Program-made: the position numbers and the translations under genes | Assembly (NCBI GenBank): GCA_964448275.1 | Contig: CAYUWI010000002.1 | Coordinates: forward strand, 1-47,553 | Direction: 5' to 3' | Source: an uncultured Gammaproteobacteria bacterium | Lineage (GTDB): Bacteria > Pseudomonadota > Gammaproteobacteria > Thiohalorhabdales > CAYUWI01 | Length of the DNA: 47,553 nt | Notes under the pieces: generated by a model | Told to the model about the DNA's origin: nothing | Seen by the model: only the letters and a program-made list of their open reading frames with translations | Databases searched by the model: none | In this document: positions 1 through 47,553 of the stretch, piece by piece | Layout: every line of letters begins with the position of its first letter | Numbering within the stretch: the stretch's first letter is position 1

Positions 1-170
1 CCCCTCTCGGCACAACATGCCTCTATCAATCACTGGTTCGTCTGGAGCGAGTCAGAGGAACAGGATTGGTGGAATCAAATCCGCTTTGGTGCGATAGCTT
101 GGAGGGGTAGCGAAGAGATGAAGGGGGAAACCGGCCCCAAAAGGAGGTTAATCCACCAAGGGAAGGGTGA

Positions 171-1592
171 TCAATCCAAAGAACCTATGGCCCCCGCATC
201 ACAGAAAGCGAGCTCGGGTCGTTCTTGCCCAAGATCCACCCGGGAAGCGACCTCTCGCAGGGCTGTTCTCAGGCCTTCCTCAACCACTGGGTGGTAGACG
301 GGTAGCTGGAGCGCCTCGAACGCGGTGAGCCCCTGCTGGACAAGCCAGGCCAGGAGGTGGGCGAGATGCTCGCCGTTTGGCGCCATAAGTTCGCCCCCGA
401 GCAGTTGCCCATCGATCTCCGGATCAGCGTAGAGGTGGAGTCGACCGGCTGCCTGGTTAGCGATCAGCGCCCGCCCTTGCCCCTCAAAGGAGGCCTCCCC
501 CATTTGGTAGTGCCCAGATTCGAGCTCTCGGAAGTGGTGTCCAACCATCGCAATGTTAGGCTCTGTGAATACAATCTCCAGGGCGACCCGGCGCTCGAAG
601 CACACTGGCAGCTCACGTACAGCATTGTAACCGGCGATACGCCCCTCATCCGCCCCTTCATGAAGAAGGGGCCGGTAGCCGTTCACATCACCGGCGAGGA
701 ACACCGGCAATTCCCCGACCTGCATAGTTGTCGGATCAAAGGTGGGTAACCCATGCTCATCCAAGTCAACCCCCAAGTTCTCAAGGCCTAGATTATCGAG
801 GTTGGGTCGCCGCCCAAGAGCAGCAACTACCTCATCTACTTCTACCTCATTGTCACCCGCTACCACCCGTACACCATTTTCGCCATCCGTGAGTTCCGCC
901 GGTACGCCCAGGTGTAAGGGGAACTCCTTGCCTATTTCCTGGATCGCTGTCTGAGTAATCGTAGGATCGGTTAATCCACCTACGGTCTCACCCCGGTCGA
1001 AGCCGGTCACCTCGAGGCCAAGACGTGCCAGTGCCTGCCCTACCTCGAGTCCAACAGGTCCAAGGCCGATCACAGCCACACGTGGCCCCAGCGTAGACTG
1101 CTCAAAGAGTGTCTCAGTGGTTAGTATACGGTTACGCCAGCGTGTCCACGCCGACGGGACGATGGGACTTGACCCCGTAGCAATAACAATCGCTTTGGCT
1201 TCGATGACTGTGTCTCCCACCTGGACCCGGTGGGGATCGAGGAGGTATGCCCGACCGGTGAGATTGCGCTCACCAAGTCCTTCGGTACGCTTGAGGACTC
1301 CACCTACGAAGCGGTCCCGGAGGCTTCGTACATAGGCCAACGCCGCACCGAGATCGAGTGTGAGCCCCTCTGCACCGCGAATACCCATGGCATTTAAGGC
1401 ATAACGACGATGGAAGTCATGGGCGATCTGGACAAGGGCCTTGGAGGGCATGCATCCGGTCCGGGCGCAGGTCGTCCCGTAGGGACCATGGTTGATGAGC
1501 ACAAAGTCCTTTGTACGGCGTTGCACCTCCTTGAGGGCAGAGAGTCCACCTGTCCCCGCCCCAATGATGGCAACCTCAACTTTGTGCCTCAT
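171..1592 (-). CDS. FAD-dependent pyridine nucleotide-disulfide oxidoreductase, dihydrolipoyl dehydrogenase family
   Basis: 473-aa ORF. It has an N-terminal dinucleotide fold (IIGAGTGG), a redox-active disulfide (TCARTGCMPSK), a second Rossmann motif (VIGLGPVGLE) and a C-terminal interface motif (YHPVVEEG). The start codon forms an ATGA overlap with the stop of the upstream USP reading frame. Confidence 0.8.
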   Translation of the reverse strand: MRHKVEVAIIGAGTGGLSALKEVQRRTKDFVLINHGPYGTTCARTGCMPSKALVQIAHDFHRRYALNAMGIRGAEGLTLDLGAALAYVRSLRDRFVGGVLKRTEGLGERNLTGRAYLLDPHRVQVGDTVIEAKAIVIATGSSPIVPSAWTRWRNRILTTETLFEQSTLGPRVAVIGLGPVGLEVGQALARLGLEVTGFDRGETVGGLTDPTITQTAIQEIGKEFPLHLGVPAELTDGENGVRVVAGDNEVEVDEVVAALGRRPNLDNLGLENLGVDLDEHGLPTFDPTTMQVGELPVFLAGDVNGYRPLLHEGADEGRIAGYNAVRELPVCFERRVALEIVFTEPNIAMVGHHFRELESGHYQMGEASFEGQGRALIANQAAGRLHLYADPEIDGQLLGGELMAPNGEHLAHLLAWLVQQGLTAFEALQLPVYHPVVEEGLRTALREVASRVDLGQERPELAFCDAGAIGSLD

Positions 1593-2093
1593 ACCTCCTC
1601 CATTCGGAACGGTGTTATGAGGTATTGCAAAGACTGCCCCCCTAAGGTTCTATGATTCCAGCTCACCCATCCGATCCGCACGGCGAGGACATCGCAGTCG
1701 GCGGTATGCAGTGCGGCGGTGGCCGTCGAGCCGAGCAGCCGCGCGACCCCATGGTGGTCATGGGAGCCGATCATCGGCCACATCGATGATCTCCTTCTTG
1801 GCGGAGCCGATACGGATCAGCTGCCGTGCTTCCTCGAGGCCGAGCTCGGTGGTGAGTTGGGAGAGCTTCTCCCGAGCACGATCGACCAGAAGGCGCTCCT
1901 CCGCTTGCCAATCGTGCTCTAGCAGGTGGGGGATAGAGTCCCGCTCAGTGGAAAGGGAGGACCATAAATCGATCACATGGAGCAGAGCAAGTTGGGCATC
2001 GTAGCGCCGCGCAAGCTCACCGGCACATTGTCCAACGGCTCGGGAGGACTCTGAGAAGTCGACCGGGGCAAGGATGTGTTTGTAGACGAACAT
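1589..2093 (-). pseudogene. universal stress protein (UspA family), reading frame broken near 1765-1785
   Basis: The N-terminal half (MFVYKHILAPVDFSESS...KKEIIDVADD; ATG at 2093) stops at 1758. The C-terminal half (MIGSHDHHGVARLLGSTATAALHTADCDVLAVRI) continues in the neighbouring frame (ORF 1589..1783). Together the two pieces make one normal USP. Confidence 0.6.
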
Positions 2094-2610
2094 AATCGCC
2101 CCCCTCGTATTGCAATCCTTCTCCGCCCCGGCCCAAGATGTCCTCGATTGCATACCGGTTCCGGATGAGCGGCATCGCGGCAAGATTGCAACACTTTCTA
2201 TTCTCTATTCGGAACCCTAGCTTTAGACATTGATTTAGGTCAATGGGAGCGTGATAAGCTCGGCTCCAGGCTATTATTTCCTGAATTTTAGGTCGCTTTC
2301 ACTGTGAAGTACCTGCTGCAGGCCGCCATTCAGGCTTTTGGGTAGCCATAAGCAATTGCCCTAAAAGCGGCTTATAAACTACTCGAATGATCCCAATACG
2401 GCATTGCGTTCCGAGAGGTTATTTTGACCTTATTCAAGTCTATCGAAGAGCTCTCCACGTCGTGGGCGCTCTCTACGATAGGCTGTCTTAGGTGTTTTTG
2501 CTAACAGGATGAACCCCCGGGCCTCCTTTAACCAGAGGAGGCGTTGCAATAATGATAGTCGGGCAAAGGCCTTGAATTACTCCTCAGGGACGTAATAAAA
2601 GATCCCCCCT

Positions 2611-3117
2611 TTAGATTGATTGACCATCGTCCTCCAATCCTATAAGCCTTTGCAAGTGATAGATGTCAGCTTGATCTTGCGCACGTCCTGCGTGTTCTTT
2701 GAACCGAATCATATCAGCAATGCTGGCGAGGTAAACGATTATCCCTGTGATCTCACGCGGTTCGGCTCGATTAAAGGCAGAATTGATATCGAAGGGGACA
2801 TCGATCAGGATGTCAACGGTCGGCTGGGCAGGCAAAGGGGGGCGAAGTGCGAAAGCGGTCATATGCTTTTCTTGGATCCAGTAGGTGCGCTGGCTGGCGT
2901 CCGCCAGCTCTTCTAGGGACACGGGCAGGCTCGGTTTGAGGTCAAGCTCCCGTGCCACCTTGAGAAAATTTTCCAGATTCTCCGGATCGGATATTAAGGC
3001 GAGGTCCACGTCCATGGTCATCCGGGGGACCCCGTGGAGATTCATGGCCAGGCCACCGACGAGCAGATAGCGTACATTGTGGTTTTGCAGCGCTCGAAAG
3101 AGATCAAGATAGAACAT
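2611..3117 (-). CDS. small nucleotidyltransferase-fold protein (minimal NTase, DUF2204/DUF6036-like)
   Basis: 168-aa ORF containing LLVGGLAMNLHGVPRMTMDVDL, a Gly-rich loop plus DxD pattern typical of pol-beta-type nucleotidyltransferases. It lies 10 nt downstream of pepN on the same strand. The family assignment is from memory only. Confidence 0.5.
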   Translation of the reverse strand: MFYLDLFRALQNHNVRYLLVGGLAMNLHGVPRMTMDVDLALISDPENLENFLKVARELDLKPSLPVSLEELADASQRTYWIQEKHMTAFALRPPLPAQPTVDILIDVPFDINSAFNRAEPREITGIIVYLASIADMIRFKEHAGRAQDQADIYHLQRLIGLEDDGQSI

Positions 3118-3127
3118 AGGAGTGTGG

Positions 3128-5830
3128 CTAGGTTGCTTTTAGGCTCTTGGTCGCTATCTCATAGACGTCTTTGGATAGCTGTGGAGTTTCAGCAAGTCGT
3201 TCCAGCTGGAGTTTCATTCGGGTTTGGCGGTGCTCGTCGAACTTGCGCCAGCGGCTCATAGAGCGGACCAAGGAGGCAGCCATCTGCGGGTTGAGGGGAT
3301 CTAAAAGCAAGATCTGATCGACGATTAGGGCATAGGCGGTACCACTCTCCTCATGGAACTGGTAAGGGTTGGTGTGGGCAAAGGTACCAAGGACTGCTCG
3401 CACCTTGTTCGGATTTTCGAGCGTGAATGCCGGATGGTGTAAGAGGACCCTAAGTCGTTCAAGGGTCCCGGAAGTAGCGCAACCTGTTTGGATAGCAAAC
3501 CACTTGTCTACTACCTGGGGATCGTGGTGCCATCGCTGATAGAATTCGGCCAAGGCCTGCTCACATTCGGGACCACCGACATGCATCAGGGCACGCAAGG
3601 CGCCTAGGCGATCGGTCATGTTCTGGGCTTGATCGAACTGTTCCCGGGCCAGCTCCACCTCGGCAGGCTCTTTTAGGCTGATCAAATAGCTCAAGCAGAG
3701 GTCCTTTAAGCGACGCCGTGCAATAGCCTCGGGTGTGATATTATACGGTCCCTCTTCACAATTGGCCCGGTAGGTACTCCAGAGGTCCCTCCGGAGGGCA
3801 GAGGCCAGAGAACGACGGACGAACTCTCGAACCTTATGGATCGCTACCGGGTCTACTCTCCCTTCCACGAGCTCGGCCAAATACGTCTCTTCTGGTAGGG
3901 TCAGAACCTCTGCTAATAGGGCTCTGTCCTCACAGCTCTTCTGCAAGGCACACCTGAACTCCTCAACGAACCCCGGTTTAACTGTCTTGTCCTGACCAGC
4001 TCGATACTGCTCGAGTCCCCGCAATATGGTGCGCACAGCAAGCTTTTGTCCAGCCTCCCAGCGATTGAAGGGATCTTTATCATGGGCCAAAAGGAACCGA
4101 AGCTCTGAATCACTAGGCTCATAACAGAGGTAAACAGGGGCCGTAAAACCACGTAACAGCGAGGGAATGGGTCTGCCAGGCGGAGTGCATTCGCTTCCCT
4201 CTAAATATTCAGTGGGGAGACCAACAAAGCGGAATATCTCTTCGGTCTTGCGGACTTCGAGTATTCGGGTCGAGCCCCCTTCCCAAGGGCCTTCCCCTTC
4301 CAAGCGGAGCGGGAGCTCGTTGCCAATCTGGTCAAGCAGTCCCACGGCAACTGGGATGTGCATGGGTTGTTTAGTCCCTTGACCGGGTGTCGATGGCAGC
4401 TCCTGTCGAAAGGTCAAGGTGTAGGCACCTGTTACGGGATCGTAAGCGGTTTGGACATGCAATCGCGGGGTTCCAGCCTGGGCATACCAGAGGCGGAACT
4501 GGGTTAGATCGCGATCATTGGCATCCTCCATCGCTCGAAGGAAGGCGTCGGTGGTGACCGCCTGTCCATCGTGGCGTGTGAAGTACAGATCAGTCCCTCG
4601 TCGGAATCCCCCCTCTCCCAAGATCTGAGAAAGCATTCGGATAACCTCGGCCCCTTTTTCATAGACCGTTGGTGTATAGAAGTTACTGATCTCGATGTAG
4701 GACCCAGGGCGGACCGGATGGGCAGTGGGACCTTCATCTTCAGGGAACTGGGCGTTTCGAAGGCGGCGCACATCGTTGATCCGTTGCACCGCCGGAGAAT
4801 TGCGGTCGGCTGAAAACGCCTGTTCGCGAAAGACAGTGAATCCCTCTTTCAGACTGAGTTGGAACCAATCTCGACACGTAACCCGATTACCCGACCAGTT
4901 ATGGAAGTACTCGTGGGCTACAATTGCCTCGATGTGTAAGAAATCATCATCGGTAGCCGTTTCTGGTTTGGCGAGGATGGCTGAAGCATTGAAGATATTG
5001 AGCCCCTTGTTCTCCATGGCCCCCATATTGAAGTCTTCAACCGCGACGAGCTGATAGATATCCAGGTCGCACTCCCGTCCATAGTTTATCTCATCCCATA
5101 CCATCGCGGCCTTGAGGGAGCGCATGGCGTGGTCACACCTGTCTATATTGCCATGCGCTACGTACATTCGAAGAGTAATCTCTCGGCCTGAGCAGGTAGT
5201 AAAGGTGTCGGCGAACTCAGCGAGGTCGCCCGCGAATAGGGCGAATAGGTAGGAAGGCTTAGGGAAGGGGTCTTGCCACTTTGCCCAGTGTCGGTCGGCC
5301 CCCAAGGGCCCACTTGCAATTAGATTGCCATTGGACAGTAGTAGGGGATAACGTGCCGCATCGGCGATGATGGTGGTAGTGTAACGGGCCATAATGTCAG
5401 GTCGATCGAGGAAGCAGGTGATCCGACGGAATCCCTCCGGTTCGCATTGGGTGCAAAAGTTACCCGAGGACTTATACAACCCTTCTAAGGCAGTGTTGTC
5501 CTGAGGACGCATTCGGGTCACGATCTCCAGGGTAAACGCTTCGGGCACCTGGGGGAGACGCAGTGATTCATAGCCAATCGTATAATGCTGTGGATCGAGA
5601 CGCTCCCCATCTTTGGCCACTGAGACAAGCTCAAGGGCTTGACTGTCGAGCACCAAAGGGGCCGGTTGATCTACTTCTGGGTTAGCACGCACCTGCATCG
5701 AGGAGCGAACAGTCGTCCACTCCTCGCCCAAATCGAACTCCAAATCGACCCAGTCGATCAGATAAGGGGGCGGAGTATACTCTTCCAGGCGAATGGGGTG
5801 TGAGGCCTGGCACGCACGGGTCTCGGCCAT
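3128..5830 (-). CDS. pepN: aminopeptidase N (M1 family zinc metallopeptidase)
   Basis: 900-aa ORF with the GAMEN exopeptidase motif (NMGAMENKGLN) and the zinc motif HEYFHNWSGN...LKEG. Length and C-terminal domain are typical of PepN. Confidence 0.95.
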   Translation of the reverse strand: MAETRACQASHPIRLEEYTPPPYLIDWVDLEFDLGEEWTTVRSSMQVRANPEVDQPAPLVLDSQALELVSVAKDGERLDPQHYTIGYESLRLPQVPEAFTLEIVTRMRPQDNTALEGLYKSSGNFCTQCEPEGFRRITCFLDRPDIMARYTTTIIADAARYPLLLSNGNLIASGPLGADRHWAKWQDPFPKPSYLFALFAGDLAEFADTFTTCSGREITLRMYVAHGNIDRCDHAMRSLKAAMVWDEINYGRECDLDIYQLVAVEDFNMGAMENKGLNIFNASAILAKPETATDDDFLHIEAIVAHEYFHNWSGNRVTCRDWFQLSLKEGFTVFREQAFSADRNSPAVQRINDVRRLRNAQFPEDEGPTAHPVRPGSYIEISNFYTPTVYEKGAEVIRMLSQILGEGGFRRGTDLYFTRHDGQAVTTDAFLRAMEDANDRDLTQFRLWYAQAGTPRLHVQTAYDPVTGAYTLTFRQELPSTPGQGTKQPMHIPVAVGLLDQIGNELPLRLEGEGPWEGGSTRILEVRKTEEIFRFVGLPTEYLEGSECTPPGRPIPSLLRGFTAPVYLCYEPSDSELRFLLAHDKDPFNRWEAGQKLAVRTILRGLEQYRAGQDKTVKPGFVEEFRCALQKSCEDRALLAEVLTLPEETYLAELVEGRVDPVAIHKVREFVRRSLASALRRDLWSTYRANCEEGPYNITPEAIARRRLKDLCLSYLISLKEPAEVELAREQFDQAQNMTDRLGALRALMHVGGPECEQALAEFYQRWHHDPQVVDKWFAIQTGCATSGTLERLRVLLHHPAFTLENPNKVRAVLGTFAHTNPYQFHEESGTAYALIVDQILLLDPLNPQMAASLVRSMSRWRKFDEHRQTRMKLQLERLAETPQLSKDVYEIATKSLKAT

Positions 5831-5833
5831 ATC

Positions 5834-6250
5834 TTACTCCCCTTGTATGGTCACTGTGACCTGGCGCTTCCTCCCTGTGTAACGGTGTTCCCATAGATAG
5901 ATCCCTTGCCAGGTTCCTAAGGCGCAGTGTCCCCGGGTGACCGGGACCGTCAGCTCGGTCTGGGTCAATAGGGCACGAATATGGGCCGCCATATCGTCTG
6001 GCCCTTCGGTGGTGTGTTCAAAGCGGGGGTCCCCATCTGGGACTAAGCGGGCAAAGAAGTCCTCTGCATCCCGACGCACACTTGGGGCAGCATTCTCACA
6101 CACGATCAACGAGGCGCTGGTGTGGTGCTGGAAAACATGGCACCAGCCGGTTCGAATCCCCGAGGAGGAGACAAGGTGCCGAAGGGTCTCTGTAATCTCG
6201 TAGGTACCGCGGCCTTGAGTGGTCATCTCGAACACTTCCTGAGAGATCAT
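5834..6250 (-). CDS. yjbQ: YjbQ/UPF0047 family protein (secondary thiamine-phosphate synthase enzyme)
   Basis: Motifs VFQHHTSASLIVCENAAPSVRRD, DDMAAHIRALL and GTWQGIYLWEHR. The start was moved to the internal ATG at 6250 (MISQEVFEMTTQ...), giving 138 aa. The stop lies 3 nt before the pepN start. Confidence 0.85.
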   Translation of the reverse strand: MISQEVFEMTTQGRGTYEITETLRHLVSSSGIRTGWCHVFQHHTSASLIVCENAAPSVRRDAEDFFARLVPDGDPRFEHTTEGPDDMAAHIRALLTQTELTVPVTRGHCALGTWQGIYLWEHRYTGRKRQVTVTIQGE

Positions 6251-6719
6251 CGGAGGGTACCTCTCAAACAATGAAGGGTCTATCCATACGCCCCTTAGTC
6301 TACTGCAAACGCAGTCACTGCGGCAGCACTGCAAAATCCCCAGCCTAGGCCAGCGATGACGGAGACCAAGTGTGCTGGTGAATCGGTCTCTCTGGTGGGG
6401 TCAATCATACGAACCCCCAATATCAGACAATTTTTGGAGGCACTTGGATGACTTGGAGAACGGAAGGCCTGGACACCCAAGGTTACTACAATAAACAGAC
6501 TGGTTCTTGGATGACACTTAAGGGGTAAGCTGCTTGACTGGTCGCCCAGATCAGCTCCCCCTTGGTCACCTGGCGAGGGTGAAGGTCATGCTTGTGGTTT
6601 CTTTCTTGAGGGGGTGCGCCTCGATAGCCCCAGCGAGGCGATCCAGGGCCTTACTTAGAGAAAGGATGCAGGGCTGTAGGGTGTGGGGACAACGTAACGC
6701 CCATCAGTGAGCAGTGAGG

Positions 6720-6857
6720 CTAGGGCCTGTCTGCAAAGTTTCTATTCGCTGTGTTTCATCAGTCGATTGACCGTCACAACCCGCATTTTTCCGTAATCTC
6801 GGACCGTACCAAACGGGCCCAAATCCAGATAACTCCAGGTTTGCAGACAGGCCCTAG
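6720..6857. repeat. 18-bp perfect inverted repeat (CTAGGGCCTGTCTGCAAA / TTTGCAGACAGGCCCTAG) flanking a 102-bp spacer
   Basis: Read directly: 6720..6737 is the reverse complement of 6840..6857. The right arm overlaps the stop codon of the DUF423 gene. Confidence 0.85.
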
Positions 6858-7231
6858 GCCCTTAAGAACATGATAATCATACATACCCAACTCAAAATCA
6901 AGGCAACTCCACCGATCGGGGTAATCGAAGCGAACCAACGGAGATTGGTCAAGCTAAATGCATAAAGGCTGCCAGAGAAGAGAAGAATCCCGGTGAACAT
7001 AAGCCAGCCTGCCCATTTGAGCAGGCTTGAGGCAGGAAAATAGGTCGTGACGATTCCGACCACCAGTAGACCGAGGGCATGGTACCAGTGGTATTGGACC
7101 CCTGTTTGATAGATGGCTACCATCTCTGGTGCCATTCGCTCCCTTATTCCATGTGCACCGACTGCCCCGAAGAGCACTGCTAAAAGGGCATTGATAGCGC
7201 CTAGGATGAGAAAGAGCTTGGTTGCCGACAA
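6854..7231 (-). CDS. DUF423 (YgdD/TMEM256) family inner-membrane protein
   Basis: 125-aa ORF with four hydrophobic segments. It carries LFGAVGAHG and LFSGSLY motifs like E. coli YgdD. Confidence 0.8.
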   Translation of the reverse strand: MSATKLFLILGAINALLAVLFGAVGAHGIRERMAPEMVAIYQTGVQYHWYHALGLLVVGIVTTYFPASSLLKWAGWLMFTGILLFSGSLYAFSLTNLRWFASITPIGGVALILSWVCMIIMFLRA

Positions 7232-7284
7232 GTGTGGTGCCCCATTTTGTGATGACTCAAGAGAGCCTAGCCTATTTCACATGG

Positions 7285-8616
7285 TTAAGCGAAGTCGGGT
7301 TGGCGTGGGAAGAGCGCCGTGAATCGGGAGCCTTCACCCGGGGTACTTTTGATCTCGAGATGCCCTTCGTGATGATTGAGGATATGTTTGGTTATTGAGA
7401 GCCCGAGACCGGTTCCACCAATGGCTCGCGAGCGCCCTTTATCGACCCGGAAGAAGCGCTCCGTTACACGCGATAGATATTGGGCTTCGATCCCGATACC
7501 CGAGTCACATACTGCTACCCCAATCTCTTTCTGCCGCGCCTCCACGACGACCTGCACATATCCTCCCTCGGGGGTGTATTTAAGGGCGTTATCGATCAGG
7601 TTCCCAAGGGCTTGGATGAGGGCCGCAGTATCCCCGTAGAGGTTGAGCTTAGAGGAATCTTCAAGCGGGGAAAAATCCAATTGTATATTCCGTTGCTCAG
7701 CCCGGGGACCAAACTGTTCTGCGAGCTCGGAGAGGAGGGGCTCAAGCGCCACAGGCGTTCGAGGAGGGGATTCGGATTGTGCCTCCAGACGGGATAGAGT
7801 AAGCAGGTCGTCCACCAACCTCTGCATCCGTTGGAGCTGATCCTCCAGGATCTGTAAGAACTCCTGTCGCTTCTCTGACGGGAGCTCTGGCTCCTCTAGT
7901 AGGGTCTCTGTGAACCCTCGCAGACTCGTCAGGGGGCTTTTGAGTTCATGGGAGACATTAGCAACAAAGTCCTTCCGGACTCGCTGGAGGTGGACCCGTT
8001 CGGTAACCTCCTCAACCAGGAGAAGCGAACTGCCGTCTTCCTTACGGCTTCGTGTGAAGGTGAGGGTGCGGCTTGGGTTAGGATGATACGGGGCAATTGC
8101 CTGTTGGGTCGCGGGGCCCTCTAGGCTGAAAAGCCACTGGAGTTCTGGATCTCGGAGCCACCCCTGGAGGCGTTGGCCTTGGACCCTTTTGGAGTCAAGG
8201 GTGAGGAGCTCATAGGCCTTGGGGTTGGCCTCAAGTAAGCGGCCCCGTGGGTCGAGGGCTACGACCCCGATTGGAAGATCTTGGGCAACTTGCTCCAACC
8301 ACTCGACCCGCTCACGCACCTCCTCGAGTTGGTGGGTCCAATGTTTCAACAGGTAGCGGAGTTCACTTTCTAGGGTATCCCAACTTTCGTCCCCAGCAAG
8401 ACTCACACTCCCTGGCCATGAGTGGAGCCAACCCCGAAGTCGCCGCAAGCGGTAATGAATCCAGGCCCCACTCAAAGCTGTCCCAAGGGCGAAGAGGGCC
8501 AATCCGGCTACGAGCCCGGTTAGGTAGCCCTGGATAGCGGATACCCCTGCGAGGGCCAGACTGCCCCCTAGGAGCCAGGTTAGCCCTCTTGGAATGAGGC
8601 GCATACTCAGGGTCAA
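7285..8616 (-). CDS. phoR: phosphate-regulon sensor histidine kinase PhoR
   Basis: N-terminal TM pair and a PAS-like segment. H box SHELKSPLTSLRGF, N box NLIDNALKYTP, G boxes DSGIGI and GGTGLGLSI. There is a 4-nt overlap with the upstream OmpR-type regulator. Confidence 0.85.
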   Translation of the reverse strand: MTLSMRLIPRGLTWLLGGSLALAGVSAIQGYLTGLVAGLALFALGTALSGAWIHYRLRRLRGWLHSWPGSVSLAGDESWDTLESELRYLLKHWTHQLEEVRERVEWLEQVAQDLPIGVVALDPRGRLLEANPKAYELLTLDSKRVQGQRLQGWLRDPELQWLFSLEGPATQQAIAPYHPNPSRTLTFTRSRKEDGSSLLLVEEVTERVHLQRVRKDFVANVSHELKSPLTSLRGFTETLLEEPELPSEKRQEFLQILEDQLQRMQRLVDDLLTLSRLEAQSESPPRTPVALEPLLSELAEQFGPRAEQRNIQLDFSPLEDSSKLNLYGDTAALIQALGNLIDNALKYTPEGGYVQVVVEARQKEIGVAVCDSGIGIEAQYLSRVTERFFRVDKGRSRAIGGTGLGLSITKHILNHHEGHLEIKSTPGEGSRFTALFPRQPDFA

Positions 8617-9302
8617 GGTGGAGCGAGCCGATAGCCTACCCCACGGACGGTTTGAATGAAGTCAGCCCCCCCTACCCCAGAGAGTTCGAGCGCCTTTCGT
8701 AGACGGCGAATATGGACATCGACAGTGCGTTCCTCGACCTCGGCGTAGGGCCCCCAAACCCGATCGAGCAGGTGGTTACGCTCATAGACCTGGCCTGGGT
8801 GAGCAACAAGGACCTGGAGAAGGCGAAACTCGGTGAGGCTAAGTTGGATTTCGACCCCACCGTAGAAGACTTGATACTGGTGCGGGTAGAGGCGCAAGCT
8901 GCCAGAAATGCAAACCTCTCCACCAATTTCCGGATAGCTGCGCCGTAAGAGATTATTAATGCGAACAATCAACTCTCGAGGTGAGAAGGGCTTGGCGATG
9001 TAGTCATCTGCACCGATCTCCAACCCCCGAATTCGGTGCTCTTCCTCCCCTTTAACGGTAAGCATAATGATCGGGAGTTCGCGGAAGGCAGCTTCCTGGC
9101 GAAGCCGCTTGCATAGATCGAGACCACTTAGACCAGGGAGCATCCAATCCAATAATAGGAGGTAAGGGTGTTGCTCAGCGAGAAGTTCAAAGGCGTCCTC
9201 TGCTGCCTCCGCTATGATCACATCGAAGCCTGCGGCTTCGAGGTTGTGCTGAATTAGCGCTTGGATTGCGGTTTCATCCTCTACGATGAGGATCGTGCAC
9301 AC
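8613..9302 (-). CDS. phoB: phosphate-regulon response regulator PhoB (OmpR family)
   Basis: Receiver domain (ILIVEDE, LLLLDWMLPG, IAKPF) plus a winged-helix domain (VDVHIRRLRKAL, RGVGYRL). GTG start preceded by AAGGAAGGTGGG. Coupled to phoR. Confidence 0.85.
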   Translation of the reverse strand: MCTILIVEDETAIQALIQHNLEAAGFDVIIAEAAEDAFELLAEQHPYLLLLDWMLPGLSGLDLCKRLRQEAAFRELPIIMLTVKGEEEHRIRGLEIGADDYIAKPFSPRELIVRINNLLRRSYPEIGGEVCISGSLRLYPHQYQVFYGGVEIQLSLTEFRLLQVLVAHPGQVYERNHLLDRVWGPYAEVEERTVDVHIRRLRKALELSGVGGADFIQTVRGVGYRLAPP

Positions 9303-9365
9303 GATTTGATCCCACCTTCCTTTATTGCTTGCTCTCCTAGCCTATTACCAGTCTATTGGCGGTAT

Positions 9366-9383
9366 ATTACAGAAAGTTTACAG
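9366..9383 (-). promoter_or_regulatory. putative Pho box upstream of phoBR
   Basis: The minus strand reads CTGTAAA-CTTT-CTGTAAT: two CTGTAA(A/T) direct repeats at 11-bp spacing. About 14 of 18 positions match the E. coli Pho-box consensus. It lies 64-81 nt upstream of the phoB start. Confidence 0.4.
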
Positions 9384-9443
9384 GGTTTGGGAAACTTCGA
9401 TCGGTCCAAACTGCTATCGTAACGCATATAAGGAGTAGATCCG

Positions 9444-10796
9444 GTGACATCCCACTACGATTTTATTGTGATCGGCGGAGGCAGTGGGGGCTTGGCTGCG
9501 GCAAAACGGGCCGCGCATTATGGGGCCCGCACGGTGGTAATAGAGAAGGGCCCACTCGGGGGAACCTGCGTCAATGTCGGTTGCATCCCGAAAAAGGTGA
9601 TGTGGAATACGGCCACCCTCGCTGAGGCATTCCACGATGCCCCAGACTATGGATTTGAGCTTGAATTATCCGGATTCGATTGGCAAGGCCTAAAAAGGGC
9701 CCGCGATGCCCATATCAAGCAGCTCAATGAAAATCACCGCCGCCATTTAGAACGGGCTGGCGTTGATCTGGTTGAGGCAAACGCCCAGTTTGTAAATAAG
9801 GAAACCATCGAGACAAAAGGGAATCAGTACACCAGTGATCATATCCTGATTGCAACCGGAAGCCATCCTGAAATCCCCGCAGTCCCGGGAGCTGAACTCG
9901 GGATAACATCCGACGACTTTTTCCAGCTGGAATACCAGCCCGGTCACGTAGCCATTATCGGGAGTGGTTACATCGCTGTTGAGCTTGCCGGGATCCTTAA
10001 CGCCTTAGGCTCTGAGGTCACGCTCTTCCTGCGTCGCCAACACCCGTTGACCCGATTTGATCCCCTTCTCCAAGAGGGCCTGACCGAAGCAATGAATCTG
10101 GCCGGAATCCAGTTCGTAACCGAAACCCAAGTCGCTTCATTAGAGCAGCTACAGAATAAGTGTTACGCCGTGGTATCGGCCCATGGAAGGCGCACAGGGG
10201 GGTTCGACTGTGTCCTGTGGGCGACCGGCCGTCCACCAAGCGTGAGTAGCTTGCACCTTGAGGCTGCCGGGGTCACGATCACCCCCGAGGGCGGGATCTG
10301 GGTAGACAAGTTCCAAAATACCACCAGTCCTGGCATATATGCTGTGGGCGATGTCACCAACCGTGCCCCCTTGACTCCAGTAGCGATCGCCGCTGGCCGG
10401 AAGCTCGCGGACCGAGTCTTTGGGGGGCAACAAGGGGCAAGGCTCGATTATCGCAATATCCCATCAGTGGTTTTTAGCCATCCCCCTATCGGCACGGTCG
10501 GGTTGACACAGAAAGAAGCCGAAGCACATTACGGACCAGAGGGATACAAGGCCTATACAACTCGTTTCAAAGACACCTATTACGTCCCTTGTAGGCGTCA
10601 AATTTCTACGGCGATGAAGGTAATTACAGCCGGTCCAGAGGAACACTTGGTCGGTATCCACGTCATCGGTCGCGGAGCCGATGAGATGATCCAAGGATTC
10701 GCAGTAGCTGTGAAGGCCGGCGCGACCAAGGCCGATCTGGAGAGCTCTGTGGCGATCCATCCAACCTCCGCCGAGGAGCTGGTGTTGATTGGATAG
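9444..10796 (+). CDS. gor: glutathione-disulfide reductase
   Basis: 450-aa ORF with DFIVIGGGSGG, the redox centre GGTCVNVGCIPKK and the C-terminal motif HPTSAEE. Confidence 0.9.
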   Translation: MTSHYDFIVIGGGSGGLAAAKRAAHYGARTVVIEKGPLGGTCVNVGCIPKKVMWNTATLAEAFHDAPDYGFELELSGFDWQGLKRARDAHIKQLNENHRRHLERAGVDLVEANAQFVNKETIETKGNQYTSDHILIATGSHPEIPAVPGAELGITSDDFFQLEYQPGHVAIIGSGYIAVELAGILNALGSEVTLFLRRQHPLTRFDPLLQEGLTEAMNLAGIQFVTETQVASLEQLQNKCYAVVSAHGRRTGGFDCVLWATGRPPSVSSLHLEAAGVTITPEGGIWVDKFQNTTSPGIYAVGDVTNRAPLTPVAIAAGRKLADRVFGGQQGARLDYRNIPSVVFSHPPIGTVGLTQKEAEAHYGPEGYKAYTTRFKDTYYVPCRRQISTAMKVITAGPEEHLVGIHVIGRGADEMIQGFAVAVKAGATKADLESSVAIHPTSAEELVLIG

Positions 10797-10820
10797 GCAG
10801 CCCATCAGGCGGAAAGAGCA

Positions 10821-11693
10821 TCAATGGATCCGTCCAAGGATCCCCTCCAGCTCTTCCAAAGAGCTATATTCGATAACCAAGCGACCTTTGTTCTTCTTCT
10901 GCGTGATCTGTACTCGGGCCCCAAGGCGCTCACCGAGCTCTTGCTCTAATTGCTCGACGTTCGGATCTTTACGAGTAGCTCGCCGGCCAGTCGAGGGTTG
11001 GTTTTGCTCTCTCGCTTTGAGGTAGTGGCGCACACGATCCTCGGTAGCCCTGACAGAGAGCCCCTGTTGGATTACCTCGTGAGCGATCTCTTCTAATTGA
11101 TTTGGATCTTCTAGGGAGAGTAGGGAGCGAGCGTGCCCCATCCGGAGTTGGCCCTCCTCGAGGGCTTTTTGAATCTCAAGGGGCAAGCTTAGTAAGCGCA
11201 GGCTATTGGAAACTGCAGTCCGACTACGGGCGACCTGTGTCGCCACCCCTTCATGGGTTAGATCAAACTCTTGAATCAGTCGTTGGAAGGCTTGGGCCTC
11301 TTCAATGGGAGTCAATTCTTCGCGCTGGATATTTTCGATCAAGGCGATTGCCAAGGCTTGGTCCGAAGTAAGCGATCTTACGAGTGCCGGAACTGTGTCT
11401 AAGTTTACCATCCGGGCCGCTCGCCAGCGGCGCTCGCCCACAATCAGTTCATACCCCCTACCCTCTGACCTCTCCCGAACCACTAAGGGCTGGACCATCC
11501 CGTGGAGGCGGATACTCTCGGCCAATTCCTGAAGGGCTACCTCATCCAACTGTCGACGCGGTTGTGACTCCCCTGGGTGGATCAGATCCACCGGGAGGTT
11601 GTAGATCTCCCCCCCCTCATCGGCGCCTTCATCCGGACTGCCCTGGTTCAATAGGGAATCCAATCCGCGGCCCAAACCTCGCCTCTGCGTCAT
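10821..11693 (-). CDS. parB: chromosome partitioning protein ParB
   Basis: ParB-box motif LIVGERRWRAARM, an HTH region, and a C-terminal dimerisation segment (GRLVIEYSSLEELEGIL). There is a 4-nt overlap with parA. Confidence 0.9.
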   Translation of the reverse strand: MTQRRGLGRGLDSLLNQGSPDEGADEGGEIYNLPVDLIHPGESQPRRQLDEVALQELAESIRLHGMVQPLVVRERSEGRGYELIVGERRWRAARMVNLDTVPALVRSLTSDQALAIALIENIQREELTPIEEAQAFQRLIQEFDLTHEGVATQVARSRTAVSNSLRLLSLPLEIQKALEEGQLRMGHARSLLSLEDPNQLEEIAHEVIQQGLSVRATEDRVRHYLKAREQNQPSTGRRATRKDPNVEQLEQELGERLGARVQITQKKNKGRLVIEYSSLEELEGILGRIH

Positions 11694-12484
11694 ACCGATG
11701 TCCTCTCACCCATAAGCTCACGTGCGAGATCCCTATAGGACTCTGCGCCCCGACAGGCTGCGTCATAATAAACGACTGGTTGGCCAAAGCTTGGTGCTTC
11801 CCCGAGTCGAACATTACGTGGGATGATGGTGGAACAAACCTGATGACCAAAGTGGCTTTGGATCTCTTCGGCCACCTGATGGGAAAGGTTGTTGCGACTA
11901 TCGTACATAGTCAGGAGCAATCCTTCGATACGGAGCTGGGGATTACCCTGGCGGCGGACCCGTTGAATGATATCCAGGGCCTGAGAGACCCCTTCCAAGG
12001 CGTAGTATTCGCACTGTATTGGAAGAAGCACACTGTGAGCGGCGATTAATGCGTTGACCGTCAAAAGATTGAGGGAGGGGGGACAATCAATAAGGATGTA
12101 GTTGTACTCGGCTTGGATGGGGGCTAGCGTCTTTCGCAAGCGCTTTTGTCGGTCTTCCTTCTCCACCAACTCCACTTCGGCCCCCGATAGCTCCGCATTA
12201 CTGGGGATCAAATCAGGTCCAGGAGGGCTGCCTTGACCAGAAAGTATCGCCTCTCGCGCAGCAATTTCGGCCATTAAAACAGGATAGCTGGTCAGCTCTT
12301 GCGCATTCTTGTCATACCCCAAACCCATGGTTGCGTTACCTTGAGGATCAAGGTCGACCACAAGGACGGCGGATCCGGCAAGTGCCAGTGAAGCCCCAAG
12401 GTTTACCGAAGTCGTCGTCTTTCCTACCCCACCCTTTTGATTGGCGACGGCAATCACCCTGCCCATTTCCCGCTCCTTGTACAT
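11690..12484 (-). CDS. parA: chromosome partitioning ATPase ParA/Soj
   Basis: Deviant Walker A (NQKGGVGKTTT) and Walker B (ILIDCPPSL). The true start may be the ATG at 12466 (MGRVIAV...). Confidence 0.9.
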   Translation of the reverse strand: MYKEREMGRVIAVANQKGGVGKTTTSVNLGASLALAGSAVLVVDLDPQGNATMGLGYDKNAQELTSYPVLMAEIAAREAILSGQGSPPGPDLIPSNAELSGAEVELVEKEDRQKRLRKTLAPIQAEYNYILIDCPPSLNLLTVNALIAAHSVLLPIQCEYYALEGVSQALDIIQRVRRQGNPQLRIEGLLLTMYDSRNNLSHQVAEEIQSHFGHQVCSTIIPRNVRLGEAPSFGQPVVYYDAACRGAESYRDLARELMGERTSV

Positions 12485-12556
12485 AGAGCCTCAGTTCACC
12501 TCCTCGCACCATATTATCCAATTTTTCTTAATTTGTTTGTCCCGTCCCTGAAACCT

Positions 12557-12572
12557 CGTTCCACGTGAAACC
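12557..12572. promoter_or_regulatory. parS-like centromere site
   Basis: CGTTCCACGTGAAACC matches 14 of 16 positions of the TGTTNCACGTGAAACA consensus. It lies in the mnmG-parA spacer, directly upstream of parAB. Confidence 0.7.
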
Positions 12573-12699
12573 CAGCTTAGCCTACTAGGCCACGGTTGCC
12601 CCCCAAGCCCAGCACAATCACACCACAAGCCCGGTCTGGATCTTCAAATCGTGCAAATCTATTGGAACGGTCTGGAGAACGAGCCCCAGGGAGCTTAAT

Positions 12700-14580
12700 C
12701 TATTGCGCGCCCTGGCCGAAATGTCGTTTGGCATGCACTGAGAGAAGAGAGAGAGCCGCCGGAGTGACCCCTTGAATACGTGAGGCTTGGGCAAGTGTTC
12801 GGGGACGAGCGGCCTCGAGACGTTCTACCACCTCCGCAGACAAACCACTGATGGCCGTGAACTCGAGATCTTCCGGTAGTCCCTGATCCATCACTCCAGA
12901 GAGGTGTTCGAGTTGAGCCCGATCCCGCTCGATGTAGCCGGCGTACTTGAGCTCGATCTCTGCCTTGCGAAGCACTTCATCTGGGTATGTCTGGACCTCC
13001 AAGTGTGGGTAAAGCGTCCCTACTTGCTCCACGCCAACCTGAGGTCGCCGGACTAGATCCGCAAGGCGGCAAGGCTTGCTAAGGGTATCGCCGAGGAGCT
13101 CTTTCGTGGACTCGGTATCCAGCTTTTGGGGGGTCACCCAAGTCTCTTCCAGGGTCTGTGTAAGGGTCTCTAGCAACCTCGCCTTGGTGCAAAAGCGCAT
13201 CCACCGCTCCTCACCGACCAGACCGAGCTCTCGGCCCAACGGGGTCAATCGGGAATCGGCATTGTCTTCCCGCAGTAAGAGCCGATACTCCGCCCGCGAA
13301 GTAAACATCCGGTACGGTTCATCTACGCCACGAGTGATCAGATCATCCACCATGACCCCTAGATAGCCGATATCCCGCTCCGGACACCAGACCTCGCGAT
13401 CTTGGGTCCGGAGGGCCGCGTTTGTTCCTGCTAAGATTCCTTGAGCAGCGGCCTCCTCGTAACCGGTCGTTCCATTGATCTGCCCTGCCAGAAAGAAACC
13501 CTCAGCACCTCTCACTGCTAGGCTCGCTTCCAGCTGACGCGGATCCAGGAAATCATATTCGATAGCGTAGCCGTAACGGGTAAGGCGCGCCTCTTCGAGG
13601 CCAGGGATGGTGGTGACTAATTCTTCCTGGACTTCCCGTGGGAGGCTCGTCGAGACCCCATTGGGGTAAACCTCAGTCGTGTACAACCCCTCTGGCTCGA
13701 TAAATATAGTATGGTAGTCCCGATCTGGGAATCGGGCTACCTTGTCTTCGATCGAGGGGCAGTAGCGCGGGCCAGCCCCTTGGATCGCCCCTGAGAAAAT
13801 CGGCGACTCTTGCATCGCCTGGTGGACCACCTTGTGTCCTTCAGGGGTAGTATGCGTTTGATAGCATGAAACCTGTGGAAGTGGATTCGGTGTCTCTAGC
13901 TCCGATAACCACGGACGGGGCTCCTCTCCTGGTTGGCTCTCCAGCCGGCTCCAGTGGATGGTCCGTCCATCGATTCGGGGCGGTGTACCGGTCTTGAGGC
14001 GCCCCACACGGAACCCTTCGGCCCGGAGCCAATCCGACAGACCCAAAGAGGGGGCCTCGCCAGCCCGACCTCCTATATTTTGAGACTTCCCCATATGGAT
14101 CCGACCAGCGAGGAAGGTCCCGGTGGTCAACACGAGCTGGCTGCACTTCAGGCTTCCCCCTCCTTCCAGGACCACCCCGCAGATCCGGTGACCCTCAATC
14201 CAGATCCTCTCCACGTTCCCCTGCAGGATATTCAATCCGGGTTGCGAGAAGACTGCCAGTTGAACGGCCCGACGATAGGCCATCCGATCTGTTTGGGCGC
14301 GAGTCGCTCGAACTGCCGGGCCTTTGCGACGATTGAGGACTCGGACCTGGATGGCAGCCTGGTCGGCTGCTCGAGCCATAACCCCATCGAGGGCATCGAC
14401 CTCTCGGACGAGTTGGGATTTGCCTAACCCCCCAATCGCCGGGTTACAGGACATCTGGCCGATTGTATCCAGATTCTGGGTCACCAGTAGGGTCCGAACC
14501 CCCATACGGGCAGAGGCCGCAGCAGCCTCGACCCCCGCATGGCCTCCACCTATCACAAGGACATCGAATCGTTCTCTCAT
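12700..14580 (-). CDS. mnmG: tRNA uridine-5-carboxymethylaminomethyl(34) synthesis enzyme MnmG (GidA)
   Basis: 626-aa ORF with FDVLVIGGGHAGVEAA and full-length resemblance to GidA. ATGA overlap with mnmE. Confidence 0.95.
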   Translation of the reverse strand: MRERFDVLVIGGGHAGVEAAAASARMGVRTLLVTQNLDTIGQMSCNPAIGGLGKSQLVREVDALDGVMARAADQAAIQVRVLNRRKGPAVRATRAQTDRMAYRRAVQLAVFSQPGLNILQGNVERIWIEGHRICGVVLEGGGSLKCSQLVLTTGTFLAGRIHMGKSQNIGGRAGEAPSLGLSDWLRAEGFRVGRLKTGTPPRIDGRTIHWSRLESQPGEEPRPWLSELETPNPLPQVSCYQTHTTPEGHKVVHQAMQESPIFSGAIQGAGPRYCPSIEDKVARFPDRDYHTIFIEPEGLYTTEVYPNGVSTSLPREVQEELVTTIPGLEEARLTRYGYAIEYDFLDPRQLEASLAVRGAEGFFLAGQINGTTGYEEAAAQGILAGTNAALRTQDREVWCPERDIGYLGVMVDDLITRGVDEPYRMFTSRAEYRLLLREDNADSRLTPLGRELGLVGEERWMRFCTKARLLETLTQTLEETWVTPQKLDTESTKELLGDTLSKPCRLADLVRRPQVGVEQVGTLYPHLEVQTYPDEVLRKAEIELKYAGYIERDRAQLEHLSGVMDQGLPEDLEFTAISGLSAEVVERLEAARPRTLAQASRIQGVTPAALSLLSVHAKRHFGQGAQ

Positions 14581-15932
14581 TTCCCTATGCAGAATGTAGC
14601 AAAGATCCGACCGAGGAACTCGTCGGAGTGTATCCGGCCTGTAATCTCCCCGAGGGCTTCCTGTGCTCGCAGCAGATCCTGGGCAATCAAGTCGCCGCTA
14701 CCAAACTCGCTAAGGGTCTTTGCCGCTTGATCAAGTTCTTCCCCCACGCAATGAAGGAGCTCAACGTGGCGTTGCCGAGCCCCTAAAGGGCTCGTCGGGG
14801 CCCCGGGGTCCAGGAACCCACTCAAGGCCTGAATAAGCGGCTCTAAGCCTTTGACGTCGTGTATCGAGACACTCGGCTCATCTGGAGGTATCGCTTGCCC
14901 CCCAACATTAAGGTCCGTCTTGGTCCAGACCCGAAGAAGTCGGTCTTCTGGGAGGACTTGCCATTCGGCAGCGTCCTCATGTTCCCATCCTACACTCGAA
15001 TCCACTAGGTATAAAATTAGATCGGCGTTGACCACTTGATCCCGGGTACGTCGTACCCCTTCAATCTCAATCGAGTCGTTGGTCTCTCGCAGACCTGCTG
15101 TGTCGATCAACTCCACGGGATAGCCAGCGACTTCGACTGCCTCTCGCAGGACATCTCGGGTGGTCCCGGCGCGTTCGGTCACGATCGCACTCTCGCGCCC
15201 ACTCAGGTGGTTGAGGAGAGTTGATTTCCCGGCGTTCGGGCGACCCACTATGACAACCTTGTAGCCTTGGCCCAGCCGGACCCCGCAAGTGGCCCGTCGG
15301 TGCAACTCAATGACTCGGGTACGCAAGTCATTGATTCGACGCACGATGCCAGCCTCTTCAAGGAAATCAACATCCTCATCCGGAAAGTCAAGAGCCCCCT
15401 CGACGAAGACGCGCAGATTGGTGATTTCCTCGACCAACTGATCGACCTGGCGTCCGAACTCTCCCTCTAGGGAGCGCAGGGCGGCCCGCGCACCGGCTCG
15501 GGTATCAGCCTCAATAAGGGCAGCCACCGCCTCGGCCTGGCTGAGATCGAGCCGATCATTTAAAAAGGCGCGGTGAGTGAACTCACCTGGCTCCGCCGGT
15601 GCTGCTCCGAGCTGGAAAATGGCCTCGAGCACCCCATGCAAAACAGCGGGTCCACCGTGGCCGTGGCATTCCACTACATCCTCACCGGTATATGAGTGGG
15701 GGGCGGAGAAATAGGCGATGAGACCCTCGTCCAGTGGGTCTCCTAGGGTATCCCGGAAGGTAGCAAAGTGGCAGTAACGCGGAGTCAGCCAAGACCGCCC
15801 ACTAAGGCGTAGACCGATCTCCTGGGCCCTCGGACCGGACACTCGGATTACCCCGATTCCCCCTCGGCCAGGAGGGGTAGCAATGGCAGCGATGGTCCGG
15901 CGATTTAGCCGGTCTTGCGCATGATCCACCAT
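14577..15932 (-). CDS. mnmE: tRNA modification GTPase MnmE (TrmE)
   Basis: N-terminal motif IAAIATPPGRGGIGVIRVSG; G domain GRPNAGKSTLLN / DTAGLR / TKTDL; C-terminal motif FCIGK. Confidence 0.95.
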   Translation of the reverse strand: MVDHAQDRLNRRTIAAIATPPGRGGIGVIRVSGPRAQEIGLRLSGRSWLTPRYCHFATFRDTLGDPLDEGLIAYFSAPHSYTGEDVVECHGHGGPAVLHGVLEAIFQLGAAPAEPGEFTHRAFLNDRLDLSQAEAVAALIEADTRAGARAALRSLEGEFGRQVDQLVEEITNLRVFVEGALDFPDEDVDFLEEAGIVRRINDLRTRVIELHRRATCGVRLGQGYKVVIVGRPNAGKSTLLNHLSGRESAIVTERAGTTRDVLREAVEVAGYPVELIDTAGLRETNDSIEIEGVRRTRDQVVNADLILYLVDSSVGWEHEDAAEWQVLPEDRLLRVWTKTDLNVGGQAIPPDEPSVSIHDVKGLEPLIQALSGFLDPGAPTSPLGARQRHVELLHCVGEELDQAAKTLSEFGSGDLIAQDLLRAQEALGEITGRIHSDEFLGRIFATFCIGK

Positions 15933-17554
15933 TGCTGGGCAATGGAAAGAAGGTTGTTACTAAACCAGTAAAGGACCAGACCTGCGGGGAACTGGGTGAA
16001 GAAGAGCGTCAGTGCCACGGGGAGTGCCATCATGACCTTCTTCTGGGTCGGATCCATCGGGCTTGGACTCATTAACTGCTGAGCCGCCATCGAACCACCC
16101 ATAAGGACCGGCAACACATAGTAGGGATCCTGGGCGGCAAGGTCATCAATCCACCCGATGAATGGCTGGTGTCGTAGTTCCACACTTTCGAGCAAGACCC
16201 AGTACAGGGCGATAAAGACCGGAATCTGGACAAGGATCGGCAAACACCCCCCAAGGGGATTAACCTTCTCCTCGGTATAGATCTGCCGCATCGCCTCGCC
16301 CATTTTTGCACGATCATCTCCATAATCGCGTTTGGCTTGTTCAAGGCGAGGTTGGACCTTACGGAGCTTGGCCATGGACCGATAACTCATCGAGAACAGG
16401 GGATAGAAAATCAGTTTAATTACGATGATGAGCAAGATAATGGCTACCCCGTAGTTCCCGACCCACGTGTAGAAGAACTGCAGCACCTGGAACAAAGGGA
16501 GAGCGATAAATGAGAGGATCCCATAATCCACAGCACGATGGAGCCCACGACCAACCCCTTTGAGGATGCTTTGATCCTTGGGACCCAAGTACAGACTCGC
16601 GCTTGCAGAGGCCGTCTCACCCGCCTCGAGGCTTGGAAAGGACTTCCAAAACCCAGCGAAGGCTTGCCCCTCTTGGCCGCGGACAAACAGGGTGTTGGAC
16701 TCATCGGGGGCCGGAAGCCAAGCGGCGAGGAAGTAGCGGTCCATCACCCCTGTCCAACCGTAGGAAGACTGCTTTTGGTAAGGGTTTTCCCGCAGGTCTG
16801 CAAGGGAGAAGGTCAACATCTCATCGTTGGCGAAGGCTACCGGACCGTTGTAGGAATAGAGGAAGAACGAGCCTTCCTTCTCCCCTTGGTTGCGCAATTG
16901 TCCGTAGAGATATCCCTGCCAGGGTCGGGGGGAATTGTTCTGGACCGTATAGTCGACCTCGACCTTGTATGAGCCGCGTTCAAAGTGGTACGCCTTGGTA
17001 TAGAGAACCCCCTTGAGTTCCTTCTGGAACGTCACGGTAAGGCGTTTCTGATCCGGCTGCATCTTTAGGTCCTTCTCGGGACCTTGATAGAGCACCCTGT
17101 GATCTGCCAAAGAGGTGTCACCGCGTCGGGTCCAGCCGGATTGGCCGGTCACCTGCCATTGCCCCCGCGGTTTAAGGACCGTGACCGGAGGCGCCTCTTG
17201 CCGATTCTCTGTGCGGTAGGGGAGCAACGAGGCAATCTTGGGATCCCCCCCACGCGTGCTGAATACGACACGCAGCACATCGGTTTCGACTTCGATTGTG
17301 GATCCGGCCGGGGAGTCGGTGGGTCCTTTTGTGCTCGGTGCAGACTTGCCCGCGGGTTCCTGGAGAGAAGGGAGTTCTTTGGTCTTGGGTTTACGTGCCT
17401 CCTTAGGGGCCTCAGTTCTCTCTTGTGGAGATTGTTGCGTTACCTCTTGGCCCTGCTGATAGTAACTAGGATACTGGTACTCTAACCAGAATTGGTAGAG
17501 CCACAGAACGAGAAGGACTAGCCCGGTAGCAATGAGGACGCGTGTGATATCCAT
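15905..17554 (-). CDS. yidC: membrane protein insertase YidC
   Basis: 549-aa ORF with an N-terminal TM segment, a large periplasmic domain and the conserved C-terminal core (GCLPILVQIPVFIALY). Lies in the canonical rnpA-yidD-yidC-mnmE order. Confidence 0.95.
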   Translation of the reverse strand: MDITRVLIATGLVLLVLWLYQFWLEYQYPSYYQQGQEVTQQSPQERTEAPKEARKPKTKELPSLQEPAGKSAPSTKGPTDSPAGSTIEVETDVLRVVFSTRGGDPKIASLLPYRTENRQEAPPVTVLKPRGQWQVTGQSGWTRRGDTSLADHRVLYQGPEKDLKMQPDQKRLTVTFQKELKGVLYTKAYHFERGSYKVEVDYTVQNNSPRPWQGYLYGQLRNQGEKEGSFFLYSYNGPVAFANDEMLTFSLADLRENPYQKQSSYGWTGVMDRYFLAAWLPAPDESNTLFVRGQEGQAFAGFWKSFPSLEAGETASASASLYLGPKDQSILKGVGRGLHRAVDYGILSFIALPLFQVLQFFYTWVGNYGVAIILLIIVIKLIFYPLFSMSYRSMAKLRKVQPRLEQAKRDYGDDRAKMGEAMRQIYTEEKVNPLGGCLPILVQIPVFIALYWVLLESVELRHQPFIGWIDDLAAQDPYYVLPVLMGGSMAAQQLMSPSPMDPTQKKVMMALPVALTLFFTQFPAGLVLYWFSNNLLSIAQQWWIMRKTG

Positions 17555-17621
17555 TATGTGTTAGGGGTGGTAAACTTTGACCTCAAAAATCAGTCGATAA
17601 CGAAGGCACTTCCTCTTTAGG

Positions 17622-17834
17622 TCAAGGCACCGGGTCGTGCCCACCCGGGCAAAAAGGGTGACACCGCAGGAGCCGTCGCAAGGCGAGCCAACCCCCTCTG
17701 AGGCTCCCATAAGAATCGATAGCCACCCGTGCATATTGGCTACAGGTAGGCTGGAAGCGGCAATGGTTTCCGATCCACGGGCCAAGCAACCACTGGTAGA
17801 TCCTCAGACTAAGGAGTAAGCCCCCTTTGACCAT
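17622..17834 (-). CDS. yidD: membrane protein insertion efficiency factor YidD
   Basis: Motifs [11 protein letters not shown] and [12 protein letters not shown]. The start was set to the internal ATG at 17834 (70 aa). It overlaps the 3' end of rnpA. Confidence 0.8.
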
Positions 17835-18204
17835 ACACCGCCCTTCTCCACTGCTGTGCGAGATCGCGGAAAAGCTCCCCATGAGAGGCTTGGCCAGCAC
17901 TTGGGCGGGCAGTCACAACAAAATCCCGTCCCCCGAGCTGCTGTGCATGGTGGCGGAAACTTTCTCGAATGAGCCGTTTGATCCGATTGCGGCTCACAGC
18001 GCTCCCCACCTTTCGTCCCACTGCTAGCCCGAGCCGGGGAAAGCACCTGTCATTTGGAGCAACGAAAGTAACAAAATAGCGGCTGACAGAGCGGTGTCCT
18101 TTTTTGAAAACCCGGTTAAACTCACTGGAATTCCGCAGCCGGGCATACTCGGAAAAGTTTGTTTTATCCCGCTTCTCCAGCCCACCCCGCTCTCCACTGA
18201 TCAC
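17809..18204 (-). CDS. rnpA: ribonuclease P protein component
   Basis: Basic protein with [15 protein letters not shown] and the RNR-type motif [13 protein letters not shown]. Lies directly downstream of rpmH. The exact start is uncertain (GTG at 18204). Confidence 0.85.
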
Positions 18205-18243
18205 CTTCTCCAGTACAGTAAGGTAACAGTGCCCATATTCGAG

Positions 18244-18381
18244 TTATGCGCTCAACCGTTTCCGCCCTTTTGCACGCCGGCGTCGCAAGATCTGACGCCC
18301 CTCCCTTGTTGCCATCCGGGCACGGAAGCCGTGGCGACGTTTCCGCTTGATTTTGCTTGGTTGATAGGTCCGCTTTGGCAT
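18244..18381 (-). CDS. rpmH: 50S ribosomal protein L34
   Basis: Not in the ORF track because it is under 60 aa. My own translation of the minus strand gives [45 protein letters not shown] followed by a stop. Confidence 0.9.
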
Positions 18382-18750
18382 CTGATTCCTTGATAGAGGC
18401 CGGGCTCCGCTACTATCGAGGAGTTAAAATGCAGCCCCTTAAAGCTTGATTACTGGATAGACTTGATCCAATTCACAAGAACAAAGGGAGGCAGAGTTGG
18501 CAACCGCCCCCCGAGCTGTTCCTCGTTTCCCCTTTGAAGTGCGCCAATATTACTTAGGAATCTTTCACACTGTCAATGGCCCTTTTATAGCGAGGATTTA
18601 TACGTAGAGACCCTGATGAACTTCGGTCTTTGCAAGGGATCGCAGGAGACCGCCAAGTGATCTCGAGTTGTCATCCCGTTTTGGGGTAGAATAAATAATG
18701 GTTCCGGGAATCCTTTTGAATCTATTTGTTAAATATCTCTGGGGAGACTA

Positions 18751-19848
18751 GTGCGGTTCCATTGCAATAGAGAAGAACTCCTGAAGACGATTGCACCTAC
18801 TACAGGGGTTGTGGAAGCGCGTCAAACGCTTCCGATCTTAGGGCACCTCCATCTCGAGGTAACCACAGATCGGGTCATCCTGACTGGGACCGATCTCGAG
18901 GTCGCGTTGAAGGCTTGGTGCCCAGCCCAGGTAGAGGAGCTGGGAGAAGCAACGGTTCCAGCTCGAAAATTCTTGGAACTAACACGTTCTCTCCCAGAGG
19001 GAGCCGATTTGCAGCTGGGTCAGGCCGACGGGCAAGTATGGATTCAAACGAAGCGCAGTCGGTTTGGTCTTGCCACCCTTCCTCCGGATGATTTTCCGGA
19101 GTTAGAGCTGGGCGACCCCGAGCAAGAGGTTTCGCTTTCTCAGGGTGTCCTGAAAAGGTTACTCGGTAAAACCTCCTTCGCTATGGCACGAGATGATGTA
19201 CGTTATTACCTCAATGGGATCTTCCTCGAGTGGATGGAAACAAATCTCCGGGCTGTAGCCACTGATGGCCATCGCTTGGCGTTGATGGACCACGAGGTTG
19301 CACCGGCTGAGAATCCTGTTCGGGTCATATTGCCACGGAAGGGGGTTCGGGAGTTAGAACGTCTACTCACTGAGCGTGAGGATGAACTAGAAGTCGGGTT
19401 TGGGCCAAATCACGTGCGTTTCCGGCTCCCGAGACTTACCTGTACCTCAAAGTTAATTGAAGGCCAATTTCCGGATTACCACCGGGTCATCCCGACGCTG
19501 GAGGGCAACCGACTTCAAGGAGATCGCCAGGCGATTTTGCAAGCCTTAAAGCGTGTTGCCATCCTCTCTCACCGCAAGACCCGCAGGATCCGACTGAATT
19601 GCCGATCCGATCTCTTGGAGATCAGTGCGGAAAACCCCGATCAAGAACAGGCGAACGAGGAGATCCCGGTTTCCTATGATGGGGAACCTTTGGAGATCGG
19701 GTTTAATGTCGAGTATCTGCTGCATGCCGTGGGAGCTATTCCGACAAGCGAGGTATGCTTCCATTTCCAAGATAGCCAATCGAGCTGCCTTGTTGTCCCG
19801 ACCGGTGCACCGACCGTGAAATATGTCATTATGCCGATGCATCTGTAA
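18751..19848 (+). CDS. dnaN: DNA polymerase III beta sliding clamp
   Basis: 365-aa ORF with a GTG start. N-terminus F.C.REELLK...RQTLPILGHLHLEV and C-terminus VIMPMHL, typical of DnaN. Followed by recF and gyrB. Confidence 0.95.
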   Translation: MRFHCNREELLKTIAPTTGVVEARQTLPILGHLHLEVTTDRVILTGTDLEVALKAWCPAQVEELGEATVPARKFLELTRSLPEGADLQLGQADGQVWIQTKRSRFGLATLPPDDFPELELGDPEQEVSLSQGVLKRLLGKTSFAMARDDVRYYLNGIFLEWMETNLRAVATDGHRLALMDHEVAPAENPVRVILPRKGVRELERLLTEREDELEVGFGPNHVRFRLPRLTCTSKLIEGQFPDYHRVIPTLEGNRLQGDRQAILQALKRVAILSHRKTRRIRLNCRSDLLEISAENPDQEQANEEIPVSYDGEPLEIGFNVEYLLHAVGAIPTSEVCFHFQDSQSSCLVVPTGAPTVKYVIMPMHL

Positions 19849-19854
19849 CTGCTG

Positions 19855-25000
<5,146 letters not shown>

Positions 25001-25030
25001 AGGCATTGGATCTACAAGGCGGGGGCACCA

Positions 25031-25051
25031 CTGGCTGGGGCCATCAGCCAG
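25031..25051. terminator. short hairpin between the convergent gyrB and cytochrome genes (possible bidirectional terminator)
   Basis: CTGGCTG-gggccat-CAGCCAG: a 7-bp stem with no clear U tract. Confidence 0.3.
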
Positions 25052-25054
25052 CCC

Positions 25055-26152
25055 TTACTTGGCTTGTTGCCTTTGTTGGGCTGGGGCCCCACTCAGATAG
25101 GTAGCTACTGCTCGGATCTCCTTGTCGGTCAGTTTGTCAGCGAAACTCCGCATCATGCCATAGGGGTCATTGGCCCGGGCACCTATTGCCCAATCGTGAA
25201 GTTGTTTACGGAGATAGCTGGCGTGTTGACCACCGATCCTTGGAAAGACCGGGGGGATACCTCGTCCCTGATAGGTATGGCAGGAGGAGGTGCAGGCTGG
25301 CACACCCCGCTTGGATAGGCCACGCTCGGCGATCCTCTCCCCGAGTTCAAGTAGGGGCGTACTGGCTTCGGATTGAGAGACCGAGGCGCGCTGTTCTGCG
25401 TAGTATGCGGCCACATCCCACATCTGTTGCTCACTTAGAGCCTTGGCAATACGAGCCATAATCGAGGAGTTGGTCCGAACCCCAGTTGCGAAGTCCTGAA
25501 GCTGTTTGAACTGATAGACCGCACTTAGACCCGACAGCTGAGGCACCCCCGCCTGGGGCTGGCCTCGACCCGAAGGCCCATGGCAGTTCTTGCAGGCTAC
25601 AATCCCATTACTGTCAGAAGGGGTCTTAACCGCGATTTGCTTGCCAACCTCGGGATTGCCCTGGGGCAAGCGGGTGGTGGCCTGGACTGATCGAGTGACC
25701 GACTTACCTGAGGCTAACGACTCTGGTGGCTGAGTTGGGAGATCTTTCGCCTTATCCTGCACCTTCCGGGATACTGCACCGGCTTGGGATCGTCCAGGAG
25801 TCGATTCACCTAGTCCCGCAATCCAATCGGCGATGGCCTTGAGCTTTTCGGTCTTGCCCACTGCCTGGGGTTGGGGCGGCATGCTCATGCCTCCAGTGAG
25901 CTCAGTCCACTTCCCCTGGGAGCCGTTCTTGGTCACCTCCTTGATGGCCTCGAGGATCTTGTCCGAATCGCCGTTATACTTCTCCGCGACCTTGGCAAGC
26001 GGCGGCCCAACGAGTTGCGTCTGAGCCGCATGACAACCGGTACACCCAAATTCCTTGGCTGCCTGCTGACCCGAGGCGGCCAGGGCAGCAGCCCCCCCTA
26101 CAACCCCGAGAACGGCAGCAACTAAGAGCAGGACCTGACGCATAGCACCCAT
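25055..26152 (-). CDS. tri-heme c-type cytochrome: c551/c552-like domain fused to a c4-like di-heme module
   Basis: Signal peptide, then heme motifs CTGCH, CKNCH and CTSSCH. The two C-terminal modules resemble cytochrome c4 repeats (PQLSGLSAVYQFKQLQDF and PRIGGQHASYLRKQLHDW). A long Pro/Ser/Gln-rich linker follows the first domain. Confidence 0.8.
   Translation of the reverse strand: MGAMRQVLLLVAAVLGVVGGAAALAASGQQAAKEFGCTGCHAAQTQLVGPPLAKVAEKYNGDSDKILEAIKEVTKNGSQGKWTELTGGMSMPPQPQAVGKTEKLKAIADWIAGLGESTPGRSQAGAVSRKVQDKAKDLPTQPPESLASGKSVTRSVQATTRLPQGNPEVGKQIAVKTPSDSNGIVACKNCHGPSGRGQPQAGVPQLSGLSAVYQFKQLQDFATGVRTNSSIMARIAKALSEQQMWDVAAYYAEQRASVSQSEASTPLLELGERIAERGLSKRGVPACTSSCHTYQGRGIPPVFPRIGGQHASYLRKQLHDWAIGARANDPYGMMRSFADKLTDKEIRAVATYLSGAPAQQRQQAK
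25818..26081. repeat. 264-bp direct repeat, copy A (inside the tri-heme cytochrome gene)
   Basis: I compared it base by base with 26235..26498 and it is identical. The offset between copies is 417 bp. Confidence 0.9.
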
Positions 26153-26169
26153 TCTGGTTTGTGGATGAG

Positions 26170-26197
26170 AAAGATCCAGCCCAAGGGCTGGATCTTT
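26170..26197 (-). terminator. strong stem-loop between the two cytochrome genes (terminator or processing site)
   Basis: AAAGATCCAGCC-caag-GGCTGGATCTTT: a 12-bp perfect stem with a 4-nt loop. It ends in TTT, but no long U tract follows on the minus strand. Confidence 0.5.
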
Positions 26198-26218
26198 CCC
26201 CTTGACCTTCTGTGTTCC

Positions 26219-26563
26219 TTACTCGGCCAACCCTGCAATCCAATCGGCGATGGCCTTGAGCTTTTCGGTCTTGCCCACTGCCTGGGGTTGGGGCGGCATG
26301 CTCATGCCTCCAGTGAGCTCAGTCCACTTCCCCTGGGAGCCGTTCTTGGTCACCTCCTTGATGGCCTCGAGGATCTTGTCCGAATCGCCGTTATACTTCT
26401 CCGCGACCTTGGCAAGCGGCGGCCCAACGAGTTGCGTCTGAGCCGCATGACAACCGGTACACCCAAATTCCTTGGCTGCCTGCTGACCCGAGGCGGCCGA
26501 GCTAACTAAGGGGGTGGCACACAAAATGGCTCCAGCAATCATGGCAATATAAGAGATTTTCAT
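26219..26563 (-). CDS. mono-heme cytochrome c551/c552-like protein
   Basis: 114-aa ORF with a signal peptide (MKISYIAMIAGAILCATPLVSSA), one CTGCH motif and a distal Met region (GGMSMPP). Confidence 0.85.
   Translation of the reverse strand: MKISYIAMIAGAILCATPLVSSAASGQQAAKEFGCTGCHAAQTQLVGPPLAKVAEKYNGDSDKILEAIKEVTKNGSQGKWTELTGGMSMPPQPQAVGKTEKLKAIADWIAGLAE
26235..26498. repeat. 264-bp direct repeat, copy B (inside the mono-heme cytochrome gene)
   Basis: Identical to 25818..26081. The sequences flanking the two copies are unrelated. Confidence 0.9.
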
Positions 26564-26664
26564 GCCTTTTATCTCCTTTAACCCGATTAAGGAGTTTGGT
26601 GTAGACTATACAAAGCCAAGCACTATAAGAATAATCTGCTACTGGGTCAATTACAGCCATCCTT

Positions 26665-27291
26665 ATGCATCCCTCACTCCACCAAGTCCACTTCGTAAAG
26701 GCCGTTTCTAATCCCCGAGATCTCCCCTCTGATCAGGGCTTAGAGATCGCTTTTGCTGGCCGCTCGAATGTTGGTAAATCCAGTGCGATCAATGCCCTCC
26801 TCAATCGCAAGCGGCTGGCCCGTATAAGCCAACGGTCTGGATGTACACAACAGATACACTTCTACCAATTAGGTCCTATGGCCCGTCTTTTGGTCGACCT
26901 TCCTGGTTACGGTTTCGCCCGTGTCCCGCATACCATAAAGGCACATTGGGGTAAGCTGGTCGACAGCTATCTCTACCACCGTAAGAGCTTGGCTGGATTG
27001 ACCCTCGTGATGGATATTCGCCATCCGATGCAACCGTTCGACCGGCAGTTACTCGAATGGAGTACTACCTTTGGGCTACCAGTACATATCCTGCTCACCA
27101 AGGCAGACAAGGTAAATCGTGGACAACAGCTAACCACTGTAGGCCAAGTGAGCCACGACCTCGCTCAACGATATCCTTACTGCTCCTGCCAGTCTTTCTC
27201 CACAACTCGTCACCTCGGGATTGAGGAGGGGCAAGCCTGGTTGTGCACCCAGCTACAACTCGATGAGGTGGCCCAAACCCAACTAAACTAG
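26665..27291 (+). CDS. engB: ribosome biogenesis GTP-binding protein YihA/EngB
   Basis: G1 GRSNVGKSS, G3 DLPGYG, G4 TKADK. Divergent from the cytochrome c genes, as in pseudomonads. Confidence 0.9.
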   Translation: MHPSLHQVHFVKAVSNPRDLPSDQGLEIAFAGRSNVGKSSAINALLNRKRLARISQRSGCTQQIHFYQLGPMARLLVDLPGYGFARVPHTIKAHWGKLVDSYLYHRKSLAGLTLVMDIRHPMQPFDRQLLEWSTTFGLPVHILLTKADKVNRGQQLTTVGQVSHDLAQRYPYCSCQSFSTTRHLGIEEGQAWLCTQLQLDEVAQTQLN

Positions 27292-27315
27292 ATCCACCTT
27301 CAATAGGGAGCTCTA

Positions 27316-27861
27316 TCAGCGGAAGCGTTTCCCTGTCACAGCGTCGATAATTGCGGAGGGTTGGCGATCTCCCCCAAGAGGACCTGCGAGATAGTAGTCG
27401 AGCTGCACACCGAATCGGCGCTGGCATTCAATTACCGAACGAGCAGGGGATTCACCATGGCGGTTGGCACTGGTGGAAACTACAGCACCTCCGAAGGCTT
27501 GGCAGAGCTGAGCTGCTTCTGGATGGGCAGTCCAACGCAGTGCGAGGGTAGCATGGTCACCCTGAATCCAGGGAAGCTCTCTCCCTGGAGCTGGGGGGAC
27601 AAGGAAGGTTGCTGGTCCAGGCCAGGCAGCTTGCAGCCTCTTGAAGGCGGGTCCTGGAAGCTCTCCGATGTAGGGCTCTAAGTGCCCCCATTCCCCTCCA
27701 ATGAGGATCAATCCTTCCGCTTGAGCCCGGCATTTGATGTCAAGAAGCCGGAGCACGGCCTCTTGGTCCAAGGGGTCACAGCCTAACCCGAAACAGCTCT
27801 CGGTCGGGTAGGCGATCACCGCACCTTGCGCCAGTCTCCAAGCAGCCACCGGCACACTCAT
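27316..27861 (-). CDS. tsaC: L-threonylcarbamoyladenylate synthase TsaC (YrdC family)
   Basis: 181-aa ORF with YPTESCFGLGCDP and VSTSANRHGESP motifs. Confidence 0.85.
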   Translation of the reverse strand: MSVPVAAWRLAQGAVIAYPTESCFGLGCDPLDQEAVLRLLDIKCRAQAEGLILIGGEWGHLEPYIGELPGPAFKRLQAAWPGPATFLVPPAPGRELPWIQGDHATLALRWTAHPEAAQLCQAFGGAVVSTSANRHGESPARSVIECQRRFGVQLDYYLAGPLGGDRQPSAIIDAVTGKRFR

Positions 27862-28006
27862 AATCGGTTATTGCTCCTCTACCAGGTGGGCTACCCCAAA
27901 TGGTATTCCTTCCCTTCGCCTTCTACACTCTGACCTGATCGGTCCAGGTCAAGTGCCCAGTGGACTGCTAGGACGCGAGGGGGTGTAGAACGAACAAGAA
28001 ATCAGA

Positions 28007-29305
28007 CTACCAACCTGAGTGGTCACTGATCCCTCGACCTTCGGCATGGTAACCGATGTCTTGGCGATAATAGACACTGGACCAATGGATGCGTTTGGCC
28101 ACCGCCAAGGCCCGATCCCGAGCTGTCGGGATGTCCTCCCCTATGGCAGTTATACCGAGGACTCGTCCCCCTGCTGTGACAACCTGATCGTCTTGGAGTC
28201 GGGTTCCAGCGTGGAAGACCTTGGTCTTTTCGTCAGAGGGGAGCTCTGAGAGCCCTTCAATTACCTCCCCCTTGGGGTAAGGGCCAGGATAGCCTTTGGC
28301 GACCTGCACTACACATAGGGCCGTTCGAGAATCCCACCGAGCCCGCTTCTCAGCCAACCCCCCGGTAAACACAGCCTCTATCAGGTCAGTCAGATCGCTG
28401 TCCAAGCGCATCATGAGGGGCTGGCACTCGGGATCGCCGAGGCGGCAATTAAACTCTAGAACCTGGGGTTGACCCTCAGTGATGATTACTCCGACATAGA
28501 GGATCCCCTGGTAAGGTGTCCCTTCAGCCGCCATCCCAGCTACCGTGGGATAAACGATTTGCTCGAGGACCCGGTTATGGACCTCTCGGGTCGCTGCAGG
28601 TGTGGGGGAATAGGCCCCCATCCCCCCAGTATTGGGGCCAGTGTCCCCTTCCAATAGGGGCTTATGATCCTGACAAGCAACCAGCGGGAGGACCTCGGTA
28701 CCGTCAACCAGGCAAAAAAAAGAAGCTTCTTCCCCAGTAAGCCAACGCTCTATAACGATCCGTTCGCCAGCCTCGCCAAAGCGTCCCCCTAATATCTCTT
28801 GGACCGCGACACGGGCCTCTGCGACCGTCTGGGCTTGTAGCACCCCTTTACCGGAGGCCAGCCCATCCGCCTTAATGGCAAGTGGTCCCCCTAGGTGCTC
28901 GGCGAAGGCAACGGCTTCTTCTGGATCAGAGAAGCTCTCGTGGGATGGGGTCGGAATACCATGGCGTTGCATAAACGCCTTGGCAAAGGCCTTCGACGCC
29001 TCGAGGCGAGCAGAAGAAGCGCTCGGGCCAAAGCACCTAAGACCAGCGGCTGCAAACTGGTCTACAATCCCTGCGACCAGTGGGGCCTCTGGTCCAACGA
29101 CGGTGAGGTCGATCCTTTGGTCCTTTGCAAAATGAAGCAGACTTGCGATATCGATCTCATCAATCGGGACATTTTCGGTTCCGGGTTCGGTTGCTGTTCC
29201 TGCATTCCCCGGGGCACAGTAGATCTGTTCGACTCGCGGGCTTTGCTGTAGCTTCCAGACGAGGGCATGCTCCCGTCCGCCTCCGCCAACCACCAGAATA
29301 CGCAT
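28007..29305 (-). CDS. purD: phosphoribosylamine--glycine ligase
   Basis: MRILVVGGGGREHALVWKL, an ATP-grasp core, and GGMGAYSP. Confidence 0.95.
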   Translation of the reverse strand: MRILVVGGGGREHALVWKLQQSPRVEQIYCAPGNAGTATEPGTENVPIDEIDIASLLHFAKDQRIDLTVVGPEAPLVAGIVDQFAAAGLRCFGPSASSARLEASKAFAKAFMQRHGIPTPSHESFSDPEEAVAFAEHLGGPLAIKADGLASGKGVLQAQTVAEARVAVQEILGGRFGEAGERIVIERWLTGEEASFFCLVDGTEVLPLVACQDHKPLLEGDTGPNTGGMGAYSPTPAATREVHNRVLEQIVYPTVAGMAAEGTPYQGILYVGVIITEGQPQVLEFNCRLGDPECQPLMMRLDSDLTDLIEAVFTGGLAEKRARWDSRTALCVVQVAKGYPGPYPKGEVIEGLSELPSDEKTKVFHAGTRLQDDQVVTAGGRVLGITAIGEDIPTARDRALAVAKRIHWSSVYYRQDIGYHAEGRGISDHSGW

Positions 29306-29333
29306 CCCTTGCTGTTACCTCACTGAAGGTGCC

Positions 29334-30893
29334 CTAATGTCGAAAGTGACGGATACCCGTAAAGGCCATGGCCAGACCATGTTCGTTAGCAGCATCAATG
29401 ACTTCCTCATCGCGACGGGAGCCACCAGGCTGGATCACTGCGCTGCACCCCACCTCGGCAGCGGCATCAAGACCATCCCGGAATGGGAAGAAGGCATCTG
29501 AGGCCATCACGCTTCCCTCCAAAGGGGACCGGGCCTTAGTTGCTGCAAGCCGAACAGCATCAGCCCGGCTCATCTGGCCGGCCCCAATCCCGACTGTGGT
29601 ACACCCCATAGCGTATACAATGGCGTTGGATTTAGTGTGCTTGACTACTCGCCAAGCAAATAGTAGATCCCGCCATTGGGCGTCTGTGGGCCTCTGCTCC
29701 GTGACCACCTGAAGTACATCTGGCTGATATAGGCTGTGGTCACGTTCCTGGATAAGGACCCCCCCACCTACACGCTTAAGGTCCCAGCCCTCCGGATTGC
29801 CCTCTCCCAGAGTTGGAATTGCGAGGACCCTCAAGTTCTTTCGCTTCGCCAATACAGCAAGCGCTGCCTCGTCGTACCCTGGGGCAATAAGCACTTCGAC
29901 AAACCGTTCCAGAAGGGCATTGGCTACGGCCTCCCCAACCCAACCATTGAAGGCGATTACCCCTCCAAAGGCTGACTCTGGGTCGCAGGCGAAGGCGGCC
30001 TGGTAGGCACCCAGCAGGTCACTCCATTCGGCTACTCCACAAGGGTTGGTATGCTTGACGATCACACAGGCAGGTTGGGAGAACTCCTTGATGGCCTCTA
30101 GGGCAGCATCGAGGTCAGCTACATTGTTAAAGGAAAGGGCCTTACCTTGAAGGGGGGTCGCAGTCGCTACGCAGACCTCGCTTATCCCGGGCTCGCGATA
30201 GAGGGCGGCTTGTTGATGGGGGTTCTCCCCGTAGCGCATATCACGAACCTTCTGGAGCTGTCGGTTCAAAGTTGCAGGGAAAAGCGAACGGCTCCCGTCT
30301 TGTTGGACCCTCCCGAAGAATTCAGCAATGGCACCCTCGTAGCGTGCGGTGTGCTCAAAGGCCTTGCGTGCTAGCTCAAATCGGGTCGATTCACTCACCG
30401 AACCGTTACGGAACAGCTCCGAAAGGAGCCTGTCATAGTCTTTGGGATCCACAATCACGACCACATGGTGGTAATTCTTCGCCCCGGCTCGCAGCAGTGT
30501 TGGCCCACCAATATCGATATTCGTGATCGCAGTAGCCAGATCCTGGTCGGGATCAGCTGTGACTTGTTCAAATGGGTAGAGATTAACGACAACTAGATCG
30601 ATTCCGGCGATCGCATAGTTCACCATCTCCTGGCGATGGTCGGCCCGATTACGCTCGGAAAGAATCCCACCGTGGATTTGCGGGTGTAAGGTCTTGACTC
30701 GACCGTCAAAGAGCTCCGGGAACCCCGTGAATTCGGTAACCTCACGCACCGAGACGCCGGCATCTCGGAGGGCTTGGGCTGTCCCACCGGTCGACACAAC
30801 CTCGATCCCACATCGTACTTGTAACTCGTGGATAAATGGGGTTAGGCCTGACTTGTCCGAGACACTCACCAGTGCCCGTTTAACCTGTTCCAT
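29334..30893 (-). CDS. purH: bifunctional AICAR transformylase / IMP cyclohydrolase
   Basis: MGS-like N-terminus ([11 protein letters not shown]) plus [16 protein letters not shown] and IQPGGSRRD. Confidence 0.95.
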
Positions 30894-31051
30894 CTCCCTC
30901 TCTCTGGAGTCAGCTCGACTTACCCTTACATTAGGGTATAACTAGTAATAAGAATACCATACATGGCTTTAACTGTTCGCTAAGTGGGAAGCTATGGTAA
31001 TGGAAATTCAAATTCCGAAGCTGGAACCAGGCAACACAACTGATATCTGCA

Positions 31052-31927
31052 TTACCCTATATGGATCCCCTCGATGCATGCCCACTCATTGAGGTAGATC
31101 TCGCCAGTCCAACAGAGCTCAGGGAAGGCCTGGCGCACTTCATGCACTTGATTCCTCAATAGGCCCGAGAGCAAAAGCCTTCCCCCGATTGCAGTCGCAC
31201 GGGTTAGTTCGGTCGCCAATTCGACCAAGGTACGTGCTAGAAGGTTGGCAACCACTAGAGAGAATGACCCGTTGGTCTCCACCGACCTCGGGGGAGCTAT
31301 CTGGAGATGGTCTAGCAAGCTATTTTGGCGGCGGTTGGTTTGCGCCAACTCAAGGGCCAACGGATCGTTATCCACTGCGAGTGCTTGCCCTGCACCTAAC
31401 TTAAGTGCAGCAATGGCCAGGATCCCACTTCCGCAGCCATAATCGAGGACCCTGGGGGGGTGATTAGGATATATATGCTCCTCGAGCCACTCTAGGCATA
31501 GGTGGGTGGTCTCATGGTGGCCCGTGCCAAAGGCCATCCCTGGCGTCAGGACCAAGCCTACCCGCCCCGTAGGCGGGTTGGTAGGTGCCCAATCGGGGCA
31601 GATCCAGAGCCTTCTACCCACTGGATAGGGAGAGAAGCTTTTCTTCCACGTATCGCTCCAGTCCTGTTCAGAGATCGAAGTGATCTCTGTCATTATCACG
31701 GTCCCTAGGGCCCTGGTAAGGCGCTCCTCGAGATCAGTGGGTAGAGAATTGGTCCGAAATAGTCCAGTAATAGAGTTGTCTGCCTCTATCCCGCCAGGAT
31801 CTCGGCCCAGCTCTTCCAGTTGGGATCCAGTAGTGGTAACCGCCTCGGCACCGGCTGCGAAAAGGGCCTCTTCAGCAGCCGTCACCTGTATGCAAGGAAC
31901 ACTTATACGTGCTTCGACCCAACCCAT
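31052..31927 (-). CDS. prmA: ribosomal protein L11 methyltransferase
   Basis: SAM-binding motif VLDYGCGSGILAIAA and the PrmA N-terminal domain. Lies directly downstream of accBC, as in many proteobacteria. Confidence 0.9.
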   Translation of the reverse strand: MGWVEARISVPCIQVTAAEEALFAAGAEAVTTTGSQLEELGRDPGGIEADNSITGLFRTNSLPTDLEERLTRALGTVIMTEITSISEQDWSDTWKKSFSPYPVGRRLWICPDWAPTNPPTGRVGLVLTPGMAFGTGHHETTHLCLEWLEEHIYPNHPPRVLDYGCGSGILAIAALKLGAGQALAVDNDPLALELAQTNRRQNSLLDHLQIAPPRSVETNGSFSLVVANLLARTLVELATELTRATAIGGRLLLSGLLRNQVHEVRQAFPELCWTGEIYLNEWACIEGIHIG

Positions 31928-31938
31928 AGCCCGCTCTA

Positions 31939-33282
31939 TTACTCCTCCCCCAGGAATCGCTCCAGGAAATGGATATCTACTCCTCCGGTGACGAATCGGC
32001 TATCACGTAGGAGCCGCTGGTAGAGTGGAATCGTCGTCTTGACTCCACCTATTATGAATTCGTCCAAGGCCCGGGAAAGTCGCGCTAGGGCTTCGTTTCG
32101 ATCCCGACCATGAACAATAAGTTTTCCAATCAAGGAGTCATAATACGGCGGAATAACATAGCCAGTGTAGGCAAGGGTATCGACCCTAACCCCTGGCCCC
32201 CCGGGGAGATGGAAAGGCGAAACAGTACCCGGGGAAGGGTAAAAGGTCTGGGGATCTTCAGCATTGATTCGGCACTCGATGGCGTGCCCCCAAACACAGA
32301 TGTCGGACTGTCTGAGCCCCAAGGTCTCCCCTGCAGCGATACGGATCTGCTCTTTGACCAGGTCAATATTGGTTATCTCTTCGGTGACGGGGTGCTCGAC
32401 CTGGATCCGGGTATTCATCTCGATAAAGTAGAAAGACCCCTCCTTGTCCATGAGGAATTCATAGGTCCCAGCCCCCTCATAACCAAGCTCTTGGGCTGCT
32501 TGTGCGCAACGCTCACCGAGCCATTGCCGGGTCCGACCATCAATTCCTGGGGCTGGGGCCTCTTCGATCAACTTCTGGTGCCGCCGCTGGACTGAACAGT
32601 CACGCTCTCCAAGATGGAGAGCATTACCATAGCGATCAACGAGGATCTGGATCTCGACATGGCGAGGCATCGGTATAAATTTTTCTAAATAAACCGTCTC
32701 ATTTCCGAACGCCTTGCCTGCCTCGGCCTGGGTCATAGAGATGGCATTCAGTAGGCTGGCGTCAGTATGTACTACTCGCATACCTCGTCCGCCGCCACCA
32801 CCAGCAGCCTTGATCATTATCGGATATCCGATCTCCTGGGCGAGATGCTTGATCTCCATCTCATCAGAAGGGATCCCCTCTGAACCGGGAACACAGGGTA
32901 TTCCGGCTTTCTCCATGGCAGCCTTTGCGGCAACCTTGTCCCCCATAGTGCGGAGGAGTTTGGGCGAAGGACCGATAAAGACCAAGCCCGAAGATTCTAC
33001 AATCTCCGCGAAGTCGGCGTTTTCAGCGAGGAATCCGTAGCCGGGATGAATCGCTTCGGCATCAGTGACCTCGGCTGCACTCATGATGGCTGGGATATGG
33101 AGATAGCTTTGGTCTGCTGGCCCAGGCCCAATGCAGACTGACTCATCAGCGAGTTTGACATGTTTGGCATCACGATCGCTGGTGGAGTGTACAGCAACCG
33201 CTTTGATGCCCATCTCTCGGCAAGCACGCAGAATACGTAGCGCGATCTCCCCTCGATTGGCGATCAGCACCTTCTCGAACAT
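31939..33282 (-). CDS. accC: acetyl-CoA carboxylase biotin carboxylase subunit
   Basis: [17 protein letters not shown], the ATP-grasp motif [10 protein letters not shown], and [14 protein letters not shown]. Confidence 0.95.
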
Positions 33283-33291
33283 AGCGATGAG

Positions 33292-33750
33292 CTAGCCCTC
33301 TGGATCGATCGTAAAAAGGGCCTCACCGAACTCCACGGGTTGGGCATTTTCCACCAAGACCTCCTTAATTCGCCCTGCATGCTCGGACTCAATCTCATTA
33401 AACAGCTTCATAGCCTCAATCACGCACAAGATATCTCCCTGATTGACCCAATCACCAGGGTGAATATAGGGCTCAGCCTCTGGGGAGGGGGACCGGTAGA
33501 AAGTACCCACCATCGGAGCGTATTGAGTATATAACTCTTTTTCAGGTGGGGGAGCAGGCCTTGCCTGTTGTTCGGCAGAGGAGGGAGAGGGCTCCTGGGG
33601 GGACATCGCAGGAGTGGCAGGGGGTGGGGCAGAAGGTTCAGCCTGGCCTCGGGAGAGGCGGATACTCTGTTCACCCTCGGTGATCTCGAGCTCAGAGATA
33701 TCTGATTCTTTGAGCAGTTCGATGAGACGCCGGATCTTACGAATATCCAT
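33292..33750 (-). CDS. accB: acetyl-CoA carboxylase biotin carboxyl carrier protein
   Basis: The start was moved to the ATG at 33750 (MDIRKIRRLIELL; GGGGAGAG upstream). It has a Pro/Ala-rich linker and the biotinylation motif CVIEAMKLFNEIE. Length 152 aa. Confidence 0.9.
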   Translation of the reverse strand: MDIRKIRRLIELLKESDISELEITEGEQSIRLSRGQAEPSAPPPATPAMSPQEPSPSSAEQQARPAPPPEKELYTQYAPMVGTFYRSPSPEAEPYIHPGDWVNQGDILCVIEAMKLFNEIESEHAGRIKEVLVENAQPVEFGEALFTIDPEG

Positions 33751-34492
33751 TGCTCTCCCCTGGTTCCTGAAATACAAGATCACCCCTACCAATCCGTCGA
33801 TTCGCTTGGTTAAGTTGGAATTGCTCGGGGTGAGGAGCCATCCCCCCAGTCGTGCATAGTGGGAGCCTTCTGATATGGGTCCCATCGCAGGAGTCCCTTA
33901 GGGGGACATCATGGCCCCAAGTACTAGATGGGTCTCTTAGCACTCGCCCTGGGGAACAGGGCCAACACAACAGCGAATAATGTGAGTCTAGCTCCTTATG
34001 CTCCCCTCGAATCGGTTGGAAGTGCCTTTTTCTTGTTTCTTGGAAATCACCCCATCCTCCGAGTAGCTCGATTTGGCCACGGTGGTTCGGTCTTCCCAAG
34101 GTAAGGGGGTTTGCATAGTTCCCCGATCTGCGCTATGTGGCGACAGAATCTAAGCCACCTACGCGTAAGCTATATGGAAATCTAACATTATACGCTATTA
34201 TTGTCTTTTGCGTATCGAACTATCTGTTGATTGCAAACACGCTACCTGAACCTAGCTACAATGCAGGTTAAGATCCCTTTTTAAAAGGAAAAAGTTCATT
34301 TAACACATGGGAATACTACGGATGGGGAGGCTCCAATCGAGTTGGTCGAGCGCGTGACTGTTCCGGGTACGTTATTAGTTAACTGCTTATCTGCTTCGAT
34401 CAGGAAGCAAACAACTTTTCCTTGGTTACCGCAAGCGGCAGTGAAGCGATATCCATCAGTGATCCGGTTCCTGACCAAAGCGGATAGGCAAC

Positions 34493-34801
34493 TTAGTTAA
34501 GGTGGTCGATCCACCGTAGATAGGCGGGGAGGCCATGACCAATGGAGACTGCGATGATCTCTGGAACATCGTAAGGATGGTTCTCGACGACAGCGGCTTC
34601 CAGAGCGGGATAGAGTGCCTCCTTCGTCTTAATCATAAGTAGGATCTCTGTTTCTTCTTCGATTTGGCCTTCCCATTCGAATACGCTAACTCCGGCAGGG
34701 AATCGGTGTACACAGGCAGCAAGGCGCTCTTTGATCACTTTGTGACTTATACCCTGCGCTACCTCCTCATTGGGGCAAGTCGTGTATACAATAATGTTCA
34801 T
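34493..34801 (-). CDS. cutA: divalent-cation tolerance protein CutA
   Basis: 102-aa ORF with VYTTCP, RLAACV, Y.WEG-type (FEWEGQIEE) and HPYDVPEI motifs. Confidence 0.9.
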   Translation of the reverse strand: MNIIVYTTCPNEEVAQGISHKVIKERLAACVHRFPAGVSVFEWEGQIEEETEILLMIKTKEALYPALEAAVVENHPYDVPEIIAVSIGHGLPAYLRWIDHLN

Positions 34802-35026
34802 GGAGACCTCCTTGGTGAAGTTCTCGAGTTAGTACACTTACTTTCCACGGAGTTCAGCCTTGCTTGTAGAGGGTGAAGGTTAATTTAAGCAAGGAACACT
34901 GCAATAGGTTAACAATACCCTGGTTGATGTCATTTGATTGCTGTTTTGGGGGCATTTCCCCGGTAACATTACAGGTGCAGACTATCTAAGAGCTAATATC
35001 TACCCTACCATAGGAGCCCCACGCCG

Positions 35027-35470
35027 ATGCGGGTACTACCTACTCTCTTTCTTGTGTTCCTTGCGGTCCCTCTACTCGAGGTCTACCTCCTAATAAAGGT
35101 AGGTCAGCAAATTGGGGCAAGTTGGACTATTGGTTTGGTCGTTGCAACAGCCTTGATCGGGGGTGTGCTGGCCCGTTATCAAGGCCTAGTTACCCTCACT
35201 CGATTCTATTCCCAGGTACAACGCGGTGAATTGCCGACCCAGGTCCTATTCGATGGGGCGTGCCTGCTTGTAGCAGGGGCCTTACTCTTGACCCCCGGGT
35301 TCTTCACCGATGCGGTTGGGTTTGCACTCTTGACCCCACCGCTGCGAACCTTGGCTTTCACCTATCTCCGTAAACATCTCCATGTTCAGGTTGGTCCCTA
35401 TCATCGCCCTGAATCAAACTCCGACACCATCGAAGGTCGCTTTCGTCGAACCGATCGGGATGAAGAGTAA
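35027..35470 (+). CDS. fxsA: FxsA family inner-membrane protein
   Basis: LLEVYLLIKVG and LLLTPGFFTDAVGFALLTPPLR motifs. Lies immediately upstream of groESL, as in E. coli. Confidence 0.85.
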   Translation: MRVLPTLFLVFLAVPLLEVYLLIKVGQQIGASWTIGLVVATALIGGVLARYQGLVTLTRFYSQVQRGELPTQVLFDGACLLVAGALLLTPGFFTDAVGFALLTPPLRTLAFTYLRKHLHVQVGPYHRPESNSDTIEGRFRRTDRDEE

Positions 35471-35539
35471 GACTCAAGAAGGTACACCGTTTGCGGTTTG
35501 TGTCCAATTTCCATTAATAACCCCAGCCTCTTGGACCAC

Positions 35540-35567
35540 TTGACAATCCTTACCTGTTCAGTATCAT
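35540..35567 (+). promoter_or_regulatory. sigma70-type promoter of groESL
   Basis: TTGACA (35540..35545), a 16-nt spacer, then TATCAT (35562..35567). Confidence 0.6.
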
Positions 35568-35583
35568 ACATCCCATCTCATTA

Positions 35584-35610
35584 TTAGCACTCAAATAAAA
35601 AGAGTGCTAA
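35584..35610 (+). promoter_or_regulatory. CIRCE operator (HrcA binding site)
   Basis: TTAGCACTC-aaataaaaa-GAGTGCTAA is a perfect match to the TTAGCACTC-N9-GAGTGCTAA consensus. It starts 17 nt after the -10 element and ends 60 nt before the groES ATG. Confidence 0.9.
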
Positions 35611-35669
35611 TAATTCCACAAAATCCCTTTACGAGTCGTTCCATCAGCCCACAGGGAGGAAGCGGTTTT

Positions 35670-35960
35670 ATGAAGCTCCGACCTCTACACGACCGTGTCG
35701 TAGTTAGACGCATCGAGGAAGAAGAAAAGACCGAATCTGGCCTTTACATTCCCGACACCGCAAAAGAGAAACCTATCCAGGGGGAAGTCCTTGCCGTGGG
35801 CCCGGGTAAAAGGCTCGACAGCGGTGAGGTCCGTCCTGTCTCTGTCAAGGAGGGGGACAAGGTTGTCTTCGCCAAGTACGCCGGTACCGAGATTAATCTC
35901 GGGCGTGAGGATGTGCTGGTGATGCGTGAGGACGACATTATGGGAGTGATCGAAGACTAG
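35670..35960 (+). CDS. groES: co-chaperonin GroES
   Basis: The start was moved to the ATG at 35670 ([29 protein letters not shown]; GGGAGGA upstream). Length 96 aa. Confidence 0.95.
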
Positions 35961-36008
35961 TCAAAGGATGCAAGGTCCAAAGTGCCCACTGACCCAATCC
36001 GAATTTAA

Positions 36009-37682
<1,674 letters not shown>

Positions 37683-37714
37683 CATCTCCGCCACCTTGTG
37701 CTCACCCCGACACC

Positions 37715-37746
37715 AGCCCCACCGGCAAACGGTGGGGCTTTATTTA
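37715..37746 (+). terminator. Rho-independent terminator of groESL
   Basis: AGCCCCACCG-gcaaa-CGGTGGGGCT followed by TTATTT. Confidence 0.8.
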
Positions 37747-38170
37747 CTCCATTCACACCAGGCCCTTTTGAGGAGAGGGTGTGCTTGCCTTGGAACCGTT
37801 GTGGGTAATTGTTTACTGCAAGGAGATAATATGGAAGAAGACAGATCGCAGTAAACATGATAAGGTTAAATGGTATAATTTTGCAGAAAAAAATCGGATT
37901 ACGGCATAAAAGAGAATCTATAGTACCATACATCCTGGGTCGCTATTATTTACGCCCTCTATATAAGAGAGGAGGCGCATTATGGCGGTAAGGGCTTGCG
38001 GTATGCTCGGGTAGGGTATAGCTAGAGCATTGCAGGCGAGGGAGTGGCAAGAGAGAGCGGGTTAGGTGGCCTATACTAAGGAGCAGAGGAGATTGTATCC
38101 CCGGGATGACGATTCGGGGATGAGCAACCTGTAACACCGATCAAGATGGTTGTACGTGAGGAGTTGCGGT

Positions 38171-40483
38171 ATGCCGGAGGAACGTCGTGGGATACAGTGC
38201 AAGGTCGCGGAGGCTCAGAACAAGGACGTGGGGCGGGCCTACGCACGTATGGCTCCGGAAGACCTAGAGCGCCTGGGGGTAGAGGTCGGCGACTTCGTGC
38301 AGGTGATCGGCAAATACAATACGGCATGTAAGGCCATGCCCGCTCAGCGGGATAAGGAGGATCATGGACAACAATCTCCCTTGATCTACGATCCGGATAG
38401 CAAGGATTTCCAGGCTGTGCCTGATCAGGTAGATAAGCGGTACGCCACGGATACCTGGGAGGAGACCATTGCCAAGGCGGCCTCGACGATCGCCGTCCAG
38501 CTTGACGGTATCACACGCGAGAACGCGGGAGCTGGTCTGGACGATACCGTTGAGGTCCACCCCATTGAGTGCCAGCCGAGTAAGCGCATTGAGGTAAGCC
38601 CCATCAATGTGAATCTAAAAAGCGGGGACCTGCGGTATGTGAGCCTCTTCGAGGGCCTTCCACTGCAGCGAGGTGATCGCGTCCGGGCGACCCTCATGGG
38701 GAGCCGCACAGCCGATTTCCGGGTCGAGAGCACCGACCCCAAGGGGCCTGTCTACATCGTCCCGAGCACCAAGCTAGCAATCAGTGAACGCAAAAAGGAG
38801 AGTCAGAAGGAACAGGAGACCGAGCGCGCAGTCTCCTATGAAGATATCGGGGGGATCCAATCCCAGCTCCAGCACATTCGAGAGATGATCGAGCTGCCAT
38901 TGCGCTTTCCCGAAGTCTTCGAACGGCTCGGGATCGAGGCACCGAAGGGGGTCTTGCTCCACGGCCCTCCCGGCTGCGGCAAGACCCTGATCGCTCGGGC
39001 CATCGCCTATGAGGCAGAGGCCCAATTCTTTTCTGTGAGTGGCCCCGAGATCATGCATAAGTTCTACGGGGAGAGTGAAGCCCATCTGCGCAACATCTTC
39101 GAAGAGGCAACCAAGCACGGACCAAGCATCATCTTCTTGGACGAGATCGACGCGATCGCCCCCCGTCGCGAGCAGGTGGGAGGCGACGTGGAGAAGCGTG
39201 TAGTGGCGCAGCTGCTCGCCCTAATGGATGGGTTGACCAGCCGCCAGAATGTCGTGGTCATTGCCGCCACCAATATCCCGAACGTGATCGATCCAGCCTT
39301 ACGCCGTCCTGGCCGCTTTGACCGAGAGATAGAGATCCCGATTCCCGACCGGAGGGGGAGGCTCCAGATCCTGCAGGTCCACAGTCGGGGGATGTCCATG
39401 GCAGAAGATGTCAATTTGGAGCGGATGGCAGAGATCACCCATGGCTTCGTGGGCGCGGACCTGGAAGCACTCTGCCGCGAATCAGCGATGAACTGCCTGC
39501 GGCGGGTAGTCCCGGAGTTTGACTTCACCATGACCCGCCTCCCCTATGAGCAACTGATCAAACTCCAGATCTCGATGGACGACTTTCGGGCCGCACTGCA
39601 CGAGGTAGAGGCCTCAGCAATCCGCGAGGTCTTTGTCGATGTCCCGCCCGTGAAGTGGGATGAGATCGGCGGTTTGTCGACAGCCAAAGAGCGCCTCCAA
39701 GAGGCTGTGGAGTGGCCTCTCAAGTACCCACACCTCTTCGAACAGGCTGGAATCAGCCCGCCCAAAGGGATCCTCCTTGATGGCCCCCCAGGGACAGGAA
39801 AGACCCTATTAGCCAAGGCGATTGCCAATGAGAGCAATGTCAACTTGATCTCAGTCAAGGGGCCCTCACTCCTATCTATGTATGTGGGTGAGTCGGAGCG
39901 AGGGATCCGAGAGTCCTTCCACAAGGCCCGACAGGCCGCCCCTTGCATCCTCTTCTTCGACGAGATCGATGCCCTACTGCCCACCCGGTCTGGGGGGATT
40001 GCGGAGTCACGAGTGACCGAGCAGGTCCTGAGTCAATTCTTGGCGGAGATGGACGGGATCGAGGAACTCAAAGGGGTCCTGGTCTTGGGTGCAACCAACC
40101 GTATGGATAAGCTTGATCCAGCGGCGCTACGCCCGGGTCGCTTCGATGAGCTCGTCCATCTGCCTCTACCCAATGAGCAGGACCGCAAGGAGATCTTTGA
40201 GATCCACCTCCGGGATAAGCCGCTCGCCTCAGGAATCGACATTAATCGGCTTGCGGTTCGAACAGAGGGGCTTAGTGGTGCGATGATCTCCGGTATATGC
40301 GATGCAATGGCTCGGCGGGCGGTGCGCCGCGCCGTGGCCGATATCGAGAAAGTGAGTAATGAACAGCAAGACCTGGAAGTCCACATCACCCCAGAAGATG
40401 TTGAAAACGCGCTTGCTGAGCTTATTGCGACGGAGGAAGAGGAGCCCCACCACGAGCAAACCCAGAGTGAAAGCATCCAATAA
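38171..40483 (+). CDS. Cdc48/VAT/p97-like type II AAA+ ATPase (N domain + D1 + D2)
   Basis: The start was set to the ATG at 38171 (GAGGAG lies 7 nt upstream); a TTG at 38150 is also possible. The N domain resembles archaeal VAT (KVAEAQNKDVGRAYARM..., LDGITRENAGAGLDDTVEV). Two AAA modules are present: GPPGCGKT/IIFLDEID and GPPGTGKT/ILFFDEID. Both carry SRH-type motifs (ATN...DPALRRPGRFD). Length 770 aa. Confidence 0.85.
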   Translation: MPEERRGIQCKVAEAQNKDVGRAYARMAPEDLERLGVEVGDFVQVIGKYNTACKAMPAQRDKEDHGQQSPLIYDPDSKDFQAVPDQVDKRYATDTWEETIAKAASTIAVQLDGITRENAGAGLDDTVEVHPIECQPSKRIEVSPINVNLKSGDLRYVSLFEGLPLQRGDRVRATLMGSRTADFRVESTDPKGPVYIVPSTKLAISERKKESQKEQETERAVSYEDIGGIQSQLQHIREMIELPLRFPEVFERLGIEAPKGVLLHGPPGCGKTLIARAIAYEAEAQFFSVSGPEIMHKFYGESEAHLRNIFEEATKHGPSIIFLDEIDAIAPRREQVGGDVEKRVVAQLLALMDGLTSRQNVVVIAATNIPNVIDPALRRPGRFDREIEIPIPDRRGRLQILQVHSRGMSMAEDVNLERMAEITHGFVGADLEALCRESAMNCLRRVVPEFDFTMTRLPYEQLIKLQISMDDFRAALHEVEASAIREVFVDVPPVKWDEIGGLSTAKERLQEAVEWPLKYPHLFEQAGISPPKGILLDGPPGTGKTLLAKAIANESNVNLISVKGPSLLSMYVGESERGIRESFHKARQAAPCILFFDEIDALLPTRSGGIAESRVTEQVLSQFLAEMDGIEELKGVLVLGATNRMDKLDPAALRPGRFDELVHLPLPNEQDRKEIFEIHLRDKPLASGIDINRLAVRTEGLSGAMISGICDAMARRAVRRAVADIEKVSNEQQDLEVHITPEDVENALAELIATEEEEPHHEQTQSESIQ

Positions 40484-40604
40484 GGGGATCCTGCCAGAGG
40501 GGGAGTACCGACCGGTTGTTCCATACTGCATCCGAGAGGGCCAGGGAGGCCGCATGCAGGTCGACCCCTATAAAGGGATCCTTTGATCCTTTGACCTACG
40601 GGCT

Positions 40605-41174
40605 TCAAGCTCGTCGGGCACTCTCACCTCGCTTGATCCCACCCGCGATCAGATGGGCTACCCGCAGAGGTTCTGGTAAGGCTCCGTGGACAGCCAGGTG
40701 GGTGATGACCTGTTGGGCAGTAGTTTGAGAGATTCCAGCACGCTGGACATGTAGATTGGCGATCGGATCCATGGGACCCAAGCGGTGGAGGATACTCCAC
40801 TTCTGCTCACCGCCTGGGACACGTTTCAGAAGGGCTCGACGGATAGCCTTCCTGTCCGGTCTCCGACGGGTAATTGCCATGGCCGGGATCTCGAGTTGTC
40901 GGTGCAATGCTTCTAGGTCGACCACGTTGAAACCAGCCAGTGCTATCCCCTGGATCAAGATCAACTGAAGCTGGGGAAAGAATCGAGAATGTGCTAGGAG
41001 TCGAGCGAGCACCTCGGTAGCGTCATTGCCATCTCGGGTAACCTGACCACTGAGTATCCCTTCCAGGCGTAATCCGGAAAACACTGTCCCAACCACCAAG
41101 ACAGGTTCCCTCGAATCCCGCTCAAAAGGGGCATCATCAAAACCAACCACATGCGAGATGGCCGGCCTGCGCAC
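40605..41174 (-). CDS. DUF99/UPF0215 family protein (endonuclease V-like fold)
   Basis: 189-aa ORF with VVGFDDAPF near the N-terminus, a central IQGIALAGFNVVD motif and a C-terminal PEPLRVAHLIAGG motif. This matches my memory of the mainly archaeal DUF99 family. The GTG start lies 19 nt after the polA stop, with a GGGGAG RBS in between. Confidence 0.65.
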   Translation of the reverse strand: MRRPAISHVVGFDDAPFERDSREPVLVVGTVFSGLRLEGILSGQVTRDGNDATEVLARLLAHSRFFPQLQLILIQGIALAGFNVVDLEALHRQLEIPAMAITRRRPDRKAIRRALLKRVPGGEQKWSILHRLGPMDPIANLHVQRAGISQTTAQQVITHLAVHGALPEPLRVAHLIAGGIKRGESARRA

Positions 41175-41193
41175 TGCATAGAGCTCCCCGGCC

Positions 41194-43911
41194 TTAGTGG
41201 GCCTCTTCCCAATTCATGCCAATACCGACCTCGACCTCAAGCGGGACCTCCAATTCCGTGCCCTGAGTCATTAGAGTGGGGAGCTCACATTTGAGCCGTT
41301 GGGTCTCCTCGAATGGGCATTCAAGGACAAGCTCGTCATGGACCTGCATTAGCAGCCGGGCCTGTAATCCGCTCTGGATGAGCCAGTCGTCGACATTGAT
41401 CATCGCCTGCTTGATCGTATCGGCGGCGGAACCTTGGACAGGGGCATTGATGGCAGCTCTCTCGGCCGCTGCACGGACGGCGGGGGTCCGAGAGTGGATA
41501 TCCGGTAGATAGAGGCGACGACCGCGCAGGGTCTCTACATAGCCCTGATTGTGGGCCTGTTGCCGAGCCGCCCCCATATAGGCATAAACCCCTGGATAGC
41601 GAGCGAAATAGGCGTCAATGTAAGACTGGGCCTCCTCACGCGAGATCTCAAGCTGCTGAGCCAATCCGAAAGCGGACATCCCGTAGATCAGACCAAAGTT
41701 GATGGTCTTGGCGGCACGCCGCTGTTCTGGAGCAATCTGTTCTGGGCCTGAGGCCCCAAAGACCTCTGCTGCGGTCGCGGCGTGGATATCCTCACCCAAC
41801 GCAAAGGCCTGTCGCAGACGTGCGTCCCCCGAGATGTGGGCCATTAGACGGAGCTCGATCTGGGAATAATCAGCGGCCACCATCACCCATCCCGTTTCCG
41901 GGACAAAGGCCCGCCGAATGCGGCGGCCCCTCTCAGTACGGATCGGGATATTCTGGAGGTTCGGATCGCTTGACGAGAGCCGGCCCGTAGCCGTGGTGGC
42001 CTGGTGGTAGTGGGTATGAACTCTCCCAGTCTCCGGGTTGACCAACCGTGGCAAGGTATCAATGTAGGTCGATTTGAGCTTGGCCAAAGCCCGATACTCA
42101 AGGATCTTGGCTGGCAAGGGGTAATCGATCGCCAGTTGGGAGAGTACCTCCTCTGCAGTGGAGGGGGCCCCTTTCGGTGTACGCTTCAGCACAGGGAGTT
42201 CGTTGTCCTCGTAGAGGATCGCTTGGATCTGTTTGGGTGAGTTAAGATTAAACTTCGTACCAGCGAGTGTGTAAGCGTGATCCCTTAGCGATTCCATCTC
42301 AGCGGCAAGTTCCGCCCCAAGCTCCTCGAGCAAGCCTGCGTCCAAGCGGACCCCGGTACGCTCCACCTTCGCCAGGATCGGCATGAGGGGTAAGTCGAGC
42401 TCAGTATAAATTGCATACAGACGTGGCGATTGCTGCAACTCGGTCAATAGGTTATCCGCAAGGGTCAAAGTGGTCTCAGCATCCTCCCCCGCATAAGGGG
42501 TGGCTTGATCCACTGAGACCCGATCAAAGGTTACCTTCTTGGCCCCTTGCCCGGCCAGTTCCGAATAGGGGGTCAGGTAGCGTCCCAGCCGCTCCCTGGC
42601 CACAGTATCAAGGTCATGGTGGTGCCGACTGGGATTGAGTACGTAGCTCAGCAATAACGTATCTTGGAAGGGTCCGGCTACCTCGATCCCAGCCCGGGAG
42701 AGCACATTTAGATCGTATTTCAGATTGTGGCCAATCTTACAGATCCCTGTCTGAGCCAGAATCGGGCGGACAACATCGAGGACCTGGGTATAAGGCAGTT
42801 GCTCTGAACTCCCGTGGCCCGTGTGGCCAACGGGGATGTAGTAACCGCTTCCAGTTTCCACGGTGAAAGCGAGCCCGACCAAATCCGCAGTGACTGCTTG
42901 CAGCGAGGTAGTCTCGGTATCGAAGGCAAAACGGGTGGTGGATCCTAATCGGTTGATTAGCTCAGTAAGCTCTAGCTCTCGAGTCACCTTGTGGTACTGT
43001 GGTGATGCTTCAGCTCCCCTGCTGTTGTGCCCCTTCAGGGAACGGATCAAGCTATGGAATTCCAGCTCCAAGAGTAACTCCCGGAGACGATCGTGGTTCA
43101 GTTCACTCCGCTCAAGCTCATTGAGCCGGTGAGTTAACTCGAGCTGTCGGCGGATCGTAACGAGATTGCGGCTGAGTCGAAGTTGGTCAGCATAGGCCTC
43201 CAATTTGGCCCGCTGTTTCCCTTGGAGCTCGTCGAGATGGGCAAGGAGGTTATCTACCGAACCGTAGGCTGTGATTAGCTTGGTTGCCGTTTTGGCCCCG
43301 ATCCCAGGGACCCCAGGGATATTGTCTGAGGGATCCCCAACAAGAGCAAGATGATCTGGGATGTTGAGAGGGGGGACCCCGTAACGCTGAATAACGCGCT
43401 CGACGTCGATAACCTCGTCTTTCGCCGTGTCAAGTAGGCAAATCTTGGTATCGACCAGCTGGGCCATATCCTTGTCTGCTGTAACAATGACCACGTTTTG
43501 GTCCAAGCCCTCTGCTTGGGTAGCGAGGGTCCCAATGACATCATCTGCTTCCACCCCGGCCTCTGACAGGATGGGCAACCCAAAGGCCTCGGTTAGGCTG
43601 TGGATGTAGGGGATCTGCTGGGCAAGGTCTTCCGGCATTTCAGGCCGATTGGCCTTGTACTCTGGATAGAGTTCGTGACGGAAGGTCTTTCCCGGGGCAT
43701 CGAAAATGACCCCTACTTGATCAAGCTCATAATCGTTAAGCAACCGGGTGAGCATCTGGGCTACGCCGTAGATTGCGCCCGTAGCCAGGCCACTATGGGT
43801 AGATAGAGAGGGAAGGGCGTGATAGGCACGAAAGATATAGGAGCTTCCGTCAACCAAGAAGACTGGCTTCTGTTCTGTATCTACCATCAGAGCTAACGTA
43901 TCATGAGACAT
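41194..43911 (-). CDS. polA: DNA polymerase I
   Basis: 905-aa ORF with a 5'-3' exonuclease N-terminus, the 3'-5' exonuclease motif FAFDTETTSL, and polymerase motifs ADYSQIELRLMAH, RRAAKTINFGLIYG and QVHDELVLE. Confidence 0.95.
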   Translation of the reverse strand: MSHDTLALMVDTEQKPVFLVDGSSYIFRAYHALPSLSTHSGLATGAIYGVAQMLTRLLNDYELDQVGVIFDAPGKTFRHELYPEYKANRPEMPEDLAQQIPYIHSLTEAFGLPILSEAGVEADDVIGTLATQAEGLDQNVVIVTADKDMAQLVDTKICLLDTAKDEVIDVERVIQRYGVPPLNIPDHLALVGDPSDNIPGVPGIGAKTATKLITAYGSVDNLLAHLDELQGKQRAKLEAYADQLRLSRNLVTIRRQLELTHRLNELERSELNHDRLRELLLELEFHSLIRSLKGHNSRGAEASPQYHKVTRELELTELINRLGSTTRFAFDTETTSLQAVTADLVGLAFTVETGSGYYIPVGHTGHGSSEQLPYTQVLDVVRPILAQTGICKIGHNLKYDLNVLSRAGIEVAGPFQDTLLLSYVLNPSRHHHDLDTVARERLGRYLTPYSELAGQGAKKVTFDRVSVDQATPYAGEDAETTLTLADNLLTELQQSPRLYAIYTELDLPLMPILAKVERTGVRLDAGLLEELGAELAAEMESLRDHAYTLAGTKFNLNSPKQIQAILYEDNELPVLKRTPKGAPSTAEEVLSQLAIDYPLPAKILEYRALAKLKSTYIDTLPRLVNPETGRVHTHYHQATTATGRLSSSDPNLQNIPIRTERGRRIRRAFVPETGWVMVAADYSQIELRLMAHISGDARLRQAFALGEDIHAATAAEVFGASGPEQIAPEQRRAAKTINFGLIYGMSAFGLAQQLEISREEAQSYIDAYFARYPGVYAYMGAARQQAHNQGYVETLRGRRLYLPDIHSRTPAVRAAAERAAINAPVQGSAADTIKQAMINVDDWLIQSGLQARLLMQVHDELVLECPFEETQRLKCELPTLMTQGTELEVPLEVEVGIGMNWEEAH

Positions 43912-44177
43912 TGTGTCCTAGGATCCTGGGGAATGGAACCAAATTAGGGGAACGGACATCGGCCCCAGGAAGGAGATATTTTTTGCTGCTTATACCTAGC
44001 TATTTTGACAAGCCCCACTTGGCTATACTGTCAAACTGTGCAGTCGAGTGGCTTCATTCTATACGCTGAATCAAACGGTATGCGAACACCCTACTGACCG
44101 CGACCTTCTAGCAGGGTTCCCCATTCCCACTCGAGGCAACATCTCTGCCTCTCGCAGCAGATCGAGTCAAGCCCCTG

Positions 44178-44927
44178 ATGAAGAGAGATCAAAACCGTAG
44201 CCCAACATCTGACTCACGACCTCACGGCACTTCTAAAAGAGTCGGTAATAAGAGAAACCGCAACGCGAAGTGGAATGCCGAAATCATGGCCGAATTTAAC
44301 CGCGGCTTTGAGGAACTCACAGATCTCGGTCCTGCGGTTGCGATCTTCGGCTCAGCACGTATCCCATCGAGCCACCCCTTTTACGGGCTAACCCAAGATA
44401 TTGCAAGTCGGCTCTCCCACGCCGGGTTCGCCGTGATCAGTGGTGGTGGTCCTGGATTAATGGAGGCGGCCAACCGAGGTGCAATGGAAGGGTCGAGCTG
44501 GAGTGTCGGTTTGAATATCCAGCTTCCTGAGGAACAAGCCTCGAATCCGTATCAACATATCAGCTTAACCTTCCATCACTTCTTTGCCCGCAAGGTCATG
44601 TTCGTCAAGTATGCATCGGCCTATGTGGTCATGCCAGGTGGTTTTGGCACCCTAGATGAGGTGATTGAGGCACTAACCCTTCAGCAGACCCTCAAGGAGC
44701 AACGACGTTTCCCAACTATCCTAGTGGTCCGGTCCTTCTGGCAGGGATTGCTGGACTGGTTCAATGAGACCCTCCTAACCTATGACACCATTAGCTCGAC
44801 CGACTTTCAACTTTTCCAGGTTCTGGATGATCCTGCCGAGGTGGTGCAAGTCATCACCACATCCTACTCCAAAGGACAACAACCAACCTCCAAGGCAGGA
44901 GAGGGACAGTCGACGGAGTTCTATTAG
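44178..44927 (+). CDS. LOG family / TIGR00730 Rossmann-fold nucleotide-binding protein
   Basis: VAIFGSAR, ISGGGPGLMEAANRGA and the PGGFGTLDEVIE motif. The basic N-terminal 36 residues may not be translated; an alternative ATG lies at 44286. Confidence 0.85.
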   Translation: MKRDQNRSPTSDSRPHGTSKRVGNKRNRNAKWNAEIMAEFNRGFEELTDLGPAVAIFGSARIPSSHPFYGLTQDIASRLSHAGFAVISGGGPGLMEAANRGAMEGSSWSVGLNIQLPEEQASNPYQHISLTFHHFFARKVMFVKYASAYVVMPGGFGTLDEVIEALTLQQTLKEQRRFPTILVVRSFWQGLLDWFNETLLTYDTISSTDFQLFQVLDDPAEVVQVITTSYSKGQQPTSKAGEGQSTEFY

Positions 44928-44969
44928 AAAAGGCTGACGCCAGCGACAGATTGGTAGGAGGGATTAGTT

Positions 44970-45332
44970 GTGATTGGCAGTATGAGGTTCGGTGCGTCTT
45001 CGAGGAGCTGGCAAACACGTGCCGTGGCGGGCATCATCCTGTTAGGGGTTATCTTGTCCTTCAATCAGCAGCCAGTCTGGGGACAAGGGAGGCAGCTTCA
45101 AGACCCTCAAATCTCACCCGATCTAGAGCCTGAAGTACAGCTCATTCAGCCCGAGGGTGGCACCATTATGGAGATCGGCATCGATGGTAGGATCTATATG
45201 GTTAAGGTAACCTTCGAGCATGCTCCATCCTATTACCTGATCGACTATAACGACGACGGCGAGTGGGATACTCCATCTTTTGGACTCGGTCCTGAATTGG
45301 TCTCGCCCCAATGGGTCCTGTTCGAGTGGTGA
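44970..45332 (+). CDS. secreted small protein, DUF2782-like
   Basis: Signal-like N-terminus (AVAGIILLGVILSF). The C-terminus (YYLIDYNDDGEWD...PQWVLFEW) and the position between polA and thrB match my memory of the pseudomonad DUF2782 gene. Confidence 0.55.
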   Translation: MIGSMRFGASSRSWQTRAVAGIILLGVILSFNQQPVWGQGRQLQDPQISPDLEPEVQLIQPEGGTIMEIGIDGRIYMVKVTFEHAPSYYLIDYNDDGEWDTPSFGLGPELVSPQWVLFEW

Positions 45333-45427
45333 GCCTTGCTCCACGGCTGGCCCCCAAGGGCCCGAATGGCTACCTTCTACCCTTTTTGGTCTTCTTTGAG
45401 TTCGAGTCCAAGACGAGCGCATACGCG

Positions 45428-46384
45428 ATGTCAGTCTACACCCATGTCTCCATGGACGAGCTCCACTCCTTCCTCGAGCCCTTCTGGGTCGGTACACCCC
45501 AGGAGTTTGTCGGGATCTGCCAGGGTGTGGAGAACACGAACTACTTCCTGACCACGGATGAGGGCGCCTATGTCCTGACCATCTTCGAGCGCGTGAATCA
45601 GAGGGATCTCCCCTTCTTCTTGAACCTTATGGCGTTCTTGGCTGATCACGGTCTACCCACACCACGCCCCATCTCAAAGGGCAATGGCGATTACATTGAA
45701 GAGCTTGCTGGTAAGCCCGCCGCCCTCGTCACTCGCCTGCCAGGAAGAATCCATTATAGCCCGGAAGTGGTGCATTGCGCTGAGGTCGGACAGACCCTGG
45801 GCCGTATGCACCGAGTCGGTCGACACTTCCACCGCTACCGGCCGAATTCCCATGGCTTTGTTTGGTGGTACCGCACGGCGACCGCTCTAGAACCTTCCCT
45901 CAAACCCGATGAGAAGCAATTGGTTCAAGATGAGCTTGCCTACCAACGCTCCCACCAGCAGGTTGCAGTCCCAAGGGGTGTCATCCACGCCGACCTATTC
46001 CACGATAACGCCTTATTTGAGGATGATATCCTCACCGGGATCTTCGACTTCTACTATGCCTGCAATGATGTCTTGCTCTACGACCTCGCCATCGTGGTCA
46101 ACGATTGGTGTAGCCAACAAGATGCAAGCCTTGATCCCCAACGCACGGCGGCTGTCCTCCACCGCTACCACAGCAAGCGCCCACTTACCCAGCTCGAAGA
46201 GTCATTGTGGCCAACCTTCTTGCGCGCTGCTGCCCTCCGATTCTGGGTTTCGCGTTTATGGGACTACCATCACCCACGAGGCGGGCAACTGATTAGCACC
46301 AAGGATCCCGACCGTTTTCGGGCTATTCTCGAATGCCGCCGAAGCTCCTCTCAAGACCACTGGGTCGGTTGGCCCGCACTCTAA
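45428..46384 (+). CDS. thrB: homoserine kinase, ThrB type (aminoglycoside-phosphotransferase fold)
   Basis: The start was moved to the ATG at 45428 (MSVYTHVSMDELHSFL). Motifs GVENTNYFL, the catalytic loop VIHADLFHDNALF, and IFDFYYACND. Length 318 aa. Confidence 0.85.
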   Translation: MSVYTHVSMDELHSFLEPFWVGTPQEFVGICQGVENTNYFLTTDEGAYVLTIFERVNQRDLPFFLNLMAFLADHGLPTPRPISKGNGDYIEELAGKPAALVTRLPGRIHYSPEVVHCAEVGQTLGRMHRVGRHFHRYRPNSHGFVWWYRTATALEPSLKPDEKQLVQDELAYQRSHQQVAVPRGVIHADLFHDNALFEDDILTGIFDFYYACNDVLLYDLAIVVNDWCSQQDASLDPQRTAAVLHRYHSKRPLTQLEESLWPTFLRAAALRFWVSRLWDYHHPRGGQLISTKDPDRFRAILECRRSSSQDHWVGWPAL

Positions 46385-46442
46385 TATAGGGTGTTCCCTT
46401 CGAGTTCACTGCATCCCAGAGAGCGATCGGTACCCTCCCGGG

Positions 46443-47553
46443 CTAGAGGTAGCGCCGAGACAACGTGCGATTCCAGGTTCGGCTGAAGATGCGACGCTCC
46501 CCCTCATAGGCGTCGAGGATAGCGTGGATTTGGAACTCGCCGCGGTCACAAGTAAGAAGGGTTCGGGTTTCGGTACGTACAGACCAGCCACCGCGAGACA
46601 GCCCGCGTGTAGTTCGTACCTCCCCATTGACTGATTCGAAGTCATCGTCCACAAAGCGATACCATTCGAGGGTCTTTTTCTGTACTGTGAGATCAATCTC
46701 TTCGATCCGCCAGGTGCCCTCGTCATTGATCACATGCAGCGTTGACTCATCCCGCGCTAGATCGCGCGTGATAAGCCAGTTCAAGTGCTCAGGTTCGAGG
46801 GGGGTAAGCTTTAGGGGGGGCGCTGTCACCGACTCCTCAAAATCGAGGAGTTGCGAGTCCTCCGTCACCCTTGGTAGACGTACGGGGAGGTGCAGTGCAC
46901 TTGTGGCAGGGTACACAGTGAGCCGCACCGGCTCCGGGGGGAGCCAGGCGAGGGGCCAATAGGAGGTGGAGATCGCCACACGCAAGCGGTGTCCAGAAGG
47001 GAAGCGCTGGGCGATATGGTTGAGCCGGACACGTACAAGCACACGCTCACCGGGTTTAAGGGAACGAGGCTGCTCATGGTCCTGCCGGTGGCAGAGGTTG
47101 AGCAATCCATAGGTGACGCGGGTCACCTTGTCATCAGGGCGGATATCCGAGAGCCGGACCGCGACCATCGCCACAGGCCGATCCGCCGCGACTTCAAGCT
47201 CGAGCTCAGGTGCCCCCAAGATCTCGACAGGTGCTTCGAGCGGTGCACTATCGAAGATGAGCGCACCACCATCTTCCTCGCGCTGGTCATAGGGCAAATC
47301 GGGGGCTCCGGTGTACGAACACCATTTACCAGCAAAGAGCCCGACGCTGATCGGGGATTGGATCGTCAAGGGCGGCGCTTCACCCCCCCCTGGTTCATCC
47401 GGGGTGAGCAACCGGCCCGGGGCAAGTTGCAGCTGCCATGTCTTGATATGGGGTGACGGCCAGGAAGGCTCGCCCACCCAGCGTCCTGGTCGGCGCCGAT
47501 ACTCGGGCTGGGGCTCGACGCTCTCAGCATCCACACACGCAGTTTCGGGCTCT
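46443..47553 (-). CDS. CocE/NonD family hydrolase, C-terminal part (5' end outside the window)
   Basis: The reading frame stays open to the window edge. The visible part resembles the beta-sandwich C-terminal domain of X-Pro dipeptidyl-peptidase/CocE proteins (VAVRLSDIRPDDKVTRVTYGLLNL..., GHRLRVAISTSYWP). Confidence 0.65.
   Translation of the reverse strand, partial: EPETACVDAESVEPQPEYRRRPGRWVGEPSWPSPHIKTWQLQLAPGRLLTPDEPGGGEAPPLTIQSPISVGLFAGKWCSYTGAPDLPYDQREEDGGALIFDSAPLEAPVEILGAPELELEVAADRPVAMVAVRLSDIRPDDKVTRVTYGLLNLCHRQDHEQPRSLKPGERVLVRVRLNHIAQRFPSGHRLRVAISTSYWPLAWLPPEPVRLTVYPATSALHLPVRLPRVTEDSQLLDFEESVTAPPLKLTPLEPEHLNWLITRDLARDESTLHVINDEGTWRIEEIDLTVQKKTLEWYRFVDDDFESVNGEVRTTRGLSRGGWSVRTETRTLLTCDRGEFQIHAILDAYEGERRIFSRTWNRTLSRRYL

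Follow-up and report, generated by a model that had tools for sequence, protein, structure and literature searches.

We identified, in a 47.5-kb window (the whole 47,553-nucleotide stretch of gammaproteobacterial DNA that was analysed), a gene at 38171..40483 which by its domains and motifs is a bona fide double-ring ATPase of the Cdc48/p97/VAT family. Its unusual features are narrower than the preliminary description had proposed: the gene has left the gas-vesicle (gvp) context of its close relatives, and a loop of fixed length in its N domain has been rebuilt. The reading that we favour as a whole, at a probability of about 0.5, is that of a stand-alone unfoldase, acquired as a single gene and independent of the proteasome, whose partner specificity has changed.

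The open reading frame lies on the + strand (38150/38171..40483). With the ATG at 38171 as start, it gives a 770-aa protein (38171..40483, + strand, stop included; called from TIGR01243 and homology) whose N-terminus lines up with those of its homologues, and a Shine-Dalgarno sequence, GAGGAG, can be read 7 nt 5' of this ATG (38158..38163, + strand). The product scored 840.5 bits with the NCBIfam CDC48 model TIGR01243, passing the curated cutoff of 802.65, and Pfam assigned to it CDC48_N in two stretches, CDC48_2, two AAA and two AAA_lid_3 domains, in agreement with the full N-D1-D2 architecture of Cdc48/p97/VAT that had been claimed for it. The N domain (residues 1-215; 38171..38815, + strand) comprises a double-psi barrel, matched by CDC48_N (PF02359, 67.6 bits, above cutoff, the match being split in two by an insert), and a beta-clam, matched by CDC48_2 at residues 158-209 (PF02933, 43.1 bits, also above cutoff). 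It is followed on the same strand by the D1 (residues 216-480; 38816..39610) and D2 (residues 481-750; 39611..40420) AAA modules, both placed by Pfam and motifs, and by an acidic C-terminal tail without HbYX, ...EEEEPHHEQTQSESIQ (40421..40480, + strand; pLDDT <50). Both modules are complete in Walker A/B and SRH motifs, as had been reported at the outset: Walker A is GPPGCGKT at residues 265-272 in D1 and GPPGTGKT at 538-545 in D2, Walker B is IIFLDE at 320-325 and ILFFDE at 593-598, and the RPGRFD sequences with the arginines of the second region of homology lie at residues 379 and 654. These motifs are intact in D1 and D2, and so are the aromatic pore loops (KFYGESE, residues 297-303; MYVGESE, residues 570-576), from which both rings look competent for threading. 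By analogy with known members of the family, the protein should form a hexamer with unfoldase activity.

An identity as PAN, ARC/Mpa or FtsH was considered and rejected. PAN and Mpa have a single AAA ring with coiled-coil/OB domains and FtsH has a transmembrane segment and an M41 protease, whereas the window protein has two AAA modules and, by Pfam, none of these extra domains. It scored under the cutoffs of the FtsH models and of the Pan1 and Pan2 equivalog models, and exceeded those of the PAN subfamily models only because the scores of its two AAA modules sum. We also weighed a role as an anti-phage defence ATPase of the IetA/IteA or TRIP13 type, to which PADLOC matches to IetA (257 bits) and TRIP13 (111 bits) and an NCBIfam match to IteA (245.6 bits) would point. 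However, these matches reflect generic similarity of AAA modules, with two stretches each, and that to IteA is far under its 510-bit cutoff; neither an IetS protease nor a HORMA/CD-NTase partner is adjacent, the neighbours being housekeeping genes, and a defence role is extremely improbable.

The best match in the PDB was VAT from Thermoplasma acidophilum (5g4f, E = 2e-194; 5vc7 was also compared). The likeness of D1 to archaeal VAT that had been claimed proved to be close (62% identity), with 52% identity in D2 and 30% in Nc, and the D1 pore loop is aromatic in both proteins (KFYG in the window Cdc48, KYYG in VAT). Unlike VAT and archaeal Cdc48, whose HbYX C-terminus docks to the 20S proteasome, the window protein has no HbYX, and its N domain, about 30% identical, carries a 41-aa insert. 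Its C-terminus, ...SESIQ, had been described correctly in this respect, and HbYX was found in 0/81 C-termini when those of the 80 homologues were included. The structural match to p97/CDC48A spans the full length (Foldseek, E about 1e-72, TM about 0.6, 40-42% identity). The p97 D1 pore loop lacks the aromatic residues that are present here and, unlike the situation of eukaryotic Cdc48/p97/VCP, there is no UBX, Ufd1 or Npl4-type adaptor or ubiquitin system near the window gene. More broadly, a Pfam scan of the large ORFs of the window detected no proteasome, ubiquitin-like or adaptor domain, in keeping with the claim that no such gene is visible nearby. ClpB/Hsp104 working with small heat-shock proteins offers a functional analogy as a double-ring AAA+ threading motor, but the window Cdc48 is of another AAA+ clade and has neither an M-domain nor an adjacent Hsp20.

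Among bacterial double-ring relatives, Cpa forms a separate actinobacterial cluster, its gene shares an operon with psd and pssA, and the protein is a binder of the 20S proteasome (PMC6017811), whereas the window gene belongs to a gammaproteobacterium and has groEL and endo_dU as neighbours. Non-actinobacterial bacterial Cdc48 homologues are already in the literature, where they were grouped among archaeal ones (PMC6017811). Together with the D1 identity to VAT, this grouping is what a recent transfer from Archaea could appeal to, the protein then being the ATPase of a proteasome or ubiquitin-like pathway with partners encoded elsewhere; the preliminary description had implied such a reading. 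Such a transfer is very unlikely, given that the nearest relatives are bacterial and the window protein is nested in their clade, that HbYX is missing from it and from 80/80 relatives, that no proteasome/Ubl gene was found among the large ORFs of the window, and that the composition of cdc48 is host-like (GC3 0.70, compared with 0.69 for groEL).

These nearest relatives number in the thousands, all of them bacterial proteins with 62-66% identity over the full length (65% for the best match among GTDB representatives), and NCBI names them, where labelled, 'CDC48 family AAA ATPase'. The designation 'archaeal/eukaryotic-type' in the preliminary description is thus right as to family membership, but the rarity that it implied is not borne out. 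Of the phylogeny that it had proposed we built NJ trees rooted on a single archaeal outgroup, VAT, with 100 bootstraps and with Cpa sequences left out. In these trees the sister group of the window Cdc48 lay inside a gvp-linked bacterial subclade (L001-L030) in 100/100 bootstraps; the window Cdc48 was never the basal branch, and it sits on a long branch.

Based on a survey of orthologue neighbourhoods, we found the Cdc48 homologue inside a gvp cluster, with GvpL/F within 6 kb, in 70/80 genomes, the 80 comparison loci having been picked through peptide patterns and not being an unbiased sample. A GvpA/J/M motif was present at 53/80 of these loci. The typical gene order is Hsp20 (GvpH-like) > Cdc48 > GvpL/F x2, with GvpA, GvpN, GvpK and GvpG nearby, and the order Hsp20 > Cdc48 > GvpL/F recurs on two further contigs according to precomputed Pfam labels. 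The gvp-linked relatives include homologues from Desulfobacterota, Acidobacteriota and Myxococcus. The linkage is not absolute, since a few homologues, such as L030 and L061, have no gvp genes within 6 kb. These neighbourhoods indicate that gas-vesicle clusters in many bacterial phyla include a Cdc48-type unfoldase as a conserved element, a context that was missed when the partners were described as unknown. We found no paper describing an association between Cdc48 and gas-vesicle clusters, and no experimental characterisation of the gvp-linked clade in the literature. The Hsp20 that typically precedes Cdc48 in this clade recalls the cooperation of small heat-shock proteins with disaggregases. 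The window copy shares with the clade the N-D1-D2 architecture, the pore loops, the lack of HbYX and 62-66% identity, but it has neither the Hsp20 and GvpL/F neighbours nor the 11-residue loop of the clade.

The host is a gammaproteobacterium whose PolA is 64-67% identical to that of Thiohalorhabdus, a member of the same class, in keeping with the proteobacterial setting first proposed. Within the window, cdc48 stands alone between groESL and endo_dU-polA. It is divided from groESL by a terminator-like hairpin of groEL (37715..37739, + strand; a consensus match with a 10-bp stem, 8 G-C pairs and a T-rich tail), and the groEL-cdc48 intergenic region is 430 nt long and AT-rich (46% GC). A sigma-70-like promoter candidate in this region (37852..37879, + strand; TAAACA-16-TATAAT, 10/12 matches, extended TG) would make cdc48 monocistronic. 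In a search for structured RNA that could lie in the long leader, no part of the window matched an Rfam family at the gathering thresholds. The proximity of cdc48 to groESL may be coincidental. In Thiohalorhabdus relatives, cdc48 is absent from the region leading from polA/endo_dU towards groEL; one of their contigs covers polA to groEL, and on another polA-endo_dU leads into the same filler genes. Co-transfer with the archaeal-type Endo_dU was rejected: Endo_dU is missing at 80/80 homologue loci, and Thiohalorhabdus pairs it with polA without cdc48.

Neither blastp nor tblastn detected a gvp or Hsp20 homologue anywhere in the 47.5-kb window. An unlinked Cdc48 could nevertheless still be a gas-vesicle factor that serves a gvp cluster elsewhere in the genome, for instance as the partner of an Hsp20 in the unfolding or recycling of GvpA or assembly factors. 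Close relatives are mostly gvp-linked, though not without exception (L030, L061). We regard this as rather doubtful, however: gvp, Hsp20 and GvpN genes are absent from the window, the syntenic site in related genomes is without cdc48, the loop whose length is constant in the clade, and whose sequence hardly varies in the closest gvp-linked relatives, is destroyed here, and no other N domain of the subclade has diverged as far.

This loop deserves a closer description. The segment between the invariant residues P57 and Q110 (the expanded loop, residues 58-109; 38342..38497, + strand, placed by alignment) is 52 residues long in the window Cdc48 and exactly 11 in 120/120 homologues (80/80 genomic and 40/40 database sequences), a net gain of 41 residues. 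The part without counterpart corresponds to residues ~68-107 (38372..38491), close to where some 40 residues missing from VAT had been placed at the outset (38360..38490). The clade consensus, PAYKELRGQSR, is basic, and the 40 closest homologues show almost no departure from a single sequence here; the expanded loop is acidic (pI 4.2), with a GC3 of 0.67 that is close to the 0.70 of the whole gene. In the AF2 model, the strands of the N domain agree with the double-psi barrel/beta-clam fold, but the pLDDT over the expanded loop is 29-36, and the 41 added acidic residues are probably flexible; for the insert, the structure prediction suggested earlier gave only very low confidence, also as to where it lies relative to the binding cleft. 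An exhaustive phmmer search with the N domain against 1.84e9 representative proteins returned no homologue of the insert, all matches breaking at residues 67/108, and a scan of JGI metagenome contigs seeded with insert peptides was also empty. With these two scans and 0/120 aligned homologues carrying it, an insertion common to some relatives, or normal for the family, was rejected. An origin as a repeat, a duplication or a mobile-element scar was likewise rejected, as neither repeats at the flanks nor a repeat or duplication inside the insert were seen, and nothing similar occurs elsewhere in the window or in the homologue loci. A Logan contig from a different assembly (run SRR14300226) agrees at 100% identity along 8162 nt and carries the gene for the same protein, which shows that the insertion is no misassembly. 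From these comparisons the insertion is real and unique to the window Cdc48.

In our own alignment, the insert maps to the loop equivalent to p97 S73-E80, query residue 108 corresponding to p97 residue 81. The equivalent loop of p97 includes T76, for which T76A and T76E mutant structures exist, known here from PDB entry titles. The rest of the N domain has also changed. Its identity to the subclade consensus is 0.54, with a minimum of 0.62 and a median of 0.77 among the other members, and its mismatches at columns conserved at >=90% number 17, compared with a median of 2 for the others. On these measures the window N domain is the most diverged of its subclade.

A long branch, a deviation that is largest at conserved N-domain columns, and an insert modelled at low confidence would also be compatible with a decaying or neutral relic, which lost its partners once transferred and in which relaxed selection accounts for the insertion and the altered N domain. 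We consider this unlikely, since the 770-codon frame is uninterrupted, both rings retain all their ATPase, arginine-finger and pore-loop motifs, D2 conservation is inside the family range and GC3 resembles that of groEL. Given the intact frame, the D2 conservation, the groEL-like GC3 and the good Shine-Dalgarno sequence, cdc48 is probably expressed and retained.

The favoured reading of a stand-alone unfoldase can be put together as follows. The gene would encode a type-II AAA+ unfoldase of the CDC48/VAT family, with its catalytic machinery intact, which, by analogy with VAT and p97, may form a stacked hexamer whose N domain grips substrates and whose central channel threads them by means of the aromatic pore loops of D1 and D2. 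No proteasome would be involved, the HbYX tail and a nearby 20S gene both being absent. The protein appears to descend from the large bacterial Cdc48 clade that is built into gvp clusters between an Hsp20/GvpH-like protein and GvpL/F, and to have entered, by single-gene acquisition or relocation, the variable slot that lies between groESL and endo_dU-polA in this gammaproteobacterial relative of Thiohalorhabdus, where its own promoter probably drives it. After the gvp context was lost, the N domain would have been fastest to diverge, its basic 11-residue loop being replaced and extended by 41 acidic residues. Because the gvp context is gone, the N domain has diverged and its fixed loop has been rebuilt, the clients would now differ from those of the gvp-linked relatives. 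The loop may alter the choice of partner or substrate by the N domain, and the most plausible role is one in proteostasis, general or under stress, as a stand-alone unfoldase or segregase. A more specific version can be advanced only tentatively: a gas-vesicle Cdc48 may have been exapted through single-gene transfer into this halophile-related gammaproteobacterium, with loss of its gvp partners, and the 52-residue acidic loop may have become a new recognition or autoregulatory site.

In conclusion, the window gene taken alone is of modest value, since it adds to a well-annotated AAA+ family another bacterial protein, with a loop specific to its lineage, and its larger worth is as a pointer to the gvp-linked Cdc48 family. 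If the association of that family with gas vesicles is confirmed, models of how gas vesicles are assembled or turned over would gain an unfoldase step, and the association would be relevant for the engineering of gas vesicles as acoustic reporters. If the exaptation is true, Proteobacteria would hold a Cdc48 system that is independent of both gvp and the proteasome. The window copy is a natural experiment, in which the same motor has lost its usual partners and had its recognition loop rebuilt, and it could show where in the N domain of bacterial Cdc48 proteins the specificity for clients is determined.

We found that the window encodes a full-length CDC48-family AAA+ ATPase at positions 38171-40483 (+). 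A single long open reading frame (38150-40483, +) occupies the locus, and translation from the ATG at 38171, which has GAGGAG in front of it (38158-38163), yields a protein of 770 aa with an N-terminus that lines up with those of homologues. Pfam recognised CDC48_N (in two stretches), CDC48_2, two AAA and two AAA_lid_3 domains, and NCBIfam TIGR01243 (CDC48 subfamily) scored 840.5 bits, above its curated cutoff of 802.65. In the NCBIfam scan the protein fell below the cutoffs of the FtsH, Mpa and CdvC models; PAN subfamily models passed only through summing of the two AAA modules, and the Pan1 and Pan2 equivalog models remained below cutoff. Each ring carries a Walker A motif (GPPGCGKT at 265, GPPGTGKT at 538), a Walker B motif (IIFLDE at 320, ILFFDE at 593), an arginine-finger box (RPGRFD at 379 and 654) and an aromatic pore loop (KFYGESE at 297, MYVGESE at 570), the presence of the last in both rings being shared with VAT but not with p97. 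The closest solved structure by sequence was Thermoplasma VAT (5g4f, E = 2e-194; identity 62% in D1, 52% in D2 and 30% in Nc); plant CDC48A and human p97 came next. In addition, an AlphaFold2 model (mean pLDDT 74.5) matched full-length p97 and CDC48A chains in Foldseek (E ~1e-72). The preliminary description thus gave the N-D1-D2 architecture of Cdc48/p97/VAT correctly.

VAT and p97 are double-ring hexamers in which ATP hydrolysis draws substrate polypeptide through the pore. By homology, the window protein would assemble into such a hexamer and would use ATP hydrolysis to pull its substrates through. It probably acts without a proteasome, since it has no HbYX motif and no 20S gene lies near cdc48. 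Both absences had been reported before and were confirmed, none of 81 proteins (this one and 80 homologues) ending in HbYX; an archaeal-style proteasome ATPase is accordingly a very improbable reading. Even less probable is a defence ATPase, for which only generic AAA matches were obtained.

The preliminary description was right about the protein itself, but the rarity that it implied for an archaeal/eukaryotic-type Cdc48 was overstated, since the bacterial CDC48 family is widespread, with at least 8000 scored database candidates, all at E <= 1e-50. The best matches were 700-730 aa long and 62-66% identical, no cluster except the protein's own exceeding 66%; where NCBI gave a label it was 'CDC48 family AAA ATPase', and the labelled matches came from Desulfobaccales, Syntrophobacterales, Acidobacteriota, Spirochaetia and Pseudomonadota. 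One metagenomic homologue of 1024 aa (P0002) adds a further D2-like module to N-D1-D2 and so has three AAA modules in tandem. Non-actinobacterial bacterial Cdc48 homologues have been described as 'sporadically occurring' and as grouping with archaeal ones in a paper on Cpa (PMC6017811).

Scanning GTDB at one genome per species recovered 385 relatives, and the neighbours of the best 80 (52-65% identity) were called as ORFs, clustered and confirmed with Pfam. Hosts of these 80 were Desulfobacterota, Acidobacteriota, Myxococcus, Planctomycetota, Chloroflexota, Omnitrophota, anammox bacteria and a few Proteobacteria. GvpL/GvpF was encoded within 6 kb of cdc48 in 70 of the 80 loci, usually as a same-strand pair immediately downstream. 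An Hsp20/GvpH-like gene was found in 48 loci, upstream of cdc48, with a median of 18 nt between its end and the start of cdc48. A GvpA/J/M motif was present in 53/80, with textbook GvpA sequences, and the other large neighbour families were sigma-54 activators, a GvpN-type AAA_5 ATPase, GvpK, GvpG and ArsA. For example, two additional contigs for which Pfam labels had been precomputed (L165, at 8060-22133, and L166) have the order sigma-54 activator, HSP20, CDC48, two GvpL_GvpF, then two Gas_vesicle, AAA_5, GvpG and ArsA; homologue loci L001 and L009 also illustrate it. These neighbours indicate that the nearest relatives form a conserved part of gas-vesicle clusters in bacteria; across the 80 loci and both contigs they span at least 8 phyla. 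We found no account of this linkage in full-text literature searches.

The phylogeny, a neighbour-joining tree rooted on VAT, nested the window protein in this bacterial clade, on a long branch beside gas-vesicle-linked sequences. Its sister group lay within the subclade of homologue loci L001-L030 in 100/100 bootstraps; the window protein fell inside the common ancestor of that subclade in 79/100 and was basal in 0/100.

The N-domain insertion, claimed earlier to be absent from VAT, also proved genuine and is no normal family feature. The segment between the invariant P57 and Q110 has 52 residues in the window protein, a net gain of 41, compared with exactly 11 in 40/40 database and 80/80 genomic homologues (two independent alignments); with the length fixed in all 120, this is not merely a long example of a variable loop. 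Across the clade the short loop (consensus AYKELRGQSR plus V/I) keeps this one length, and its sequence hardly varies among the closest relatives. A phmmer search with the N domain (residues 1-215), run exhaustively on 1.84 billion representative proteins, yielded 920 matches; among the 150 listed, none covered residues 68-106, every alignment stopping at about residue 67 and restarting at about 108. A JGI metagenome scan seeded with the insert peptides YDPDSKDF and YATDTWEE recovered only relatives without the insert. Misassembly was ruled out by a Logan contig (run SRR14300226) 100% identical to the window over 8.2 kb. The insert is not flanked by repeats and resembles no other part of the protein or window, and its GC3 (0.67) is near that of the rest of the gene (0.70). 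AlphaFold2 could hardly model this stretch (pLDDT 29-36), placing a weak hairpin over residues 72-81 and a helix over 96-104. The insert is acidic (8 D/E versus 4 K/R, pI 4.2), and the whole protein has a pI of 5.06 against a clade median of 5.9; both values would also fit plain halophilic surface adaptation, a possible mundane explanation of the loop. Residue 108 aligns with p97 residue 81, placing the insert in the equivalent of the S73-E80 loop, already studied in p97 (PDB entries exist for T76A and T76E mutants). This loop follows the strand bearing I70 and L72, which we take to line the Nn-Nc adaptor-binding cleft.

Divergence was measured by domain against the consensus of the protein's subclade. 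N-domain identity was 0.54 (others: minimum 0.62, median 0.77), with 17 mismatches at columns conserved at >=90% (others: median 2, maximum 12), including K60R, R63E, Q65H and R108A beside the insert. D1 had 0.78 identity (others: minimum 0.82) and 17 such mismatches (median 2, maximum 17), and D2 had 0.72 (others: 0.69-0.84) and 11 (median 1, maximum 13). Judged from sequence, the motor is conserved and the recognition domain is the most changed. That the protein is a relic is improbable: the N domain has diverged strongly, but both rings retain their motifs.

The window is core chromosome. Upstream of cdc48 are mnmG, mnmE, yidC, rnpA, rpmH, dnaN, recF, gyrB, parAB, purD/H, prmA, accBC, cutA, fxsA, groES and groEL; downstream are endo_dU, polA, a LOG-family gene and an APH-family kinase gene. 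PolA is 64-67% identical to that of Thiohalorhabdus sp. and ~55% to those of other Gammaproteobacteria. Thiohalorhabdus-like genomes keep the synteny without cdc48: one contig reads APH-DUF2782-LOG-polA-Endo_dU, then lactamase_B, isochorismatase and DUF188, and another runs from polA via SIR2, isochorismatase and DUF188 to groEL-groES-fxsA-cutA-accBC. Therefore, cdc48 appears to be a lineage-specific single-gene arrival in a variable groEL-polA slot, and its host-like GC3 (0.70; groEL 0.69) argues against its having come very recently from a donor of distant composition. In the 46%-GC spacer, a terminator-like hairpin after groEL (37715-37739) and a promoter-like site (37852-37879), both consensus matches only, together suggest that cdc48 may be transcribed independently. 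A 19-nt direct repeat (37988-38006 and 38156-38174, 84% identical, 168 nt apart), whose second copy covers the cdc48 Shine-Dalgarno sequence and start codon, is probably due to chance.

The Endo_dU family (PF01949) is mainly archaeal. Its gene directly follows polA in the window (40605-41174, -) and in one Thiohalorhabdus genome (contig L082, 12810-13379), there without cdc48, and is found in 0/80 homologue loci; the conserved pair suggests that a route of uracil excision may be coupled to Pol I. Elsewhere in the window, gyrB (20813-25000, +) encodes 1395 aa owing to an intein with Intein_splicing and LAGLIDADG homing-endonuclease domains (~residues 612-1085). Only ~370 nt separate rpmH (18244-18381, -) from dnaN (18751, +), and no dnaA-sized ORF occupies this usual rpmH/dnaA/dnaN position (18244-18751). 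A short ORF of 168 aa (2611-3117, -) matches the AbiEii/DUF6036 nucleotidyltransferase toxin family over its N-terminal half alone and could be what is left of a toxin-antitoxin system.

In conclusion, the window protein is a new addition to the bacterial CDC48 family, which is known and widespread. It is set apart by an N-domain loop, otherwise invariant, that has uniquely grown by 41 residues, and by its location outside the gas-vesicle clusters in which its relatives are found. The constant place of cdc48 between Hsp20 and GvpL/F argues for a clade role in gas-vesicle protein handling; from gene context, Cdc48 might extract or unfold GvpA-family proteins, which are prone to aggregation, or might recycle assembly factors. 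Neither blastp nor tblastn found a homologue of gas-vesicle families, Hsp20 or GvpN in the window. The main rival, rather unlikely, is that a gas-vesicle cluster lies elsewhere in the genome and is still served by this copy, whose neighbours in the tree are gas-vesicle-linked. We give a probability of roughly 0.5 to a shift towards other clients, because the gas-vesicle context has been lost, the conserved loop destroyed and the N domain is evolving fast; a possible new role is in proteostasis, general or under stress. The gene itself is moderately interesting, and the association of Cdc48 with gas vesicles across the family is the more valuable lead.

Follow-up and report, generated by a model that had tools for sequence, protein, structure and literature searches.

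A polA-endo_dU gene pair, probably co-transcribed, in one small gammaproteobacterial clade

On the minus strand of the window (the whole stretch of DNA that was analyzed, 47,553 nt of a contig from an uncultured gammaproteobacterium), a gene of the DUF99 family lies directly behind polA, which raises the question of whether the two serve a common repair pathway or are simply neighbors. An earlier, sequence-only reading had regarded them as a two-gene operon and had taken their coupling as a functional clue to a nick-and-replace repair pair. The answer that we judge fairly probable is that the pair is real, probably co-transcribed and inherited within one small gammaproteobacterial clade, and that it is no general feature of DUF99 genes (Table 1).

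The DUF99 family (PF01949), now named Endo_dU in Pfam, has members that were shown to cut one DNA strand on the 3' side of deoxyuridine (Li et al., J Biol Chem 2024, PMC11585767). Five members, including the gammaproteobacterial GmEndo_dU (TLY50285.1), were reported to cut dU-containing DNA; cleavage occurs 3' of dU in both single- and double-stranded DNA, and dI, AP sites, mismatches and RNA are not substrates (PMC11585767). The A. fulgidus enzyme AfuEndo_dU (AF_1433, 2QH9) loses activity in a D10/H166 double mutant, the bacterial members group in a monophyletic clade of their own, and the family as a whole falls phylogenetically outside EndoV (PMC11585767). Bacterial-type DUF99 is present in at least 555 GTDB species-representative genomes. 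These data correct the view of DUF99 as a mainly archaeal family with no settled function, from which the sequence-only reading had set out. A scan of IMG/VR, in which phage polA-DUF99 pairs were sought, yielded no viral DUF99.

The product of the window gene matches PF01949 with an E-value of 5.9e-57 and 192.4 bits (gathering cut-off 32.7), its residues 8-180 aligning to profile positions 4-181 of 182, and the proposed DUF99 identity is thereby confirmed. Its GTG start is backed by the homologs, whose N-termini begin 3-4 residues before a conserved SHV[IV]GFDD motif, and all 49 columns that are invariant among 24 bacterial homologs are retained. A phmmer comparison with PDB entry 2QH9 (AF_1433) gave E=3.8e-29 over window residues 11-188, at ~30% identity in the aligned region, and by this sequence homology the protein is predicted to adopt the RNase H-like fold of 2QH9. 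The protein gives no match to the EndoV Pfam model, PF01949 being the only family recovered at E<=0.01, and we reject membership in EndoV (nfi). Residues D13 (41136-41138) and H174 (40653-40655), whose equivalents are invariant in the 24 bacterial homologs, align with D13 and H169 of the 2QH9 chain; we attribute the three-residue shift of the latter from the published numbering (D10/H166) to an N-terminal tag offset. Putative uracil-pocket motifs are likewise conserved. The protein scores below two NCBIfam equivalog cut-offs, PRK00766 (NF001977; 180.4 bits vs 235) and EndoDuHalo (NF052283; 62.2 bits vs 200), and thus belongs to the PF01949 family outside these two narrower archaeal-type groups. 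By transfer from the characterized family members, we predict that it nicks dU-containing DNA.

The upstream gene, running from an ATG at 43911 to a TAA at 41196-41194, codes for a DNA polymerase I with all three domains in one chain. The 5'-3' exonuclease region is made up of the paired 5_3_exonuc_N/5_3_exonuc matches (PF02739, E=8e-58, aa 17-178; PF01367, E=1.7e-31, aa 179-272), and the polymerase match covers profile positions 4-381 of 381. The equivalog cut-offs are exceeded, with 1150 bits against a cut-off of 720 for PRK05755 (NF004397) and 960 against 600 for TIGR00593. Besides the polymerase motifs, the proofreading domain retains intact FDTET (330-334), NLKYD (396-400) and YAGEDA (473-478) motifs, which we take to correspond to Exo I-III, the motifs that make up the catalytic site of proofreading in E. 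coli Pol I. The closest relatives of this PolA come from Thiohalorhabdus sp., at 64-67% identity.

Table 1. Positions of the polA-endo_dU pair, its protein domains and its flanking intergenic regions in the window
Feature	Position	Strand	Basis
polA, DNA polymerase I, 905 aa	41194..43911	-	ORF, Pfam, NCBIfam
PolA 5'-3' exonuclease (flap nuclease) domain, aa 17-272	43096..43863	-	PF02739, PF01367
PolA 3'-5' proofreading exonuclease domain (DNA_pol_A_exo1), aa 306-493	42433..42996	-	PF01612, E=3.5e-29
PolA family-A polymerase domain (DNA_pol_A), aa 528-903	41203..42330	-	PF00476, E=9.5e-159
polA-endo_dU spacer, 19 nt, GGCCGGGGAGCTCTATGCA on the coding strand	41175..41193	-	sequence
endo_dU (DUF99/UPF0215), 189 aa, GTG start, TGA stop	40605..41174	-	ORF, PF01949
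Divergent intergenic region, polA / LOG-family gene, 266 nt	43912..44177	.	ORFs
Convergent intergenic region, endo_dU stop / cdc48-like AAA ATPase gene stop, 121 nt	40484..40604	.	ORFs

The junction of the two genes has the layout of a two-gene operon, as had been read from the letters: both lie on the same strand, the gap was placed exactly, and the GGGGAG Shine-Dalgarno-like sequence within it sits at 41189-41184, 9 nt ahead of the GTG. The gap holds no terminator-like site or inverted repeat, its fold is no better than that of shuffled sequences (z=+0.43), and a scan for sigma-70 consensus sites returned no promoter-like site on the minus strand. Terminator-like matches on the minus strand number two, against 3.2 expected from shuffles, and both fall inside ORFs; the one within the DUF99 gene at 41104-41084 was rejected, as it is intragenic, has only 3 G-C pairs and comes from a set smaller than the shuffle expectation. 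An independent assembly (L086; Logan SRR14300226) carries the identical junction, which is therefore not an assembly artifact. The spacing suggests that polA and endo_dU are probably co-transcribed in this genome. The divergent intergenic region ahead of polA presumably carries its promoter, and the sigma-70 consensus scan returned none there; the presumed end of the transcript lies in the convergent region behind endo_dU, which holds no canonical terminator and folds no better than shuffles (z=+0.27).

We then asked how far this arrangement extends. The window lineage is sister to Thiohalorhabdus, and two of the four informative relatives, hence three of five genomes with the window included, carry Endo_dU as the next gene after polA, in the same orientation; two further relatives (L108 and L109) were left out of the count because their contigs stop 36-156 nt past polA. 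The gap is 172 nt in Thiohalorhabdus MAG L087, where it contains an inverted repeat with 21-nt arms, and 112 nt in MAG L089; with such spacers and such a repeat, independent expression of endo_dU is possible in these relatives. A SIR2 gene takes the place of Endo_dU behind polA in L088, and a TetR gene in L107. Further downstream the genes vary (ExoD, Lactamase_B or cdc48-like), and a divergent LOG / DUF2782 / APH block is kept in all Thiohalorhabdus-like relatives. A tree of PolA places the window as sister to seven other sequences in 196 of 200 bootstraps, and DUF99-positive genomes stand on both sides of this split, so that the polA-Endo_dU arrangement is probably ancestral to the clade and was lost twice. 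Common descent is not thereby proven, since the DUF99 tree is star-like (17% bootstrap for a clade of the window, L087 and L089) and the window DUF99 is nominally closer to those of other phyla (63-65% identity) than to the Thiohalorhabdus ones (56-57%). The rare residues P24, D51, H142 and V172 common to the three polA-linked DUF99s, a number that only 0.7% of random triplets reach, lend weak support to their orthology. We also considered that DUF99 might have been inserted behind polA recently, by horizontal transfer, and rejected this: with a GC3 of 0.55 in a window range of 0.52-0.70 the gene is not a compositional island, and flanking repeats were not found.

Beyond this clade the picture changes. 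In a survey of the neighborhoods of the 80 best DUF99 loci, polA lay within 6 kb in none of the 85 other bacterial loci among the matches listed. These loci displayed no recurrent neighbor family: the largest blastp cluster of neighbors spans seven loci, all from Sorangium or Chondromyces, and the commonest Pfam family accounts for 4 of 119 neighbors. Conversely, a scan of metagenome contigs with the window PolA recovered 17 loci, all at <=55% identity, with DUF99 in none. Among the loci surveyed, adjacency in independent bacterial lineages, the mark of a conserved pair, was thus not found; DUF99 genes in general are not linked to polA, and the pairing is restricted to a single, small group of halophilic sulfur bacteria, namely the window organism and Thiohalorhabdus. 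The check proposed in the sequence-only reading, whether the adjacency recurs in other bacteria, came out positive within the clade and negative in the loci surveyed outside it.

Based on these observations, we propose that in this genome both genes are most likely read into one mRNA from the polA promoter, and that translation of endo_dU starts at a separate GGGGAG/GTG site. Endo_dU would then nick the strand immediately 3' of deoxyuridine, as family members do in vitro, and leave dU as the 3'-terminal nucleotide; the 3'-5' proofreading exonuclease of Pol I may remove this terminal dU, especially from a U:G mispair arising by cytosine deamination, whereupon Pol I would resynthesize the stretch and ligase seal it. 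Completion by Pol I of repair begun by Endo_dU is plausible because its proofreading activity could take off a dU at the 3' end, and joint expression of endo_dU and polA would accord with this scheme. Much would hinge on whether Endo_dU leaves a 3'-OH or a 3'-phosphate; were the end blocked, Pol I could not act on it directly.

A stronger version of this scheme holds that selection keeps polA and endo_dU together as a dedicated module, with Pol I as the specific partner of the nuclease and the operon ensuring stoichiometric co-expression. The 19-nt coupling with its Shine-Dalgarno sequence speaks for such a module, as do the intact PolA proofreading motifs and the persistence of the adjacency in three lineages, at 64-68% PolA identity, while the genes further downstream change. 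EndoV-to-Pol I pathways in E. coli and B. subtilis and the linkage of the haloarchaeal enzyme to a gene for the uracil-repair protein UDG offer precedents, and the steps downstream of the Endo_dU nick are stated as unknown in the sole enzymology study (PMC11585767). Nevertheless, we regard the module as doubtful in view of the missing polA at all 85 other loci among the matches listed, the loss or replacement of the pairing twice inside the clade, and the 112-172 nt spacers of the relatives. Furthermore, on a rough estimate of our own, with ~100 DNA-metabolism genes among ~3000, the chance of such a neighbor is ~7%, so that one lineage among dozens lies within chance expectation. Pol I is the general nick and gap processor of the cell; since it serves nearly all excision repair, no special link with endo_dU is required. 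We hold it unlikely that the pair represents a minimal dedicated pathway of alternative uracil excision, in which an Endo_dU nick, removal of dU and insertion of dC by Pol I, and ligase would suffice without a glycosylase or AP endonuclease, the mispaired dU at the 3' end being ideally suited to the proofreading exonuclease; were this true, the polA-endo_dU bicistron would give the first sign in a genome of the step missing after the Endo_dU nick.

At the other extreme, the two genes could be incidental neighbors, with endo_dU driven by a separate promoter that lies within the 3' part of polA, in which case their adjacency would be a neutral synteny devoid of functional meaning. Bacterial DUF99 genes elsewhere are indeed "orphans" whose neighbors differ by lineage, the region 3' of polA is variable within the clade, the spacers of the relatives are long, and the promoter scan covered sigma-70 consensus sites only. 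In the window, however, the 19-nt gap lacks a terminator, and even with an internal promoter read-through from polA would be hard to avoid; together with the lack of a promoter-like site on that strand, this leads us to consider mere coincidence improbable. That bacterial DUF99 acts in vivo on a target other than dU, such as another lesion or nucleic-acid intermediate, would be compatible with any of these readings of the layout and could draw on the single enzymology study with its 10-fold enzyme excess, EDTA-insensitive activity and heat-labile enzyme from a hyperthermophile (PMC11585767), on the scores below both equivalog cut-offs and on the finding that no UDG or other uracil-repair gene recurs beside DUF99 in the bacterial loci surveyed, but with a gammaproteobacterial enzyme included in the five for which cleavage of dU-DNA was reported, and with the activity residues and proposed uracil-pocket motifs conserved in the window protein, we think it very unlikely.

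Thus, the evidence points to a lineage-specific, dispensable arrangement rather than a dedicated, selected two-gene module. Being confined to one clade and lost twice within it, the pairing does not by itself demonstrate a dedicated pathway, and given its limitation to one small group the adjacency lends no more than modest weight to the idea of a shared one. As a functional clue, in the sense of the sequence-only reading, it is weak in view of the other bacterial loci, of its recurrence in this clade only and of the spacing in the relatives. What the locus does offer is a previously unreported genomic context for Endo_dU, a repair nuclease characterized only recently.

Comparison with known systems places the inherited polA-endo_dU pair more precisely. 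The window protein resembles AfuEndo_dU and GmEndo_dU in its full-length PF01949 match, its homology to 2QH9 and its D13/H174 equivalents of D10/H166, and it shares with GmEndo_dU the same monophyletic bacterial clade, one member of which has been assayed; it differs from the characterized enzymes in being known from sequence alone and in falling below both NCBIfam equivalog cut-offs. With respect to genomic context, the enzymology paper reports only the haloarchaeal linkage to UDG, a position behind polA not being described: H. volcanii and H. salinarum carry an Endo_dU-UDG pair on the same strand, 24-27 bp apart and presumed to be co-transcribed (PMC11585767). Common to both settings is the tight, same-strand linkage of Endo_dU to another DNA-repair gene, whereas here the partner is Pol I, Endo_dU is the downstream gene, and the protein is not of the haloarchaeal subtype (62 bits against the NF052283 cut-off of 200). 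The link from E. coli EndoV (nfi) to Pol I, named in the sequence-only reading, is borne out by published work (Lee et al. 2010, 2013, as cited in PMC4563847), and B. subtilis has an EndoV (YwqL)/ExoA/PolA repair pathway, in which ExoA was needed at EndoV-nicked U lesions before PolA could act (PMC6364969). Endo_dU belongs to a separate family, cuts directly 3' of dU and not at the second bond, and spares dI; moreover, the Pol I step is drawn from the literature for the EndoV pathways, whereas for Endo_dU it is one that we infer. The parallel that links the systems is the overall course of repair, in which a nuclease of the RNase H fold nicks 3' of a base that has been deaminated, the lesion is taken out by a 3'-5' exonuclease and Pol I resynthesizes the strand, a course that the polA-endo_dU pair of this clade may likewise follow.

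The product of the ORF lying behind polA matches PF01949, whose current Pfam name is “Endo_dU, Endonuclease dU”, across the whole profile (E=5.9e-57), thereby bearing out the DUF99 assignment of an earlier sequence-only reading, and it is homologous to the A. fulgidus enzyme of crystal structure 2QH9 (E=3.8e-29). It falls under the cut-offs of both narrower NCBIfam equivalog models for Endo_dU, on which ground a haloarchaeal-type identity was rejected, and the lack of any match to the EndoV family likewise eliminated EndoV. Based on this combination of scores, we assign the protein, on sequence grounds, to the bacterial type of the Endo_dU Pfam family. The same reading had described the family as mainly archaeal and without settled function; both statements are outdated, as the bacterial type occurs in at least 555 GTDB species representatives and deoxyuridine nicking has been reported. 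In that work, the single study on which Endo_dU enzymology rests, five purified DUF99 proteins, one of them gammaproteobacterial, cleaved single- and double-stranded DNA 3' of deoxyuridine, while DNA with deoxyinosine, AP sites or mismatches, and RNA, escaped cleavage; the A. fulgidus and Halobacterium enzymes, the most closely examined for substrate range, stayed active in EDTA, and the A. fulgidus D10A/H166A double mutant was inactive (Li et al., J Biol Chem 2024, PMC11585767). D13 and H174 of the window protein occupy the positions equivalent to these mutated residues, and all 49 columns invariant across 24 bacterial homologues are retained. The gene displays no compositional anomaly.

The preceding 905-aa ORF has the full bacterial Pol I domain set by Pfam, scores above the cut-off in both NCBIfam Pol I equivalog models (NF004397: 1150 bits versus 720), and retains intact proofreading motifs (FDTET, NLKYD and YAGEDA). 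Its nearest homologues are the PolA proteins of Thiohalorhabdus (Gammaproteobacteria, Thiohalorhabdales; 64-67% identity), with the next matches at about 55%. The two genes are separated by 19 nt, GGCCGGGGAGCTCTATGCA, with GGGGAG 9 nt upstream of the endo_dU GTG, a start with which homologue N-termini agree. Scans of the junction detected neither a terminator-like site nor an inverted repeat, its fold is not unusually stable, and the strand of the two genes has no sigma-70-like promoter. The junction is identical in an independent assembly, L086 (Logan SRR14300226). As ORFs, spacer, scans and second assembly all agree, the layout first described from sequence (DUF99 19 nt behind polA, with GGGGAG and no terminator) was accurate in every detail, and the window genome has a tight bicistronic arrangement.

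Features of the window
Feature	Position	Strand	Details
1395-aa ORF	20813-25000	+	longest in window
accB-like gene	33292-33885	minus	
102-aa ORF	34493-34801	minus	
Cdc48/p97-like double-AAA ATPase	38150-40483	+	CDC48_N, CDC48_2, two AAA domains
endo_dU (DUF99)	40605-41174	minus	189-aa ORF, GTG start at 41174
polA, DNA polymerase I	41194-43911	minus	905-aa ORF, ATG start, TAA stop
PolA 5'-3' exonuclease	aa 17-272	minus	PF02739 + PF01367
PolA 3'-5' exonuclease	aa 306-493	minus	PF01612
PolA family-A polymerase	aa 528-903	minus	PF00476
LOG-family, DUF2782, APH-type phosphotransferase block	44178-46384	+	divergent from polA

Among Thiohalorhabdus-like relatives, the MAGs L087 and L089 likewise have a co-directional endo_dU behind polA, at gaps of 172 and 112 nt, respectively; the tight spacing belongs to the window genome only. 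Behind polA, L088 carries instead a convergent SIR2 gene and L107 a TetR gene, whereas the contigs of L108 and L109 stop just past polA, so that neither counts for the downstream gene. The divergent LOG, DUF2782 and APH-type kinase block upstream of polA is kept in all these relatives. The PolA tree places the window as the outermost branch relative to the seven remaining sequences (196/200 bootstraps), and DUF99-positive genomes fall to either side of this split; L087 has L107 as its sister, and L088 is sister to a group with L089. The simplest history is that the pair was ancestral to the clade, with two later losses or replacements. For corroborating this history the DUF99 tree is too star-like, uniting the three polA-linked copies with 17% support; these share P24, D51, H142 and V172, which are rare elsewhere, and only 0.7% of random triplets share as many. 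The L087 spacer contains a GC-rich inverted repeat (8790-8863; 21-nt arms GGAGCCCGCTTCAGCGGGCGA and TCCCGCCCTGAAGCGGGCTCC, 32 nt apart; fold z-score -1.9), absent from L089 and the window; candidates for its nature are a REP-like element and a T-less terminator.

Recurrence in other bacteria, to which the sequence-only reading had looked for support, did not materialize. We compared the 80 best bacterial DUF99 genome loci and five loci from three other organisms, drawn from Gemmatimonadota, Gamma- and Betaproteobacteria, Sorangium, Chloroflexota, Acidobacteriota and others; outside the window lineage, tblastn with the window PolA placed polA within 6 kb of DUF99 in 0 of 85. The polA-endo_dU arrangement is thus clade-restricted. 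Synteny across these loci is at lineage level only: the largest blastp neighbour cluster comprises seven loci, exclusively from Sorangium or Chondromyces, and when 119 immediate neighbours were classified by Pfam the commonest family (PBP) had four matches, with neither a recurrent repair family nor a UDG or polymerase among them. Therefore, bacterial endo_dU genes have no conserved partner.

The relatives' differing genes (ExoD, Lactamase_B, SIR2 or TetR) make the stretch downstream of polA look like a variable spot. In this gammaproteobacterial genome a Cdc48-like ATPase gene converges on endo_dU (777 aa; called 770 aa in L086); it has the highest GC3 of the window (0.70) and is absent from this position in the Thiohalorhabdus relatives. 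In the upstream block the mechanical ORFs exceed the relatives' called genes (APH 357 versus 322 aa; LOG 249 versus 213-240 aa) and the APH ORF shares 22 nt with that of DUF2782; the actual start codons are therefore probably positioned more downstream. The annotated part (~28-47.5 kb) carries housekeeping genes (purD, purH, prmA, accC, accB, fxsA, groES-groEL). The ~600 nt at 33886-34492, between the accB-like gene and the 102-aa ORF, hold no convincing ORF, tRNA or Rfam match, and the 47.5-kb window (55.7% G+C) yielded no tRNA, rRNA or Rfam element. As the closest database relatives of the annotated part's proteins reach only ~65-67%, the organism seems to represent an undescribed sister lineage of Thiohalorhabdus.

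A known nuclease family gains a member in a polA context not mentioned in PMC11585767, and the linkage is a reasonable, testable hint at the downstream step of Endo_dU repair. Both genes are probably read as one transcript, starting at a presumed polA promoter in the 266-nt divergent upstream region; Endo_dU would nick 3' of deoxyuridine, which would thereby become the 3'-terminal residue at the nick, where the proofreading exonuclease of Pol I, for which a U:G mispair from cytosine deamination would be a favoured substrate, might remove it before resynthesis by Pol I and sealing by ligase. Such a functional tie needs no special linkage, because Pol I serves nearly all excision repair; furthermore, by rough estimate any gene has a several-percent chance of lying beside some DNA-metabolism gene, and one such lineage among dozens is therefore not surprising. 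The earlier interpretation finds partial support: the nick-and-replace repair pair that it proposed keeps the layout and the EndoV-Pol I precedent in its favor, but the adjacency is confined to one clade, with two probable losses inside it, and the relatives' gaps are not tight; a dedicated Endo_dU/Pol I uracil-excision pathway accordingly strikes us as unlikely. The more general scheme, nicking by Endo_dU with completion by Pol I, parallels EndoV-initiated repair, which in E. coli is completed by Pol I (Lee et al. 2010 and 2013, cited in PMC4563847) and in B. subtilis by ExoA and PolA, with ExoA required at EndoV-nicked U lesions before PolA can act (PMC6364969).
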